Source: Giardia intestinalis (lineage: Eukaryota). Taken from it: DNA of 64,000 nt. This document shows positions 1-64,000 of the stretch, piece after piece (within the stretch, counting starts at the first letter, position 1; every line of letters begins with the position of its first letter). The notes under the pieces were generated by a model that saw only the letters and a program-made list of their open reading frames with translations, was not told the DNA's origin and did not search any database. The stretch lies in the NCBI GenBank assembly GCA_000002435.2, contig CM018790.1; one strand, written 5' to 3'. Position numbers and translations under genes: made by a program.

Positions 1-1942
1 CTTCAGCACGTGTGTACACGTCATATACATAAAGATAGCTACCAGATCCTGCAACCAACAGATTTCCTGCATTAGTGAAGCACAGGGACTTGCAAAATGG
101 TATTGGAAACTGATGGATCTTCTCCACCCGATCATAGTAGATCACACAGAACAGCACATACTCCGACGAAGCAATGGCTACGTAATTACCAGAGGGGTGT
201 ATAGCACAGACACCAAGAACTTCGTTGAACTTACTATATGATTTCTCAACGAGGGTACTGGCATGGAAGAGCCTCACAATGCGATCCGTGGTCACTATGA
301 TAAGGTTGTCCGAGGAGGGACATGTCGCCATGGCAAATATGTTTCCATTGGTCATGACTGGCTTCAAGAGATAGAGCTCCTGATTAGTGGATGCGTAGGG
401 GTCTAGTAGAAAATTATGCAACTCCAGATGCTCATTATGGTTGAGAACGCCCACTGCATCAAAATTGATAGCCATTTCATTATAGTCCACTATTTCCCCT
501 AGCAATCGGGTGGAATCGGTAGTGAGTGTCTTCTTATCTTCTCCTGCTCCTACTGCAGCGACAGCGGCGACAGTGCCAGATTTATCGGCCTTCTGTGCGA
601 CTTGACATGCCCTTTGTCTGTCCAGCTCATCAATTCGCTTGGTAATCGCTTGCATATTGACAGCGAAAATGATCTTAAACATGTCCGATCCACCGAGACA
701 GAGTACACTCCGCTCGTTGGTTGTCAGGTGGACAGAGTGGAAGTGGAACGGTGGGCTGACCCGAGAGAGGATGTGATCGATAATAGCCCCTGCTGAGTAA
801 GAAAGGAGATGCTTGAAGACATGCTCTAGGTTCAACTTTCCCTCTATCTTTGCAGAATTCCCATAGACAACAGATGTGATGAAGTTGCAGATAGGACTCA
901 TAAGGACTCCGTAAATGTTCAGTATGCCTCCATAGCAGAATGTGGCAAGATAGCAGACGCTACGTTCTTCCTGCTTTACCTCTTCTGCTATCCTATCGAA
1001 GATTCGGACAGAGTTCATTGTGCCAGTTGTGACAGAAGAGCCTGTTGCAGACTCTGCGGAGCGAAGGCCATTTGGGCCATTGCCACCGGGGAAAATTAGG
1101 GCAATATTAGAAATACTGATGTCTTTAAACGCTCTACATTTGAACTCAGAGATGACGGTGTTGTTATACATGATCAGAATGGTACCTTCTGAAGTGCTAA
1201 TAAATATAAGCCTGTCCGTGTCCAGAGGAAGCAGAGGAAATCTTTTCTTTAAGTGGATATTTATGTAATTCAAGTCTGTGAATGTGCGCTTCCCCGGGAG
1301 CAAGGACAGCCCCGAAGGAGGGAGGATCTTTGCACTGGAGTCCCCCAGCTTGATGCATCGCAACACCGGACCAGAGCAGATGACCAGATCCTTGTCGGAT
1401 AATTTAAGGACTTTAATCTTAGAGAAGATGCGCATCTGTGCCATTTGATTCCCCCCTCCACCGACTCCCACAGCCGAGTCGCTAAAGAGATTTTCATGGC
1501 AAATGGTTAGGCTAAAACTAGGTGTGGCTGACTTGCTTTCGTTGTCGAAAATGCAAAAGGCATAGTCTGGAGAGCCAGTGATAACAAGCAACCTAGTGTC
1601 TGTTAAGAGATCTGCATAAAAAAGCGACGCACCAGGCTTGTCAGACACAACCATTCGATGCTTGAACACATAATTTAGCTGGCCCTTTAGCTCATAGAAC
1701 GCTACACTTGTTCCGTCCCGACGCTCTTCCGACACAATGAGTTTATCTCGGGACTCGCTGAAGACAAAGCATACGATGTTTTTCACTCCCTCTCCAAGGG
1801 GCAGCACTTTAACAGTGGACCCGTCAGTGATGTTCTGAAAGACGATGTGGAACCCAGAGAGATAAGCTGCAACCTCTCCTCCCAAATAGTATATGGACTG
1901 TGCTGTCCCAGAGTGTACGCCAAACGTTGTTGTGATAGACAT
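1..1942 (-). CDS. Partial CDS with N-terminus at 1942 (ATG) and C-terminus beyond the window start. Hypothetical WD40/beta-propeller-like protein.
   Basis: Hand translation of the minus strand in the frame whose codon high coordinates are congruent to 1 mod 3. ATG at 1942-1940 is preceded by in-frame stops at 1975-1973 and 1987-1985. No stop found in the sampled stretches 1-180, 421-480, 601-660, 961-1020, 1201-1320, 1501-1560, 1621-1680, 1741-1942. The ORF track lists only complete ORFs, so this one is absent. The peptide contains motifs such as NAGNLLVAGSGSYLYVYDV typical of beta-propeller blades. The full frame was not scanned base by base. Confidence 0.55.
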   Translation of the reverse strand, partial: MSITTTFGVHSGTAQSIYYLGGEVAAYLSGFHIVFQNITDGSTVKVLPLGEGVKNIVCFVFSESRDKLIVSEERRDGTSVAFYELKGQLNYVFKHRMVVSDKPGASLFYADLLTDTRLLVITGSPDYAFCIFDNESKSATPSFSLTICHENLFSDSAVGVGGGGNQMAQMRIFSKIKVLKLSDKDLVICSGPVLRCIKLGDSSAKILPPSGLSLLPGKRTFTDLNYINIHLKKRFPLLPLDTDRLIFISTSEGTILIMYNNTVISEFKCRAFKDISISNIALIFPGGNGPNGLRSAESATGSSVTTGTMNSVRIFDRIAEEVKQEERSVCYLATFCYGGILNIYGVLMSPICNFITSVVYGNSAKIEGKLNLEHVFKHLLSYSAGAIIDHILSRVSPPFHFHSVHLTTNERSVLCLGGSDMFKIIFAVNMQAITKRIDELDRQRACQVAQKADKSGTVAAVAAVGAGEDKKTLTTDSTRLLGEIVDYNEMAINFDAVGVLNHNEHLELHNFLLDPYASTNQELYLLKPVMTNGNIFAMATCPSSDNLIIVTTDRIVRLFHASTLVEKSYSKFNEVLGVCAIHPSGNYVAIASSEYVLFCVIYYDRVEKIHQFPIPFCKSLCFTNAGNLLVAGSGSYLYVYDVYTRAE

Positions 1943-2196
1943 TCCGGCCTTGCAGTGACTAAACTGGCACTCCTACAAGCGGATTTAATCTTTAGATTCC
2001 CTAAAATTGTCTGGCATTTATCTGGCATCAGAATTTGCCATAAATATTAAATTTCAGCATTTCACTTCACATGTCATATAAAATTTAAAAATATAAGTCA
2101 TGAAGTCATGTATCATCAAAATAGAAGAAATTAGTGTTATGCAACGCTCGGAAAAACCTGAAAAAACTAAAAACTGCGGCAGCGGTCTGGCGATCC

Positions 2197-3219
2197 ATGG
2201 CTACTCATCCACTGCCTAAGGACTACGAATTTATCTCGCAGATTGGCGAGGGGACCTACGGGACTGTTAGTAAGTGTTCTCTCCACGGGCAGTTGCTTGC
2301 GGTGAAACGTATCAAGATGGATTCGTCCTCCAAAGGGGTTCCGGCTACGACGCTCCGCGAGGTGGCGATTCTGAAGGCCCTCAATGCGAAACAGCGTGAG
2401 TTGGTGGAGCAAGGAAAGCTTGAAAGTCTGTCACAGGCGAATGTGGTTAATCTTTTAGACGTTGTTTATGACTTGAGCAACATATTTCTAGTTTTTGAGT
2501 ACTGTCACGTTGACCTAGATCAGTATCTCAAACACAATGTCCTGTCTCCTTACCAGATAAAAAAGTTCATGTACCAGCTCCTCCAGGGCCTCAGTTTGGT
2601 TCATAAGAACGAGATCTTGCATCGTGACATCAAGCCCAACAACATCTTGTTGGCCTTTCGCGGAGATGCAGGGGAACAATTGGCCGCCAATGCGTCTGTG
2701 ACTACGCCGAATCCGGACGCAGACAATTGTGTTTTGAAGATTACGGACTTCGGCCTTGCACGGTCATACGGCATAAACGTGACGTCCATCTCGGCCAATG
2801 TCGTCTCCCTGTGGTACCGGGCTCCCGAGCTTGTTCTAGCCTCGAAGACGTACTCCACGGCTGTCGACATGTGGTCCATGGGGTGCATAATGTACTTCCT
2901 TGCGAATAAGAGGGCCCTGTTTCAGGTTCGAAAGGATGCAGATCTGCTGCAGCTGGCGTTTAGCTACTTCTATGTCGACTCCTCTTCTATTTCTGACCTC
3001 ATTTCTCTGCCCAACTGGAATATGTACGTTGGAGAGAACCAGGTCATCGACTTAGCGGCGCTCAATGCCCCGGGGCGCAAGCCCCGTGAGGTAGACATTA
3101 ACATAGATGACGTCGGTAAAGACCTCTTCTACAAGCTCCTGATGCTGAACCCCAGCAAGCGAATTTCGTGCGACGAAGCTCTCCAGCATCCGTGGTTCGA
3201 CGACCTAAAGAAGGGCTAG
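2197..3219 (+). CDS. CMGC-group Ser/Thr protein kinase, cyclin-dependent-kinase-like
   Basis: Gly loop IGEGTYGTV, VAVKRIK lysine, catalytic HRDIKPNNILL, DFGLAR, APE (WYRAPE), and the CDK-like tail DMWSMGCIM. The track start at 2134 is GTG, so I used the first in-frame ATG at 2197 (MATHPLPKDYEF...). AT-rich upstream region. Confidence 0.85.
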   Translation: MATHPLPKDYEFISQIGEGTYGTVSKCSLHGQLLAVKRIKMDSSSKGVPATTLREVAILKALNAKQRELVEQGKLESLSQANVVNLLDVVYDLSNIFLVFEYCHVDLDQYLKHNVLSPYQIKKFMYQLLQGLSLVHKNEILHRDIKPNNILLAFRGDAGEQLAANASVTTPNPDADNCVLKITDFGLARSYGINVTSISANVVSLWYRAPELVLASKTYSTAVDMWSMGCIMYFLANKRALFQVRKDADLLQLAFSYFYVDSSSISDLISLPNWNMYVGENQVIDLAALNAPGRKPREVDINIDDVGKDLFYKLLMLNPSKRISCDEALQHPWFDDLKKG

Positions 3220-3451
3220 TGGACTTGGCCAGTAGGTATGATCGGGGCCGTGAAAGCTCTAGATATGCTGCTGTGTTTACTAGCGTGGCGCTACCTGGCA
3301 CCACACAAGTCACCTATACGCTTTCACTTAATACAGTGAATTGGCTCCATCACCCCGTTTTTGTCTAGCCCCTTCCCGACTTGCGCCGTCTCTTGACGTT
3401 CTGGACCGGCTGGGTCGATAGTGCTGACGGGTGCTGCTCACCAAAGACGGA

Positions 3452-4006
3452 TCACTGGTTGAGGAGCTCGTAGTGGTCGATGTTGTCCGCATATCGCAGG
3501 ATCTTCCGCTTGATGCTGCTGTTGTTGGTCCAGGTAACAAAGTCCTCGTGTCCTCGCGTCACATGCAGCGCCGGATTCACCACGACATTCGGGCCCACTC
3601 GAACGTGCCCCTGCTTAACAAACCTGACTCCGTCTTGAATCTTTTGGACCATCTTGAGCTTCATCATTATGCAGGGCAACCGGCGGAGAAGCAGTGCAGA
3701 CGAGTTCAGTTTGGATATATCGTCAAGGCTGGCCTGGGCGTTATCCACGACCCCCATGTCATACAGGATACGAGATAAACGCCTGGTGAGCTCGATGCGC
3801 ACATTGTTGTCCTGTGGAAGCTGGGTCAAGAGCTCGACCATGTGACGGATCTTTCGCATAGTCTGACGGTAGGTAATAAGTTCGCGCCTATCATACACGC
3901 CATACTTGTTCATTGTTGCGCTGTCGATGATGCTATATGAATCCTTCCAGTCGTAGAGGCTTGTCTTCTTTAGAAGCTTCTCTTCATGGTACTTGAGGGC
4001 ACGCAT
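3452..4006 (-). CDS. IMP3: U3 snoRNP protein IMP3 (S4-domain, ribosomal protein S4/S9-like)
   Basis: 184 aa beginning MRALKYHEEKLLKKTSLYDWK with an S4 RNA-binding domain toward the C-terminus (RLP...VRVG...V). ATG verified at 4006-4004. Confidence 0.75.
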   Translation of the reverse strand: MRALKYHEEKLLKKTSLYDWKDSYSIIDSATMNKYGVYDRRELITYRQTMRKIRHMVELLTQLPQDNNVRIELTRRLSRILYDMGVVDNAQASLDDISKLNSSALLLRRLPCIMMKLKMVQKIQDGVRFVKQGHVRVGPNVVVNPALHVTRGHEDFVTWTNNSSIKRKILRYADNIDHYELLNQ

Positions 4007-4016
4007 TTTTTAATTG

Positions 4017-4409
4017 CTACTCCGTCTCTGGGCTACGCATGGCAAGCTGAGCCGTTATTGCCTCCATCTCGGCCCGATCTTCTTCGAAAAACTGACTGTC
4101 CAATGCATCTTGTTGCATATAAACGGCCAGCCTGGAGAGGCCGTGACACTCTCCCACTGGAGCCAGCAACGCACTGTAAAACGCCGGCTCTGTAAGCTTC
4201 TCGAGCATGTACAGTGCCCGTGGGTACTTTACGTAACACGAGTACTCAGGCCGTCTAACATATTGCAGATAGCGTAGATAGGCGCGAAAACTCTCATCTT
4301 CAAAGTATTGCGCATCTAACAGACTTTGGACGTATTCAAGGTTTGCTAGCAAATGCACAAACTCCAAGTCCGCCTGAAGCCTGATGTGATCCGGGGGAAG
4401 TGTCGCCAT
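4017..4409 (-). CDS. MED31: Mediator complex subunit 31 (SOH1 family)
   Basis: 130 aa with the LEFVHLLANLEYVQSLL...YLRYLQYVRRPEYSCYVKYP motif, matching the conserved MED31 core (ELEFVQCLANPNY...YLKYLLYWKEPEY...KYP). ATG verified. Confidence 0.75.
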   Translation of the reverse strand: MATLPPDHIRLQADLEFVHLLANLEYVQSLLDAQYFEDESFRAYLRYLQYVRRPEYSCYVKYPRALYMLEKLTEPAFYSALLAPVGECHGLSRLAVYMQQDALDSQFFEEDRAEMEAITAQLAMRSPETE

Positions 4410-4470
4410 TAATTGTTGGAAACCTTTCAGTTATAAATAAGGTTGCAAATATAGAAATATTAGGTTGAAG

Positions 4471-5265
4471 ATGGGCAAGGCGAAGTTGGCGCGCGACATT
4501 AAATCACTGATAAAGAACTACTACAAGACCTACGAAGAACTTGAAGCGGGCCTGCGTAAGGCAGGAGTCGAGTCCATGCAGATGGTCGTGGGCATAGATT
4601 TCTCGAAGTCAAACGAGTGGACTGGCGAAAAGAGCTATCGTAGAGCACTTCATGATGCTAGAGGAGGGGAGACGCCATACTCCAAGGCCATGCGCATTAT
4701 GTCTCGAGTAATCAGCAGATTCGACGACGACGACATCTACCCCGTGTACCGCTTCGGGTGCATTAACACTAAGGACAAGTCTGTCCTTCCTCTCCTGTAT
4801 CCTGATCAAGAAGACCCCCACTTCGAAGGCTTTGACGCCGTGAAGAGGGCGTACGAACACATCGCGCCCCAGATCGAGATGTCCGGCCCGACCACCTTTG
4901 CTCCGATGATCCGCCAGGCGATAGAGATATCTAAGGAATCCAATGGTCAATACATGATTCTCGTCCTGCTCACAGACGGTGACGTTTCAGACATGGTTGA
5001 GGATATGAAGGCGCTCCAAGAAGCGTCCAACTACCCCCTGAGTATCGTTGCTGTTGGTTTAGGCGATGGTCCGTTCGACAAAATGCACATTTTCGATGAC
5101 GATGTCCGTGGTCGCAAGTTCGACAACTTCCAGTTCGTGAACTTCACAGAGGTTGAAATGAAAGCAGGGAAGTGCGAGAACCCAGAACTGGTGCTTGCCA
5201 CCGCCATGATGCAGGAGATCCCCAGCCAGTTTGCTTTCATTAAGAAGCTAGGGTATCTCAACTAG
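4471..5265 (+). CDS. Copine-domain (vWA-like) protein, RGLG/copine family
   Basis: VVGIDFSKSNEWTG...SLH signature of the copine C-terminal vWA-like domain, with LLTDGDVSD later. The track start at 4465 is TTG, so I moved to the ATG at 4471 (MGKAKL..., a possible N-myristoylation context). Confidence 0.8.
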   Translation: MGKAKLARDIKSLIKNYYKTYEELEAGLRKAGVESMQMVVGIDFSKSNEWTGEKSYRRALHDARGGETPYSKAMRIMSRVISRFDDDDIYPVYRFGCINTKDKSVLPLLYPDQEDPHFEGFDAVKRAYEHIAPQIEMSGPTTFAPMIRQAIEISKESNGQYMILVLLTDGDVSDMVEDMKALQEASNYPLSIVAVGLGDGPFDKMHIFDDDVRGRKFDNFQFVNFTEVEMKAGKCENPELVLATAMMQEIPSQFAFIKKLGYLN

Positions 5266-5301
5266 CCGGAGTGAATGGTGGGAGAGCTTTATGCAAACTA
5301 C

Positions 5302-8300
5302 TTAATGTGCTACCGTTCGCTTGATCTTGAGCCTCACGGTCATTGTTTCTTTTGTGGTCGTCTTCTCCTGTGTAACCAGGTAAGACTGCCGCCTGTCGGG
5401 CTTTGGTATTGAATCTTTTGCATCTGTGCGGTGCTCTTCTTGCTGTCTGTGCTCGTACTCCTCCTGCTCATCCTCCACAGAGAAGAGGGCTAGGTGCTTC
5501 ACAGGCTTTTCGTGCCTAGTTGTCTTCCATATGTACTCCTCTATGCTGGCCACTGATTGGGGAGAGTCCCCGTGAATAAAGTGGACTTCACAAACTGTGT
5601 ATGACCTCATGGCCTTTTTGACCTCTGTCCAGACAACCTTGGCAGCCAGAAGGGTTTGTGAGCCCGGAGAAATGATGGTGAAAAGATCCGTGGAGCCAGT
5701 CCCCACCAGGTACACGTCGTCGACGTTTGTGGAGAGCTTGTAGACGAAGAGAGCGTTATAATTATGGCAGTACACAAGTGCAAGTTCGTTTTGAGGATCT
5801 ACAGAGATGAAGGATATGCAGGGGAGGATCTTGCCATAAGTCTTGTACTTATTAGAAGAGATTCCTAACAAAGGGTCATTCAGCTGGCTAAATGGCGGTA
5901 GCATGCTCAGCTTATAGCGCTCCGCCTTGTGCTCCAGGAAGTAATTGTATGCCTGCTCAAGAACCAGAGGCTTCTGCAGATTGAGGGCCTGGGTGGAGGA
6001 TTCGAGGAACTTAATCGTGAGGAAGCCAGGAGTGAAGCCATGAAGGACGGAAATATCGTTGCCTGTGGTTAGGCGAACCAGCACAATCGGGGATAAAGAA
6101 TAGGAAAAGTCGAAGAGACACTCACGCAGAGAAGCCAGGAGGGATTTCCGGTTAAGAACAGAGTTCTCAAGCGGAAGGGTGGTCAGAGGGCCTGCTCCGA
6201 TCAAGCTGTCTGTTGTCCGATCCAGTGTAGAAAGCCTCTGCATCTGGCAGACCAGCAGCTGTATGAACCGGGTGGAGTGGTGCCTCCAGACGTTCTGCTC
6301 ATGCCTCCTGACGTATTTAACAAACACGTAGATGGACCGAATGGAGAGCGTGGTCGGCGACTCAGATAAAATCTTCTGAGCATCCTCGAAGAAGCACTCG
6401 TGCAGATGGCATTGGCAAGCAGGGCCCTCACCCTTCTGTGCTCGGCTGGTGGTGCCTATACTGTTGTTAGATGCGTAAAGGCCCCTGTAGTACCCCGAGA
6501 TTCCTTTACAGCTAGAGACAAGAGCCGATGAGGCACCAACCAGCTCTTGCAGGGCAGTGGTCTTCAGCAGGATATGGCTGCACTGGGCTGGCATCAGCGT
6601 GGGTACTGCCGATGCATAGGTGCAGACCGTGCGGAGCAAGAAGGCCAGGTTAGTCAAAAAGTATGAGGCAAAGCCGGGAGAAAGACGCTTGAAGTCGGCA
6701 TCGGCAAAGTTGTTCCTAAAGTAGCACGCTATGGCTGTGGATTCATCTAGGGTTGCATCGAGAAGGGCTGTCACATGCTCTTCCAGACCTAGCTGTTCGC
6801 TTAGGTTCAAGTTCTTTATGAATGCCAGGGCTTCAAAAGCGAGCACAGCCTTGTAGAAGATCTCACGGTGAATGACCAGGATGTGTATAGGTGGGAGCTG
6901 CGTGCACAGCGTAAGCTTAAAGCTGAGCTCGCACACCTCGGTTGTTGCAAGTACCAGCGTGTTAAGGGTGTTCTTAGGGATGGCTTCTTCGAGAAGAAGC
7001 TTGGAGAGGCGTGCAGTGAGTAGCCGTAAAAATGCAACGGCCGCAAACTTAGAGAACGGCGAGCTAATAGCCAAGAACGGGAACACGAGACGCATAGAAG
7101 GAAGACGCCCCGGATTCGCCAACAAATAGCTTTCAATTGCAAACCCCAAAGCTGCGTCAATAGCTGATAGGAAGGGCCTTCGATCGGCCTCCTGGAGGAA
7201 CCTGTAGAGCACGCCTGCCATCACCAACACAGAGAGGCAACTGAGAGTGAAAGAGAGCTTGTGATTATAAAGGTGGTCCGGAGTAAGCTCTGTGAGCAGG
7301 CAATTGACAACTTCGCGGCAGTTGAGTAGGTCTGACGCGAAGAAGTCAAGGTGCTGACAGGCTGACGTTGAGGCGCGCCCAAGCTTGAGCCGGCTCCGTA
7401 GGCCCTCTGTTATGAACCCGTCTTTCTGAGCCATCACCATAAAGATGTTGTGGTAGAGCCTTTTCAACGGGGTAATTAGGATGGTCGCCAGAATTCGTTG
7501 TGTACTGTTATAGACCTGGAGGAACCCAAGGGAGTCCAGAGAGTAGTAGTCCGAGGGAAGATATGCCTCAACAACGGCCTCGAGCAAACTCGGTGTGGGG
7601 CTTGCAGCTGCATCATACATGACACTTAACATCTGACTAGTCGTCGAATACTTCGATGGAAGCCGTGGAGTAGCACTTATATGGTCAGCGATACTTTCGT
7701 TAGAACTAGACTCATTGTCGTCACTCTCCAATGCTGGCTGCAACTCATCAGATAGTACATGTGTGATAGCACTGCGCTCTTGCTGGAGCATCTCCGGAAC
7801 AACTGTGCTGCCAGCGTGTTGATGAGCGCGTGGAGACGTAGGGGCTTCCACGGAAACTCCCGCTGCTGGATACTCAAAAGCAAACCTGCTGATCATCGCA
7901 TCGACCCATGCCGGTGTCATAGGGACGCTGAGGCTGGCACTTGCACCAATAGTGTGATCTAGGCTGGGTGAGACAGCAAGCTCCTTCAGGATATTGTCTA
8001 TGCTCTCTAACTCAGCCCTATAGTCTATACTCTGCTTGCTTGTTGCCGAGGAGATGTTTATGCAGAGGCGAAGAAAGCGGTGCACCCTTCCTTTCATCGG
8101 CCGGATCGCATACTCTCCTGCATAGCCTTCTCTTCTCTTGAATGTGTCCAACTTCCTCTTCAAGGAGATTGCACTCGTCATGCCATCGTCGTGGAACTGG
8201 GAGCCGTGGGCAGACAGTGCGTAACTTCTGGTCGCGCTGGATTCAGAGAGGAGGTCGTCGGACATGTCGGTGTCATTATCAACGGAAACGTAGAGGGAGC

Positions 8301-10908
8301 GCCGCACCTTCTTGTGCTTCTTCGCAGCAGACAGGGATACGTAGGGGTTGTACTGCTTGTCTATGACCAGCCTCTCTATTTGATCGTTCATGGAGGCCAG
8401 TGATCCATCGGCGATAATGGGATGAACATCTACCGGGATGTTTTCAAGGAGATGCTGAAGAGTTGGTGCACTAGCCACCGAGACCTCGGGATCTTTGGAG
8501 GGCTGTCTGTGCATGAGGAAGCTTTCGACCGTTCCCTTCAATGAAGTACCAGAGAATTCCGTGGAGACCGGTGTAAGGCCTGTGGTATCCCTATTAGCAA
8601 GCGATTCTCCCTGTCGATCTCCAAGGGCGTCTGCTTGCGCTGTACGCTTAGTAGTCCTATCGCTTAGCCTCTGGCGCAGTATCCCGCTTATGTAGAAGTC
8701 CACCAGGCCGCTTAGATGGAAAGTCTCCATTTTAGTGTATCCAAACTGACCCAGCGAGTCGTTGTGATCACACAGAAACCCCAGTGCAATGTCGTGCTCG
8801 AGTAGGGAGACATCTGCCGTCCCTCGATGAGCATCGAGCACGAAGAGATAGAAGCACGTCTCCGAGGTTGTCTCTGTGATTAGAATGAAGGAGGACTCAG
8901 AGAGAATCAGATAGGGTACCATCATTGCTCGCAGCAACGTGTTCTGGCTCTGCAGAAGCATCTCATACTGAATGGAGATGGGTGTAATGGTGGCTATCTC
9001 AGTTATCTGGAACGTGGAGTCGCTGAACTCTGTTAGTACATGTGTCCTCGTTGAAACGAAGAGAGATAGTAGCGACCGCTGGCCTGCAACAGCCTGAGTG
9101 CCTGGTTCTTCAGGGTCCGCGTCTGCGCTCCTGTGCACCTCCAGGATGTAGTATGTCAGAATGTATTGTCCTGTGACGCCAGAGTCATCGATCTGATCGC
9201 CCTTGTACAGAGGACGGACAAGTGGATAAGAGAAGTAGGCCTCACCCTCGAGTTGAAACTCTGCAGTGAGACATGTCCGCGTTTTGAACGAAAGGTAGAA
9301 TCCAAAGCACACACTGCCAATCAATAGCCAAGTCACGATGTAGTCCTCGACTGAAAAGACGCTATAGGCCCTAAAAGCGGGTTGCTCACCACTGGACCCC
9401 TGTACCAGTCGAGCAAGACTGGTGCTTGTGAATGGGAAGTCAAACGAGGATCCCGTGCTGAGGTTCAAGAGGCGGAAGACAAATCCGTAACTGGAGGCCT
9501 TGAGAACGGTGACATTGAGAATTGCATTCAGCGGCATTTCATGCCCTATCATAGCAGACAGCACCTCAGAGAAAATGACCTCAGATTCCTCCCTAATAAT
9601 GAAGCTAGCTCCACTGCTGGTGGGCTCTGTTAACGGTGATAACACAAATCCTCCATCGAGAACAAGGAGAAGAACATTTGTATTGTTGGACACGTGGATT
9701 ACTAGATTCTTCAGCAACGAATGAGCATAGGCAGGCTGATGATTGTGAACAGCCCGCAGGGCGGGAGCTCCACCCAAGACCCCTGCACTCGGTGTGTCAA
9801 AGGGAGCTTGGCACGATGTACTCAGTGTCTGTTTCATGGAAGACAGCGCACTTGGAGACAGGGCGACCTCCGTGTTGGATTCTGAAGGAGGAGAGGCTTG
9901 TTGTGTGACCATGTTGGAGGCGTGATACATGGTTGCTATGAGGGACAAGAGATCAGATGCCCCAGGTTTCTCCTGGATTGCTGAGAGGGCCAGGGATGCG
10001 TCATCAGACCACAAGAGGCGGTCGAATATCAGGACACCTTGCTCCCACACGATGGAGTAAAGGTACTGCATTCGTGTTTCGGTCTCAACGGCCACGTAGT
10101 GTGGCAAGACAAGGAACTTCTCGATGTTCTGTGTTAGGTCTAATCCTTTCAGTGCAACGCTGGAGCATACAAATGCATCGTTATAAAAGTGCACCTGGTA
10201 TATTTTTCCTGTGTCACCTACGACCAGGTACCCTGTGCCTGGAAGCTCCTGCAGGGAAATGATACGCTCATAAAAATAAATCTGACAAACCAATCTCCGA
10301 GTACTGATATCGTAAATTTTGAGAAGGTAGATGTCGCTACTAACCATTACTAAAACGTGAAGATGCTTAGGACCATAGACATACTTTGGGTTAATGTTAA
10401 GTGCGGGGCCGTTTATAAATGACGCGGGGTCGTCAGACATGTGGATAACCTGGGAACTACCCACATCAACGTAAGCCTGGGGCGCATGTAGTTCCAAATC
10501 CAGATCTACGATATCCTTTGTGGTAAATAGAAGATAGCGTGTTTCTGTCAAACGAAGGATGTTACAGATTTCCGCAAATGCGCACCCGACATTTTCCTCG
10601 GCATAGAGCCGAAGCAGTCCGCCACAGCGATCAACCACGATTAGCATGGATTCATTGATGAGAAGTGAGATTGAAGGAATATCTTTTTCCACCGTTGGAA
10701 CTAGCGATACCTGTGCATACTGATAGACAGGGATACTCAGGATGTGTTCGATGGATAGTAGCTCTGGAGGCTTGGAGGCATGGTAAGACGAATTAGGAAG
10801 GTTGGCATTATAAGGACATGCGAAAACGTGTATGTTAGAGTGGTCGTCATCGAGAATTGCAAGTTCGCAACCTGTCCAAAGAAAGGAGTTCGATGTGTCG
10901 AGGAGCAT
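5302..10908 (-). CDS. Large hypothetical protein, 1868 aa, no domain recognisable by eye
   Basis: Uninterrupted 5.6-kb ORF with ATG verified at 10908. All overlapping ORFs are short shadow ORFs. The N-terminal part looks beta-propeller-like. The middle contains Ser/Ala-rich low-complexity stretches. Confidence 0.7.
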   Translation of the reverse strand: MLLDTSNSFLWTGCELAILDDDHSNIHVFACPYNANLPNSSYHASKPPELLSIEHILSIPVYQYAQVSLVPTVEKDIPSISLLINESMLIVVDRCGGLLRLYAEENVGCAFAEICNILRLTETRYLLFTTKDIVDLDLELHAPQAYVDVGSSQVIHMSDDPASFINGPALNINPKYVYGPKHLHVLVMVSSDIYLLKIYDISTRRLVCQIYFYERIISLQELPGTGYLVVGDTGKIYQVHFYNDAFVCSSVALKGLDLTQNIEKFLVLPHYVAVETETRMQYLYSIVWEQGVLIFDRLLWSDDASLALSAIQEKPGASDLLSLIATMYHASNMVTQQASPPSESNTEVALSPSALSSMKQTLSTSCQAPFDTPSAGVLGGAPALRAVHNHQPAYAHSLLKNLVIHVSNNTNVLLLVLDGGFVLSPLTEPTSSGASFIIREESEVIFSEVLSAMIGHEMPLNAILNVTVLKASSYGFVFRLLNLSTGSSFDFPFTSTSLARLVQGSSGEQPAFRAYSVFSVEDYIVTWLLIGSVCFGFYLSFKTRTCLTAEFQLEGEAYFSYPLVRPLYKGDQIDDSGVTGQYILTYYILEVHRSADADPEEPGTQAVAGQRSLLSLFVSTRTHVLTEFSDSTFQITEIATITPISIQYEMLLQSQNTLLRAMMVPYLILSESSFILITETTSETCFYLFVLDAHRGTADVSLLEHDIALGFLCDHNDSLGQFGYTKMETFHLSGLVDFYISGILRQRLSDRTTKRTAQADALGDRQGESLANRDTTGLTPVSTEFSGTSLKGTVESFLMHRQPSKDPEVSVASAPTLQHLLENIPVDVHPIIADGSLASMNDQIERLVIDKQYNPYVSLSAAKKHKKVRRSLYVSVDNDTDMSDDLLSESSATRSYALSAHGSQFHDDGMTSAISLKRKLDTFKRREGYAGEYAIRPMKGRVHRFLRLCINISSATSKQSIDYRAELESIDNILKELAVSPSLDHTIGASASLSVPMTPAWVDAMISRFAFEYPAAGVSVEAPTSPRAHQHAGSTVVPEMLQQERSAITHVLSDELQPALESDDNESSSNESIADHISATPRLPSKYSTTSQMLSVMYDAAASPTPSLLEAVVEAYLPSDYYSLDSLGFLQVYNSTQRILATILITPLKRLYHNIFMVMAQKDGFITEGLRSRLKLGRASTSACQHLDFFASDLLNCREVVNCLLTELTPDHLYNHKLSFTLSCLSVLVMAGVLYRFLQEADRRPFLSAIDAALGFAIESYLLANPGRLPSMRLVFPFLAISSPFSKFAAVAFLRLLTARLSKLLLEEAIPKNTLNTLVLATTEVCELSFKLTLCTQLPPIHILVIHREIFYKAVLAFEALAFIKNLNLSEQLGLEEHVTALLDATLDESTAIACYFRNNFADADFKRLSPGFASYFLTNLAFLLRTVCTYASAVPTLMPAQCSHILLKTTALQELVGASSALVSSCKGISGYYRGLYASNNSIGTTSRAQKGEGPACQCHLHECFFEDAQKILSESPTTLSIRSIYVFVKYVRRHEQNVWRHHSTRFIQLLVCQMQRLSTLDRTTDSLIGAGPLTTLPLENSVLNRKSLLASLRECLFDFSYSLSPIVLVRLTTGNDISVLHGFTPGFLTIKFLESSTQALNLQKPLVLEQAYNYFLEHKAERYKLSMLPPFSQLNDPLLGISSNKYKTYGKILPCISFISVDPQNELALVYCHNYNALFVYKLSTNVDDVYLVGTGSTDLFTIISPGSQTLLAAKVVWTEVKKAMRSYTVCEVHFIHGDSPQSVASIEEYIWKTTRHEKPVKHLALFSVEDEQEEYEHRQQEEHRTDAKDSIPKPDRRQSYLVTQEKTTTKETMTVRLKIKRTVAH

Positions 10909-11002
10909 CGCAGCGTTTTAGGTGTACCTAAGAATTTGCAAGGTAGTTTAAAAAGTATGCACAGTTTACTAAAATTGCACATTTATCAACCAGGCACTTT
11001 CG

Positions 11003-11575
11003 ATGCACACGTGGCCCATTCGCCTCTACACCCTCTTTGGGTTTGCTGTTTCCGCTACTATTGCCCTCCTCTTTGCCATGCACCTCGTCTCATACCTATA
11101 TCCCTTGGAGTCAGCACAGAATATTCATGGAATCTCCGTCTCACAACCATTCACTAAGAGTGCCAAGAAGGCGTACAATAGCATTGAAAAGCTCACAGTG
11201 CAGCCTGCCCACGACGTGATGGACCTAAATATTAGCCTTTCCTACAACCTCACAGGTCTTTTCAATTGGAACACCAAACAAGTTTATGCGTCCGTCATCG
11301 CAGTATACAACGATACAGCCGGGTTACAACAGCAGACAGTATGGGACAAGATTGTCACACGTAATCACAGGAAGGTTTATAACGGCACGGTGAAGGCAAT
11401 CTATCCACTCCACAGTTATAATATTAAAGACGGCTTTAAGAACCTTGAGAAAATCGACCTTGTGTTTTATACACAAGTGATGCCATACGCTGGATTGTTT
11501 AGGACGGCACGACACACTTTTACAGACGTCCCAATAACTCGAAAGGAAGGCAGTAATACTTCAAGTAAACGCTAA
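11003..11575 (+). CDS. SPCS3: Signal peptidase complex subunit 3 (SPC22/23)
   Basis: N-terminal signal anchor followed by LFNWNTKQVYASVIAVY...VWDKIV, which aligns with human SPCS3 IFDWNVKQLFLYLSAEY...VLWDKIV. About 190 aa. ATG at 11003. Confidence 0.8.
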   Translation: MHTWPIRLYTLFGFAVSATIALLFAMHLVSYLYPLESAQNIHGISVSQPFTKSAKKAYNSIEKLTVQPAHDVMDLNISLSYNLTGLFNWNTKQVYASVIAVYNDTAGLQQQTVWDKIVTRNHRKVYNGTVKAIYPLHSYNIKDGFKNLEKIDLVFYTQVMPYAGLFRTARHTFTDVPITRKEGSNTSSKR

Positions 11576-13389
11576 GTGGCTGCCTTAATCAATGCAGAAA
11601 GTGCAGGCATACGCTTTGCTGGGAAAGATGTGCACCCATAGGTCACATTGGGGGCGTCCATCTGATTCTCCCGGAACGCTTGCTGGATCTCCAGTTTCAG
11701 CCGACTGGCCTCTTCAAGAGACCCTTCTCCGACAATGAAAAGACCGACTGTAGTGGCGGCGCCGTGGAATGTGCCGCCGTATGCCTCCAGAGAGAAGTAG
11801 TTGTTGTACCGTGGCTGACTGAGGGTTGACGGCGCAATGAGTGTGAGCAAAAGTGCAAGAAGAGAGGTCTGCTTACCCATGAGCGCATCAATCCCTTTCT
11901 TAGCGAAGGCCATAGCTACGTCAACAAACGCATCCATCGCTTGCCACTGTCCAGACTTTGCTTGCTGATCTCCAGAAGGTCTTACGGCTGTCCCTGCGTC
12001 ACGGATACGAAAGGCGTAGGATTGAAGTGCAGTCTGCAGATCTGTCGGTCCTATTCCGCTGACAGAGGAAAGCAAGTCTAGAAGGTCCTTGACCTTTGCG
12101 AAAAGCCCATTAATGAGGGCATCAAGATTATCTTGCGAGCCAAGAAGCACACAGATAATAGTCCTGACCAAATGCTCCTCTTCCTCCTTTGTGAGAGACG
12201 CTCCTCGTGAGGTCAATGCTGCGCTCAAAGCAAAGAGACTCTTGCGCTGACTACTAATCTGTTCCTGTTCAATATCAATATATTTCTTGATGGACTCTTC
12301 TGTTATATAGGTCAGTAGCTTGCTGCAAATGTTTGTGTGGCGCTCACAGTTCGCCTTCTTGGTCTTCATGGTGTCCATATTATTTAAAAGATGACTATAG
12401 GCTGCTTTGGCATCCATAGCAGATGCGTAGTTGTTTGAGAGATCATGCAGTAGCTTGTTCACATGTTCTGTGGCAGTGGTGAAGTGCTGGGTGCGGATGG
12501 TCTTGAAAATGGCGTCCTGGAACGCCGGCCCGAGACCAAGAGGGGGCTCATCCTTCTTATCACTATCACCACCGCTGAAGATCCCTAAATCGCTCATGAG
12601 GCCAGTGTACGTGTAAGGATGATAGAACAAGGGTATAGGGTCTGCCTCTCTATCTGCCAGCATAAGGACGTGCCCTGCCAGACGTTCTGAGCGAATGTTG
12701 TTCGCTTGGAGTTCCTCAAAGAATGCGAGGACAAGCTGCTTAGCCTTCTTGCCGCATGTGTAGATATACGGGATCCGGAGAGTACGGTTCAATGCATCCT
12801 CATCCCCTCTTGAAAAGGAAGCAAAGTACGAATACAAAGCGCGCACATTTGCTTTCAAAACGTCACTTGGTTCTGCAGAGGAAGTGTATACCGTGTAGAT
12901 GTCATCACAGATCATGCGAAGAGACATAGGATACTCAATAAGGCGTGTAACCAGTTTTCCTGCTGCCACATCTGCCCGGAACTCAGAGAATGCAAGTTGA
13001 TGTAGCTGCGTGGGCCCGGTGCAGGCAATGAATTCGTAGCTTGCATAGTATCCTGCCTTGATGTGCCCATGAAAAAGCCCGAAGTTCTTCTGTGTTGGGC
13101 TGCAGAAATACACTGCACAGGCTGTCGGAATGGGCTGTCGCTGATCTTCGATCCCGATGATCAGTGCAACATTCCGCACCATCATATCTCGAGCACCCAA
13201 GAGGTGCCTGAGAACCTGCCTGGCACAGTCATCGACGACGAGCACAAACCAGGTCTCTGAGACTTGAGGAGAAGACTGCAGGATTCGCGTCAGACCCCCA
13301 ATAAGCTGACGCGCAAGGGAGGCCATTCTTTTTTGGACCGCATGACCTCCTCCGCGCACACTCACCAGGAAGCCAACGAGCAGAAGCAT
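11572..13389 (-). CDS. Sec1/Munc18 (SM) family vesicle-fusion protein, Sly1/Vps45-like
   Basis: 605 aa with a Sec1-type N-terminal block (WFVLVVDDCARQVL...V..I..R.P.P...AVYFCSPTQKNF) and the overall SM architecture. ATG verified at 13389. The 3' end overlaps the SPCS3 stop by 4 bp (convergent genes). Confidence 0.7.
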   Translation of the reverse strand: MLLLVGFLVSVRGGGHAVQKRMASLARQLIGGLTRILQSSPQVSETWFVLVVDDCARQVLRHLLGARDMMVRNVALIIGIEDQRQPIPTACAVYFCSPTQKNFGLFHGHIKAGYYASYEFIACTGPTQLHQLAFSEFRADVAAGKLVTRLIEYPMSLRMICDDIYTVYTSSAEPSDVLKANVRALYSYFASFSRGDEDALNRTLRIPYIYTCGKKAKQLVLAFFEELQANNIRSERLAGHVLMLADREADPIPLFYHPYTYTGLMSDLGIFSGGDSDKKDEPPLGLGPAFQDAIFKTIRTQHFTTATEHVNKLLHDLSNNYASAMDAKAAYSHLLNNMDTMKTKKANCERHTNICSKLLTYITEESIKKYIDIEQEQISSQRKSLFALSAALTSRGASLTKEEEEHLVRTIICVLLGSQDNLDALINGLFAKVKDLLDLLSSVSGIGPTDLQTALQSYAFRIRDAGTAVRPSGDQQAKSGQWQAMDAFVDVAMAFAKKGIDALMGKQTSLLALLLTLIAPSTLSQPRYNNYFSLEAYGGTFHGAATTVGLFIVGEGSLEEASRLKLEIQQAFRENQMDAPNVTYGCTSFPAKRMPALSALIKAAT

Positions 13390-13409
13390 AGATCGGTGGC
13401 AGACGCCAT

Positions 13410-13676
13410 TTACTCCTTCTTCGTCATATTCTTAAAAATCGTCATACGACTGGACTTGCTGACGATGGCAAAGTCCCCCGACTTGACAAGCTGACGCATG
13501 ACCCTCTTTGCAAGAGCGACGGAAACGCGAAGGCGCTCGCAGATCTGTGTGTGAGTAATGCATTTTGAGTTCTTTATAAACTTTAAGGCCTCGTTCATGG
13601 CTGCTTCGTCAGCGAAGAGGGTCGGGTAATCTACCTTCTCCTTTACCGCCTTCTTGGTCCACTTCTTGCTAGACAT
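13410..13676 (-). CDS. RPS25: 40S ribosomal protein S25 (eS25)
   Basis: MSSKKWTKKAVKEKV...LFADEA...ITHTQICERLRVSVALAKRVMRQLVKSGDFAIVSKSSRMTIF matches eS25 (KKKWSKGKVRDK...[25 protein letters not shown]...LVSKH). The track ORF is 125 aa (13410..13787); its internal M at 13676 (verified ATG) gives the eS25-length product of about 88 aa. Confidence 0.8.
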   Translation of the reverse strand: MSSKKWTKKAVKEKVDYPTLFADEAAMNEALKFIKNSKCITHTQICERLRVSVALAKRVMRQLVKSGDFAIVSKSSRMTIFKNMTKKE

Positions 13677-13820
13677 CAAAGCCGCGCATTTAGAATCTAA
13701 AAATTCCAATTTAAAATTGTTTGTAGAGAGAAGATTGCAAAGAAAAAAAATCAATCCTAAGTTGTCCACTAGTCTATTACTATTCACTACTATTCACTAA
13801 TAGTTAGAAGTCATCCGCAC

Positions 13821-15515
13821 CTACTTCCTGCAGCAGGTGAACTTTGCGATAATGCCTGCAACGCCTGCGCTCCCCAGGATGCCCGTCACAATCATGATAA
13901 TACTCGGGATTGAAAGTTTAAACTTGCCCGTGATAGTAGTGCTACTGCTGCTACTACTAGTTCCACTGCTTGAAGACGAAATGATCTTCCCTCTCGGAAC
14001 ATATATGTCATTATCATTGCCTGGACTGGCTGGTGGTATCGTAGAGGGGTCTGAGTCGAGGGCTACACCATCTCCACGTTTTAATTTTCTCGCCCAGTAG
14101 GTAGAAGCTTTCGTTTTTTGCCTTTCTGTGTATGGCTTGTCCTTATCAGCTTTGTCTAATGGAAAGTACTGTGGTATGTCTGTATATGCGTACGTCTCAG
14201 AGCAAAGAACGTTGTTGCCTATCGGTGTGTAGAAGTGGCCGTATGACCCCCACTGTTCTCCCCAGGAGTTGCGCATGACCCAGACCTCAACTCCCTGGTA
14301 ATATCCATATCCCGCAAACATGACTTGGTGGTCAAGCCCTGTTTTGCTGCACGGCTTATTGAAAATGCCGCCCTTGTAGTTGCTGAAGTCTCGTGAGGAC
14401 AGAGGCCCGTCTGCCCCCGTAAACATGGCCGCGGCAACAGGGATCCCCCGTGCAAGGTAAGACTTGATTTGATTGACGGCCCCGTTTGTCATTGGCGACG
14501 AGGTCTGCATCTTGTCCAGCAGCTTAATGATAGACCTTTTGCAGTTGGTCCCTGTCACTGTCTCTGTGTTGTAAGGCAAGAAGGCCTTGGACACTTTGAA
14601 ATTAGCTATAACGTCAATTCTTGATGGATTCTTCTCCAAGTGAGTCGATTCTAGTGGAAAATTCTTTTCAGACTCCACTGTCTTAACTATGTTTTCATTG
14701 GCATAATCCATCGATGTGATCCTGTAGTTTCCACCTTCACAGAAGTTGTTGATAGAGCTGCGAGAGTTGTTCATTATGTACTGCTCGGAAACAATAAGGT
14801 CTACATCTTTGAACGTGTTGTCAACTTCCGTTTTGTCTTTAAAGTAACTTTGTGTGGACCGGGTCATACCCTCTAGCATGACAGCTGAGGCCATTGCCCA
14901 GCAGCACCCGCAGACCCCCTGGTTGCGAACCTTTCCTATAACCTCGAATTCGCGCAAATCCGCAGACAACGGAATCGATGATAAAGGAGAAAGGGGGTTT
15001 TGCCGTATGTACATCGTAGTGCATCCACTTCGAGGGGCCGGAAGTGCAGCCGACACTAGTGCAGAGTAGATGACCTTGAGCTGATAAGCGGCTGCTTCCT
15101 TGAACAGATTCAATCTTGAGCGTATTCTGTCCTTAAAGCTGCTCAAGTCGTACTCGGGGACACCGGTGTCCTGGACAAATCCCTTCATGGGCTCAGTTGG
15201 GTCTCTGGCAAAGGCTGATGTCAGCCCATATGTTGCATATCCATCTGTATACCTCAACAATTCGTCCAGGTGGTCCGTGTCCCTCGCATGGGTCGCATTG
15301 TGGTGTGCTAGATTTTTCGCGAAAGACAGCAAGGCTTTGTTGTGAGCCTCATCTGAGGGATAGTCTAAAGTAAAACGACTGTTGAAAAGAGAAAACAGGG
15401 TCTTTGTGTTTTCATGAATTGTCTCAAATGTGATTTTATCGGGGTCAATATAAAAGGCCATGTTACTCGGATCATGGGAAACACAGCAGACAATAAAGAG
15501 CAATAGCGCTAACAT
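13821..15515 (-). CDS. Papain-family (C1A) cysteine protease, cathepsin-like, with a C-terminal Ser/Thr-rich stalk and a TM anchor
   Basis: Signal peptide, then catalytic QGVCGCCWAMAS (Cys before Trp retained), His in DHQVMFAGYGYY, and Asn in NSWGEQWGSYGHFY. After these come SSSSSGTSSSSSSTT and a hydrophobic C-terminal helix (IIMIVTGILGSAGVAGIIAKFTCCRK). ATG verified at 15515. Confidence 0.8.
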   Translation of the reverse strand: MLALLLFIVCCVSHDPSNMAFYIDPDKITFETIHENTKTLFSLFNSRFTLDYPSDEAHNKALLSFAKNLAHHNATHARDTDHLDELLRYTDGYATYGLTSAFARDPTEPMKGFVQDTGVPEYDLSSFKDRIRSRLNLFKEAAAYQLKVIYSALVSAALPAPRSGCTTMYIRQNPLSPLSSIPLSADLREFEVIGKVRNQGVCGCCWAMASAVMLEGMTRSTQSYFKDKTEVDNTFKDVDLIVSEQYIMNNSRSSINNFCEGGNYRITSMDYANENIVKTVESEKNFPLESTHLEKNPSRIDVIANFKVSKAFLPYNTETVTGTNCKRSIIKLLDKMQTSSPMTNGAVNQIKSYLARGIPVAAAMFTGADGPLSSRDFSNYKGGIFNKPCSKTGLDHQVMFAGYGYYQGVEVWVMRNSWGEQWGSYGHFYTPIGNNVLCSETYAYTDIPQYFPLDKADKDKPYTERQKTKASTYWARKLKRGDGVALDSDPSTIPPASPGNDNDIYVPRGKIISSSSSGTSSSSSSTTITGKFKLSIPSIIMIVTGILGSAGVAGIIAKFTCCRK

Positions 15516-15640
15516 GTGAGATGTCTTAGATTGCAGTTTGTAACTATTAAGTTACCTCAATGAGAAATTCAGAATGAAATTTCCACAGTTTTAATATTTT
15601 ATGCCATATTGGCATAACACTTTTTTGAAGTATTTTGAAG

Positions 15641-16693
15641 ATGATGAGTACAGATTCCTGCCGGACTCGTACCATCACAGGCCCTGAAGACGAGAACGGG
15701 ATCTTTTTCGTCAATGAATTTACCTTCCAGGAAGACCAGGAGAATGTCTCAGTCAGTTCAAAGAGGATGCGGCGAATGAACGTATCCTTAGAAGTCCCCA
15801 CCAGGGTGCTCCTTCGCAAAGATGCGATCGCCAAGCCGGCATCAAAGAGCACTAAGTACTACCAGCCTCACGGCTCTGCAACCAGCGCTGACCTTACCTC
15901 ATTAATCGCTTCAGTTGAGGAGCGTCCTATCACCCTCAATCTGAATTCGGAGAGTGTTCAGAAGCAGCAGCTCGCTTCGTCTGCTATGGCTGCATCTATG
16001 GAGGCGACGCACGTTATATGCAACAACTGTGGGGGCTATCACTACACTTATTGTTGTCCTCAAAAGGAGACCTACGAGCGGGACATTATCACGGAGAAGG
16101 GCGGCATCTACGTGCCTCCAAGCAAGAAGAATAATGTAGAGAAGCAGACCTATTCATTGAAGCTGGACCCTGTTCCTCATTTCTGGACTCGCGAGAACCT
16201 CCAGAAGCTTGTGGACAGCCTCTGCGAGGAGCTTCGTGTCATGCTCAAGAATCTGCAGAGCGAGGGAACCGTCAAGCAAGCACCAACAGCTGAGAATTTC
16301 GATCAGCTTACCTGGCGCGAGAAGGTCCGCATCGAGAAAGAACGGAAAGAGGCCCTGACGCGTAGTAGTGAGCCAGCACAGGAGCCTCAGAGCCAGGAGA
16401 GCCAGGCTACCACCGCCGCTGACAACAAGAGTGACAAGCCGGAGCCAGAACCAGAACCAGAAAATGAGCAAATTGTTTCCTTGCGTGCTGCAATTGCTGG
16501 TCTCAGGTTAGAAAGGGCGAGCTTTCCGCTCAATAGGATCGATGGCCGGAAGCAGGGCTACGCATACATCAACCTGGGCACTAAGGAGGCTCAGCAATCG
16601 TTCAAGGCACGCTGGGACGGTGCAAAGATTGCATCGGAGCAAATTATCATGCACGTCCTACTCCCTGAAGAGTACGCACCTGCGCGCAAGTAA
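15641..16693 (+). CDS. Hypothetical protein with a CCHC-like zinc knuckle and a C-terminal RRM-like segment; possibly eIF3g-like
   Basis: The motif CNNCGGYHYTYCCPQ resembles the eIF3g zinc-binding motif (CRICKGDHWTTRCP). The C-terminal segment KQGYAYINLGTKEAQQSF resembles RRM RNP1. There is a PEPEPEPE low-complexity run. The track start at 15635 is TTG, so I used the ATG at 15641. The name is tentative. Confidence 0.45.
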   Translation: MMSTDSCRTRTITGPEDENGIFFVNEFTFQEDQENVSVSSKRMRRMNVSLEVPTRVLLRKDAIAKPASKSTKYYQPHGSATSADLTSLIASVEERPITLNLNSESVQKQQLASSAMAASMEATHVICNNCGGYHYTYCCPQKETYERDIITEKGGIYVPPSKKNNVEKQTYSLKLDPVPHFWTRENLQKLVDSLCEELRVMLKNLQSEGTVKQAPTAENFDQLTWREKVRIEKERKEALTRSSEPAQEPQSQESQATTAADNKSDKPEPEPEPENEQIVSLRAAIAGLRLERASFPLNRIDGRKQGYAYINLGTKEAQQSFKARWDGAKIASEQIIMHVLLPEEYAPARK

Positions 16694-16716
16694 AGCAAGT
16701 AAATGCAGAGGCTCAT

Positions 16717-17211
16717 TTACTCCTCCATCGACCGTCTCACACACGTCAAGACGCGCTTTTTGTACATGGGGTAATCATCTGTATACAGCTTTGCAGCGTC
16801 GACGTTTGCAGGGCTCTTGCAGTTGGGGTCGGAGAGGAGGGAGATAACTGAAAGAATGATGCTAGAGACGGTATGAACTGGCAACCAACGCTCAGCTGCC
16901 GTCTCATATTGATGTGGGTCTGGTCCAGGAGGATGCAAAATAGAAATACAGACGGAGCCGTCGGAGTAGATATTGGGATGAAAGATGTCAGTGATAAAGA
17001 CGAACTTCGGTGGTTGATCGGGATAGTTATCAGGAAACCGCAATTCTGCTCTAAATAGTCCGCCTTCGAAAAGCGTACCAGGGGGGCCTTGTAGCATCAG
17101 AGTCCAGAGGAAGAGCGAATCCCCCTTGAGTCCAATAGATACGCCTGGTATAGGATCTCGCTCATACGCCTGGAACTCTCTGGCAAGGTGTCTCTGGGCC
17201 CGGGTGGTCAT
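16717..17211 (-). CDS. Ubiquitin-conjugating enzyme E2, UBC7/UBE2G type
   Basis: UBC fold with HPNIYSDGSVCISIL (active-site Cys) and the acidic-loop insertion HPPGPDPHQYETAAERW characteristic of the UBE2G/UBC7 class. ATG verified. Only 23 bp separate its stop from the upstream convergent gene. Confidence 0.85.
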   Translation of the reverse strand: MTTRAQRHLAREFQAYERDPIPGVSIGLKGDSLFLWTLMLQGPPGTLFEGGLFRAELRFPDNYPDQPPKFVFITDIFHPNIYSDGSVCISILHPPGPDPHQYETAAERWLPVHTVSSIILSVISLLSDPNCKSPANVDAAKLYTDDYPMYKKRVLTCVRRSMEE

Positions 17212-17285
17212 GCACTTTTTTCGACCTAATCCTGCAGACTTTGAGAAAAGACAATTGAAGGCAATGTTTACTGCGGAGAAGTAAG

Positions 17286-18695
17286 TTACCCTACCCTATT
17301 AAGAATAGAGTCCACGCGCTCCACGATGAAAGAATAAATCCTGTCACGAAGCTCTACCAGTTCTATGGGGTCTGTCTCCTGGGGCAGATGAAGATCTACG
17401 CAATGGCCGCAATCCTTGCAACGGATAAAGCCGATATTATCTTTCTGGCCGCCCATGTCGTCGGTCATGCTACACATGTGCCAAGGGTCTTGCCAGAAGT
17501 TACTGAAGAAGACGTCGTCAGCCTTGACGTGCTCGCCGCCGTAGAATTCGTTGGTCTTGATTGTCGGGTTTCCCAGGTCCAGGCCATCAAAGATCTTTTT
17601 GCACATATCGAGGTGCCACTGAGTAGTGATCTTCTCCGAGCGAAGACTATTGATCAGTGGCGCAGGCTGGTAGTATGCGACTTCTGTGCACGTCTGCCAC
17701 CACCACTGCCTAAAGGCATCTGAGTGCTTGGCCGTGTCGGAGGCTAGATTGATGGAGTCGTAGGAGTCAAAGGAGGAGGTTGACAAGTAGTCCACAAGGG
17801 CGTCTAAGATGTCTCCGTGCCCCTCCCATGCTTTTGACAAGCGGCTGTCGCAACATGACTTGGATTTCCCGTACTGGAAGCACATAAGCATGGTGTCTGC
17901 AATAAAGTAGTGAATATCGCTCTTGTCTGCGTCTGTACGGATTCCAAGCCTCTCATAAACTATGTTGTCTTCTCCTGCTTCTACCTGGCGCGTAGCCTCG
18001 TGCTGTGCTTGGTAGAGTGCGTCAGAACACGGTGCACCGGGAACCATGAGCGTGTGTGTGTCAAATTCTGGGATTTCGTAGCGTGCATTAACGACGCCAG
18101 AGCTGCTCAGGCCCGCTGCAAAGAGATTGGGGTGGCGCTGGTAAATCCAACCCGTCACCGCACCCGGATAGGAGCCTCCGACGATAACCCACTGGAAACA
18201 TGTACGCCCCTCAATGCGCTTGAAGGAGCCGTCCTTGCTGTTAGCTGGACATAGCCTATCATCCATAACAGAAATAAAGTACAGGAGGTCGCTTTGGGCT
18301 TGTTTGCTGGAGAGATAGCGGAGCTTGTCAGTTCCGACATCGTACTTCTCTGAGGTATGCTGGAAAGGATGGGATATGCCATAGAATCTGTGCTCAAGAA
18401 CAAAGATGTGCGCTCCATAGTTGTCCGCTATTCTCCCCAGGATATCCGGGTTTGACTTTGTGCCACCAGGGGCAGAGTTGATTTCCCCTTCTCCTCCTAT
18501 CTCTAATATGGCCACGTGCGAGCCGTCTCTAACGAATTCTGAATTGTAATAGTATCTCTGCCTGAATACATCCTGATTAAAGGGGTTGAAGTGATCGACC
18601 CTATTCTCGATGAATAGCTGGGTAGACGGCCCGACGCGCTCACGCTGGACAAAGCGGCCGAGCGTGGCCACCAGGATGCAGAGAGCCAAGAGCAT
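17286..18695 (-). CDS. S28-family serine peptidase (lysosomal Pro-X carboxypeptidase-like)
   Basis: Signal peptide, FxQRYYYN and DHFN near the N-terminus, nucleophile elbow VIVGGSYPGAVTGW, and a C-terminal Asp/His region, all typical of peptidase S28. ATG verified. Confidence 0.75.
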   Translation of the reverse strand: MLLALCILVATLGRFVQRERVGPSTQLFIENRVDHFNPFNQDVFRQRYYYNSEFVRDGSHVAILEIGGEGEINSAPGGTKSNPDILGRIADNYGAHIFVLEHRFYGISHPFQHTSEKYDVGTDKLRYLSSKQAQSDLLYFISVMDDRLCPANSKDGSFKRIEGRTCFQWVIVGGSYPGAVTGWIYQRHPNLFAAGLSSSGVVNARYEIPEFDTHTLMVPGAPCSDALYQAQHEATRQVEAGEDNIVYERLGIRTDADKSDIHYFIADTMLMCFQYGKSKSCCDSRLSKAWEGHGDILDALVDYLSTSSFDSYDSINLASDTAKHSDAFRQWWWQTCTEVAYYQPAPLINSLRSEKITTQWHLDMCKKIFDGLDLGNPTIKTNEFYGGEHVKADDVFFSNFWQDPWHMCSMTDDMGGQKDNIGFIRCKDCGHCVDLHLPQETDPIELVELRDRIYSFIVERVDSILNRVG

Positions 18696-18793
18696 AGATC
18701 GGTTTTTTTACTTCGATTCGACACGTGCATTAAAATATTCAAATATTACAAATTAAACTATGGACAAGTCAGATAAAAAGCGGGCGGAGCCAA

Positions 18794-19783
18794 ATGTACC
18801 AGAATGCGCTCATTGCAGATGCACCTTCGATAGCTCTGTCATCACAGAACAGCAGCACCATCCGTGCGCACTCTATAGGGTGTCTTCCTCGGTATACATC
18901 GTTCAACAGTGGTTCAAATGGGATTTGCCTTAACGCCGTATACCCCAAGTGGATGTATAACCCACCTGTGATCAAGCGCAAAAAGCAGAAGATTGCAAGG
19001 GACTTTATAAAAGAGAACAAGTGGCTTGCAGCTCACCCAGACCTCATCCATGAAGTCCCTCCGTCCACACACGCGGCAGCAGAGGCCATGGACGCAGCGG
19101 AAGCAGCATACGCTAACTTCATATCCACAATGCGTAACAGAGAGCAAGGGTCTCCGGTAAAAGTGCGGCATCGATGGAGCACACGCGATTGCACTCCTCC
19201 GAGAGACGATCGGTGTGCGATACAACTCGACGCAGCAGAACGACAACTTCTTGCATTTGCAGATAGAGTTAGTAAGCAAAACGTCGATAACGTAGATGAA
19301 CCCCGAAAGGGTACAGAAGTGGGAGTAGAAATGAAAGTAGACAGTGATAATGATTCACGCATTAACGCATGCGCTGATGCGGACCAGGACGATGCAGAGC
19401 CACACGATCCAAAGACATTCGTCGACGAACTGCTCGAGGACTCTGATTTCATTGACGAGATGACCCATGCAAAGGACAAGGTAGACGATAAAATGAACCC
19501 GGCAGCTGCAAAGCCCAATTTGGCGGAATCCCCCTTTGACCGCCCCATCACAGTTGAGCCCACGTTTCGATATGAAAGGGGTCCTGGTGGCGAGACACTG
19601 GTGCTTGTTCACCCTGAGAACTTCCAGCAGCCTTGTGCTGAATCAAAATTCTTGTATAGTGAAGAAGAGCTCGCTAAGATAGCTGCCACATCAATATATG
19701 GCAATTACATGCTCCGGAAGCGAGAAGATATGTATAGCGCGCCATATTTAATACCCTATACATTCCGTTCATCCCGTATTTAA
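18794..19783 (+). CDS. Hypothetical acidic protein, 329 aa
   Basis: Longest ORF in its interval, with ATG at 18794. Asp/Glu-rich central region. The antisense ORFs (19033..19563, 18914..19279) are low-complexity shadows. Confidence 0.5.
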   Translation: MYQNALIADAPSIALSSQNSSTIRAHSIGCLPRYTSFNSGSNGICLNAVYPKWMYNPPVIKRKKQKIARDFIKENKWLAAHPDLIHEVPPSTHAAAEAMDAAEAAYANFISTMRNREQGSPVKVRHRWSTRDCTPPRDDRCAIQLDAAERQLLAFADRVSKQNVDNVDEPRKGTEVGVEMKVDSDNDSRINACADADQDDAEPHDPKTFVDELLEDSDFIDEMTHAKDKVDDKMNPAAAKPNLAESPFDRPITVEPTFRYERGPGGETLVLVHPENFQQPCAESKFLYSEEELAKIAATSIYGNYMLRKREDMYSAPYLIPYTFRSSRI

Positions 19784-19827
19784 TCGAACGGAGATGTTAT
19801 GCTTACCATCGATAGTTTTCCGTCCAC

Positions 19828-20769
19828 CTACTTCATACCTAGAACCAGCGTCTTTAGCACGTGAACCCTGTGTGCAGAGATCTTCTGCTGGTCCTGGGTT
19901 GAAATTTTCAAGATTTGCTCGCATACCATATGCATCTTGTCGACAGGAATGGCAGAAAAGTCCAGTATGAGGTCTTTGTTTCCGTCCAGTTCAAGCCCCG
20001 CCGTGTCGAGCAAGAAGTCCTCTAGCTCGTTGACCTGCTCCTCTGTAAACTCTTGCAGAAGCATGATGAGCGCCTGCTGATGTTCAATTGGAACGATTGG
20101 CCCTGCAAAGCGCACAGACCGGTTGAGGGATGGCTCCAAGGTTGCCAGCTCAGCGTCAAATGCGTCCCTCGATTCAAGATAATCTGCCAAGAGCTCCAAA
20201 TTAGTTTTATGCTCCCTTCCCTTTCGAAGCTGGGCAAGGAAGGCAACATCAATGGAGGACGCGATCTCCTTGAAGACTTCGGGGGAAAACTCAAACAGAG
20301 GATAGAGGGAAAGCACCTGAGAAACAACAGGAAGAGATCCAAGGCTTTTGCAGAAAAGATTCACGATGCGGGGAAGAATATCGAGCGAGAGTTTGAACAG
20401 AGCAGAAACATACTTGTAGTGAGAAAAAACAAGAAAGATATCATAAACCAGGGCACCCATGCACGTGTACCCGCGACACATTGCCTTGGCACGGACATAC
20501 AACACATCATAAGCCGTGACAGGCACGTTTGGTGGATACTCTTTGGAGACAAGCTTGAAGTACTCTGCACCCAGGTCTGCTTGGTAGCTGAGATACTTAA
20601 GCACTTGGCCCAGGCCAGAGTCCCCGCGCTCCACTATGCTTTCTGCAGAGAGCTCCTGAACAATCTTGGAGATTGTAAAGATGGAAACTATATCCGTGAT
20701 TGAAAGGGTAATGAATGCACGGTACGCCTCGGGGAGGTCTCTCAAGGGCTGGTTTTCAGAGGCATCCAT
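19828..20769 (-). CDS. Hypothetical protein (about 313 aa from the first ATG)
   Basis: Longest ORF in the interval. The track start at 20793 is GTG, so I used the first ATG at 20769 (MDASENQ...). An antisense plus-strand ORF (20053..20703) is Lys-rich and shorter, and I treat it as a shadow. No recognisable domain. Confidence 0.5.
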   Translation of the reverse strand: MDASENQPLRDLPEAYRAFITLSITDIVSIFTISKIVQELSAESIVERGDSGLGQVLKYLSYQADLGAEYFKLVSKEYPPNVPVTAYDVLYVRAKAMCRGYTCMGALVYDIFLVFSHYKYVSALFKLSLDILPRIVNLFCKSLGSLPVVSQVLSLYPLFEFSPEVFKEIASSIDVAFLAQLRKGREHKTNLELLADYLESRDAFDAELATLEPSLNRSVRFAGPIVPIEHQQALIMLLQEFTEEQVNELEDFLLDTAGLELDGNKDLILDFSAIPVDKMHMVCEQILKISTQDQQKISAHRVHVLKTLVLGMK

Positions 20770-20892
20770 GGAGTGGGGAGTATGCCCAGACACTTTTTAC
20801 GTCTTTATTTCATTTGTCCAATTAATAATATAAATTATAGTTAAAGCATTTTAATTTGATATTATGTCAGAGTGGTAGTTTTCCAGGCGACA

Positions 20893-21441
20893 ATGCCCCC
20901 CAGAGCTGATCCTAACGCAGAGATAGTTCTGTATTTGCGCGTCAAGGGCGGGATAATCCCCGCGCCAAATGCCCTTGGTCCAAAGATCGGGCCCTACGGT
21001 CTTCCGCCCAAAGTTGTTGGTGAGAAGATCCACGAGGCTACACAAGGCTACAAGGGGATCCGCGTGAAAGTCCGCATCGTCTCAAAGAACAGACAGCCGA
21101 CAGTCTCTGTTGTGCCCACAGCCTCCTCGCTTCTTGTCAAGGCTCTGGGCGAGGGTCCTCGCACGATTCCCAAGGGTCAGCCCCTTCTGCACACAGGCAC
21201 AGTGAAGTTCGACACGGTCCTAGACATCGCAAAGGAGCTCCGCGCTAACTCCTTCGCTCTGAAGTACGCCGGCACGGTCCTCGAGGTCCTGGGTTCTGCC
21301 CGCTCCGTTGGCTGCAAGGTGGAGTACAAGGGCACTGTATATTCTCCCGCTGAGATCACGGAGATGGTGAAGGCCGGGGACATAGAGATCCCAGAATATA
21401 ATGTACCCTACCAGCTTGCTGAGGAGCAAGAGACAGAGTAA
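20893..21441 (+). CDS. RPL12: 60S ribosomal protein L12 (uL11)
   Basis: MPPRADPNAEIVLYLRVKGG...ALGPKIGPYGLPPKVVGEKIHEATQGYKGIRVKV...NRQPTVSVVPTASSLLVKAL is collinear with eukaryotic L12 ([22 protein letters not shown]...[33 protein letters not shown]). The track start at 20872 is GTG, so I used the ATG at 20893. AT-rich upstream. Confidence 0.85.
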   Translation: MPPRADPNAEIVLYLRVKGGIIPAPNALGPKIGPYGLPPKVVGEKIHEATQGYKGIRVKVRIVSKNRQPTVSVVPTASSLLVKALGEGPRTIPKGQPLLHTGTVKFDTVLDIAKELRANSFALKYAGTVLEVLGSARSVGCKVEYKGTVYSPAEITEMVKAGDIEIPEYNVPYQLAEEQETE

Positions 21442-21519
21442 ACAAGGTGCCCTGCGTGTCACGGATCGGTCCCTATCTGCTTGGGACTGTTTTCGCCTAC
21501 GGGGGCTTAAAATATTTCG

Positions 21520-24105
21520 ATGGCCGAGGCGGCGGAGTCCTTTGCCGATGCAGTCGTCCGTGTAGAAGACGAGACAGGGATACGCGCTCCTTGGAGGGTG
21601 TGGCCTCAGATGCGCCATGACTCGACCAAGCTCGGCGTTCCCCTTTCACTCGTATATACTCCACTCAAAGCGGTGGCTAATCCCTACCGTGCCTCGTATG
21701 CACCCGTGAGGTGTTCAGGCTGCTCTGCCGTTCTCTCCCCGTTCACATACGTCGACTATCAAAAGAAGAGCTACGTTTGTTCTTTCTGTTCACTGATGCA
21801 ACCATTGCCCCCCAGCTATGCACAGATTACCCCGGAGTACCGTCCAGCTGAGCTCCATGACGTTTACAAGACCATCGAATATAACCTTTCGGCTACTCAA
21901 GCGGCCGCAGGAGGTCACGCCACTCCTCAAGTTGCTCCCGACTATGCCCCCATCTTTGCTATCGTTGTGGACACGTGCTGCGAAGATGCCGAGCAGTTTG
22001 CAAAGATGAAGGAGTCACTTCAATGGATTGTAGATGTTCTTCCTTCTAACAGCAAGATCTGCCTGGTCTCTTTCGGTTCTGTTGTTACTGTTCATGAATT
22101 GGTATTTGACTTCTGTCCTCGAAAAGTTGTCCTTAGGGGTCTTGTGGATATTCCCCCCGCGCAGCTAGAGCAGTATCTTGGATTGAAAACAACTACCCAG
22201 CGTTTCTTGCAACCTCTGAGCTTGTGCCAGAACAGTCTGGTTCAGATACTGGAAGACCTTATGAAGGACCCGTGGGTGCCCCCTCCCAAGTGCAGACCTC
22301 ACAGATGCCTTGGGGCCGCTCTATCTATTGCGACTTCTATTCTGCAAAGCCTATCTCTTCCCGCAGGCATACCAATTACTATGGACACCACAAACGCCAC
22401 AGCAGTGAGACCAACGACAGGATTTGCAGGGCGTGTTGTTCTATTGACTTCCGGCCCATGTACTGCAGGACCCGGAACCGTTGTAGACATCGATCTTTCT
22501 ATGCACTTGCGCCACTGGCCGGACATTGAGAAGAAGACAGACGTAGCTAAGCACGTGAAGGATGCCCAGCGTTTCTACACATCTCTAGGTGAACGTGCTG
22601 CAACAAATGGAATATCTTACCACGTTTTCAGCTGCTCGGTGGAGCAGGTTGGTCTTTATGAGATGTACCAGATGGTTAGCATGACTGGTGGGCATATGAT
22701 GATCTCTGAGTCGTACAGCTATCAGGCTTTTGTACGAAGCTGGCGGTGCTTCTTTGATCAACTTGTTCAGGCTGCCCGACAAGAGGAAACGGAGACCACG
22801 GGTAGAGGCGAGATTAACGAGGACGAGGAGGAGGGTGATGAGCCAGAGCTTGTCCCACTTCAGTTTGGGTCCCGCGCTATTATCGAGGCATCGATCGGTT
22901 CTGGAGGAAAAATCACAGGGTGTGTTGGACATGTCGTCCCGCTTCCTCCTACTGTGAGCACAAAGGGCTCTCAGCAGGCCCCCACATGTAGCAATCCTGC
23001 CTTTGTTGCAGGCACATTCTATGAGGGAGGCTCGAAGGTGCTAAGTCTAGGAGGACAAGATAATGAGATTGGCCACGGGTTTACGAACAGATGGCTGGCA
23101 AGCCACATAGACTCTGAGAGCACCTTCTGCTTTTGCTATGAGGCTAATCACGACCCGAAGAATGCGATGGCATTGACTCTTCCCGCTTACATACCCGTTC
23201 AATTCCGCACTTTATACATTGATAATGTCACTGGAGACCAGATTTTGAGGGTCACGACGTACGTCTTCCAAGGGGCCAATCCTCTTTCAGATTGGGCAAA
23301 AATCAGTTCCGAGTTTGACCAAGAGGCTGCTGCAGTTGTGCTAGCAAAGATCACAATGTTCAACTTGATGCATCGACCCGGAATCACTACAGACGAAGTT
23401 ATGCGCTATATAGACAGGTCAATTATCAAGCTTTCACAGGCTTTTTCGTCCTATCAGCTTCAGAATGCTGCTACACTTGTATTTCAGCCAAACTTCGAAT
23501 TTTTCCCACAGTTCCTTTACCACTTCAGAAGATCAGAGTTTATACAATTGTTTGGACAGTCCCCTGACGAAACAGCGATGAAGCGCTTCCAGCTGTTAAG
23601 GCAAACAACTGCAAACGTTCTGACCATGATGCAGCCGGTTCTCTACGCATACACAGTGACAAACCCCGAACCAACACCAGTGTTCCTAGATTCCAGTGAG
23701 GCTACTCAGGATCGAATCTTGCTATTTGATTCATTCTTCAACGTGCTGGTTTGGACGGGTTCATCTGTGGCAGCGTGGCGTAAAGCCGAGTACCATCTCA
23801 AGCCAGAATATGCGAACGTCGCGACGCTGCTAGACGCGCCGAACTATGAAGTGGAGGATATACTCAACGAACGCTTTCCATCGCCGCGGTATGATAACGC
23901 AGACCAGGGAACGTCACAGGCACGCATATTATTGGCTCGCGTGAATCCAACTACAACACATAAAAGCAACCAGACATTAGGAGGGTTCACACTCGGGAAC
24001 GGAGGTCAGCCAGAAGCAGTGGGTGAAGTTGTCGCCACCGATGATGTCAGCCTACAGAAGTTTTTAGCGGCTTTGAAGGAGAGCGTAGTGCAACAAGGGA
24101 AGTAG
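21520..24105 (+). CDS. SEC23: COPII coat protein Sec23
   Basis: N-terminus GIRAPWRVWPQMRHDSTKLGVPLSLVYTPLKA matches Sec23 (GVRFTWNVFPSTRSDA..VVPVGCLYTPLKE). It has a Zn finger CSGCSAVLSPFTYVDYQKKSYVCSFCS, a vWA trunk (IFAIVVDTC), and beta-barrel, helical and gelsolin-like regions. 861 aa. ATG verified. Confidence 0.8.
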   Translation: MAEAAESFADAVVRVEDETGIRAPWRVWPQMRHDSTKLGVPLSLVYTPLKAVANPYRASYAPVRCSGCSAVLSPFTYVDYQKKSYVCSFCSLMQPLPPSYAQITPEYRPAELHDVYKTIEYNLSATQAAAGGHATPQVAPDYAPIFAIVVDTCCEDAEQFAKMKESLQWIVDVLPSNSKICLVSFGSVVTVHELVFDFCPRKVVLRGLVDIPPAQLEQYLGLKTTTQRFLQPLSLCQNSLVQILEDLMKDPWVPPPKCRPHRCLGAALSIATSILQSLSLPAGIPITMDTTNATAVRPTTGFAGRVVLLTSGPCTAGPGTVVDIDLSMHLRHWPDIEKKTDVAKHVKDAQRFYTSLGERAATNGISYHVFSCSVEQVGLYEMYQMVSMTGGHMMISESYSYQAFVRSWRCFFDQLVQAARQEETETTGRGEINEDEEEGDEPELVPLQFGSRAIIEASIGSGGKITGCVGHVVPLPPTVSTKGSQQAPTCSNPAFVAGTFYEGGSKVLSLGGQDNEIGHGFTNRWLASHIDSESTFCFCYEANHDPKNAMALTLPAYIPVQFRTLYIDNVTGDQILRVTTYVFQGANPLSDWAKISSEFDQEAAAVVLAKITMFNLMHRPGITTDEVMRYIDRSIIKLSQAFSSYQLQNAATLVFQPNFEFFPQFLYHFRRSEFIQLFGQSPDETAMKRFQLLRQTTANVLTMMQPVLYAYTVTNPEPTPVFLDSSEATQDRILLFDSFFNVLVWTGSSVAAWRKAEYHLKPEYANVATLLDAPNYEVEDILNERFPSPRYDNADQGTSQARILLARVNPTTTHKSNQTLGGFTLGNGGQPEAVGEVVATDDVSLQKFLAALKESVVQQGK

Positions 24106-24177
24106 ATGTAAGTGAATCAATTAGTGTCAATCCCAGCATGTGGCCTGTGCATAGTTGAGTCGGGGAAAGCCTGGTAA

Positions 24178-25122
24178 TCAATTTAGCCTTGTCTTGGTCA
24201 TAAGGTAAATGGAGTTAACAAAGCTCTCATCTATCGATGGAAAGTATCGGGTGAAGTTTAGAGACAATAGCGGACGAGTGTAGTATGCGAGTTGGAAGCC
24301 CGCCTTTGACGCTATCAGGTCCGTGAATTCTCTGCTTACGTTGTCAAAGAAGGTCGTGACCATCTCTACAATGTAAGCACTGAAGCTGTTTGCCTTAGCA
24401 AGAGGATCCGCAGCATTCTCGACAAGTATGTCCTTAAGAATTAACAGGGGAAGATAGAGGATAGAGGACGGATTGAGCTCGTCTATAGTGGTCTGGATAG
24501 ACGTGAGGAGCTGGGAGAGTATTATGGCGATGAGTTCAGTAGTTAGGAAAGACTGGAGAAACTGCATGAATGCTGCAGGAGATGTGGCAACCCTGAGGTT
24601 CGCTTTAGTATATGCAGTGAGGCTTTCTCGTACTTCCTGCTCGACGACCCCGAACGCATCCATACTAACGGCAAGCTTGTTAAGCTCCATCAAAATGCTT
24701 GTGTGCACTGGTGCAATGAGTTTACGCCTCTTGAGCCTAGCTATGGTCTCTATAGAGCATAGAACAGATACAGCTAAAAAGGTGTTGACAGATACTACAA
24801 CAGGAACGGCTAAAGCACGGACGGATGCATTGGAGAGTATCTGTACAACGGCCTCCTCTTTTTCCTCATCTGTGCTGAGGGTCTGGACGGTGTAATGTGT
24901 GCGTGCAATACTGTCCTCAAGGACTAGTATCTGCTGTTTCTCAACATCAGAGGCGATGGCATGCTGAAGGACCTTGTAGGGGCTAACATGGAATTGGTAG
25001 TTACGCACCATGCGATAAACGCCATATCCCAGCCCTGCTAGGCCACCAGCAATGAGTGTGGCAGAAGCGATCGCTGCAGCACTGGTGCGAAGGGATGATC
25101 GGCTGTGTCTGTGAGCCGGCAT
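24178..25122 (-). CDS. Hypothetical N-terminally anchored membrane protein
   Basis: The track start at 25161 is GTG. The first ATG at 25122 gives MPAHRHSRSS... followed by one predicted TM helix (AAAIASATLIAGGLAGLGYGVY), then a mostly helical soluble region. No family recognised. Confidence 0.5.
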   Translation of the reverse strand: MPAHRHSRSSLRTSAAAIASATLIAGGLAGLGYGVYRMVRNYQFHVSPYKVLQHAIASDVEKQQILVLEDSIARTHYTVQTLSTDEEKEEAVVQILSNASVRALAVPVVVSVNTFLAVSVLCSIETIARLKRRKLIAPVHTSILMELNKLAVSMDAFGVVEQEVRESLTAYTKANLRVATSPAAFMQFLQSFLTTELIAIILSQLLTSIQTTIDELNPSSILYLPLLILKDILVENAADPLAKANSFSAYIVEMVTTFFDNVSREFTDLIASKAGFQLAYYTRPLLSLNFTRYFPSIDESFVNSIYLMTKTRLN

Positions 25123-25473
25123 AATTAAATCCCGATTCTCTGGGCAGCACAACCTTTGCACGAGTCTTCTACTGTACGCTCTCTCTTTGCCACCTTGTGA
25201 TTACTGTGCTCTCCAATGTAGACACGTATGGATCCCGCTTTTCTTACATTGTCTCCATACACATCCATGTGGTACAGGGGTCGCCTGTCTTGACGAGGAA
25301 ACCTGAACAGCTGGTCGTATCGAGCCACCACCGATTCTAAATACCATATTGTCTAACAAAGGGATTCACTCTAGTTATACTATTCACAAACGGACAGCTA
25401 ATTGAACATAACTATTAAAGCATCGCATCTGCCACCCGATTACCACGAGGACAGCGTGTATGTGCCTCATGAA

Positions 25474-27444
25474 TCAAACAGCTGCTCGACTCTTTATCTG
25501 TTCACGCTGCTTCTGCTCTATCTGGGCAGCAGTGTTCTGCTCAAGGGGTGGCTTCACAAAGCACAGAAGGAGGAGCGACGTAAAGCCATAGAGCAAGAAG
25601 AAGATCGACCCATTGCGCCAGTTCCAGTTGTAGAGCTCACCACCTATGAGCGCCCCTCCAAACCTCCCGATGCTATTTCCGATCTGGAAGAGCCCGAGAA
25701 GCGTCCCGCGGTTCTTCGGTGTCGTATACAGCGTTGCAAACTGGATGAAGAGGGCATCTCCAAGACTAAGCGCAATTGTGTTGAAGGGGAGGAACATTAT
25801 CCACTTGGGAATGGGTGGATCTATTGCCCAACGTAGCAAAGAAGGAAGCATTGCAAAGTAGATAGAAATGACGATGACGCGGAGCTCTCCAATCTTGTTG
25901 GCTATGAGACGAGTCAAGCCAAACGTAAAGCACACAGCGATGATTACAACGACAATGTTCGATAGGGCATTTAGTTGCTTGGATTGTTGTGCATTTGTAA
26001 ACCCGTAGAACTTCGCAATTAGAAAACTCTGGGTGGCAACAGGAAGCTGAGTACAGAAGATCTGGAAGACATATGCAAACCAGAGCAGAATTAGCTCTTT
26101 GTTCTTCAGAATATCTTTGAATGTCACACAGAAGCTATCCCGCCTTACGTTGGCCTTATATGCCTGGGAGTCCGTTTTGCCCATCTTCTTGGCAGCTTTG
26201 CGGGCTATAACGCCTGCAGAAGACTCCTTGAAGAAGCAGGAGAAAACGAGGCCGGCCACTAACAGAGCAATTGCAAGATAGAACGTATGAAGGAACGATT
26301 TCACAGTATCATTTGCGTAGGTCCCGGTGGTGAAGGCAAAAGCAACCACCACAGAAGCTATCCCAGTACCAATTTGTGTCACAATATTGACTGCAATCAG
26401 AGCCATTGGACGCGCACGGGGGCTAGCGAGATCAGCGACAGTAACAAAGCTAATGGGGACAGCATACGCGAAAATACCTGTGGCGAAGCGTATTCCAAGG
26501 ATATAGTTGATCTGTTCTTGGGAATTGATGGAAATATTAGTTGTTGCTTTAAAAATAATCGGTGTGAGTGTAGTTAATCCAAAAGTAAGTATGTACCCTG
26601 CAAAGAGAACTATATAAACTGGCTTGCGGCCAATTATCTCCGATAGCCAGAGCCAGAGTGGACAGAAGAACAGTTGCCCAAGGTTGAAAAATGCCTGTGC
26701 GTTGGCCGTTTGAGATGCATTGGCTCCTAAATTTGTCAAGTAGAATGGAACGGTGAGAGATAATAGACTCAGTGATGTACCAAGGAAGAAGCTCAAAATC
26801 ATGACGTACCATACCTTGTTTGCGCACCAGTTTGGCTTGCTTTGAAGATCCTTATTGTTGTCCATGGCGCTAATGGCCTCTGCGTCAAGGTTGATGACCA
26901 GCTTGACCTCGTCTGGACAGGGCTTGTAGTCCAGGGTGAAGTGGTCTGCGTTCCAGTCGATCTTCGGGGTGCCCATGAGCTTCTCCACATAGACCAAGGA
27001 GGAGAAAAGGTGATCGACGAGCTTGAAGTATGTCTCCGTGGTCGCCAGTTCGGGCGCGGGGTGCAGCGGATCCGGATGCACCCTGTTCATCTCAGTGCAG
27101 TAGTTCTGGTAGCGACGGTGGGCCTCTGCCGGGTCCGCTGCTGGGAGGACCGCTTCGCTAGCTCCCATGGCCTCTGGCAGGTGTAAGTCCATCTTGGGAG
27201 AATCGGCATCCAGGGGCGCGCTGGGTGGCCCGGCTGCTGCGCACCCTGCAGCGCAGACGACGAGCTCCAAGATGTCTGTGCACTGGATACAGTCGCCGAG
27301 GTAGCGGTCTCGGTTGCTGTCTCCGAGTCCGTACGCGTCGAAAGCGTGCCCCGCCGCAGCCACAAGGAGCCTCAGGTACTCGAAGCAGCGATACTGTGTG
27401 CGCGCCCTGGCCTCCCCGGCCGGGTTCAGAACGAGATTTGCCAT
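25474..27444 (-). CDS. Major facilitator superfamily transporter with an N-terminal cytosolic domain of about 200 aa
   Basis: Multiple TM helices after residue 200. MFS signature SEIIGRKPVYIV (D/ExxGRK/R between TM2 and TM3) and the overall 12-TM organisation. ATG verified at 27444. Confidence 0.6.
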   Translation of the reverse strand: MANLVLNPAGEARARTQYRCFEYLRLLVAAAGHAFDAYGLGDSNRDRYLGDCIQCTDILELVVCAAGCAAAGPPSAPLDADSPKMDLHLPEAMGASEAVLPAADPAEAHRRYQNYCTEMNRVHPDPLHPAPELATTETYFKLVDHLFSSLVYVEKLMGTPKIDWNADHFTLDYKPCPDEVKLVINLDAEAISAMDNNKDLQSKPNWCANKVWYVMILSFFLGTSLSLLSLTVPFYLTNLGANASQTANAQAFFNLGQLFFCPLWLWLSEIIGRKPVYIVLFAGYILTFGLTTLTPIIFKATTNISINSQEQINYILGIRFATGIFAYAVPISFVTVADLASPRARPMALIAVNIVTQIGTGIASVVVAFAFTTGTYANDTVKSFLHTFYLAIALLVAGLVFSCFFKESSAGVIARKAAKKMGKTDSQAYKANVRRDSFCVTFKDILKNKELILLWFAYVFQIFCTQLPVATQSFLIAKFYGFTNAQQSKQLNALSNIVVVIIAVCFTFGLTRLIANKIGELRVIVISIYFAMLPSLLRWAIDPPIPKWIMFLPFNTIALSLGDALFIQFATLYTTPKNRGTLLGLFQIGNSIGRFGGALIGGELYNWNWRNGSIFFLLYGFTSLLLLCFVKPPLEQNTAAQIEQKQREQIKSRAAV

Positions 27445-27642
27445 TAGTATTTAAAAGCTGAATTTTTGTAAAACGAACAGTCATATGTATGAGATTTTTA
27501 TGAATAGTCGGAGTGTTTTTCAAAGTACAGAAGATATTTAGTCTCCTGTATATGGAAATTCAAGGATTGCCCACGCAATAATTTACAGCATGTGTAGCTG
27601 ATCAGCTACACATTGTCTTGAAGTAATTTGTGCGGCTGTAAG

Positions 27643-29472
27643 CTACTGCAGAAGGAGACGCCGCACAATACTGGAGCGGCTACTGCTCACAAAGGACCGG
27701 CGAACATCGACCGACAAAGGGGCCAACGAGGGAAACTCGTCTGCATTATCTGGCGGTATCACTGGTGGATCCATGAATCTAAGAAGACACGTGTTTGGAG
27801 ACGATTGCTTTTGGGTTTTCTCCCGCAGATAAGTGTCTGATGGGAGAGAGATGGCCCTCTTGCTCACATTCTGGAGAGAGTCTGGCCGTTCATGATTGAT
27901 TAGCTGTGGAGGATTTCTACGTCGCACCATGCCACCACTTGCCGGAGAAATTATGCCGTACTGATGCTCAGGGGGCACATAATGTTGGCCCTCAACACTA
28001 TGACCGCTTGTAGACAGCTCAGCTAGCTCCAACAAACTTTTCCTCTCTCGCAATACCCCTAGGTTCTCAGAGCCTGACAAAGAACTATGCGTGCTCCCTC
28101 TCTCAACAATACCATCAACAGGAGAAGTCGCTAAAAGCTTTCGAACAAATTCGGGAGCCACGTAGCTACTATCATTGTCGTCAAAGGATGGGTCTATCAA
28201 CGGATAGGCAGGAAGGCTGGCATGTTCTGGGGACATAATGACTTCCTGGTAGTCGTCATCGGTGATCTCAGCCTGCTCGTCATCAACCCTCTTCTGCTCG
28301 GTTCTCTGATTTCTAAAAGCCACCGCTGCCTGAAGTGAATGGACCATGTTGGTATTGCGACTCAAGTCATCGTTGACCGTATCCTGAAACGCGTCTAAAA
28401 TCCATCCGGAACTGTCTACTGACTTTTGAAAAACAGGAACAGCCTGATTGTTACTTTCATCATTGTTCTTAACGATATTCTCCGCCTCTCCGCTGACCAG
28501 TACAGTTGAAAGAGCGTCCAGTTTGTGAATCCTATGCTCCTCTTTATGCGACTGGACTTGAAGACGTGGGCTTCTGCGGGCTTTCTTCTCGTCGACCGGA
28601 GAGGTGTAGGCGGATACACCCGAGGAAGCAAAGTTACACACATAGAGATCCGGCTGACGCATGCACTGGGAGTCTGTGGTAAGGAGACCACTCTCAGTGT
28701 CAATGCATCGGATGACCCGTGCCCCTAGAAGGAGGCTTAGCGTACGCCTACTGTCAAACAAAAGCCGCTCCCCATACAGGTCCGAAAGGTCCATTCCTAA
28801 GTAGCCAATAGAATTGAAGCGCAATAGCTTTTGTACCAAAGAGAGTGTCATCATCGTGCGTGTGCCGCAAAGATTAATCATCTCCAAGAACAGCGTAGAG
28901 TGTACGTATGATGCTTTAAAGAGATTCTCCAGCAGATAGCAGACACCAGGAGTTGAGAAGGTGTTGCCGTGATAGCTAGGGACTTTCCGTTGCGTCTGCA
29001 TGAACAGCAGCCCAGAGTCGTCAGCCTCAAAGCAAACTGGCTGTAGTAGCGACTTTATTCGGAGGAGACTCACGGTGGAGTCGTGAGAGAATGAGTGGAG
29101 GCTATAAATGCAGTTTCCTATGTTCAATCTTGTGATAGGGGGCCTGTTTTGAATAATGAAGAGAGCTAGGGAGGTAAGGGCCTTGTTGGTAAGCCTGTTA
29201 CATTCCAATGACAAATGTCTTATTCGCGCACGAGAAGGAGAAAATCGCAGCGCACCAAGCAGCTCTTCCAGCAAGGTATCTGTTATGCAGCATCGCACAA
29301 AGGAAAGCTGCTCTAGACGAGCGGATCCCTTGAGGATCTTCAAGAGTGGCCGTAGGGTGGAATGACTGAACGGCAGGTCTATGTCAGAAATGTATAGCTG
29401 CTTTACCTCAATGGGTTTTATCTTCAAATGCCCAAGTCCATCGCAAATGGCTCCGTTGACAAGATAGACCAT
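27643..29472 (-). CDS. Leucine-rich-repeat (RNI-like) protein
   Basis: The N-terminal half carries repeated LxxLxLxxCxIxD/N units (LEQLSFVRCCITDTLLEELLGAL...LSLECNRLTNKALTSLALFI...LNIGNCI). The C-terminal half is low-complexity and Ser-rich. ATG verified. Confidence 0.5.
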   Translation of the reverse strand: MVYLVNGAICDGLGHLKIKPIEVKQLYISDIDLPFSHSTLRPLLKILKGSARLEQLSFVRCCITDTLLEELLGALRFSPSRARIRHLSLECNRLTNKALTSLALFIIQNRPPITRLNIGNCIYSLHSFSHDSTVSLLRIKSLLQPVCFEADDSGLLFMQTQRKVPSYHGNTFSTPGVCYLLENLFKASYVHSTLFLEMINLCGTRTMMTLSLVQKLLRFNSIGYLGMDLSDLYGERLLFDSRRTLSLLLGARVIRCIDTESGLLTTDSQCMRQPDLYVCNFASSGVSAYTSPVDEKKARRSPRLQVQSHKEEHRIHKLDALSTVLVSGEAENIVKNNDESNNQAVPVFQKSVDSSGWILDAFQDTVNDDLSRNTNMVHSLQAAVAFRNQRTEQKRVDDEQAEITDDDYQEVIMSPEHASLPAYPLIDPSFDDNDSSYVAPEFVRKLLATSPVDGIVERGSTHSSLSGSENLGVLRERKSLLELAELSTSGHSVEGQHYVPPEHQYGIISPASGGMVRRRNPPQLINHERPDSLQNVSKRAISLPSDTYLREKTQKQSSPNTCLLRFMDPPVIPPDNADEFPSLAPLSVDVRRSFVSSSRSSIVRRLLLQ

Positions 29473-29567
29473 CTTGTATCACGCAAGGTGTCCGCGTTTT
29501 TTAATAAACTATTTGCAATTTATCGCTAAACTTGGTTCGCTTGAGCTGAGGCTTCGTTCTGTCTTGA

Positions 29568-30767
29568 ATGGGGCCACGATTCATGTTCACAAACCCAGGC
29601 TATTCGTCGCACACTGTAAAGGAAGAAAGTGCGATCGATGCTTGTTGCACGGCAGAGCTTTTACACAACGAAGATATAACTTCTCTCCCCGTAAAGGATC
29701 TCTGTGACTTCACCTCCAGGGAGCTTGAGAAGCCTCTTCTCTCCATACAAGACCTATCCATGAGCATGCAGCTATATTGGCTTTATTGTACGCTTGCTAT
29801 CATCAGCCCTCAAACAGCGGAGAAGTTTCACCAGAGTGTTGCCAACACGCTCCAATCTTGGGTTAGCCCTCACTCTAGCCTTGTGGCTCCACATAGCGGG
29901 TACCAAACGCATGTACTGATCATCTTTGGGGCTACACTATCAGCAGCAACTGCAAGACACTACAGCCTGATGAGTAGAGAAGTTGTGCGTTCCTATCTTA
30001 TCAGCTGTTTCAATAAGACGCTAGGCTGTTTCTGCAGTGACGATCAGTCTCAAGAGAATGACATGCGCGTGGCATATACATGCGTGTCTGTGGGGTACTG
30101 CTATAATTTACTAGAAGATAAAGCCCTATTTGGGGAACCACTCATTTCGTACTTTTTACAGGCTCAAGCATACGATGGGGGATCATGCTCAAACAATTTT
30201 GGCGGAGAATCACATGGTGCATACACGTTCTGCAGCCTTGCTGGCCTGTACATCCTTCTTGGGTGTTCCTCTGCTGCTCTTAGGGATAGGCTTGGAGAGC
30301 GGAGGGTTCTAGACCTCCTTCTATACATACACGCCAAGCAAACGAATCAGGGGGGCTTTGCGGGGCGTAACAACAAACTCGTTGACGGGTGCTACACATA
30401 CTGGATGATGGGCAGTCTATACCTTCTAGTAGGGGATGGGGAGTTCGAAGACTTCATGGTCATAGATGCAGACGCGCTCTATAAGTATGTGTTGCGCTGC
30501 TCCTATGATCGAGGGGCACCAGATGGAAAGAGGGGCATGAGGGACAAACCAGGAGTGCCTAGTGACGCGTATCACAACATGTACACCACTGCTGGATACC
30601 TAATACTATTGAGACTTGCTAGCTTGGACAAGGACAAGACTCGATATTCTCCTGAGCTTCTAGCTGAAGTGGAGGCTCAGAAAGAACTATTTATGCGGCA
30701 CGACCCCTTGTTTAACATCCCGGCAGGATCTGCAAGCGCCATGAGAAACTTTTTCTCTCTGCACTAA
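29568..30767 (+). CDS. Protein prenyltransferase beta subunit (FTase/GGTase beta)
   Basis: Prenyltransferase alpha-alpha toroid repeats, including GGFAGRNNKLVDGCYTYWMMGSLYLL (consensus GGFxGRPxKxxDVCYSFW) and GGSCSNNFGGESHGAYTFCSLAGL. ATG verified at 29568. Confidence 0.7.
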   Translation: MGPRFMFTNPGYSSHTVKEESAIDACCTAELLHNEDITSLPVKDLCDFTSRELEKPLLSIQDLSMSMQLYWLYCTLAIISPQTAEKFHQSVANTLQSWVSPHSSLVAPHSGYQTHVLIIFGATLSAATARHYSLMSREVVRSYLISCFNKTLGCFCSDDQSQENDMRVAYTCVSVGYCYNLLEDKALFGEPLISYFLQAQAYDGGSCSNNFGGESHGAYTFCSLAGLYILLGCSSAALRDRLGERRVLDLLLYIHAKQTNQGGFAGRNNKLVDGCYTYWMMGSLYLLVGDGEFEDFMVIDADALYKYVLRCSYDRGAPDGKRGMRDKPGVPSDAYHNMYTTAGYLILLRLASLDKDKTRYSPELLAEVEAQKELFMRHDPLFNIPAGSASAMRNFFSLH

Positions 30768-30780
30768 GGCCTGGGTCCAG

Positions 30781-33060
30781 CTAGTCCAACACATTAGACT
30801 TACTTCTTGCAGAACTATGGCGTGATGGCCTGGATGTTCTGGGAGTAGAAGACATATGGGATCGCTCTCGCTTATTCATAGCTTCCATCCGTTTTTGTAA
30901 GCGAGCAGCTTTTTGCTCCTCTGCACTGAGCCTCTGCCTTTTCTTCTCAAAGTTGATGAGATCGTCGAGCTCGTTATCCAGTTCGTCTCTGTAAGCTTTA
31001 CGTATTTGGTCCCATTCAGTTTGGTTGATGGCAGAGCCTCCTTCCCCGTCTTCATCATTGTAAATTACTCCTTCTCTATCTTCTGGAATAGCCAGTGTAA
31101 TCTGAGCCATGGGGTTTCTTGTCAGCCTACTTGCATGAGAGTGCGAGGAAATCCCTGAAACGGGTCTACTCCGGCCCTGGTTATTCAAAAGTTCTTGCCT
31201 GATGTGCATTAGGCGCCGAGTGGAAGATAACGTATCGTGTGTTCTATTGCTGGTAACAGACACCCCTGAACGTGCCGTTAAGGGCATTTCGTCGAAACTG
31301 GCGTTTCTGATGGACTCTGCAAGCTCAGTCACCATCGTGTTTTCCTGTATTTTACTAGTTATGTCAGAATTAGGCCTGTCCTCTTCCAAGTCATCTATCA
31401 GACCCAGCTGTGCATCTAAGCTATGGGTCAGTATTCGGTATTCCTCGACAGCGGCGAAATACTTGTACTTCAGAATGTAGTACACGAAGAAGATAATTCC
31501 CAGTGCGCCTACGACCCCCTCTCCCAGAGCAAGGATGAAACTGCAGTCGACATCGTCCTGAATGAAGCTAGAGGTTATTGAGACCATTACCATAGATGCT
31601 ACAGTTCTAGTCGTAGAAAGCACGCTGGAAATGGCTATCTTCTTTTCAATTGTAGAAAGAATAATAACAATGTAGTAGGGAGACATCCAAATGCAGGACA
31701 AAATTGCCATTTGGAAAAACTTTTGAAGACTGGGCAAATAGGATTGGAAAATTAGATAGTCCTCGGTGGAAAGAACGTTTTTCATGTTTGGCTGAAGAAA
31801 CGATATGAGCTGCTTTTGAAAGACCAGGGACACAGCAGCTAAGGCACCAGTAAGGACCGTGCTCCAAAGGGCTGTTGCCATCATTATTTCGCTAGCACGG
31901 CCATAGCGCTTGGTGGCTATATTGTAGGAGACAACTGCCGAAAATCCTTTAATAAAGGCTTCTGTGACTGAGCCGTATAGGTCAAGGAAGCGAGCGTAAG
32001 TAAGATAAGACGCCCTGCTGAGCTGGAGCTTATATTCAGACGTGTAATACTTTCCTAAAGATGCACTAGTGTTGATAAGGAGCATGCCCAATCTGGCAAT
32101 GCCAAAGTAGGGCCCAAGCGCCCCTAAAACAATCCCCAGAAACAGCTTCCAATTAAAAACAAAAGGGTCAGGCTTCTTATAGCAACAGGGATACTTGTAA
32201 AAGACACCTAAATTGAGCTTAAGTACTCCCTTGAGAGGCATATCCAAGATGCTTTTGCGAAACATTATAAACAGCATCCAAACAGCTACCAGAGAGTGTG
32301 CAGTGACAAAGCTCCATGCAGAGGCGTGTAAGATAAAGGTTCCTTCGGGATATACCATCTTGAAATAGAAGTAGTAAAGCTGGTCAAAGAGCACAAAGAG
32401 GATGGAGAGGGCGAGAGAGCGCATGATGTTCAGAAAGCAGCGATTCTCCGCAGCAAGGAAATTTCCAAACCCGATGCTAAAAGGAGTTAAGAAGACGCCC
32501 AGGCCGAACATTATCTTGTAATATGAACCAAATTCCGTTCCCCAGGTCAAGTCCACCCCTGAGAGTAATCGATGTCCTAACGGGACCATGATAGCGCAAA
32601 TCAGGACGGCCCAGAACATAGATGCAAGAACGTAGTGGCTGAAAATCACATTGGCCATGATGACTTTGTTGGCAGCCAAGGCAGGACTCAGCATGTTAAC
32701 TGCGACGCCTGCAAAGGCCTGGCACGGTACAATAACAAAGAGAAGGTCACTTCCATAGAGAATAGCCTGAGCACGGAGGCCTTCGAGTCCCGTATAAAAA
32801 ATGGCTATATTGTAGTCTGAAAAGTAGGCAACAGCGTTCAGAAGATTGGTGATAAGGTACGGTATGGATGTCCCCCAAAGAAGTGAACTTATTGGCTGAG
32901 TCCCAAGCCGCTCTATTGTGCTCTCGGTGGCAGACTTGACAGATCCCTCCTGCACAGTTTTACTACCACCTCCTGAGTCGTTCCGAGGATCAGCTGTACC
33001 AGGCGCCATAGGACCAGCCGAGCACTGGTCCTTCTGACCCGGTTGGCTTCTCTTAGACAT
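30781..33060 (-). CDS. Polytopic membrane protein, possibly a MOP/MATE-superfamily transporter, with a long C-terminal cytosolic coiled-coil tail
   Basis: About 12 predicted TM helices over roughly 500 aa with weak MATE-like spacing (…CQAFAGVAV…). These are followed by about 230 aa of charged, coiled-coil-like tail (EEQKAARLQKRMEAMNKRER). The track start at 33204 is GTG, so I used the ATG at 33060 (MSKRSQPGQ...). The family call is tentative. Confidence 0.4.
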   Translation of the reverse strand: MSKRSQPGQKDQCSAGPMAPGTADPRNDSGGGSKTVQEGSVKSATESTIERLGTQPISSLLWGTSIPYLITNLLNAVAYFSDYNIAIFYTGLEGLRAQAILYGSDLLFVIVPCQAFAGVAVNMLSPALAANKVIMANVIFSHYVLASMFWAVLICAIMVPLGHRLLSGVDLTWGTEFGSYYKIMFGLGVFLTPFSIGFGNFLAAENRCFLNIMRSLALSILFVLFDQLYYFYFKMVYPEGTFILHASAWSFVTAHSLVAVWMLFIMFRKSILDMPLKGVLKLNLGVFYKYPCCYKKPDPFVFNWKLFLGIVLGALGPYFGIARLGMLLINTSASLGKYYTSEYKLQLSRASYLTYARFLDLYGSVTEAFIKGFSAVVSYNIATKRYGRASEIMMATALWSTVLTGALAAVSLVFQKQLISFLQPNMKNVLSTEDYLIFQSYLPSLQKFFQMAILSCIWMSPYYIVIILSTIEKKIAISSVLSTTRTVASMVMVSITSSFIQDDVDCSFILALGEGVVGALGIIFFVYYILKYKYFAAVEEYRILTHSLDAQLGLIDDLEEDRPNSDITSKIQENTMVTELAESIRNASFDEMPLTARSGVSVTSNRTHDTLSSTRRLMHIRQELLNNQGRSRPVSGISSHSHASRLTRNPMAQITLAIPEDREGVIYNDEDGEGGSAINQTEWDQIRKAYRDELDNELDDLINFEKKRQRLSAEEQKAARLQKRMEAMNKRERSHMSSTPRTSRPSRHSSARSKSNVLD

Positions 33061-33339
33061 GCGGTTTTTTAATCCTTTGTGGTGTTCGCTCTGTATCAGC
33101 TTGCAGCATCGTTCTGTTAGAATGTCTTCTTGTAGACACTGGTTAGACTGTTGAACACTTTGACAGTTGGTGGATAATAGCCAGAGGTATAACTCAGGAA
33201 GCACTGCATCGTTCTAAATTGTGGGGTGATGCATCTGTTGACAGAATAGTATAAAACAATCCGCTTTGCATCGACTTACTCTTGTTCCACTAGGGTTGGT
33301 TCGCCAACTTTTGCCCGAGTAAATCCCTCACGCAGGCGT

Positions 33340-33755
33340 CACGCTAAGAACTTCCTCGCTTGTTCACCATCCGAAGCCAGGGAATCGAGGTTCGGACGTC
33401 ATACCATTCTGATGACAAAAGAAGAACCTCATGCTTCCTCCTCCAAGATGAGTGTAGGTGCAACGGAGAGCTTGAAGCCAGTGATGGCACTAATTCCTCG
33501 CCACGCTGGGCCGACGCTGGCCAGGATAATCGCCCGCTTGTCGAGATGGACCCACACGTGACCTATGTGAATCCCTCGACGGGTGGGTCGGAGAGGCCCT
33601 TGAGGGAATGCTTGGTTCGGATAAAAGTGGGTAGCGCTTCTGCCTGCCCATAACTGGTTGGAGGAAGGAACCCTAGAGGCACCGCGAGGAGCGGCAGCTT
33701 CCAGGGGAGGCGGGCATAGGAGTTCTTCCGCCGGAATCGAGGGCATCCGATCTTC
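33340..33755. repeat. Small inverted element, copy A. The core of about 245 bp (33513-33755) is near-identical to 40201-40443, and a diverged extension runs to about 33340
   Basis: The reverse complement of 33513-33755 matches 40201-40443 (verified over the blocks shown, e.g. tcgagatggacccacacgtgacctatgtgaatccctcgacgggtgggtcggagagg vs cctctccgacccacccgtcgagggattcacataggtcacgtgtgggtccatctcga). Beyond the core, 33340-33512 aligns to 40444-40616 with scattered mismatches and indels. Confidence 0.8.
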
Positions 33756-34157
33756 GGATTCTGGACTCTGCCTGGGAGCAAGGGGCCTGCCCTCGCTTGC
33801 CTCAACTGCCATTAAACTCTGATCTTACCCAGTGTACCGAAGCAAAATAAGGATGTCTGAGCAATTCCCACAAGCCACCAAACGTCCTCAGAAGCAAACA
33901 AGCCACGGAAACACGTTTTCTCTATATGGTTGGTTCTGGTGGCGCACTACCTGGACTGCTCTCCTCGCATCGATGCAGCTCGTCAAGAGCGAACACGGAA
34001 TATCGGGTGCGCCGTCCCCGGCCATGACGGTGTCAACGGCACTGTGCAGAGCACGCTCGGGGGCAGGGGAGCGGCCACCCCTGCTCCCGGTTGCAGGCTG
34101 GCTGGCGAAGTATACGAGGCGCACCCGCTTGTCAGGCAGCTGCACCACTAGTGACGC

Positions 34158-34172
34158 GTTTACTATCTAAGT
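34158..34172 (-). promoter_or_regulatory. Extended VSP polyadenylation signal ACTTAGATAGTAAAC (consensus ACTYAGRTAGTRAAY)
   Basis: The reverse complement of 34158-34172 reads ACTTAGATAGTAAAC, starting 2 nt after the VSP TAG stop. It contains the Giardia poly(A) core AGTRAAY. Confidence 0.8.
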
Positions 34173-34174
34173 AC

Positions 34175-36085
34175 CTACGCCTTTCCTCTACAAATAAACC
34201 ACCAGCAGAGGAAGCCGACGAGGCCCCCTACAACAACAATCACAGCAACGGAGATGCCTGCAATGGCGCCAGTGGAGAGCCCGCTCTTGTTCGTGCTTCC
34301 ACCAGTGCCACTGCCACTGCTGTCATCGTTCTTGACATAGCAAGTAACAGAGCCGCCATTGCCACCAGTTGGAGGGGCACAGCTTATGCAGTTCTCTACA
34401 CCAGTGATTGCGTTGGCACTAGCTCCGTCGCCTGCTGTGCACCTAAAGCACTTATTAGTAGAAAGATAATATCCAGAAAGGCAGGAAGAACAGGTCTGAG
34501 AACCGACGTTACCAGTACACTTCAAACAACCATCAGGGCATGTAGGACAGGCTTGTCCTTTGGGATCTGCTCCACTTGCTACGCACATAGTACACTTTCC
34601 GCCTACGGATAACGTGCATACAGAGTTGCCGGGGACCTTATTTGTATTATAGCATCCGCCCGATAACAGAGCGTAGTTTGCCCCACACTCAGTGCATTTC
34701 CCGCCACTTGCCTTACATCCGGAGGCATCCCTCGCTGTGCTGGCCACCTTAGTGCAAACGCCGTCGACTGGGGCGTACCCATCCTCGCACTGATCGCAGT
34801 ACTTCGAGCCTCCGACGTTCAGTGAGCAGCCGTCGGCCTTGCAGTGGGCCATAAAGTCTCCCGTGCACTCTTTTATGCACGTTCCTGCGTCACCAGACGA
34901 CCGACTCAGCACATACCCCGGATAGCAGGCCGTGCACGACGTTTCTGCGTTAGTACTACAGCTTGCGCATGTATTGTGACAGGAAGCGCAAATGCCGGTA
35001 CTGTCACGATTATCGGGATATGTGCCGGCAGGGCACTCCTCCAGACATGCATCATTAAGGGGGCTCAGTCTTTTGGTCTCACACCCAGAGCACGTAACCA
35101 TTGGACCTGCTCTTGCAGACGTTGCCTTGAGAGAGCATTTTGCACAATCCTCTATGCCACCATTGGCAGTATCGCTGCACTTAGCACACACCTTCTTGCC
35201 TTGTGCATCGGCTGTGGGGAAGAATCCATCCTTACACTCCTCTGCACTGACACAAGAGGCTGTCCCCGATTCTGTCTTCAGATACTTATCTGCCTGGCAC
35301 TCAGTGCACGTTGCAGGGCCGGCACTCTGTGGCTTAGTACACTTGGCGCATCCAGCGACGCCCTTCCAAGCACCAGATCCCTGAGTAGCATCTCCGCACG
35401 ATATGCAAGGGCCCTCGCTCCCCTCTGTTGCTAAGAAGTACGTCTCTGCCGTGCACGACTTGCACTTGCTGACTGTCCCGTCGGTGCAGGTCAGGCAGTT
35501 ATCTGCACATGCTGTACATGTCTTTCCTTTACTATTATCTACAAAGTATCCGCTCTCGCATGCTGTGCACGTGGCAGCCTTGGCGTTAGCATCGGCTGCT
35601 ACGTCAGGCGTGTCACACTGAGTGCAATGCGGCACGCCCTTATACTTGTGGTTGTTTTTAGCTGGTACTTCCTCCTCACTTCCGCACGGTATAGCAGACT
35701 GATGTGCATTATCTCTATCAGCATCGGGTGGCAGGAAGTATCCTTGCGCGGCTTGTGTGCACACTCCAGCAGCTGCTTGTGTACACGCTGCATTGCCAGG
35801 TTTAGTATCCTTTGAATAGCATCCTCCTTTGTACATGAAGGAGCTTCCCGTACACGTGGTGCACTTTCCTTCTGCCTTTGCATTACACACAGCGTTGTCT
35901 GTTGTGCACTTGCCGTCCGTCGGGGCAGACTCCGACCCACTATCATTGCATTGCGAGCAGTAGCTCACTCCCCCAATGGTGGCCCCGCATGTCTTGCAGG
36001 TCTCGGGACCGCCACCGGAGACGGGTGTGCACTCCTCTGTCGCCAGTTGAAGCGTGAGGCCGATCAGCAAAAATGCGTAGAACAT
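34175..36085 (-). CDS. Variant-specific surface protein (VSP), about 636 aa from the first ATG
   Basis: N-terminal signal peptide MFYAFLLIGLTLQLA, then many CXXC motifs (CTTC, CTAC, CTEC, CAKC, CSGC...), GGCY motifs (YKGGCYSKD, SGGCYNTN), a C-terminal TM helix, and the invariant tail CRGKA. The stop is followed by the canonical VSP poly(A) motif. The track start at 36313 is TTG; the first ATG is at 36085. Confidence 0.9.
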   Translation of the reverse strand: MFYAFLLIGLTLQLATEECTPVSGGGPETCKTCGATIGGVSYCSQCNDSGSESAPTDGKCTTDNAVCNAKAEGKCTTCTGSSFMYKGGCYSKDTKPGNAACTQAAAGVCTQAAQGYFLPPDADRDNAHQSAIPCGSEEEVPAKNNHKYKGVPHCTQCDTPDVAADANAKAATCTACESGYFVDNSKGKTCTACADNCLTCTDGTVSKCKSCTAETYFLATEGSEGPCISCGDATQGSGAWKGVAGCAKCTKPQSAGPATCTECQADKYLKTESGTASCVSAEECKDGFFPTADAQGKKVCAKCSDTANGGIEDCAKCSLKATSARAGPMVTCSGCETKRLSPLNDACLEECPAGTYPDNRDSTGICASCHNTCASCSTNAETSCTACYPGYVLSRSSGDAGTCIKECTGDFMAHCKADGCSLNVGGSKYCDQCEDGYAPVDGVCTKVASTARDASGCKASGGKCTECGANYALLSGGCYNTNKVPGNSVCTLSVGGKCTMCVASGADPKGQACPTCPDGCLKCTGNVGSQTCSSCLSGYYLSTNKCFRCTAGDGASANAITGVENCISCAPPTGGNGGSVTCYVKNDDSSGSGTGGSTNKSGLSTGAIAGISVAVIVVVGGLVGFLCWWFICRGKA

Positions 36086-39000
36086 TGTGGCTCGACGCTC
36101 TGTCACACAGAGATATAGCAGCTCCGTTCGCCAGTCCGCCCCTTCATGGCATCTGTCTGTGCTGCATGACGCACTGGCAGGGAAGGCCCTCCACAGGCCT
36201 GCGGAGAAGTGGAGTCGTACCGATTCCACTCTTATGACCTGCCGCTCCGAGCTTCTGTGACTGGCCGGCTGTGAGATGGATTGATCAGTATAGGTCTCCC
36301 CCTTATGCTGCAAGGCGTACCATAGTAGTGGCTACACGGCGGCCATGCTTCGCTCTTCGCTGTGATGTGAGGGTTTCCTGGCGACCAACTCCCCTGCTGT
36401 GCCAGTCACAATGTCTGCCAAGGAACTGCCTAGGGATCTCCTGAATGCTTGAACAGACCCAATGGAGGCCGGGCCATGAGACGTCCAGCAGCCCCGAGCC
36501 ACGGGTCACCAGCGCATGCCTCGAACACTGTTCCCCCGAGATTCCACTGTTGAAGCCCGGCAGGAGCGATGCCCCGTGGAGGATGGCTGCGTTCTATCGC
36601 GACCCACTGCGACTGTCCCCCTGCTCAGGGGCGCCGTCTGTCATACGACTCAACCCGCTTGCACCATAGACTATTGATGAGCCTGTCCCCTGTCGACTCC
36701 CACGCACTGAAGGGCCCTACTGACCACTTTAGAGACCGTCCCTCGCCGGCCGCAGACCCATCTAGGAGCCAGTGCCTGTCCATCCCCATCTGGGATAGTC
36801 CCACTGGAGTGGACAGCCTTCGGGCACGCAATGGTGTCCCAGCACCCTCAGAGCGGTGGTCCCGCCCACTTGACCGGCTCCAGCCAACCATACCATAGCG
36901 TCTCTCACATAAGGAGTATCCCGCACACTGGAGAAAAGGCAACGTCGAGGCGGCCAGCGCTGTCGGGCCGCCCGCTCCCTGCTGGCAAAGAATAGCGGGA
37001 CCGTAAACAACCTGGGCTATCACTACTCGGCTCAGAGTGCTCAGCTCCTGGAATCGTGGCCGAGAGTGATCATTTGGGCAAGGCACGCAGCGTTGCTATC
37101 GGAGGCACTCTTGTGTTCGAGAGCCTTCCAATAAGACCGGTCCTGCCTGGTGCCAAAGAATGGGCTGTATGCTGGTCAACTGAACTGAAGATTGATGGTA
37201 GTGTTTATGGACAGCAAGCTAGGAAAGTCAGTGGCCTCTAGATTTCATGTCACATTGAGCAACCCACTATACGAAAGCTTGATATCTCAAATAATCAGCT
37301 GACGTTACGAAGTGCTTGGTAGTTTGATAACCATGTGGAGGTGAGACAGTGAGAGAGTCGTAAAGCAGCTTGCAGGCAGAGACGCTGAGGTGCGCAGCGA
37401 TCTGGTCTATCAAGTCTCTGTTGAGTGCACAAGGAATGCTCGAATGTAGTAAACTGGCCGGCCCTCTTTATAGCAGGCAAGGGCTTCTATCTGCACTGTA
37501 CAGTTATGGGATATACCCTTGCAGAATTAGTAAAAACACCCATATAAACAGCACTGAGTGCTTGGGATTTACGCCGGTGAGCAAGAGCTGATTGTGCCAC
37601 CTTGGTTGGCAAGTACTTCAAACTGTGCAACGCATACACCAATCCTTTGGTCAAAGTGAAGGCGACAGTCCTCATGGCACTATAAAATCAACCATGTGAA
37701 TCGTGGGAGCCTCATCTGGTGGCTCGTCTATTGCGGAAAGACGCAATTGAGGAACTGCTGGATAGCAAACATGCTGCCTGTTATCAGGTTACACAGTATA
37801 CCTCTACGACAGAGTCTTTATGCACACGTCGACAAATAGCCGAACACCTTTAAGATTCATAACAAGCAAACACTCAAGAAAGCCTGTGGTATTTCAAATG
37901 CACAAACTCAAAAATCAACCTCCAACCTATCTGTAGACACAATGCTTCAGAGTCGGAGGCCAAAAAGACACCGTGTGCGTCCTTGCTGCAATTCGGATCT
38001 GTAATTAGCATCTCTAGCGCTAGCCTTGCCCCACTAATCTGCTGGTCATTCCTACCTTCTCTGTGCGAACCAGCTCTCCAGGAACCACCGTGCACGGATA
38101 GCCTCCTGTACGCCCAAATAGCATCATTCTTTGTTGAGGTGTGTCACGAAGGGCTAGGTGTTATAAGGTGAGTGCGACTAGAGGCAAAGCCTTCCTGCAG
38201 GCCCGTCTAACACCAGCAATGGGCATCCAAACATGTGCACGGGCCCTTGGCGAGTGCACTGTAATCTAGGCCGGTCAGCACACTAGGCTTGTGACACTTG
38301 GTGCATAGATTTCTGTTTTTAGTTATAAGTCTGGGGATTGTGTCTTACCTTGAAAGGCAGTAGAGTGCTTTGCAGGGCCTTTCTGGGTATACAGCTATCG
38401 CTATAGCTAATGGATGAACAGCAATAAAGACTCTATGCTTAAACAGAGGCATTTCTGATGCAACCAAGTGCTGTCTTCCATCAATAGCAGACAGCTCAAA
38501 CAGGCGGTGTCCACTCTATCATCAGACCTTATGCGGCGTGTGTGCATTATTAGAGAAGCTTCTGTAATCTCTGCTCAGTCTGTTGGGCAGGTACAGCCCA
38601 AGTGTAACGAAGACGGTGGTGGAGGCAGTCACCGGCGCAAGGCAATGAGGCGTATGGCTCAGCACAACAATTCGTTTTTAGAAGCCCTAGGCCTCCAAGA
38701 CGAGCATAGCATACTGTCTGCACATGCAATTCCTCTTTCACGCTGCTTACTCCTATGAGCAGTTGCGATACATCGCATGCCAGAAAACGGCGTAGAGGGT
38801 TCCCAGACTATTGGACCAGTAGACCGAACTGACAAGGGTAGCTAGCCATGCATGCAGAAGCTCTGTCCTGGGGGCAGTGGGTGCGACGGCTGCCTCAAGT
38901 TTTTTAGTATCCAGACACAGGCTAATTACGTGTATATCGAGGGGTCGTTCTGGCTGATCTGGCTATGGCTGCACAGACGATGCAGAGCAATAACCCGGTC

Positions 39001-40200
39001 ACCACCTCAGTTCCCTGTCTGTTCTGAGCTCCAAGTCACGACCAACCAGCGAAGAATGATCTTCTTCGCCCTACATAGAGCTCTCCTAGACAGATATGCT
39101 CCCAGGTGTGGCTAGCCAACATTAGGGGCTACTCGTAGCCGGCGTTCCTCAATACTTGCCCAGTCTCACTTACATCTGCATTCACTTTGGACGCCAGAGG
39201 ATGCTGGGCTAAACATGTATTTACAAAGGGCACATATGATGACAGAAGGACGTAGTCATCTCCTGAACTTCCCTAACTTAGTTGGGCAACGTGCCCTTCA
39301 GAATGCACGATGGAGCTCACTGGTAGATGCATCGTCACAGCTTCGATGTCTTAGAATGCTTGATTGGCCGACAGTGATAACGCTCCTCTTCTGCCATATA
39401 ATCTGCCGCTTCCTGTCTAAGGGTATTGATCACTAACTATGTATAGCACTTTTCTTGGTTGCCATTATAGGTGTACCTCTTGATACTTGGGTTACCTGTT
39501 CTTCGCTGCACTGTTCTATTATCCCCTGCGGCAGGAGCTATATCGAAATCCTTGGTCGGCATATCTTGGGATCACCTCCCGCGCTCATATCGTCGTAGAG
39601 CACTGGTCCTCAGGTCGTCCCCAGCCATTGTGAGAGCCACACTATATGACCAAATGCGGGGCTTATTCCGCTCCGGATGCCTTGCCTGCCGGCGTGCCCT
39701 CTGGCTTGCCGACGCCTGTGGATGGAGACGCGTCGCTGCAGCCACACAGTTATTTACGCATCTTAGAAGCGCCCGTACTGGACAGCGTAGGGTTTTGCTT
39801 ATTTAGTACAGCTCCGTGATGCAGAAGACTCTAAAAGGAGGCCTGGGAACCCAGTCCAGTCCGGAGGGGAGGCATGCCGCGGAGTTATCCATTTCTCATT
39901 GAGGTCTAAAACGTCAGCGGACCACGGGAGGTCTCTCGCCACAGCAGCCGGCTGGCATTCTGTCACCTTATTACGGATATGAAGGCTGCCCACATGAGTC
40001 AACGCCGAAGCAAGACGTCTGGTCTGACAGAACTGCTGGGCAGAGCAGGTGGCAGAGCTGATATATTGAGAGATTTACTCTCCGTTTCACCGGGGCGGGG
40101 TTGCTACCTGCTATCTGAGTGGTCTCCCATGCGAGCCACCGCCTCCCTGGGCAAGCGGGTATCTCTCGCCCTTGCATCGGCTGAGATCCGAACCTAGAGT

Positions 40201-40616
40201 CCAAGATCGGATGCCCTCGATTCCGGCGGAAGAACTCCTATGCCCGCCTCCCCTGGAAGCTGCCGCTCCTCGCGGTGCCTCTAGGGTTCCTTCCTCCAAC
40301 CAGTTATGGGCAGGCAGAAGCGCTACCCACTTTTATCCGAACCAAGCATTCCCTCAAGGGCCTCTCCGACCCACCCGTCGAGGGATTCACATAGGTCACG
40401 TGTGGGTCCATCTCGACAAGCGGGCGATTATCCTGGCCAGCGTCAGCTTAGCATGATGAGAGGTTGGCGCCATCACCAGCTACATGCCTTCAGTCGCCTT
40501 CTCTATCGCCTTGAGAGAAGAAGCATCCTCCTTTGTCGTCAAAATGGGACAACATCCGAACCTCGATTCCCAGACTTCGGATGGTGAACAGGCGAAGGAG
40601 CGCCCAATATGGCACC
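40201..40616. repeat. Small inverted element, copy B (core 40201-40443, diverged extension to about 40616)
   Basis: Same evidence as copy A; coordinate sum is about 73956. It lies 590 bp inside the spacer from the inner end of the left arm, so the pair brackets the left arm and not the whole palindrome. Confidence 0.8.
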
Positions 40617-43600
40617 TGCGTGAGGGATTTACTCGGATAGCAGCTACGGCGTCTGGCTGCTTGTTTCTCCTACAAGCCTAGTAATTGACCAGGGTTGCTT
40701 TACAGTCGTGGAGACACTGCTGCGTCTCTCTAAGTCTTTTAGAGAGACGATCCAGTTTAGTGTAGAAGGAATGAGCGCGACCCAGCCCGTGCCTACGTGT
40801 TGCTCTACGGTTTGCTGCTCCTGCTTGCTGTCTTCGTTTCCCTGAAAGCAGCCACGGTGGCTCTCTGGAGCAATCGCTTGCATCCATCCACAACCCTAGG
40901 CGTTACGACTTGGAAGGCCATGTCATCGCATAAGCTCTATGGAAGGCATTTACTAGCCATGGTAGATGGAGGTCGCTGCCTCTGAGGCCCTGATGCATGC
41001 TGAGCCTAAAAGACGCTGACTCCACTGGCTGCAGGAGCCGCCACTTACTGTGACAGCTTGAAGTAGCACCACTTCGAGGACAGAGGATATCCACAGCTCG
41101 AGAGGACGCGGCGGCAGAGAACAGACTCAGGCATAGCCACAAACAGACCCACCAATCCGGATGGATGAGGGCGGACACCTAATTGGCAAGCCGTTGGCTA
41201 GTCTATGTAGAGGCGCATCCTCTAACAGCAGGGTCTGGCACACGAAGTCTAAGGGCGACCATGGGTACACAGCAGACGGGCAGAAGCCTGCTTCGTAGTG
41301 TGTGGAGGCTTTGATGAGGCAATCCTAAGTTTAATGAAGGCCGGGACCGGTAGCTCTAACAGACAGTTCCCCAGCTTTGGAATACTTGCGTCACCATAGA
41401 GTCAATACAGTGAGTTGTCTGTAGTAACAAGTCTGTGGAGATAAGAGCAGACTCCTATCAAACTAACTAGATACTAATGGATCCTAGCGTGAACTCGCAG
41501 TATAGGGACTTGCAGAAGGCACCGCGTTCTACTCATCTGAGTAAGACAGCCAACTGAGTGAACCCATAATGCAAAGACCACGAGGCCAAGGGCTCCTCCA
41601 TAGCCTAAAAGCTAACATCACAAGAGTCACACTGGCCGCGGAGTGCTTTCCGATCCCCTGAGGCTTAGCGGCATGGCTTCGTTCCCTAGTACGGCCAGAC
41701 AGACTTGAGACACGAGATACTCTGTCTGCTGCAAAGCACACCTTCTGGCAGCGACTCAGGTCTATCGGGTAACTCTCGCATAGAGGAGGCAGATGGGTCC
41801 GAAGCGCCATCGCTCGCCTGATAACTCTGAGTCATGGAAGAGGAAGCTGTTTATGAGAATGCACCCCTAGTGTGTAGATCCGCGTTTTCATGCGAAGTGA
41901 GAAGACGCTCCTGGATTGATCTGTCATGCCTCCATCTGCTCTAGCAAAATGTAACGCAACGCATGCACTATTGATCTATGTCGCCATGACAGCCATAGTT
42001 AACTAGCCAACGAGACAATCGCTAGAGGAACCCTTGGACACTTATGAGCAGAGGCGCAGCCTGAGAGCAGTCATCTGGCCGCTAAGTGATGGAGGAGCAG
42101 ACACAGCGCTGCTCCGTGCAATCACACTCTCTCACTTTAGTGGCTATGTGGGCAGCCCCGGTCTTGTGAGGTCTGCGGATAAGCTGCTTCATCCCATAAA
42201 GCATCCAGAATTACTACAGGTGACCCCTGCAAAGTCTTACTGCGGGAGGTCATGCTTCACTAAAGACGTGGCTCTGGAAACACATTGACTGATGGGAGCT
42301 CCCCTCTGGCGTTCTTAGGGGCGGTGTCTGTCTACAATAGCTCCTACACCCACTGCCTGTCTATGGCCCAACTCTGCCGTATTAGACCCCTGTCTCCACT
42401 GAATGGCTGATTCGAGGGTGATGCTGGTTACCAGGATGATACCTTACATTGACTGCTAAGAGCTGTCTTTGCATATATTACGCTGCTTAGTGTTGCACTC
42501 AAACGAAGCTTGCTATTGCTCCGCAACTATTGTGGATTGGAAGAACAGTTAGCATTCTCAGTAGTTCATGTGGTAATTGGAAGCCAGGGAAGTCTAAGTT
42601 GAGTGGGAAAGCTTGAAGAGGGAGTAGCAGCTCTTGTACTCCTCTGCTGAGTGATGCAGAGAACTGGCTCGTTTCTTAGCGTCGATAGTTCTTCAGAATG
42701 CACGTTTCTTTGTTTAAGACTTGCATGCTTCGGATTGCCCTCTGTTGCCAGCAGAGCAGCCACCGCCCTGTGTGTCTCCTTCAGACATATGCCCATCTAT
42801 AGTGGCGTCTCCTGTCTTTTCTCTGGAGAGGCATAACAGTCCCAATCCAGACACCTTGCTCTCAGCACACACCTCGTATCTATCAGAGGTCAAGTGTTCG
42901 TCAGCCATATCCCATAAGCATCAGTACTGTGCCACTATGTTACTTCCTGTCCCTCTTGAGGGGCGCGCTCTGACCATCCCAGTGTCTCTATGATAGGAGA
43001 GCTGTGGATCCAGAGGCGGTCATGGCTTTCTGGCCCTCTCTGCTGTCCAGTAGACTGCAAGAGTGCCCTTCGGGGGTCGGTCCCCTAACCTTCTGTTCTC
43101 TCGAGGAAGTGGTCCTTGGATAGCGCCACTTGGATGATTCCCGAAGCCTCACTGCACGGGTGCTGCTTTACAAACACTCCTGGCTGAAGCTGGACCCGAA
43201 TCCTCCTAGAGTTACCTGCTGGCCCAGTCCTTGATTGCTATCAGCAGAGGTCTCAACCTTCCAAGGACATCTCGGGGACAATACGTTTGGCCCACGTCAG
43301 CGCCACTTCCTGGCAGGGGCATGCAGAAGATCTGCTCCCTCTTGTAGATCCATCATTGGTATCGAGAGTACTGCGCCTGTCACTCTCGCTGGAAGTGTCG
43401 ATAGATGGTGCCCCGTATCTATCCCATTGAAGAGTTGGAGGTCCGCCAGGACAGCGAAGATGATCCCATCAGGGCTGTGATCATATACCCGCCATTATAG
43501 CAACCATAGTGTAGATAAGACAACTGTCTGGGCCCTGCAACTCCCGGCGTAGGACGCCAGGAGGCATAGCTAATTCAAGCTAATAAAGGCCACCCCTGTC

Positions 43601-46600
43601 ATAGCAGGCTCAGAAAGTAGAGAATGAGTGACGTACCTGGTGTCCATCCACGCACGCATGCAGCCTGGAAGCCCTGCTCAAAGCACCGAGGCCTGCAGGG
43701 GTGTGGCATCCGAACAGGCCCGACAGTTATGGTTGTTTCTGAAAACAGCCAACATGACTGGATGAGGACATAAGAACTCACGGAGACCCTCACAGTCTTG
43801 ATGTCTGGGAGAACGTGGGGGCTGACCACTCCAAGATTGTCCATCTCATGAGCTGGCTTTCGACAGTAGGCATAACAAAAAAGTGACCTCCAGTCATACA
43901 CAATCTCATGCCAGCCCATCGCAGGATAGACCATCATTGCCTGACCTACCAATCCGTCCATTTCTGTGATAGATGTAACAGTACTTCATCATCGGCCACC
44001 TTGCGGCTACACAGTCAGGGTATTATCCGTGACATTGCTTGCTGATGCTCTGCATAGGGCCCTGTCCTCGTAGAGTGACAGATGAGCCTCTCTGTATATG
44101 TGGATCTAATGATATGGCTCCTCTGGGACTTTCCACCTCTGCTTCTGTCTAGTATCTCACATCAATATGAAGTGGCCAGTGGCTGTTATTGGATCTTGCA
44201 GCATAACTATTACACATTTGTGTGCCCATCAAGACTACCATATAGGGTCACACAAGCCGAGAGCTCTGTCAGGCAGTTATTGGACTCGATGTCAAGATGG
44301 CAGGAGGACAACACTCCCAAGGGTCGCTGAAGCATGAAGCGTTATATAGATCGTATAGCACACCAGCTGCAGCACAACGGCAGAGGGCATACCTAGATGT
44401 AGATAGCGCCTACAGCAAGCGGCATGCTGTCGTTGTCGGTACAACGGGCATAGTGGCTACTGGACCCACGCTTTAGTAGCCTCGATTGGAGCAATTGCAC
44501 AGCGAAGGAGCAGGGCGTAGGGGCATGGGCACCAACCGGTCGAGCAACGTGTACATGTACGAGCACAGTTATGAGTCTCGCCTACACTGTTGGGTGGTGC
44601 TCTGCTTTGATGCTGACTCAGCGGACCAACCCTCACATCTGTGACAGAAGGTAGGACATCGTGCTGATCATGCGGTGAGAGGCCTTCATGCGGGCCTTTA
44701 ACTAGCCTAGGCAGCACTTAGAAGCGGCCAACCCTCTCGTACCACGTCTCCTCTCTAAATAGGACTGAATGCATCCATGGTACCCTTCTAGGGTCTTAGT
44801 ATCATGGAGCCCGTGCCAGGCAGGAAGGTTCTATATTACATGGCATGCGAGCTGCTAGGATGTGTAAACACTTGCGTGGTTGTAGCGACGCGTCCTCATC
44901 AGCAAGTGTCAGAGTACATCGGTGGACAGGTGCATATTAAGTCAGGCACTCTGTGTGCGATCATGCATCACAGCTCTCGTAACGGGCCACAGGCAGCCTG
45001 GGGACCAGTGCTCTACGACGATATGAGCGCGGGAGGTGATCCCAAGATATGCCGACCAAGGATTTCGATATAGCTCCTGCCGCAGGGGATAATAGAACAG
45101 TGCAGCGAAGAACAGGTAACCCAAGTATCAAGAGGTACACCTATAATGGCAACCAAGAAAAGTGCTATACATAGTTAGTGATCAATACCCTTAGACAGGA
45201 AGCGGCAGATTATATGGCAGAAGAGGAGCGTTATCACTGTCGGCCAATCAAGCATTCTAAGACATCGAAGCTGTGACGATGCATCTACCAGTGAGCTCCA
45301 TCGTGCATTCTGAAGGGCACGTTGCCCAACTAAGTTAGGGAAGTTCAGGAGATGACTACGTCCTTCTGTCATCATATGTGCCCTTTGTAAATACATGTTT
45401 AGCCCAGCATCCTCTGGCGTCCAAAGTGAATGCAGATGTAAGTGAGACTGGGCAAGTATTGAGGAACGCCGGCTACGAGTAGCCCCTAATGTTGGCTAGC
45501 CACACCTGGGAGCATATCTGTCTAGGAGAGCTCTATGTAGGGCGAAGAAGATCATTCTTCGCTGGTTGGTCGTGACTTGGAGCTCAGAACAGACAGGGAA
45601 CTGAGGTGGTGACCGGGTTATTGCTCTGCATCGTCTGTGCAGCCATAGCCAGATCAGCCAGAACGACCCCTCGATATACACGTAATTAGCCTGTGTCTGG
45701 ATACTAAAAAACTTGAGGCAGCCGTCGCACCCACTGCCCCCAGGACAGAGCTTCTGCATGCATGGCTAGCTACCCTTGTCAGTTCGGTCTACTGGTCCAA
45801 TAGTCTGGGAACCCTCTACGCCGTTTTCTGGCATGCGATGTATCGCAACTGCTCATAGGAGTAAGCAGCGTGAAAGAGGAATTGCATGTGCAGACAGTAT
45901 GCTATGCTCGTCTTGGAGGCCTAGGGCTTCTAAAAACGAATTGTTGTGCTGAGCCATACGCCTCATTGCCTTGCGCCGGTGACTGCCTCCACCACCGTCT
46001 TCGTTACACTTGGGCTGTACCTGCCCAACAGACTGAGCAGAGATTACAGAAGCTTCTCTAATAATGCACACACGCCGCATAAGGTCTGATGATAGAGTGG
46101 ACACCGCCTGTTTGAGCTGTCTGCTATTGATGGAAGACAGCACTTGGTTGCATCAGAAATGCCTCTGTTTAAGCATAGAGTCTTTATTGCTGTTCATCCA
46201 TTAGCTATAGCGATAGCTGTATACCCAGAAAGGCCCTGCAAAGCACTCTACTGCCTTTCAAGGTAAGACACAATCCCCAGACTTATAACTAAAAACAGAA
46301 ATCTATGCACCAAGTGTCACAAGCCTAGTGTGCTGACCGGCCTAGATTACAGTGCACTCGCCAAGGGCCCGTGCACATGTTTGGATGCCCATTGCTGGTG
46401 TTAGACGGGCCTGCAGGAAGGCTTTGCCTCTAGTCGCACTCACCTTATAACACCTAGCCCTTCGTGACACACCTCAACAAAGAATGATGCTATTTGGGCG
46501 TACAGGAGGCTATCCGTGCACGGTGGTTCCTGGAGAGCTGGTTCGCACAGAGAAGGTAGGAATGACCAGCAGATTAGTGGGGCAAGGCTAGCGCTAGAGA

Positions 46601-48525
46601 TGCTAATTACAGATCCGAATTGCAGCAAGGACGCACACGGTGTCTTTTTGGCCTCCGACTCTGAAGCATTGTGTCTACAGATAGGTTGGAGGTTGATTTT
46701 TGAGTTTGTGCATTTGAAATACCACAGGCTTTCTTGAGTGTTTGCTTGTTATGAATCTTAAAGGTGTTCGGCTATTTGTCGACGTGTGCATAAAGACTCT
46801 GTCGTAGAGGTATACTGTGTAACCTGATAACAGGCAGCATGTTTGCTATCCAGCAGTTCCTCAATTGCGTCTTTCCGCAATAGACGAGCCACCAGATGAG
46901 GCTCCCACGATTCACATGGTTGATTTTATAGTGCCATGAGGACTGTCGCCTTCACTTTGACCAAAGGATTGGTGTATGCGTTGCACAGTTTGAAGTACTT
47001 GCCAACCAAGGTGGCACAATCAGCTCTTGCTCACCGGCGTAAATCCCAAGCACTCAGTGCTGTTTATATGGGTGTTTTTACTAATTCTGCAAGGGTATAT
47101 CCCATAACTGTACAGTGCAGATAGAAGCCCTTGCCTGCTATAAAGAGGGCCGGCCAGTTTACTACATTCGAGCATTCCTTGTGCACTCAACAGAGACTTG
47201 ATAGACCAGATCGCTGCGCACCTCAGCGTCTCTGCCTGCAAGCTGCTTTACGACTCTCTCACTGTCTCACCTCCACATGGTTATCAAACTACCAAGCACT
47301 TCGTAACGTCAGCTGATTATTTGAGATATCAAGCTTTCGTATAGTGGGTTGCTCAATGTGACATGAAATCTAGAGGCCACTGACTTTCCTAGCTTGCTGT
47401 CCATAAACACTACCATCAATCTTCAGTTCAGTTGACCAGCATACAGCCCATTCTTTGGCACCAGGCAGGACCGGTCTTATTGGAAGGCTCTCGAACACAA
47501 GAGTGCCTCCGATAGCAACGCTGCGTGCCTTGCCCAAATGATCACTCTCGGCCACGATTCCAGGAGCTGAGCACTCTGAGCCGAGTAGTGATAGCCCAGG
47601 TTGTTTACGGTCCCGCTATTCTTTGCCAGCAGGGAGCGGGCGGCCCGACAGCGCTGGCCGCCTCGACGTTGCCTTTTCTCCAGTGTGCGGGATACTCCTT
47701 ATGTGAGAGACGCTATGGTATGGTTGGCTGGAGCCGGTCAAGTGGGCGGGACCACCGCTCTGAGGGTGCTGGGACACCATTGCGTGCCCGAAGGCTGTCC
47801 ACTCCAGTGGGACTATCCCAGATGGGGATGGACAGGCACTGGCTCCTAGATGGGTCTGCGGCCGGCGAGGGACGGTCTCTAAAGTGGTCAGTAGGGCCCT
47901 TCAGTGCGTGGGAGTCGACAGGGGACAGGCTCATCAATAGTCTATGGTGCAAGCGGGTTGAGTCGTATGACAGACGGCGCCCCTGAGCAGGGGGACAGTC
48001 GCAGTGGGTCGCGATAGAACGCAGCCATCCTCCACGGGGCATCGCTCCTGCCGGGCTTCAACAGTGGAATCTCGGGGGAACAGTGTTCGAGGCATGCGCT
48101 GGTGACCCGTGGCTCGGGGCTGCTGGACGTCTCATGGCCCGGCCTCCATTGGGTCTGTTCAAGCATTCAGGAGATCCCTAGGCAGTTCCTTGGCAGACAT
48201 TGTGACTGGCACAGCAGGGGAGTTGGTCGCCAGGAAACCCTCACATCACAGCGAAGAGCGAAGCATGGCCGCCGTGTAGCCACTACTATGGTACGCCTTG
48301 CAGCATAAGGGGGAGACCTATACTGATCAATCCATCTCACAGCCGGCCAGTCACAGAAGCTCGGAGCGGCAGGTCATAAGAGTGGAATCGGTACGACTCC
48401 ACTTCTCCGCAGGCCTGTGGAGGGCCTTCCCTGCCAGTGCGTCATGCAGCACAGACAGATGCCATGAAGGGGCGGACTGGCGAACGGAGCTGCTATATCT
48501 CTGTGTGACAGAGCGTCGAGCCACA

Positions 48526-50436
48526 ATGTTCTACGCATTTTTGCTGATCGGCCTCACGCTTCAACTGGCGACAGAGGAGTGCACACCCGTCTCCGGTGGC
48601 GGTCCCGAGACCTGCAAGACATGCGGGGCCACCATTGGGGGAGTGAGCTACTGCTCGCAATGCAATGATAGTGGGTCGGAGTCTGCCCCGACGGACGGCA
48701 AGTGCACAACAGACAACGCTGTGTGTAATGCAAAGGCAGAAGGAAAGTGCACCACGTGTACGGGAAGCTCCTTCATGTACAAAGGAGGATGCTATTCAAA
48801 GGATACTAAACCTGGCAATGCAGCGTGTACACAAGCAGCTGCTGGAGTGTGCACACAAGCCGCGCAAGGATACTTCCTGCCACCCGATGCTGATAGAGAT
48901 AATGCACATCAGTCTGCTATACCGTGCGGAAGTGAGGAGGAAGTACCAGCTAAAAACAACCACAAGTATAAGGGCGTGCCGCATTGCACTCAGTGTGACA
49001 CGCCTGACGTAGCAGCCGATGCTAACGCCAAGGCTGCCACGTGCACAGCATGCGAGAGCGGATACTTTGTAGATAATAGTAAAGGAAAGACATGTACAGC
49101 ATGTGCAGATAACTGCCTGACCTGCACCGACGGGACAGTCAGCAAGTGCAAGTCGTGCACGGCAGAGACGTACTTCTTAGCAACAGAGGGGAGCGAGGGC
49201 CCTTGCATATCGTGCGGAGATGCTACTCAGGGATCTGGTGCTTGGAAGGGCGTCGCTGGATGCGCCAAGTGTACTAAGCCACAGAGTGCCGGCCCTGCAA
49301 CGTGCACTGAGTGCCAGGCAGATAAGTATCTGAAGACAGAATCGGGGACAGCCTCTTGTGTCAGTGCAGAGGAGTGTAAGGATGGATTCTTCCCCACAGC
49401 CGATGCACAAGGCAAGAAGGTGTGTGCTAAGTGCAGCGATACTGCCAATGGTGGCATAGAGGATTGTGCAAAATGCTCTCTCAAGGCAACGTCTGCAAGA
49501 GCAGGTCCAATGGTTACGTGCTCTGGGTGTGAGACCAAAAGACTGAGCCCCCTTAATGATGCATGTCTGGAGGAGTGCCCTGCCGGCACATATCCCGATA
49601 ATCGTGACAGTACCGGCATTTGCGCTTCCTGTCACAATACATGCGCAAGCTGTAGTACTAACGCAGAAACGTCGTGCACGGCCTGCTATCCGGGGTATGT
49701 GCTGAGTCGGTCGTCTGGTGACGCAGGAACGTGCATAAAAGAGTGCACGGGAGACTTTATGGCCCACTGCAAGGCCGACGGCTGCTCACTGAACGTCGGA
49801 GGCTCGAAGTACTGCGATCAGTGCGAGGATGGGTACGCCCCAGTCGACGGCGTTTGCACTAAGGTGGCCAGCACAGCGAGGGATGCCTCCGGATGTAAGG
49901 CAAGTGGCGGGAAATGCACTGAGTGTGGGGCAAACTACGCTCTGTTATCGGGCGGATGCTATAATACAAATAAGGTCCCCGGCAACTCTGTATGCACGTT
50001 ATCCGTAGGCGGAAAGTGTACTATGTGCGTAGCAAGTGGAGCAGATCCCAAAGGACAAGCCTGTCCTACATGCCCTGATGGTTGTTTGAAGTGTACTGGT
50101 AACGTCGGTTCTCAGACCTGTTCTTCCTGCCTTTCTGGATATTATCTTTCTACTAATAAGTGCTTTAGGTGCACAGCAGGCGACGGAGCTAGTGCCAACG
50201 CAATCACTGGTGTAGAGAACTGCATAAGCTGTGCCCCTCCAACTGGTGGCAATGGCGGCTCTGTTACTTGCTATGTCAAGAACGATGACAGCAGTGGCAG
50301 TGGCACTGGTGGAAGCACGAACAAGAGCGGGCTCTCCACTGGCGCCATTGCAGGCATCTCCGTTGCTGTGATTGTTGTTGTAGGGGGCCTCGTCGGCTTC
50401 CTCTGCTGGTGGTTTATTTGTAGAGGAAAGGCGTAG
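48526..50436 (+). CDS. Variant-specific surface protein (VSP), an identical copy of the VSP at 34175..36085 in inverted orientation
   Basis: Its 712-aa track ORF is identical to the left-arm track ORF. ATG at 48526, CRGKA-stop at 50422-50436, poly(A) motif at 50439-50453. Confidence 0.9.
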   Translation: MFYAFLLIGLTLQLATEECTPVSGGGPETCKTCGATIGGVSYCSQCNDSGSESAPTDGKCTTDNAVCNAKAEGKCTTCTGSSFMYKGGCYSKDTKPGNAACTQAAAGVCTQAAQGYFLPPDADRDNAHQSAIPCGSEEEVPAKNNHKYKGVPHCTQCDTPDVAADANAKAATCTACESGYFVDNSKGKTCTACADNCLTCTDGTVSKCKSCTAETYFLATEGSEGPCISCGDATQGSGAWKGVAGCAKCTKPQSAGPATCTECQADKYLKTESGTASCVSAEECKDGFFPTADAQGKKVCAKCSDTANGGIEDCAKCSLKATSARAGPMVTCSGCETKRLSPLNDACLEECPAGTYPDNRDSTGICASCHNTCASCSTNAETSCTACYPGYVLSRSSGDAGTCIKECTGDFMAHCKADGCSLNVGGSKYCDQCEDGYAPVDGVCTKVASTARDASGCKASGGKCTECGANYALLSGGCYNTNKVPGNSVCTLSVGGKCTMCVASGADPKGQACPTCPDGCLKCTGNVGSQTCSSCLSGYYLSTNKCFRCTAGDGASANAITGVENCISCAPPTGGNGGSVTCYVKNDDSSGSGTGGSTNKSGLSTGAIAGISVAVIVVVGGLVGFLCWWFICRGKA

Positions 50437-50438
50437 GT

Positions 50439-50453
50439 ACTTAGATAGTAAAC
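50439..50453 (+). promoter_or_regulatory. Extended VSP polyadenylation signal ACTTAGATAGTAAAC
   Basis: It follows the TAG stop at 50434-50436 directly and is identical to the left-arm copy. Confidence 0.8.
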
Positions 50454-51031
50454 GCGTCACTAGTGGTGCAGCTGCCTGACAAGCGGGTGCGCCTCGTATA
50501 CTTCGCCAGCCAGCCTGCAACCGGGAGCAGGGGTGGCCGCTCCCCTGCCCCCGAGCGTGCTCTGCACAGTGCCGTTGACACCGTCATGGCCGGGGACGGC
50601 GCACCCGATATTCCGTGTTCGCTCTTGACGAGCTGCATCGATGCGAGGAGGGGTGCTTGATGTGGGCAGCTTTGGTACTGTCCATGTGATAGGTGGCTAT
50701 CCAAGACTCAGAGTGGGAAGCTCACGGAGGCCACTGGGTCGCGCTGGCCACCATTTCCAGACGCTCACACCTAGATGTCATTAGGCACTACCGGGTGCTC
50801 AGAGACGCTCACTCCATCTTCATCATCATGGACCGCTGAGATCGGTGCCTCAAGATGTGATTGCCGATTGAGCAAGAACCGGTAACCCTACCGATACAGT
50901 GCTCTCCATCATGGAGCAGTGAGTGTCTACAATTATATATTGACCACTACTGTGATAGCGCGGAGCTTCCGGGGTCAACCACAAGTAAAGGGTAAGCTTT
51001 CTTAATGGAATTGCCACTCACAAGACAGAGA

Positions 51032-52747
51032 TCATTTTCCGCGCCCCTGCTTTTTACAAATCTGCAAGAACTCCAACGTAACAATTGTTACAGTCACAAT
51101 TACACTAATCAACGCCAAAACCAAAGAAGTTATGAGAAGGCCCCTGTTATCAAGAAAATAGACATTGTCGGGGACCTCTACAATATCGCCTATCTCGACG
51201 GTGATGTAGGAGTGCAGCTTCTTATATTGTGACTTGATAAAGGAGAGCTGCGAGCTGCAGTACTTGCCATTGAAATACTTGTCGTTTGGAACCCAATTGT
51301 TGGAGCATGTAAAGCATAGTAAGTTTGCGAAGACACCGGTATATTTGAATTCACCGGCTAAACTGACACTAGCAGACTCTATTCCGGAGCCGGCAGTGTA
51401 CCAGAGCTTGACTTTAAACGTTGTGGTGGATGGGAGCTCCAGGATATTGCAATGGTCTTCGTTCGGCGGCAAGGTAGCATGTATGCAGAGGGTGTCATCC
51501 ATCACCTCGGCATACATGTCGGCAAAGCAAGTAACATTGGGGGGATGAGCGGTGAAGAGCAAGCGCTTCACTTCCTGACCAGCCAAGTTTGTCATGTAGA
51601 CGCCGTACTTGGCGACAGAGGTGTTGCGGTGGTCGATTATGGACGCGAACGTATCCTTGCACGTCTTATCTTTACAAGTATACCAGTACCGGCTCCTAAC
51701 GGATGTGTCAAACGTGAAATCAGGATCCAGTCGTGTATAGTAGCACTTCACGCTAGCGTAGAACGGATCGACATTGTCTGATAAGCTAAAGTAAAAGTAG
51801 GTGCTTTTTACGTCTCCAGCCAACGTGCACGCTGAGGACTCCGCGGTGGGCGCTCCAAGTTCCATGCAGATCTTGTCTCTGTAGAGCCGCACAGATGCGG
51901 TGCTGAAACAAAGAGCTGTTGAGTTGTCGCGCAGATTTGTGGAGGGTTGCATCACCACAACACCGCCCGTGGAGCTTGAATTGGTGAAGCTGAAGGAGGC
52001 GCCCAGGCGTGCCAGGTGATAGGGATAGCTAATAAAGGTGCGGAAGATCCGAGTGCATTCAGCAGTTGTCATTTTCTGCTTAGACGCAGGGGACGAAGAG
52101 ATGGTGCTGCAATTTATCTTAAAAGTTTGTGCCTTGGTGTGTATGTATTCTGAGGCTAGAGGAGCATATCCACCTGCCCTCGTGCTCTGAGGCTCCAATG
52201 GAAATGTGGCTGTTTCGACTTCGGAGATACGGAAAATGGCATAGAGCTTGGCTTCTGCTGGAATATCACAATACAGCGGCTTGACATTAATGTCCATGGC
52301 GCCATCATCTTCATAAACGCTTTGCAGGATGTCTATTTCGGCCCAGCAGTTATTGTAATCGAATCTAGAGACAATAATGGTAGGGACGACTGCCGAGTAC
52401 TGAAAGGCGCTGCCTGAAGTGGTACTCGTGACACTAAACTCTGCACTGGACATAGATGAAATGGCAGGGATGCAATCTGTAATTGCATTATTCATGTCCG
52501 GGCACGGAAGGACAATTGATTTGGGTCCATTGACATTAAAGTTCCATCCTGGCTTCGTCGTAAACGTTAACGTTCCAGTTTTAAGCTGTATCTGTGGCGT
52601 GTTTGGAAGGGCACTACAAGCAATATCAAGTGTTTTATTGACCGTAAATGTCAGCTGAATCTGTGCCTTAGCCGGATTAGAAGTGATGACGAGGTCTGTA
52701 AAACAGGCGAAAATCTCCTGTGTGAGAAGACAGAGAGGAACCCACAT
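51032..52747 (-). CDS. Hypothetical type I membrane glycoprotein (signal peptide, large ectodomain, C-terminal TM helix, short basic tail)
   Basis: N-terminal hydrophobic leader MWVPLCLLTQEIFA, about 520 aa with many N-x-S/T sites and scattered Cys, TM helix LITSLVLALISVIVTVTIVTL, and tail CKKQGRGK. ATG verified at 52747. It is not a CXXC-type VSP. Confidence 0.6.
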   Translation of the reverse strand: MWVPLCLLTQEIFACFTDLVITSNPAKAQIQLTFTVNKTLDIACSALPNTPQIQLKTGTLTFTTKPGWNFNVNGPKSIVLPCPDMNNAITDCIPAISSMSSAEFSVTSTTSGSAFQYSAVVPTIIVSRFDYNNCWAEIDILQSVYEDDGAMDINVKPLYCDIPAEAKLYAIFRISEVETATFPLEPQSTRAGGYAPLASEYIHTKAQTFKINCSTISSSPASKQKMTTAECTRIFRTFISYPYHLARLGASFSFTNSSSTGGVVVMQPSTNLRDNSTALCFSTASVRLYRDKICMELGAPTAESSACTLAGDVKSTYFYFSLSDNVDPFYASVKCYYTRLDPDFTFDTSVRSRYWYTCKDKTCKDTFASIIDHRNTSVAKYGVYMTNLAGQEVKRLLFTAHPPNVTCFADMYAEVMDDTLCIHATLPPNEDHCNILELPSTTTFKVKLWYTAGSGIESASVSLAGEFKYTGVFANLLCFTCSNNWVPNDKYFNGKYCSSQLSFIKSQYKKLHSYITVEIGDIVEVPDNVYFLDNRGLLITSLVLALISVIVTVTIVTLEFLQICKKQGRGK

Positions 52748-52800
52748 AGAAAGATGAGTTTCTTTATAAAATTCTATCGAGTTGTCGTGAGTCAGATCTC

Positions 52801-55800
52801 ATGGCCAGCGACTCTCTGATTGCCTCTTATGAACTTATGGACCACCTGGGCGCAGGGCCCCATGGATCTGTTTTTATAGCTCATAGCAAAGTATCGGATA
52901 AGCTTCGAGCAGTGAAAGTTTTCTCTCTTGCCAAGCTGGATGAGGACCAGAGAGAACGGCTCAAAGACGAGCTTTCTTGTGCTCACAGGATTGAGAATGA
53001 GCGTCTTGTCCGTTATTATAATGTCTATGAAGACCAAGATTGTCAGACGTTGTCTGTGGTTATGGATTATCTTCCCCTCGGAAGCCTCGCTGCAGAGATG
53101 GATAGGCGCACTATTCACCACAGTCCGTACACAGAGCAACAGATTTGGGCAATTATCGGCCAACTTTGCCTTGCGTTGAAGGCCGTCTACACTGCTCTGG
53201 GGAGCCTTCAGACAAGCGCTAATAAGCTTACGGAGATATCCCATGGCAACCTTAAACCTACAAATATTCTTCTAGCAGATTCTGGGTTACTCTCACTGAC
53301 TGACTATGGGCTCACACACCAGGCCATAACAGAAGAGACTATCATGGACACCATAGACGCTGTGCCGGAGGCTGTCTTAACAAACGATATTTCAAACACT
53401 CAACGAGGGGATGTTTGGTGCTTAGGTCGGATTGCCTTTGAGTTGTGCTGTGTGGGGTTTCCTGGATTTGTTGGTTCTGGGTGCCCTACACCAGGACTGC
53501 TTACCGCAGCAGGTGTATCTGTGCCTTCCCCACTAAGGCCCCCGTCATCGTCGAATGTTCTAGTCTCTTCTTCCCCTTCATTACCTCCTACACCCTCTGA
53601 GCGCCCACAAACAAGTAAGCTGCGCATCAAGGAGGTGAATAAGCGAAATTCACGGACACCCATATCACAGAGAGGTCGAGATCAAGAGCAGAAAGAACGC
53701 GAGGAGCGTGAAAGGGAAGAACGAGAGCGGGAAGAGCGCGAACGCCTAGAGACGGAAGAAAGTGCTGCACCTGCATCGCAATCGGCTAAGACAAAGGCCA
53801 AGACGGTACTTAATCCCAAGCTTCTTAATCATGTTGCAGGCCATCTCTCACCAACTCTTCGTCAGCTAATAATGTCGTGTCTTTCTGTTGGCAAGACCGA
53901 TAGCGAGAACGGTAATTTACCTATCACTCTGGATACAATTCTTTCTTATTCGGAAGTTATATGTGCTCTTGCCAAACTAAAGGCAGGAGATCTCGAGACG
54001 CCGGTCTCTCGAAGTGTCTCTCGAAGTGATGATAGGCGCCCACAAGCAAAGGATAAACAGGGCAATACTCCACTGCATCGTGCAGTTCTAGAACGTAACG
54101 TTCAAGAGCTGTCAAAGCATCTTGGGTATGCAGGTGAATATAACGCCAATGGGGTTACTGCACTCATACTCTGTGCTCAGACCAACTTTATCGAGGGAGC
54201 TAAGATTCTGGCACCTAAGGAGTCTCGGAAGCTGTGTAGTGCAAACAAGCTAGCATTATACTATGCTCTTGTGGAAGGAAATCTAGAAATAGCTGAAATA
54301 CTTACCCAGTGGGAATCTTTTACCGATCAAGAGCCGTACATTGATAACCATAGGACAAACCTCATGCGGTCCGTTATGGAGCGGAATATTCTAGCCGTTT
54401 GGTATTGGAAGATGCACCAAGCTGGGATGCAGGATACAGAGGGTCGGACTGCCTTGATAATCGCAGCCGAAGTTGACTTCTTCAATGCTGTGCGCATACT
54501 TGCTCCACACGAGGCTGGAGTGAGAATGACAAATGGTAAAGCAGCTATAGACATAGCACTGGATCACAACCATTTAAAAATCGCAACTTTTCTTATTCCA
54601 TATGAGGGCTTCAAAGAGCAAGAAGCAGATTTCAATGGGCACACAAATCTTATGCGGGCTGCCATCAAGAACAATCGTCTGGGGGTGTTTTGTTTTCTGA
54701 AGGAGGCGGGCTCCACTGAAAATGAAGAGGGGATGACCGCGCTAATGCTAGCGGCAAGGCATGGCTCTTGTGACGTCCTTAAATACCTTATACCTCTCGA
54801 GAAGCATATGCGATCTTCTACAAATAAAACGGCCCTAATGTATGCTGCAGAGGCCAATATGCTTAACGTTATTGTTGAGCTCGTCGCTCACGAATACTGC
54901 CCTGATCCCAAAGAATATTCTGCACTCAACATTGCTATCGAGAAAGATTTTGCAGAGGCAGCGGATCTTCTGTCAGCCTATGAAGGAGTGGAATGTGAGT
55001 GGCGTTACACATTTAAAAACGCTAAGCAGCACATAGTCACCCAACAGACCGCCCTCATGGCTGCAGCAGAGAAGGCGAGTGCCAAGTTCGCCTATTGCAA
55101 CCTTCATCAGCTGTCAATGCAGACCCCAGACGGGATGACTGCACTGATGTACGCTTGCCAAGCAAAAAGCAAGGATTGTGTTGATCTTCTAGTTTCTGAA
55201 AAGGATCTCCAAGCATCAGATGGAAAGACTGCTTGGTTAATTGCATTTGATGGGGGATTTAAAGAGGTTCTTGACCAGATCCAACCCACGTCCAAGTGTG
55301 ATGAGAATGGCAATACGGATTTACACAAGGCAGCTTTGATTGGAGAGGTCAGTAATATTCGAACACTTATGAGGCTTGTAAAGAGAATTAACAATAACGA
55401 TATGTCAGCATTGATGATTGCATCCACTATTTGTTCAAATGATGATACTGTTGATTCAGTTTTAATAGAAGTAGAATCAACCATAACTAACAGCAAAGGC
55501 CAGTTCGCTGCCAAATTCGCAATGTTGGCAGGGAACTATAAGCTTGCAAAAATACTTATAGGATACGAAAAGGACCTCTTGAAGGCAGACGGATTCACAG
55601 ATCTTATGATTGCAGCGGTACTAAATAGGGTGGAAGATGTATTTAGATACTCTGGACGGACATTCGGTCAGAAAAAGCCCTATGCCTCCCAATTACGGAT
55701 GCAGACAGTAGATGGATACACCGCATTGATGCTCGCAGCGCGTGCAGGACATGACTCCATTGTTAGCCTGCTGCTGGCGGAGGTCGGTCTACAAGACAAG

Positions 55801-57189
55801 GAAGGTCTATATGCAGCAGACTATGCCATCCGAGGAGATAACTATGCAATTATACGGTCTCTAGCCAGCCAGGAACTTGTCATTTTTGAAAAGAACTATG
55901 CCTTGGCCTCTTTCTTGAATATAATCAAAGACTTTGATACCAAAACAGCCCTGAAGTACATTAAATCCTTCTACTACAATGATTTTCGGTCTCTTCAGTC
56001 TGAAGAAGATCAGGGAGTAGCACATCTTTATTACGAGACGGCCCATTTGGCTACAGCTAGCCCTTTGGAAGAGAGGGTCATCATTCAAGATCTATTGCGT
56101 AACGAACTTGGGGAGACGCCTCTGCATACCGCTGTTCGCAACGATGACCTACTCTCTATACGGAAGTATCTTTATCGTAGCGGAGAGGTTAACACTGAGG
56201 GAGTGTCTGCTGCAGAGCTTGCATTAGACTTGGGACGAATTCAGATTGCTAAGATCCTCCTAAAGGTTGAACTCCCTTTACTAAGAGAAGCTGGTTTCAC
56301 CGACCTTATGTTAGCATCCTTTTTTGGAAATAAGGATGAGTTTGAGAGACACATTGAGGAGAAAAATGCAATCACAAGCCGAGGGCACACCGCCTTCATG
56401 CTTGCGGCAAACCAAGGACATTACGATCTAGCAGATCGTCTTGCCGAGGAAAAGGATATGGTGGACAATGATGGTCGTCCTGTACATCTAATTTGTCCGA
56501 AGGAAGATGGCTCTTACAGAGTTCTTAGTACACGTTATCCAAACACTATTGAAGGGTTGCACCTGGCTGTAAAAGACCGGAGCATAGATGGAGTTCGCGC
56601 GCTACTCGTTCATGCGGGCGCTCGCTATGCCGGCTGGACGGCGTTAGCGCGGGCGGCAGAAAATGGGTTTGCAGAGGCCGTTCCATTGCTGATTGAAAAG
56701 GAGGCAAAAATGACTATTGACGTTACGTTTAAATGCATGTCTGCAAACCTCAGAGGTCTCTTGGCAATTCACATCGCTGCGCTCAAGGGTCATGCAACCG
56801 TAGTGCGACTTCTACTCGACACTGAGGGGGGCTCTGTGGAGCGTGCAATTGGATTCACTTCTCTTATGATATCTGCTTATATGGGACACGCACTTTGCGT
56901 TAAGGAGCTCATTGCTCGAGAGGCAAAGATGTTTGAACGAACAGGAAGTGCTACTGCTTTGTGGTATGCTGCATACTGTGGTCATCTGGATTGCGTAGAG
57001 CTTTTAGCACCTTTGGAGGCAAATCTTAAACGTCGAGAAGGTAATACAATTGGGATGTATGCTTGTTCATACGCATGTAGTGTTAGCAATGGTGAGGCTA
57101 AACAGGAAGTCCTTGCAGAGCTGCGAAAGCATATGATCACTAATAATATAGAAACAATAATGTCTCCAGGTCCATACCATCATAATTAA
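52801..57189 (+). CDS. NEK-family protein (pseudo)kinase fused to a long ankyrin-repeat array
   Basis: The N-terminal kinase fold has G-loop LGAGPHGSVF and RAVKVF lysine, but HGNLKPTNILL replaces HRDLKP (catalytic Asp to Asn) and DYG replaces DFG. A charged ER-repeat linker follows (EQKEREEREREEREREERERLETEE). About 1,100 aa of ankyrin repeats come after that (many TALMLAA, TALIIAA and GHxxxVxxLL units). ATG at 52801. Confidence 0.8.
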   Translation: MASDSLIASYELMDHLGAGPHGSVFIAHSKVSDKLRAVKVFSLAKLDEDQRERLKDELSCAHRIENERLVRYYNVYEDQDCQTLSVVMDYLPLGSLAAEMDRRTIHHSPYTEQQIWAIIGQLCLALKAVYTALGSLQTSANKLTEISHGNLKPTNILLADSGLLSLTDYGLTHQAITEETIMDTIDAVPEAVLTNDISNTQRGDVWCLGRIAFELCCVGFPGFVGSGCPTPGLLTAAGVSVPSPLRPPSSSNVLVSSSPSLPPTPSERPQTSKLRIKEVNKRNSRTPISQRGRDQEQKEREEREREEREREERERLETEESAAPASQSAKTKAKTVLNPKLLNHVAGHLSPTLRQLIMSCLSVGKTDSENGNLPITLDTILSYSEVICALAKLKAGDLETPVSRSVSRSDDRRPQAKDKQGNTPLHRAVLERNVQELSKHLGYAGEYNANGVTALILCAQTNFIEGAKILAPKESRKLCSANKLALYYALVEGNLEIAEILTQWESFTDQEPYIDNHRTNLMRSVMERNILAVWYWKMHQAGMQDTEGRTALIIAAEVDFFNAVRILAPHEAGVRMTNGKAAIDIALDHNHLKIATFLIPYEGFKEQEADFNGHTNLMRAAIKNNRLGVFCFLKEAGSTENEEGMTALMLAARHGSCDVLKYLIPLEKHMRSSTNKTALMYAAEANMLNVIVELVAHEYCPDPKEYSALNIAIEKDFAEAADLLSAYEGVECEWRYTFKNAKQHIVTQQTALMAAAEKASAKFAYCNLHQLSMQTPDGMTALMYACQAKSKDCVDLLVSEKDLQASDGKTAWLIAFDGGFKEVLDQIQPTSKCDENGNTDLHKAALIGEVSNIRTLMRLVKRINNNDMSALMIASTICSNDDTVDSVLIEVESTITNSKGQFAAKFAMLAGNYKLAKILIGYEKDLLKADGFTDLMIAAVLNRVEDVFRYSGRTFGQKKPYASQLRMQTVDGYTALMLAARAGHDSIVSLLLAEVGLQDKEGLYAADYAIRGDNYAIIRSLASQELVIFEKNYALASFLNIIKDFDTKTALKYIKSFYYNDFRSLQSEEDQGVAHLYYETAHLATASPLEERVIIQDLLRNELGETPLHTAVRNDDLLSIRKYLYRSGEVNTEGVSAAELALDLGRIQIAKILLKVELPLLREAGFTDLMLASFFGNKDEFERHIEEKNAITSRGHTAFMLAANQGHYDLADRLAEEKDMVDNDGRPVHLICPKEDGSYRVLSTRYPNTIEGLHLAVKDRSIDGVRALLVHAGARYAGWTALARAAENGFAEAVPLLIEKEAKMTIDVTFKCMSANLRGLLAIHIAALKGHATVVRLLLDTEGGSVERAIGFTSLMISAYMGHALCVKELIAREAKMFERTGSATALWYAAYCGHLDCVELLAPLEANLKRREGNTIGMYACSYACSVSNGEAKQEVLAELRKHMITNNIETIMSPGPYHHN

Positions 57190-59114
57190 AAAGGTATGTA
57201 GACCTGAGGATTTTTTAGCTCGCTGACGCACTTGTCAACATAAGCTTTGATGATTTCGTCTCCGGGATAAGTATCCAGAGTTTCGTAGCAGAGCTGGAGA
57301 CAATCGAAGACCTTCCCTGCTTCATACAGAAGCTGTACTTGCATCGTTATATCCACAAGTGCCTGATATTCTGGGGACGCTTCGACTATTTCATAAAGGT
57401 TTAGGGGCTCTGCTTTTCCCTTCGCCTCGATTTGCCCCATGAACCTCGCCTTTATCTTTGGACCAAGATACTGAACACAGTGACTATGAATGAGCACCTT
57501 GCTGTTGAAGATTCGTGTAGCAGTTTCTATGCGACTAGCCACATTGACTGTGTCGGAGATTGCAGTGTAATTAAGCTTCTTTGAACACCCGAAGACACCA
57601 ACCATGCAGTCACCGGCATTGATGCCAAATCGGCAGTCTAGTTTTCTCAAGTCTGCTGAGCCTGATTGTTGGATTCGTCGTAATATGGCAAAAGCTGCCA
57701 AGCACGCGCTATTGATAGAGTTTCGAACGTGCTCTACTCTGACAAGAGACGAGTCAAAGAACTGGCCGCTAGGCGTTGATGAGAATGCAAGCGATCTGTG
57801 AGCTGACGAGCCAATGGCACTATTGATGTCGGAAATCCCTGAGGAATGATCCAGCGTGCTTATGCACCTGGCTTGATTGACACTTCTTGATGAGCTGATG
57901 TATGGTCCTTTTAAGCCTGTCTCTTTGAGGCCAGAGTGCGTGCTGGCTTCCCATATACACATCGCTCCGTCTCCCAGGTATGTGCCGAGCTTACCGCTGT
58001 GCTTCTCCGTCTCATCGCAGACGATTTCAAAGAACTGCTCAAGTAGCTTGAGTAGGTGCGTGAGTGGCATCTTATCACTGAGAGACGTGAACCCTTTGAT
58101 ATCGCAAAACATGATAGTTGCAAACCGTACAGTCGCATGGGATTTCAGGGCTTCATTACTAGATAGAAGGGAATTTGTCCGATGTATCTTGAGCTGCTCT
58201 AGTGCATTGAAATCGTAGGATTGCAGTCTTCGTCCAGGGCGCACATCTTCTCTCTGACGTAAGTCCCTGATGATGCTCTTTAATGAATTATCCAGAGAAC
58301 GGTCGATCTCTTGAATTACCTCAGGAACGGTGTAACAAAACAGGGCTTCTTTGTAAAGCATAGTCTTCTCTGTTAGCATCTGTATTGCTATTTCCTCGAG
58401 TGTTGGGGCCGCAGACTTAACGCTAAAAGAAGTTGCCTTTTCTATCATCTGAGCTATGTTGAAGAGGGCATTGTCAAACATGCTTTCCGTGAACGTAGCT
58501 CTATTTGCTTCTGAGTCATTGATCAGAAGCGGATGACCTTGTGTTCTATGTTCATCAGAGTTATCCATTACTGTCTCGGAAAGAGCCGGATATCTATAGG
58601 ATGCTAACTCGCTTTCTTTGGCTTCAGTAGAGATCGGGTGACTATTGCATATGTTCTGATCGCTAGATGTCTTGCCCGCGTTCCATCGTGTACTCTGAGC
58701 AAGCATAATTCGAATGGCTGCGGCAACCCCTCGGACAATGGGCACGCTAGATTTTATTGTAGCATAGCGTAATGTCAGATACACAGCCACAAAGGCCCCG
58801 ATTAAGAATAGGTCAACCAGGTTCAAGATGTGGTAGGCTTTTGGAGAGGGCTGAACATGGAGTTCAGGCTCATGACCGTGGCCGAAGCACTGAACAGTGA
58901 ACATGCCCACATTTGCATGGGTAGTCATGCATGATGTCGTTCTATTGCAGAATGACCATATCTCCTCTACATTTTGGGAAAATATGAGTATCAATCGGCG
59001 GTACATGCTCCGCAAAATCATTATGACCACCGCCACAGGAGGGATCGTGTAGAAATATGCTGATTGTGTTATGAATTCAGTGAACTGTGTTAGCTGCAGA
59101 ATCCGAAGAAGCAT
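57186..59114 (-). CDS. Class III adenylyl/guanylyl cyclase, membrane-associated
   Basis: N-terminal hydrophobic segments, then a cyclase homology domain: FATIMFCDIKGFTSLS (metal-binding Asp), GDGAMCIW, VNVASRIE. The track start at 59120 is GTG, so I used the ATG at 59114. The stop overlaps the NEK gene stop by 4 bp (convergent). Confidence 0.75.
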   Translation of the reverse strand: MLLRILQLTQFTEFITQSAYFYTIPPVAVVIMILRSMYRRLILIFSQNVEEIWSFCNRTTSCMTTHANVGMFTVQCFGHGHEPELHVQPSPKAYHILNLVDLFLIGAFVAVYLTLRYATIKSSVPIVRGVAAAIRIMLAQSTRWNAGKTSSDQNICNSHPISTEAKESELASYRYPALSETVMDNSDEHRTQGHPLLINDSEANRATFTESMFDNALFNIAQMIEKATSFSVKSAAPTLEEIAIQMLTEKTMLYKEALFCYTVPEVIQEIDRSLDNSLKSIIRDLRQREDVRPGRRLQSYDFNALEQLKIHRTNSLLSSNEALKSHATVRFATIMFCDIKGFTSLSDKMPLTHLLKLLEQFFEIVCDETEKHSGKLGTYLGDGAMCIWEASTHSGLKETGLKGPYISSSRSVNQARCISTLDHSSGISDINSAIGSSAHRSLAFSSTPSGQFFDSSLVRVEHVRNSINSACLAAFAILRRIQQSGSADLRKLDCRFGINAGDCMVGVFGCSKKLNYTAISDTVNVASRIETATRIFNSKVLIHSHCVQYLGPKIKARFMGQIEAKGKAEPLNLYEIVEASPEYQALVDITMQVQLLYEAGKVFDCLQLCYETLDTYPGDEIIKAYVDKCVSELKNPQVYIPF

Positions 59115-59214
59115 GCCCACAATTGAAACTTTTCAAAGCACCCAACAATGAGCGCTACAGTGTCTACGGCACAGCTACAGCAAACCGTTTACATTACACC
59201 ACGCAGATACCTCT

Positions 59215-60489
59215 TTATATGCTCTGCTTTTGCTTGACTACGTCTGCTGAGCCCTTCAGAAGAGTGTCCCTACTAATGATAGAAAGACAATGAGTCTTGT
59301 CACTCCCAACAAACACATTTGAAAGGGATCCTTGTCTGTAGCCAGGGTCAGCTAACACATTCATTCTCGAATAAGACCCGATCCATGAATAATCTCTAAG
59401 ATACTCCTTACTACACAGTGATTGATCTTTCTTCTTTTGCCTGAAATAGAAAGCATCCTCATTTGTATAGGGCAGATACTCAGACCCCATATACCTTGCC
59501 ATAGCAAGACCTACCTCATCTGCAAAAGCTCGGGGGTCTTTTCGCTCTCCCGTAGGAGTTCTGCTGCTAATTGGATCCAAGTAGACAACCTTCACAAAGC
59601 AGAATGGATTAGTAAGGTAGGAGTATAAGGTATACAGGGCACTTTGGCTGACATATGCAGGGTTGTTGTAGGACCGGTAGATGAGGCAGATAGGCTGAAT
59701 ATCTGTGTCCAAGCGGAAAACAGACGTTCTAAAACGCAGAAGACCCCGTTCAGTAGTCGTGGTCCCCTCAGGGAATATGTGTATGGGCCTCCAATCGGCG
59801 TCCTCCTTCATCAGCAAGACGCGCTCTCTGAGTAGATCGGTCGATGAGCGAATACTGTCCGTGCTAGAGGAGCCGTGGAGATTAGTGTCTTCAGTTGTGC
59901 ATGTGGAGCTGCTAAGATCCCTTGAGTCTACCTTTGAGTCTTGTGTCGTCTTCTTCGTTCGTACATAGATAACACGAAGTGCCTCCATCGGTTTCCGAAG
60001 CAAATAGATGCTTGACACGCCAATCTTCGAGACAAACGCCGGCCCCTCGGCCATAATTAGGATGAAGATGTCCAGAAGACCAACGTGGTTGCTAACGCAG
60101 ATGATTGGGCGTGGGCTCCTTCTGCGAGCATCAATACGATAGAAGGTAAACCACGAGCATTGCATAAGAAAGTATACAGGGTATGCAACGCACTTGTAGA
60201 GATTAATCCGCCAACCACGAAGAGGTTGGTCTCGTGGATATCCGGCAAGAATGACGATAGAACATATCCAAACGATTGTTTGAAGTACGAGAAAGGAGAG
60301 GAGCCGGAAGATTGCGACAAAAGGACCGATGATCACAAAGAGGGGTGTGATGAAGTACCTGCCAAAAGGCCTGCTATTAAAGGGAGTCGCGCTCGTTGTA
60401 TACACAAAGGGAAAGCAAGGTTTGTATGAAAATGTGCCATCGACCGTGTTGACCCGCTCGTTGGAATCTTGATCAAGATAGGAGGCCAT
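59215..60489 (-). CDS. Lysophospholipid / glycerol-phosphate acyltransferase (PlsC/LPLAT family)
   Basis: HX4D motif SNHVGLLD, FPEGTTT motif, and N-terminal TM helices. ATG verified at 60489. Confidence 0.75.
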   Translation of the reverse strand: MASYLDQDSNERVNTVDGTFSYKPCFPFVYTTSATPFNSRPFGRYFITPLFVIIGPFVAIFRLLSFLVLQTIVWICSIVILAGYPRDQPLRGWRINLYKCVAYPVYFLMQCSWFTFYRIDARRRSPRPIICVSNHVGLLDIFILIMAEGPAFVSKIGVSSIYLLRKPMEALRVIYVRTKKTTQDSKVDSRDLSSSTCTTEDTNLHGSSSTDSIRSSTDLLRERVLLMKEDADWRPIHIFPEGTTTTERGLLRFRTSVFRLDTDIQPICLIYRSYNNPAYVSQSALYTLYSYLTNPFCFVKVVYLDPISSRTPTGERKDPRAFADEVGLAMARYMGSEYLPYTNEDAFYFRQKKKDQSLCSKEYLRDYSWIGSYSRMNVLADPGYRQGSLSNVFVGSDKTHCLSIISRDTLLKGSADVVKQKQSI

Positions 60490-60598
60490 TTACAACCAAA
60501 TTTTGAGAGTTAGTGTTATTGACATACACTTTCTGCTACACTAAAGTGCTTCTAAGTACAGGAAAAGGCAGATGGATAAAGGTGGGCTCAAGCCTCCC

Positions 60599-61903
60599 TC
60601 AGATTGCCATGCAGATGTAGTAGAGTGCAGGGACAGCTAAGAACATAGTTAAGCACTGGATGATTGCAGCAGCACCGGTGCTTAAACCATTGTAACGGTA
60701 GGTGTCGCACATAACGAAGCAGAAAACTCCAGTGGGGGTAGCCGCAAGGATAGTGTTGATGGCGATGAGCTCCTTATCCAACTTCATGCCAAACATTATC
60801 CCCATCATGATGAGAGGGAAAATGAACTGCCGCAAGAGGGTCATAATGCAAAACCGCAACGTCTCTATCCACATGTATCTATTATATTCTTTGAGGCAAC
60901 CTTGTGCCTTGCTCATCCGATACTTCTCTATGCACTCCTCAACCTTGTGGTATCCGTACATACCCATCATGATATTAGCAACGGGAGTGGTTGTGTTACT
61001 AAGATTGACAAAGAATAAACGGATTGGCGTCGGGAGGGTCTTAATCTGTGGGGCATAGCTTCCAGCGATGAGATAGACGAGCGTAATAAGTAGGCAGAGG
61101 ATGATTGGAACCTTGAAAGTGTTACGCATTGAGATGCAGATTACCTTTCGGTAGTTAATGTTTAGTTTAGGTGCTTTAACCTTGGCTTTGGTTCTGGACG
61201 CCTCGTGGTTCGCTGATAGAGGAAATTCTCCTGAGGTAGGTGGGATGGTTGTGTCTATTTGCACATTATCCAGACACATATCACTTTGACATTGCATGGA
61301 AGACCGTGCCTGGGGAATATATGATCCATCGGAATCATCAGACCCCCTGCCTCTACTACAGCCTTGACCACGACCGTGTGGTGAAGCGTCCTGCGTTGGT
61401 TGGCGCAGCTTTTTCTGTTGCTGGATGGTTGTCCAAAGCTCGTACATGAAATAATAAAAGACGAGACAGCCGCCCCATGGATACATGTGAATGAAGCAGT
61501 AACGCTCATACTTGGATCCAAAGAGGCCGGCAATGATGGGGACGCCCATGGCAACGCAATTACTTAAGGTTGATCCGCACCACATATGAACTGTTGATGC
61601 AATAAAGTTTTCATGCTTGTCCAAAAACAGGGCCAGAAACATACACAGGAAGAACATGATCAAGATTGTTGCAAAATAAGCTGCGATTATCAAAAGATCT
61701 TCATATACAATTGTGACTCTGGCTCCGAGAGTATAGATTAACGAAATAGGAAATGTAAACTTGAACACAAGAGCTGAAAAGTAGCGGAACTCCGATGCTT
61801 TGAAAAGTTTTGTGGGAGGTATGAGGGCTCCAGCGGCAACAAGCAGGACAACGGGGAGGATTCCCGATAATGCTCCGCTCATTAGTTCTCCAAACGATAG
61901 CAT
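60599..61903 (-). CDS. Polytopic membrane protein, possibly auxin-efflux-carrier-like (Mem_trans) transporter
   Basis: About 5 TM helices at each end flank a hydrophilic central loop, the Mem_trans topology. The N-terminus GILPVVLLVAAGAL resembles that family. The track start at 61915 is GTG, so I used the ATG at 61903. The family call is tentative. Confidence 0.4.
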   Translation of the reverse strand: MLSFGELMSGALSGILPVVLLVAAGALIPPTKLFKASEFRYFSALVFKFTFPISLIYTLGARVTIVYEDLLIIAAYFATILIMFFLCMFLALFLDKHENFIASTVHMWCGSTLSNCVAMGVPIIAGLFGSKYERYCFIHMYPWGGCLVFYYFMYELWTTIQQQKKLRQPTQDASPHGRGQGCSRGRGSDDSDGSYIPQARSSMQCQSDMCLDNVQIDTTIPPTSGEFPLSANHEASRTKAKVKAPKLNINYRKVICISMRNTFKVPIILCLLITLVYLIAGSYAPQIKTLPTPIRLFFVNLSNTTTPVANIMMGMYGYHKVEECIEKYRMSKAQGCLKEYNRYMWIETLRFCIMTLLRQFIFPLIMMGIMFGMKLDKELIAINTILAATPTGVFCFVMCDTYRYNGLSTGAAAIIQCLTMFLAVPALYYICMAI

Positions 61904-62080
61904 GATAGACAGCACTGGGCTGAAATTATATTTTTGATCTGGAGGTAAGCATAGACAGGACTTGATTTTTTATTAAACAATTTTATTACAAATCTATAGG
62001 CGAGACCCCACTTGTAGGTCGTCTAGGAAGATTGTGGACAGCACAACAATGCAAAGGGAAAGAAAAGCGTTGATAGGTGT

Positions 62081-63208
62081 TCACATACACTTACGGTTTG
62101 CAATGGAAGCGCCATTCTCTTGATATTCTTGAGAGCTTACCCACATAGACTCGAAGGTTGCCAGGCTCCCCAATACGCTTCCACCAACCCAGGCAGAGTA
62201 CTTTCTGTCCTCGGGACTACTTATGCGCACACGCTTCCCGGCTGGAATGAGGTCAAGAAGCTCCTTCTCCAGTCTCTCGGGGAGGCCTGCAAACATGCTG
62301 CTCCCGCCGCTCAGGACCACGTTACTATAAAGCTCTGACCTAATATCAATGTCACACTTCTGAATGGTCTTGTAACATAGCTGGTGAATGCCGTCCATGT
62401 CGCTATTGTTGAGCTCCGGCCTGAAGAGGAGCTCAGGGGTCTTGAAGCGGGCCTGGTTCACGGTAATGACGACCCCATCTGGCAGCTCATATGTTTTTGT
62501 GTAGTTGGCACTCTCCATGGAGGCAGCCAAAACGGACTCATAATCAAGGGCAACGAAGCAGAGCTTCTCTTTTATATCACGCACTATCTCAAACTCTGCG
62601 CTCGTGGTAAACGATGCGCCGTTCTCCTGTAGGTTGATTTGGCAGAAGTCTGTAAGCTCCTTGCCCGCAATCTCAGAACGGAGAACTGCATGTGGTAGAG
62701 AATATCCTTCGTACACAGGAACAGTATGCGTCACCCCGTCGCCTGTATCGATAACAATCCCGGTGGTGCGCCCGGAACTGTAGAGAGCCAGGACTGCCTG
62801 TACCTGGACATAGAAGGCAGGTACGGCAAATGTCTCGAACATGATCTGGCAAATCTTTTCTCGGTTAGCCTTTGGGTTCTTTGGAGCCTCGGTAAGGAGT
62901 ACGGCATGGTCCGAAGGCTGTGCTCGCAGCTCATTGAAGTAGCAATGGTGCCACACCTTCTCCATCATGTCCCAGTCCTTTATCTGTCCATGCTCTATCG
63001 GGTAGGAGAGCTTCAGCACCCCACGCTTTGCTAGGGCCTCGTCTCCTATGTACTCCTCCTTGTGGGTGGAGCCCACAAGCACAGTCTCACGTTTCGGGCG
63101 ACCGACTACTGTGGGGAACACAGCACGTGGCGCATCGTCCCCAGCAAAGCCTGCCTTGCACATTCCGGAGCCGTTATCAATGACTATGGCAGGGTTGTCG
63201 TCTGTCAT
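62081..63208 (-). CDS. Actin (divergent Giardia-type), 375 aa
   Basis: [41 protein letters not shown]... is collinear with actin ([28 protein letters not shown]) through the C-terminal ...GPSIVHRKCF-like end. The track start at 63220 is TTG; the ATG at 63208 gives exactly 375 aa. Confidence 0.85.
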
Positions 63209-63343
63209 TTTACTTTGCAAATAAATTTAAAAAGATTGAGAAAATCAAATTCCAGAAACCATGCCTAAGAGCCATAAACTTATAGGATACTAACGGGTAC
63301 TTCAAGATGCACGCTTCTACACAGGCTCATCGGCAAGGAGTTC

Positions 63344-63952
63344 TCAGTGCACATTTCTGCGATCTTTAAATATAGCACATGTACTATCGTACAGAATTAG
63401 ATAATATAAAGCACACATTGCTGCAGAAAAAGCACGAATGTGTTCTTTTAGCTTGACAACAACAATAATTAACGTTTGGGCCGTGAAAAGAGGGGTGTAG
63501 CGTATCCCATTGAGGAGTTGCCAATCAAAGTCTAGACCATAGTCCCACACGACTTGTGGATAAGCATCGACAGTCAGTTGGGTCTCTTTTATACCGGCTG
63601 AGATCATGCTCGCAAGCCTATTTATAGAGGCCTGAGTAAGGACTCTGAACTCTGGGAGGGACGTAGCTCCTGTTAAAACAGAAGAATTTGCAAACAGAGA
63701 CAAGAATTCGTCTGTCTGATATGCTAGCATGTTTCTGAAGTCCTTGTTGCGTCGTGTTTCATACCCTAACTCTGGCCGTTGATACAAAAGGTGCCCCTTT
63801 ACGTAGTTGAAAAGATAGTTCATTGCAGGTAGTCTATAGTGGAGCTGAACGTTAAGGAATGCGTTATCTAACTCTAGTAAGTATTGGTGTATGTCTTGCT
63901 CCGTGAATTCAGTCAGCTGCCTTTTGCTAGGACTCTTATCATAAATATCCAT
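63344..63952 (-). CDS. Hypothetical protein, possibly 5'-truncated by the window edge
   Basis: 202-aa ORF with ATG at 63952. The reading frame stays open upstream (codons ...SESASAL before the M) all the way to position 64000, so the true start may lie outside the window. No domain recognised. Confidence 0.45.
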   Translation of the reverse strand: MDIYDKSPSKRQLTEFTEQDIHQYLLELDNAFLNVQLHYRLPAMNYLFNYVKGHLLYQRPELGYETRRNKDFRNMLAYQTDEFLSLFANSSVLTGATSLPEFRVLTQASINRLASMISAGIKETQLTVDAYPQVVWDYGLDFDWQLLNGIRYTPLFTAQTLIIVVVKLKEHIRAFSAAMCALYYLILYDSTCAIFKDRRNVH

Positions 63953-64000
63953 TAATGCAGACGCAGACTCCGATGATATTATTGATGTGAGCTGGAGGCA

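What the first reader, a model, noticed from the sequence alone, without database searches (positions are those of the whole stretch)
33961..50650. Perfect 5.65-kb inverted duplication carrying two identical head-to-head VSP genes around a 5.4-kb unique spacer
- Both arms (33961-39609 and 45002-50650) appear identical at the nucleotide level: every six-frame ORF has an exact mirror partner.
- The boundaries are sharp. The outer boundary matches through 33961/50650 and is unrelated one base beyond. The inner boundary shows one mismatch, then degeneration.
- Each arm contains a complete VSP gene (signal peptide, CXXC/GGCY ectodomain, TM, CRGKA, canonical poly(A) motif) plus about 3.5 kb of ORF-free upstream DNA.
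- The two VSPs are divergently oriented and share kilobases of identical 5' flank. Giardia promoters are normally only tens of bp long.
- Zero divergence over 5.6 kb implies either a very recent duplication, ongoing gene conversion/homogenisation between the arms, or an assembly artefact.
- VSP genes are known to occur in pairs or arrays, but a perfect palindrome of this size with long shared non-coding arms is worth documenting. It bears on how the antigenic-variation repertoire is generated and homogenised.
Basis: seen in the sequence. Interest (0 to 1): 0.75.

Follow-up and report, generated by a model that had tools for sequence, protein, structure and literature searches.

The report
Known giant inverted Giardia VSP pair
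Two identical, outward-facing copies of one Giardia surface-antigen (VSP) gene sit in a perfect 5.65-kb inverted repeat; the pair is already published, but comparison with other isolates indicates that it is old and kept identical by gene conversion, not newly duplicated.

Summary
Window 33961-39609 and 45002-50650 are reverse complements with 0 mismatches in 5,649 nt. Each arm carries a complete 636-aa VSP gene facing outward, and 12,440 nt separate the two start codons.

The window is Giardia intestinalis WB-C6 chromosome 2. This exact pair (GL50803_50359/134710, '<- ->', 636 aa, 12,440 bp, nothing between) is already listed in Xu et al. 2020 (Table 2) and in a 2022 preprint (S4 table). It belongs to the known class of identical inverted VSP pairs (Adam et al. 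2010) and is that class's size outlier.

New findings here:
- Arm homology continues inward for about 400 nt at about 60% identity.
- Assemblage E (P15) and a paralogous locus read straight through the right outer junction, so the right copy is parental.
- Isolate DHA2 (AII) has the left outer junction at the identical nucleotide.
- Both copies therefore predate the AI/AII split (1.6-3.4% flank divergence) yet show 0 differences. This argues for homogenisation by arm-to-arm gene conversion, not recent duplication.
- A 242-nt perfect tract inside a second, 86%-identical inverted repeat bracketing the left arm shows the same footprint.
- No gene, domain remnant, RNA family or tandem repeat was detected in the 12.4 kb.

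The inner junctions and spacer orientation rest on the PacBio assembly alone.

The parts
33961..39609 (-). Left arm of the perfect inverted repeat (the derived copy). It carries VSP GL50803_0050359 plus 3.5 kb of non-coding upstream DNA and 214 nt of 3' flank.
   Evidence: 0/5,649 mismatches to the reverse complement of 45002-50650. The outer junction GAGGAG|AGCAGTCC is a novel junction relative to P15 and to the paralogous locus, and DHA2 shares it at the identical nucleotide.
45002..50650 (+). Right arm of the perfect inverted repeat (the parental copy). It carries VSP GL50803_00134710.
   Evidence: P15 (L021) and the DHA2 paralogous copy (L012) are collinear across 50650 into right-flank sequence.
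34175..36085 (-). VSP coding sequence, left copy (636 aa, ends CRGKA).
   Evidence: Accessions KAE8302464/5 and XP_001708597.2.
48526..50436 (+). VSP coding sequence, right copy, identical to the left copy (vsp167 of Adam 2010).
39615..40012 (.). Degenerate inner extension of the left arm. About 95 nt have no detectable similarity, then about 300 nt are collinear with the right-arm extension at about 60% identity.
   Evidence: The local alignment covers 39711-40012 with 189/314 identical positions, z = 25, and lies within about 9 nt of the palindrome register.
44603..44996 (.). Degenerate inner extension of the right arm.
40013..44602 (.). Unique spacer core. No gene, domain remnant, RNA family or tandem repeat was detected. 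It contains repeat A.
   Evidence: The S4 table of the 2022 preprint lists 'None/None' for this interval.
33315..33762 (.). Repeat A', just outside the left arm, an inverted copy of A. It contains a 242-nt tract (33513-33754) that is perfectly identical to A.
40196..40636 (.). Repeat A, inside the spacer. Together with A' it brackets the left arm. The perfect tract is 40203-40444.
50651..52474 (.). Right flank, shared at 97.5-98.9% identity in AI-type contigs and about 96% in DHA2 with the paralogous GL50803_111806 locus on another chromosome. The shared segment ends inside gene 112059.

Best explanation
This is an old interrupted palindrome at a VSP locus, kept sequence-identical by intrachromosomal (arm-to-arm) gene conversion. 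A segment of about 6 kb (VSP 134710, its 214-nt 3' flank and about 3.9 kb of upstream non-coding DNA, the right copy) was duplicated in inverted orientation about 4.6 kb upstream. This produced the left copy (VSP 50359) with a new junction at 33960|33961. That happened before sub-assemblages AI and AII separated. Since then, non-allelic homologous recombination between the inverted arms has repeatedly, or at least once after the AI/AII split, copied one arm onto the other across 5.65 kb. The tract stops where an approximately 95-nt heterology (39615-39710 / 44901-44996) interrupts homology. The innermost ~300 nt beyond it escaped conversion and drifted to about 60% identity. The practical result is two identical copies of one antigen gene with identical 3.5-kb upstream regions: redundancy or dosage, not added antigenic diversity. 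There is also a substrate for inversion of the spacer, and, through the A'/A repeat, of the whole left arm. What is shown directly: arm identity, the boundaries, the degenerate extension, the polarity (right copy parental), the presence of both outer junctions outside the WB 2020 assembly, and the conversion footprint in A'/A. What is inferred: that gene conversion is the homogenising process, that the heterology block sets the tract end, and any inversion dynamics.
For: (1) There are 0/5,649 differences between the arms. (2) DHA2 (AII) contig L011 crosses the left outer junction at the identical nucleotide, so the left copy predates the AI/AII split. (3) P15 (assemblage E) has a VSP 3' end in the same position and orientation as the right copy and is collinear across 50650. 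(4) The paralogous 111806 locus, present in AI-type contigs and in DHA2, also carries right-flank-type sequence, and in DHA2 it continues collinearly across the position of 50650 into a VSP 3' end. The right junction therefore also predates the split. (5) WB-DHA2 divergence is 1.61% over 9,785 nt of flank, 3.4% in the intergenic part and 2.8% in the arm's 3' flank. Un-homogenised arms would be expected to carry roughly 90-190 differences, and 0 are observed. (6) Collinear homology at about 60% identity directly inward of the perfect zone (z = 25) shows that the duplication is far older than the perfect identity suggests. (7) There is an independent footprint in the same locus. In the A'/A repeat, WB-A' equals WB-A in a 242-nt tract (0/237) while DHA2-A' differs from both by 6.2%. 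In the adjacent 204 columns, WB-A' versus WB-A differs by 29.9% while WB-A' versus DHA2-A' differs by 2.0%. (8) Adam et al. 2010 found identical VSP genes only as inverted pairs. That is what is expected if inverted, but not direct, repeats can be homogenised without being deleted (my inference from general knowledge of recombination between repeats). (9) Gene conversion in AI enriched at VSP genes has been reported at population level (PMC12669663).
Against: No second isolate could be shown to hold both arms on one contig, so 'arms cluster by isolate, not by position' was not tested directly. The second DHA2 VSP fragment (L012) lies at the paralogous locus on another chromosome, not at the right arm. 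The inner junctions and the spacer are supported only by the PacBio assembly. Short-read polishing can erase small differences between near-identical repeats, so 'exactly zero' may be slightly overstated. A switch from 100% to about 60% identity within a few bases is sharper than a population of variable conversion tracts would normally give. The P15 collinearity across 50650 is modest (88 nt at 74% identity, E = 2e-7, next to 218 nt at 72%, E = 7e-27).
Confidence: 0.72

Rival explanations
1. A very recent one-step inverted duplication in the WB (AI) lineage. The arms are identical simply because there has been no time to diverge, which is the interpretation that Adam et al. 2010 favoured for identical pairs in general.
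For: Zero divergence and sharp outer boundaries. Adam 2010 proposed that such duplications are 'relatively recent'.
Against: DHA2 (AII) has the left junction at the same nucleotide. P15 and the paralogous locus carry the right junction. Both copies are therefore older than a split marked by 1.6-3.4% flank divergence. The ~60% collinear inner extension also indicates an old event.
Confidence: 0.1
2. An assembly or polishing artefact: a single VSP locus was mis-joined into a palindrome, or two slightly different arms were made identical by consensus polishing.
For: Identical repeats are classic assembly hazards. The pairs were questioned as artefacts of the earlier assembly (2022 preprint). Adam 2010 notes that the pairs terminated contigs. 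Short-read Logan contigs stop before the arms.
Against: The 2007 Sanger assembly independently placed a VSP 3' fragment (XP_001708597.1, 137 aa, identical C-terminus) on the left-flank contig and the full gene beside 112059. DHA2 independently has the left junction. The 5.65-kb arms are well within PacBio read length, and Xu et al. report resolving duplications of up to 20 kb and checking the assembly against optical maps. The 2022 preprint re-confirmed 20 pairs.
Confidence: 0.05
3. A mobile VSP cassette: the left arm is a transposed unit bounded by the 448-bp inverted repeats A'/A acting as terminal inverted repeats, or it was moved by a retroelement as proposed for other head-to-head pairs.
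For: A' and A bracket the left arm in inverted orientation. Xu 2020 found RT remnants between 4 of 7 divergent pairs. A copy of the VSP plus its right flank also exists on another chromosome.
Against: No transposase, RT or any other Pfam domain remnant was found in six frames of 36086-45000. The S4 table of the preprint lists 'None' for this interval. A'/A are separated from the arm ends by about 200 nt of unrelated sequence on each side. The right arm is not flanked by A-like sequence. The copy on the other chromosome carries right-flank DNA and part of gene 112059, which is the pattern of a segmental duplication and not of an element with defined ends.
Confidence: 0.05
4. Replication-based fold-back (ODIRA/MMBIR-like) duplication primed at a pre-existing diverged inverted repeat (39615-40012 / 44603-44996). 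In this reading the perfect arms are a young product and the degenerate inner segments are the older priming repeat.
For: Perfect identity begins where an older, diverged inverted repeat ends. This is the architecture that fold-back models predict (my knowledge of those models, not a test).
Against: This model needs a young event, but both outer junctions predate the AI/AII split, so homogenisation is still required afterwards. About 95 nt next to the boundary show no similarity at all, and 60% identity is too low for homology-driven switching. No triplication or other ODIRA hallmark is present in the window.
Confidence: 0.08

Closest known systems
Identical inverted VSP gene pairs of Giardia intestinalis WB (vsp1267 prototype; Adam et al. 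2010, PMC2996952; Xu et al. 2020, PMC7000408; Rodriguez-Walker et al. 2022 preprint)
   Same: Two identical VSP ORFs in inverted orientation. The flanks are identical up to an abrupt divergence point, and a non-coding interval lies between them. The pair caused contig breaks in the 2007 assembly. This very pair is row 'Chr 2, 50359/134710, <- ->, 636 aa, 12440' of Xu Table 2.
   Different: It is the size outlier. The ATGs are 12,440 bp apart, against 2,513-6,264 bp for the other 18 pairs. 5' flank identity runs 3,529 nt, against 158-729 nt in Adam's head-to-head pairs. There is no RT remnant, VSP-like region or gene between the copies. Adam 2010 listed it as a single gene, vsp167.
Gene-conversion-maintained palindromes, such as the ampliconic palindromes of the human Y chromosome and plastid inverted repeats (my general knowledge)
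   Same: Long, near-identical inverted arms around a unique spacer, carrying genes. Arm identity is far higher than expected from the age of the structure. Homogenisation stops at the arm boundaries.
   Different: The scale is kilobases, not tens to thousands of kilobases. The host is a tetraploid, binucleate, possibly asexual protist. Conservation of the full palindrome in a second lineage was shown only for the two outer junctions, not for complete arms.
Segmental gene conversion and recombination among VSP genes (Adam 2010; G. muris genome, PMC7641422; AI population genomics, PMC12669663)
   Same: Non-reciprocal transfer between VSP-associated sequences. VSP genes are enriched among converted genes.
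   Different: Those reports concern mosaic diversification between different VSP genes or between alleles. Here conversion would do the opposite, keeping two copies and 3.5 kb of non-coding DNA identical.

Membership tests
Giardia variant-specific surface protein (VSP) | Match to the Pfam VSP family above its curated cut-off | tested here: met
   PF03302, E = 5.6e-83, 279.5 bits against a cut-off of 31.4
Giardia variant-specific surface protein (VSP) | Cys-rich ectodomain with many CXXC motifs and GGCY | tested here: met
   72 Cys (11.3%) and 25 CXXC. Two GGCY motifs (KGGCYSKD, SGGCYNTN) are visible in the translation.
Giardia variant-specific surface protein (VSP) | Conserved C-terminal transmembrane segment followed by CRGKA | tested here: met
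   The protein ends ...AIAGISVAVIVVVGGLVGFLCWWFICRGKA.
Giardia variant-specific surface protein (VSP) | N-terminal signal peptide | tested here: inconclusive
   The hydrophobic N-terminus MFYAFLLIGLTLQLATEEC was read from the sequence, but no predictor was run. Xu et al. kept as VSPs only genes with a SignalP-predicted peptide, and they list this pair.
Giardia variant-specific surface protein (VSP) | Initiator element at the ATG and the extended poly(A) motif after the stop | tested here: met
   CAATGTT lies at the start, and TACTTAGATAGTAAACGCGT begins 5 nt after the stop. The same motif is listed for both genes in the preprint supplement.
Identical inverted VSP pair (Adam 2010 / Xu 2020) | Two identical VSP ORFs in head-to-head or tail-to-tail orientation | tested here: met
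   The CDS copies are identical and oriented <- ->. The pair is listed in Xu Table 2.
Identical inverted VSP pair (Adam 2010 / Xu 2020) | Flanks identical up to an abrupt divergence point | tested here: met
   The outer divergence point is at 33960/50651, 214 nt past the stop. The inner one is at 39610-39615 / 44996-45001.
Identical inverted VSP pair (Adam 2010 / Xu 2020) | About 2-4 kb between the ORFs and flank identity of only 139-729 bp (the typical values, not a strict definition) | tested here: not met
   12,440 nt between the ATGs and 3,529 nt of identical 5' flank
Identical inverted VSP pair (Adam 2010 / Xu 2020) | Retrotransposon remnant between head-to-head copies (seen in 4 of 7 such pairs) | tested here: not met
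   No Pfam hit at E <= 1 in six frames of 36086-45000. The S4 table lists 'None'.
Gene-conversion-maintained palindrome | Arm-to-arm identity higher than expected from the age of the duplication | tested here: met
   Both outer junctions predate the AI/AII split. Flank divergence is 1.6-3.4%, while the arms differ at 0/5,649 positions.
Gene-conversion-maintained palindrome | In several lineages, the two arms of one genome are more alike than orthologous arms of different genomes | not testable with these tools
   Only the left-arm end of DHA2 and a paralogous copy on another chromosome could be fetched. No second genome with both arms was accessible.
Gene-conversion-maintained palindrome | Discrete conversion tracts visible as mosaic identity | tested here: met
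   In the A'/A repeat, a 242-nt perfect tract lies next to sequence that is 29.9% diverged, and the orthologue/paralogue distances are reversed between the two parts.
Transposon with terminal inverted repeats | Inverted repeats at the very ends of the moved unit, together with a transposase or RT | tested here: not met
   A'/A lie about 200 nt away from the arm ends. No domain remnant was found.

The most novel reading that the evidence does not exclude
The identical inverted VSP pairs of Giardia are not recent duplicates. They are long-lived palindromes whose arms are continually homogenised by intrachromosomal gene conversion, in the manner of Y-chromosome palindromes. This would explain why identical VSP genes are found only as inverted pairs. 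This locus, the largest pair, would be the first case where the age (older than the AI/AII split, possibly older than the A/E split), the polarity and the conversion boundary can be read from sequence. Recombination at A'/A and between the arms would additionally make the spacer and the left arm invertible within a clone.
Probability: 0.55. Interest if true: 0.5.

Novelty: already known. Interest (0 to 1): 0.3.

Why it matters
The structure itself adds nothing to the catalogue, because it is already in two published lists. What may matter is the reading of it. If VSP pairs are old and actively homogenised, part of the Giardia antigen repertoire is under concerted evolution rather than diversification. 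'Identical pair' would then not mean 'recent duplication', and dating of VSP family expansion from pair identity would be wrong. It would also give a concrete, sequence-defined locus at which mitotic gene conversion in a putatively asexual tetraploid can be measured. Finally, inverted repeats of 5.65 kb at 100% identity, and a 242-nt perfect tract in A'/A, predict within-clone inversions that could confound structural-variant calls around VSP genes.

Tried and rejected
- **Hidden VSP pseudogene (nested older palindrome) in the 12.4 kb:** tblastn of the VSP against the window found only the two genes. Rejected.
- **RT, kinase or other domain remnant:** six-frame X-masked translations of 36086-45000 against Pfam at E <= 1 gave 0 hits.
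- **The extra 301-aa kinase gene of P15 as the origin of the spacer:** tblastn hit only the NEK kinase genes elsewhere in the window. Rejected.
- **Structured RNA:** no Rfam family reached its gathering score anywhere in the window.
- **Tandem repeats:** none in 33000-51500.
- **Interval ORFs as previously annotated proteins with paralogues:** 10 ATG-ORFs are absent from the protein collection.
- **Retrieving the WB 2020 chromosome or the WB paralogous locus beyond gene 111806:** exact look-ups of the VSP, 112059, the farnesyltransferase and P0043 found nothing. All contigs of the 111806 locus stop 142-316 nt past the gene.
- **Left flank in P15:** the contig ends right after the farnesyltransferase gene, so it is uninformative.
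- **Independent contigs across the inner junction:** a 42-nt arm-end sequence has no exact match in JGI metagenome contigs.
- **DHA2 contig L012 as the right arm of a DHA2 palindrome:** I first read it this way. Synteny with the myotubularin/CAF1 genes shows it is the orthologue of the 111806 locus on another chromosome, so I dropped the direct 'two arms in DHA2' argument.
- **Not done:** homology searches with ORFs of the non-coding interval, judged not worth the compute. No signal-peptide predictor was available.
Full report

Yes. Window 33961-39609 is the exact reverse complement of 45002-50650, with 0 mismatches in 5,649 nt. The repeat finder extends the arms to 33961-39614 / 44997-50650, with 5,382 nt between them. 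One base outside the outer ends the sequences are unrelated. At the inner ends there is one mismatch, four matches, then degeneration.

Each arm carries a complete VSP gene: 34175-36085 on the minus strand and 48526-50436 on the plus strand.
- The protein is 636 aa, with 72 Cys, 25 CXXC and two GGCY motifs.
- It has the conserved transmembrane segment and ends in CRGKA.
- It has a CAATGTT initiator and the TACTTAGATAGTAAACGCGT poly(A) motif.
- It matches Pfam PF03302 at E = 5.6e-83.

The genes point outward (<- ->), and 12,440 nt separate their start codons. This interval has stops throughout all six frames.

**2. Where it comes from, and what was already known**

Exact look-up identifies the window as Giardia intestinalis WB clone C6, 2020 PacBio assembly, on the 1.54-Mb chromosome. 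The two VSPs are the adjacent records KAE8302464 and KAE8302465.

Adam et al. 2010 described 14 'inverted pairs' of identical VSP genes in WB. Four are head-to-head, with 2,190-3,847 bp between the ORFs and flank identity ending abruptly 139-729 bp from the coding region. They noted that such pairs terminated contigs and that some pairs were probably missed. In their table this gene is vsp167 (GL50803_134710; 636 aa, 63.9 kDa, 72 Cys, 25 CXXC, chromosome 2), listed as a single gene.

Xu et al. 2020 list 19 pairs in the new assembly, including 'Chr 2, 50359, 134710, <- ->, 636 aa, 12440 bp' with nothing between. The S4 table of a 2022 preprint repeats this: genes in between 'None', intergenic region 'None', length 12,440.

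The finding is therefore already in the literature. It is the extreme member of the class: the other 18 pairs are 2,513-6,264 bp apart, and its 5' flank identity (3,529 nt) is about five times the largest value Adam reported.

**3. What is in the 12.4 kb?**

Nothing recognisable was found.
- No VSP pseudogene (tblastn).
- No Pfam domain at E <= 1 in any of six frames of 36086-45000.
- No Rfam family.
- No tandem repeat.
- None of ten ATG-ORFs was ever deposited as a protein.

Two structural features did emerge. First, sensitive alignment shows that arm homology does not stop at 39614/44997. After about 95 nt with no similarity, collinear homology resumes within about 9 nt of the palindrome register. 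It runs to about 40012/44603 at about 60% identity. The local score is 42 against 10.7 +/- 1.2 for dinucleotide shuffles (z = 25). A same-orientation control scores 11, at the shuffle background level. The original arms were therefore about 6.05 kb long.

Second, a 448-bp segment just outside the left arm (A', 33315-33762) recurs inverted inside the spacer (A, 40196-40636) at 86% identity, so the left arm is bracketed by an inverted repeat.

**4. Independent support for the two copies**

The 2007 Sanger assembly had a 137-aa VSP fragment (XP_001708597.1), identical to the C-terminus of this VSP. Its accession number runs consecutively with those of the left-flank genes. The full-length gene (XP_001704663.1) has an accession next to that of right-flank gene 112059. 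Both outer junctions were therefore assembled independently of PacBio.

The inner junctions and the spacer could not be checked independently. Short-read contigs stop inside A', and a metagenome scan found nothing.

**5. Polarity and age**

Contig L021 of P15 (assemblage E) is syntenic with the right flank at 87% identity over 11.7 kb. It has a VSP 3' end in the same position and orientation as the right copy. It also aligns across the right outer boundary into right-flank sequence.

A paralogous locus on another chromosome carries right-flank-type sequence. It contains GL50803_111806, a 473-aa truncated copy of gene 112059, next to myotubularin and CAF1 genes.
- In AI-type contigs it matches window 52474-50890 (98.9%) or 52474-50717 (97.5%).
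- In DHA2 it continues collinearly across the equivalent of 50650 into a VSP 3' end.

The right arm with its flank is therefore the ancestral, contiguous arrangement, and the left outer junction (GAGGAG|AGCAGTCC) is the novel one.

DHA2 (sub-assemblage AII) contig L011 crosses that novel junction at the identical nucleotide. Both junctions, and hence both copies, existed before AI and AII separated.

**6. Why this points to gene conversion**

WB and DHA2 differ by:
- 1.61% over 9,785 nt of left flank;
- 3.4% in its intergenic part;
- 2.8% in the arm's 3' flank;
- 6.4% in the VSP coding part.

Two copies that had coexisted since before that split without exchange should differ by at least a comparable amount, roughly 90-190 sites in 5,649 nt. 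They differ at none. At least one arm-wide conversion, and more likely recurrent conversion, after the AI/AII split is therefore the simplest explanation. The ~60% inner segments represent the part that escaped, beyond a ~95-nt heterology.

The same locus supplies an independent footprint. Within A'/A there is a 242-nt exact match (33513-33754 = reverse complement of 40203-40444).
- In that tract, WB-A' versus WB-A is 0/237, while DHA2-A' differs from both by 6.2%.
- In the neighbouring 204 columns, WB-A' versus WB-A differs by 29.9%, while WB-A' versus DHA2-A' differs by only 2.0%.

This reversal of paralogue and orthologue distances is the classic mark of a conversion tract.

**7. Limits**

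- I could not obtain any second genome with both arms on one contig, so concerted evolution of the arms is inferred from junction age, not seen in a tree.
- My initial reading of DHA2 contig L012 as a 'right arm' was wrong. It is the paralogous locus.
- Exact zero divergence could be slightly flattered by polishing.
- The boundary between 100% and ~60% identity is sharper than variable conversion tracts would usually give. I attribute this to the heterology block, which is an inference.
- Whether the palindrome predates the A/E split is only suggested. The unconverted inner identity (~60%) is lower than the A/E intergenic identity here (72-74%), and the P15 contig ends inside the VSP.

**8. 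Comparison with known systems**

The locus is a member, and the largest one, of the known class of identical inverted VSP pairs. It departs from the class only in size and in lacking any RT-like or VSP-like remnant between the copies.

It appears to behave like gene-conversion-maintained palindromes known from other genomes (Y-chromosome ampliconic palindromes, plastid inverted repeats; my general knowledge). The published interpretation of the pairs is recent duplication or transposition. Gene conversion enriched at VSP genes has been reported at population level in AI. I found no statement that the pairs themselves are old and homogenised.

**9. Verdict**

- The structure is already known.
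- Interest is modest (0.3). The only part that goes beyond the literature is the age and conversion argument, which needs long-read and multi-isolate confirmation.

Noticed in passing
window 50651-52474 (and the VSP 3' end from 49882); loci L012, L014, L020: The right arm's flank and the C-terminal 473 codons of gene GL50803_112059 have a paralogous copy on another chromosome (GL50803_111806, next to the myotubularin and CAF1 genes). It is 97.5-98.9% identical in AI-type contigs. Homology ends at 52474, 21 nt upstream of an internal Met that serves as the start of the truncated paralogue. In DHA2 this paralogous locus also carries a VSP 3' end.
   Followed up: partly
window 33513-33754 and 40203-40444: There is a 242-nt perfectly identical tract inside an otherwise 70-86% identical inverted repeat (A'/A) that brackets the left arm. 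Recombination here would invert the whole left arm and turn the palindrome into a direct repeat. Short-read (Logan) contigs end inside A' (33349 and 33542 for L002 and L001).
   Followed up: yes
L021:11752-13425 (P15) versus window about 50919-50995: P15 has an extra 301-aa protein-kinase gene between the VSP and the 112059 orthologue. It is absent from WB at this position, so there is an indel in the right flank between assemblages A and E.
   Followed up: partly
window 34175-34768 versus L011:1-594: Between WB and DHA2 the VSP coding region differs by 6.4%, against 0.9-1.5% for the three neighbouring housekeeping-type genes. The DHA2 left copy is closer to the DHA2 paralogous copy on the other chromosome (2.2%) than to its positional orthologue in WB (5.4%).
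   Followed up: partly
proteins P0003 (KAE8304883, WB 4.0-Mb chromosome) and P0002 (ESU39621, DHA2): Proteins annotated as a high cysteine membrane protein (P0003) or a VSP (P0002) share at least about 90% identity with the C-terminal half of this VSP. They end in GRRKA or GRRKT instead of CRGKA, so they look like partial VSP duplicates that have lost the defining tail.
   Followed up: no
window 36000-37000 versus 37000-38500: The non-coding upstream part of each arm changes composition sharply, from about 60% G+C next to the VSP start to about 47% G+C further in. This suggests it is built from segments of different origin. No homologue was found for either segment.
   Followed up: no
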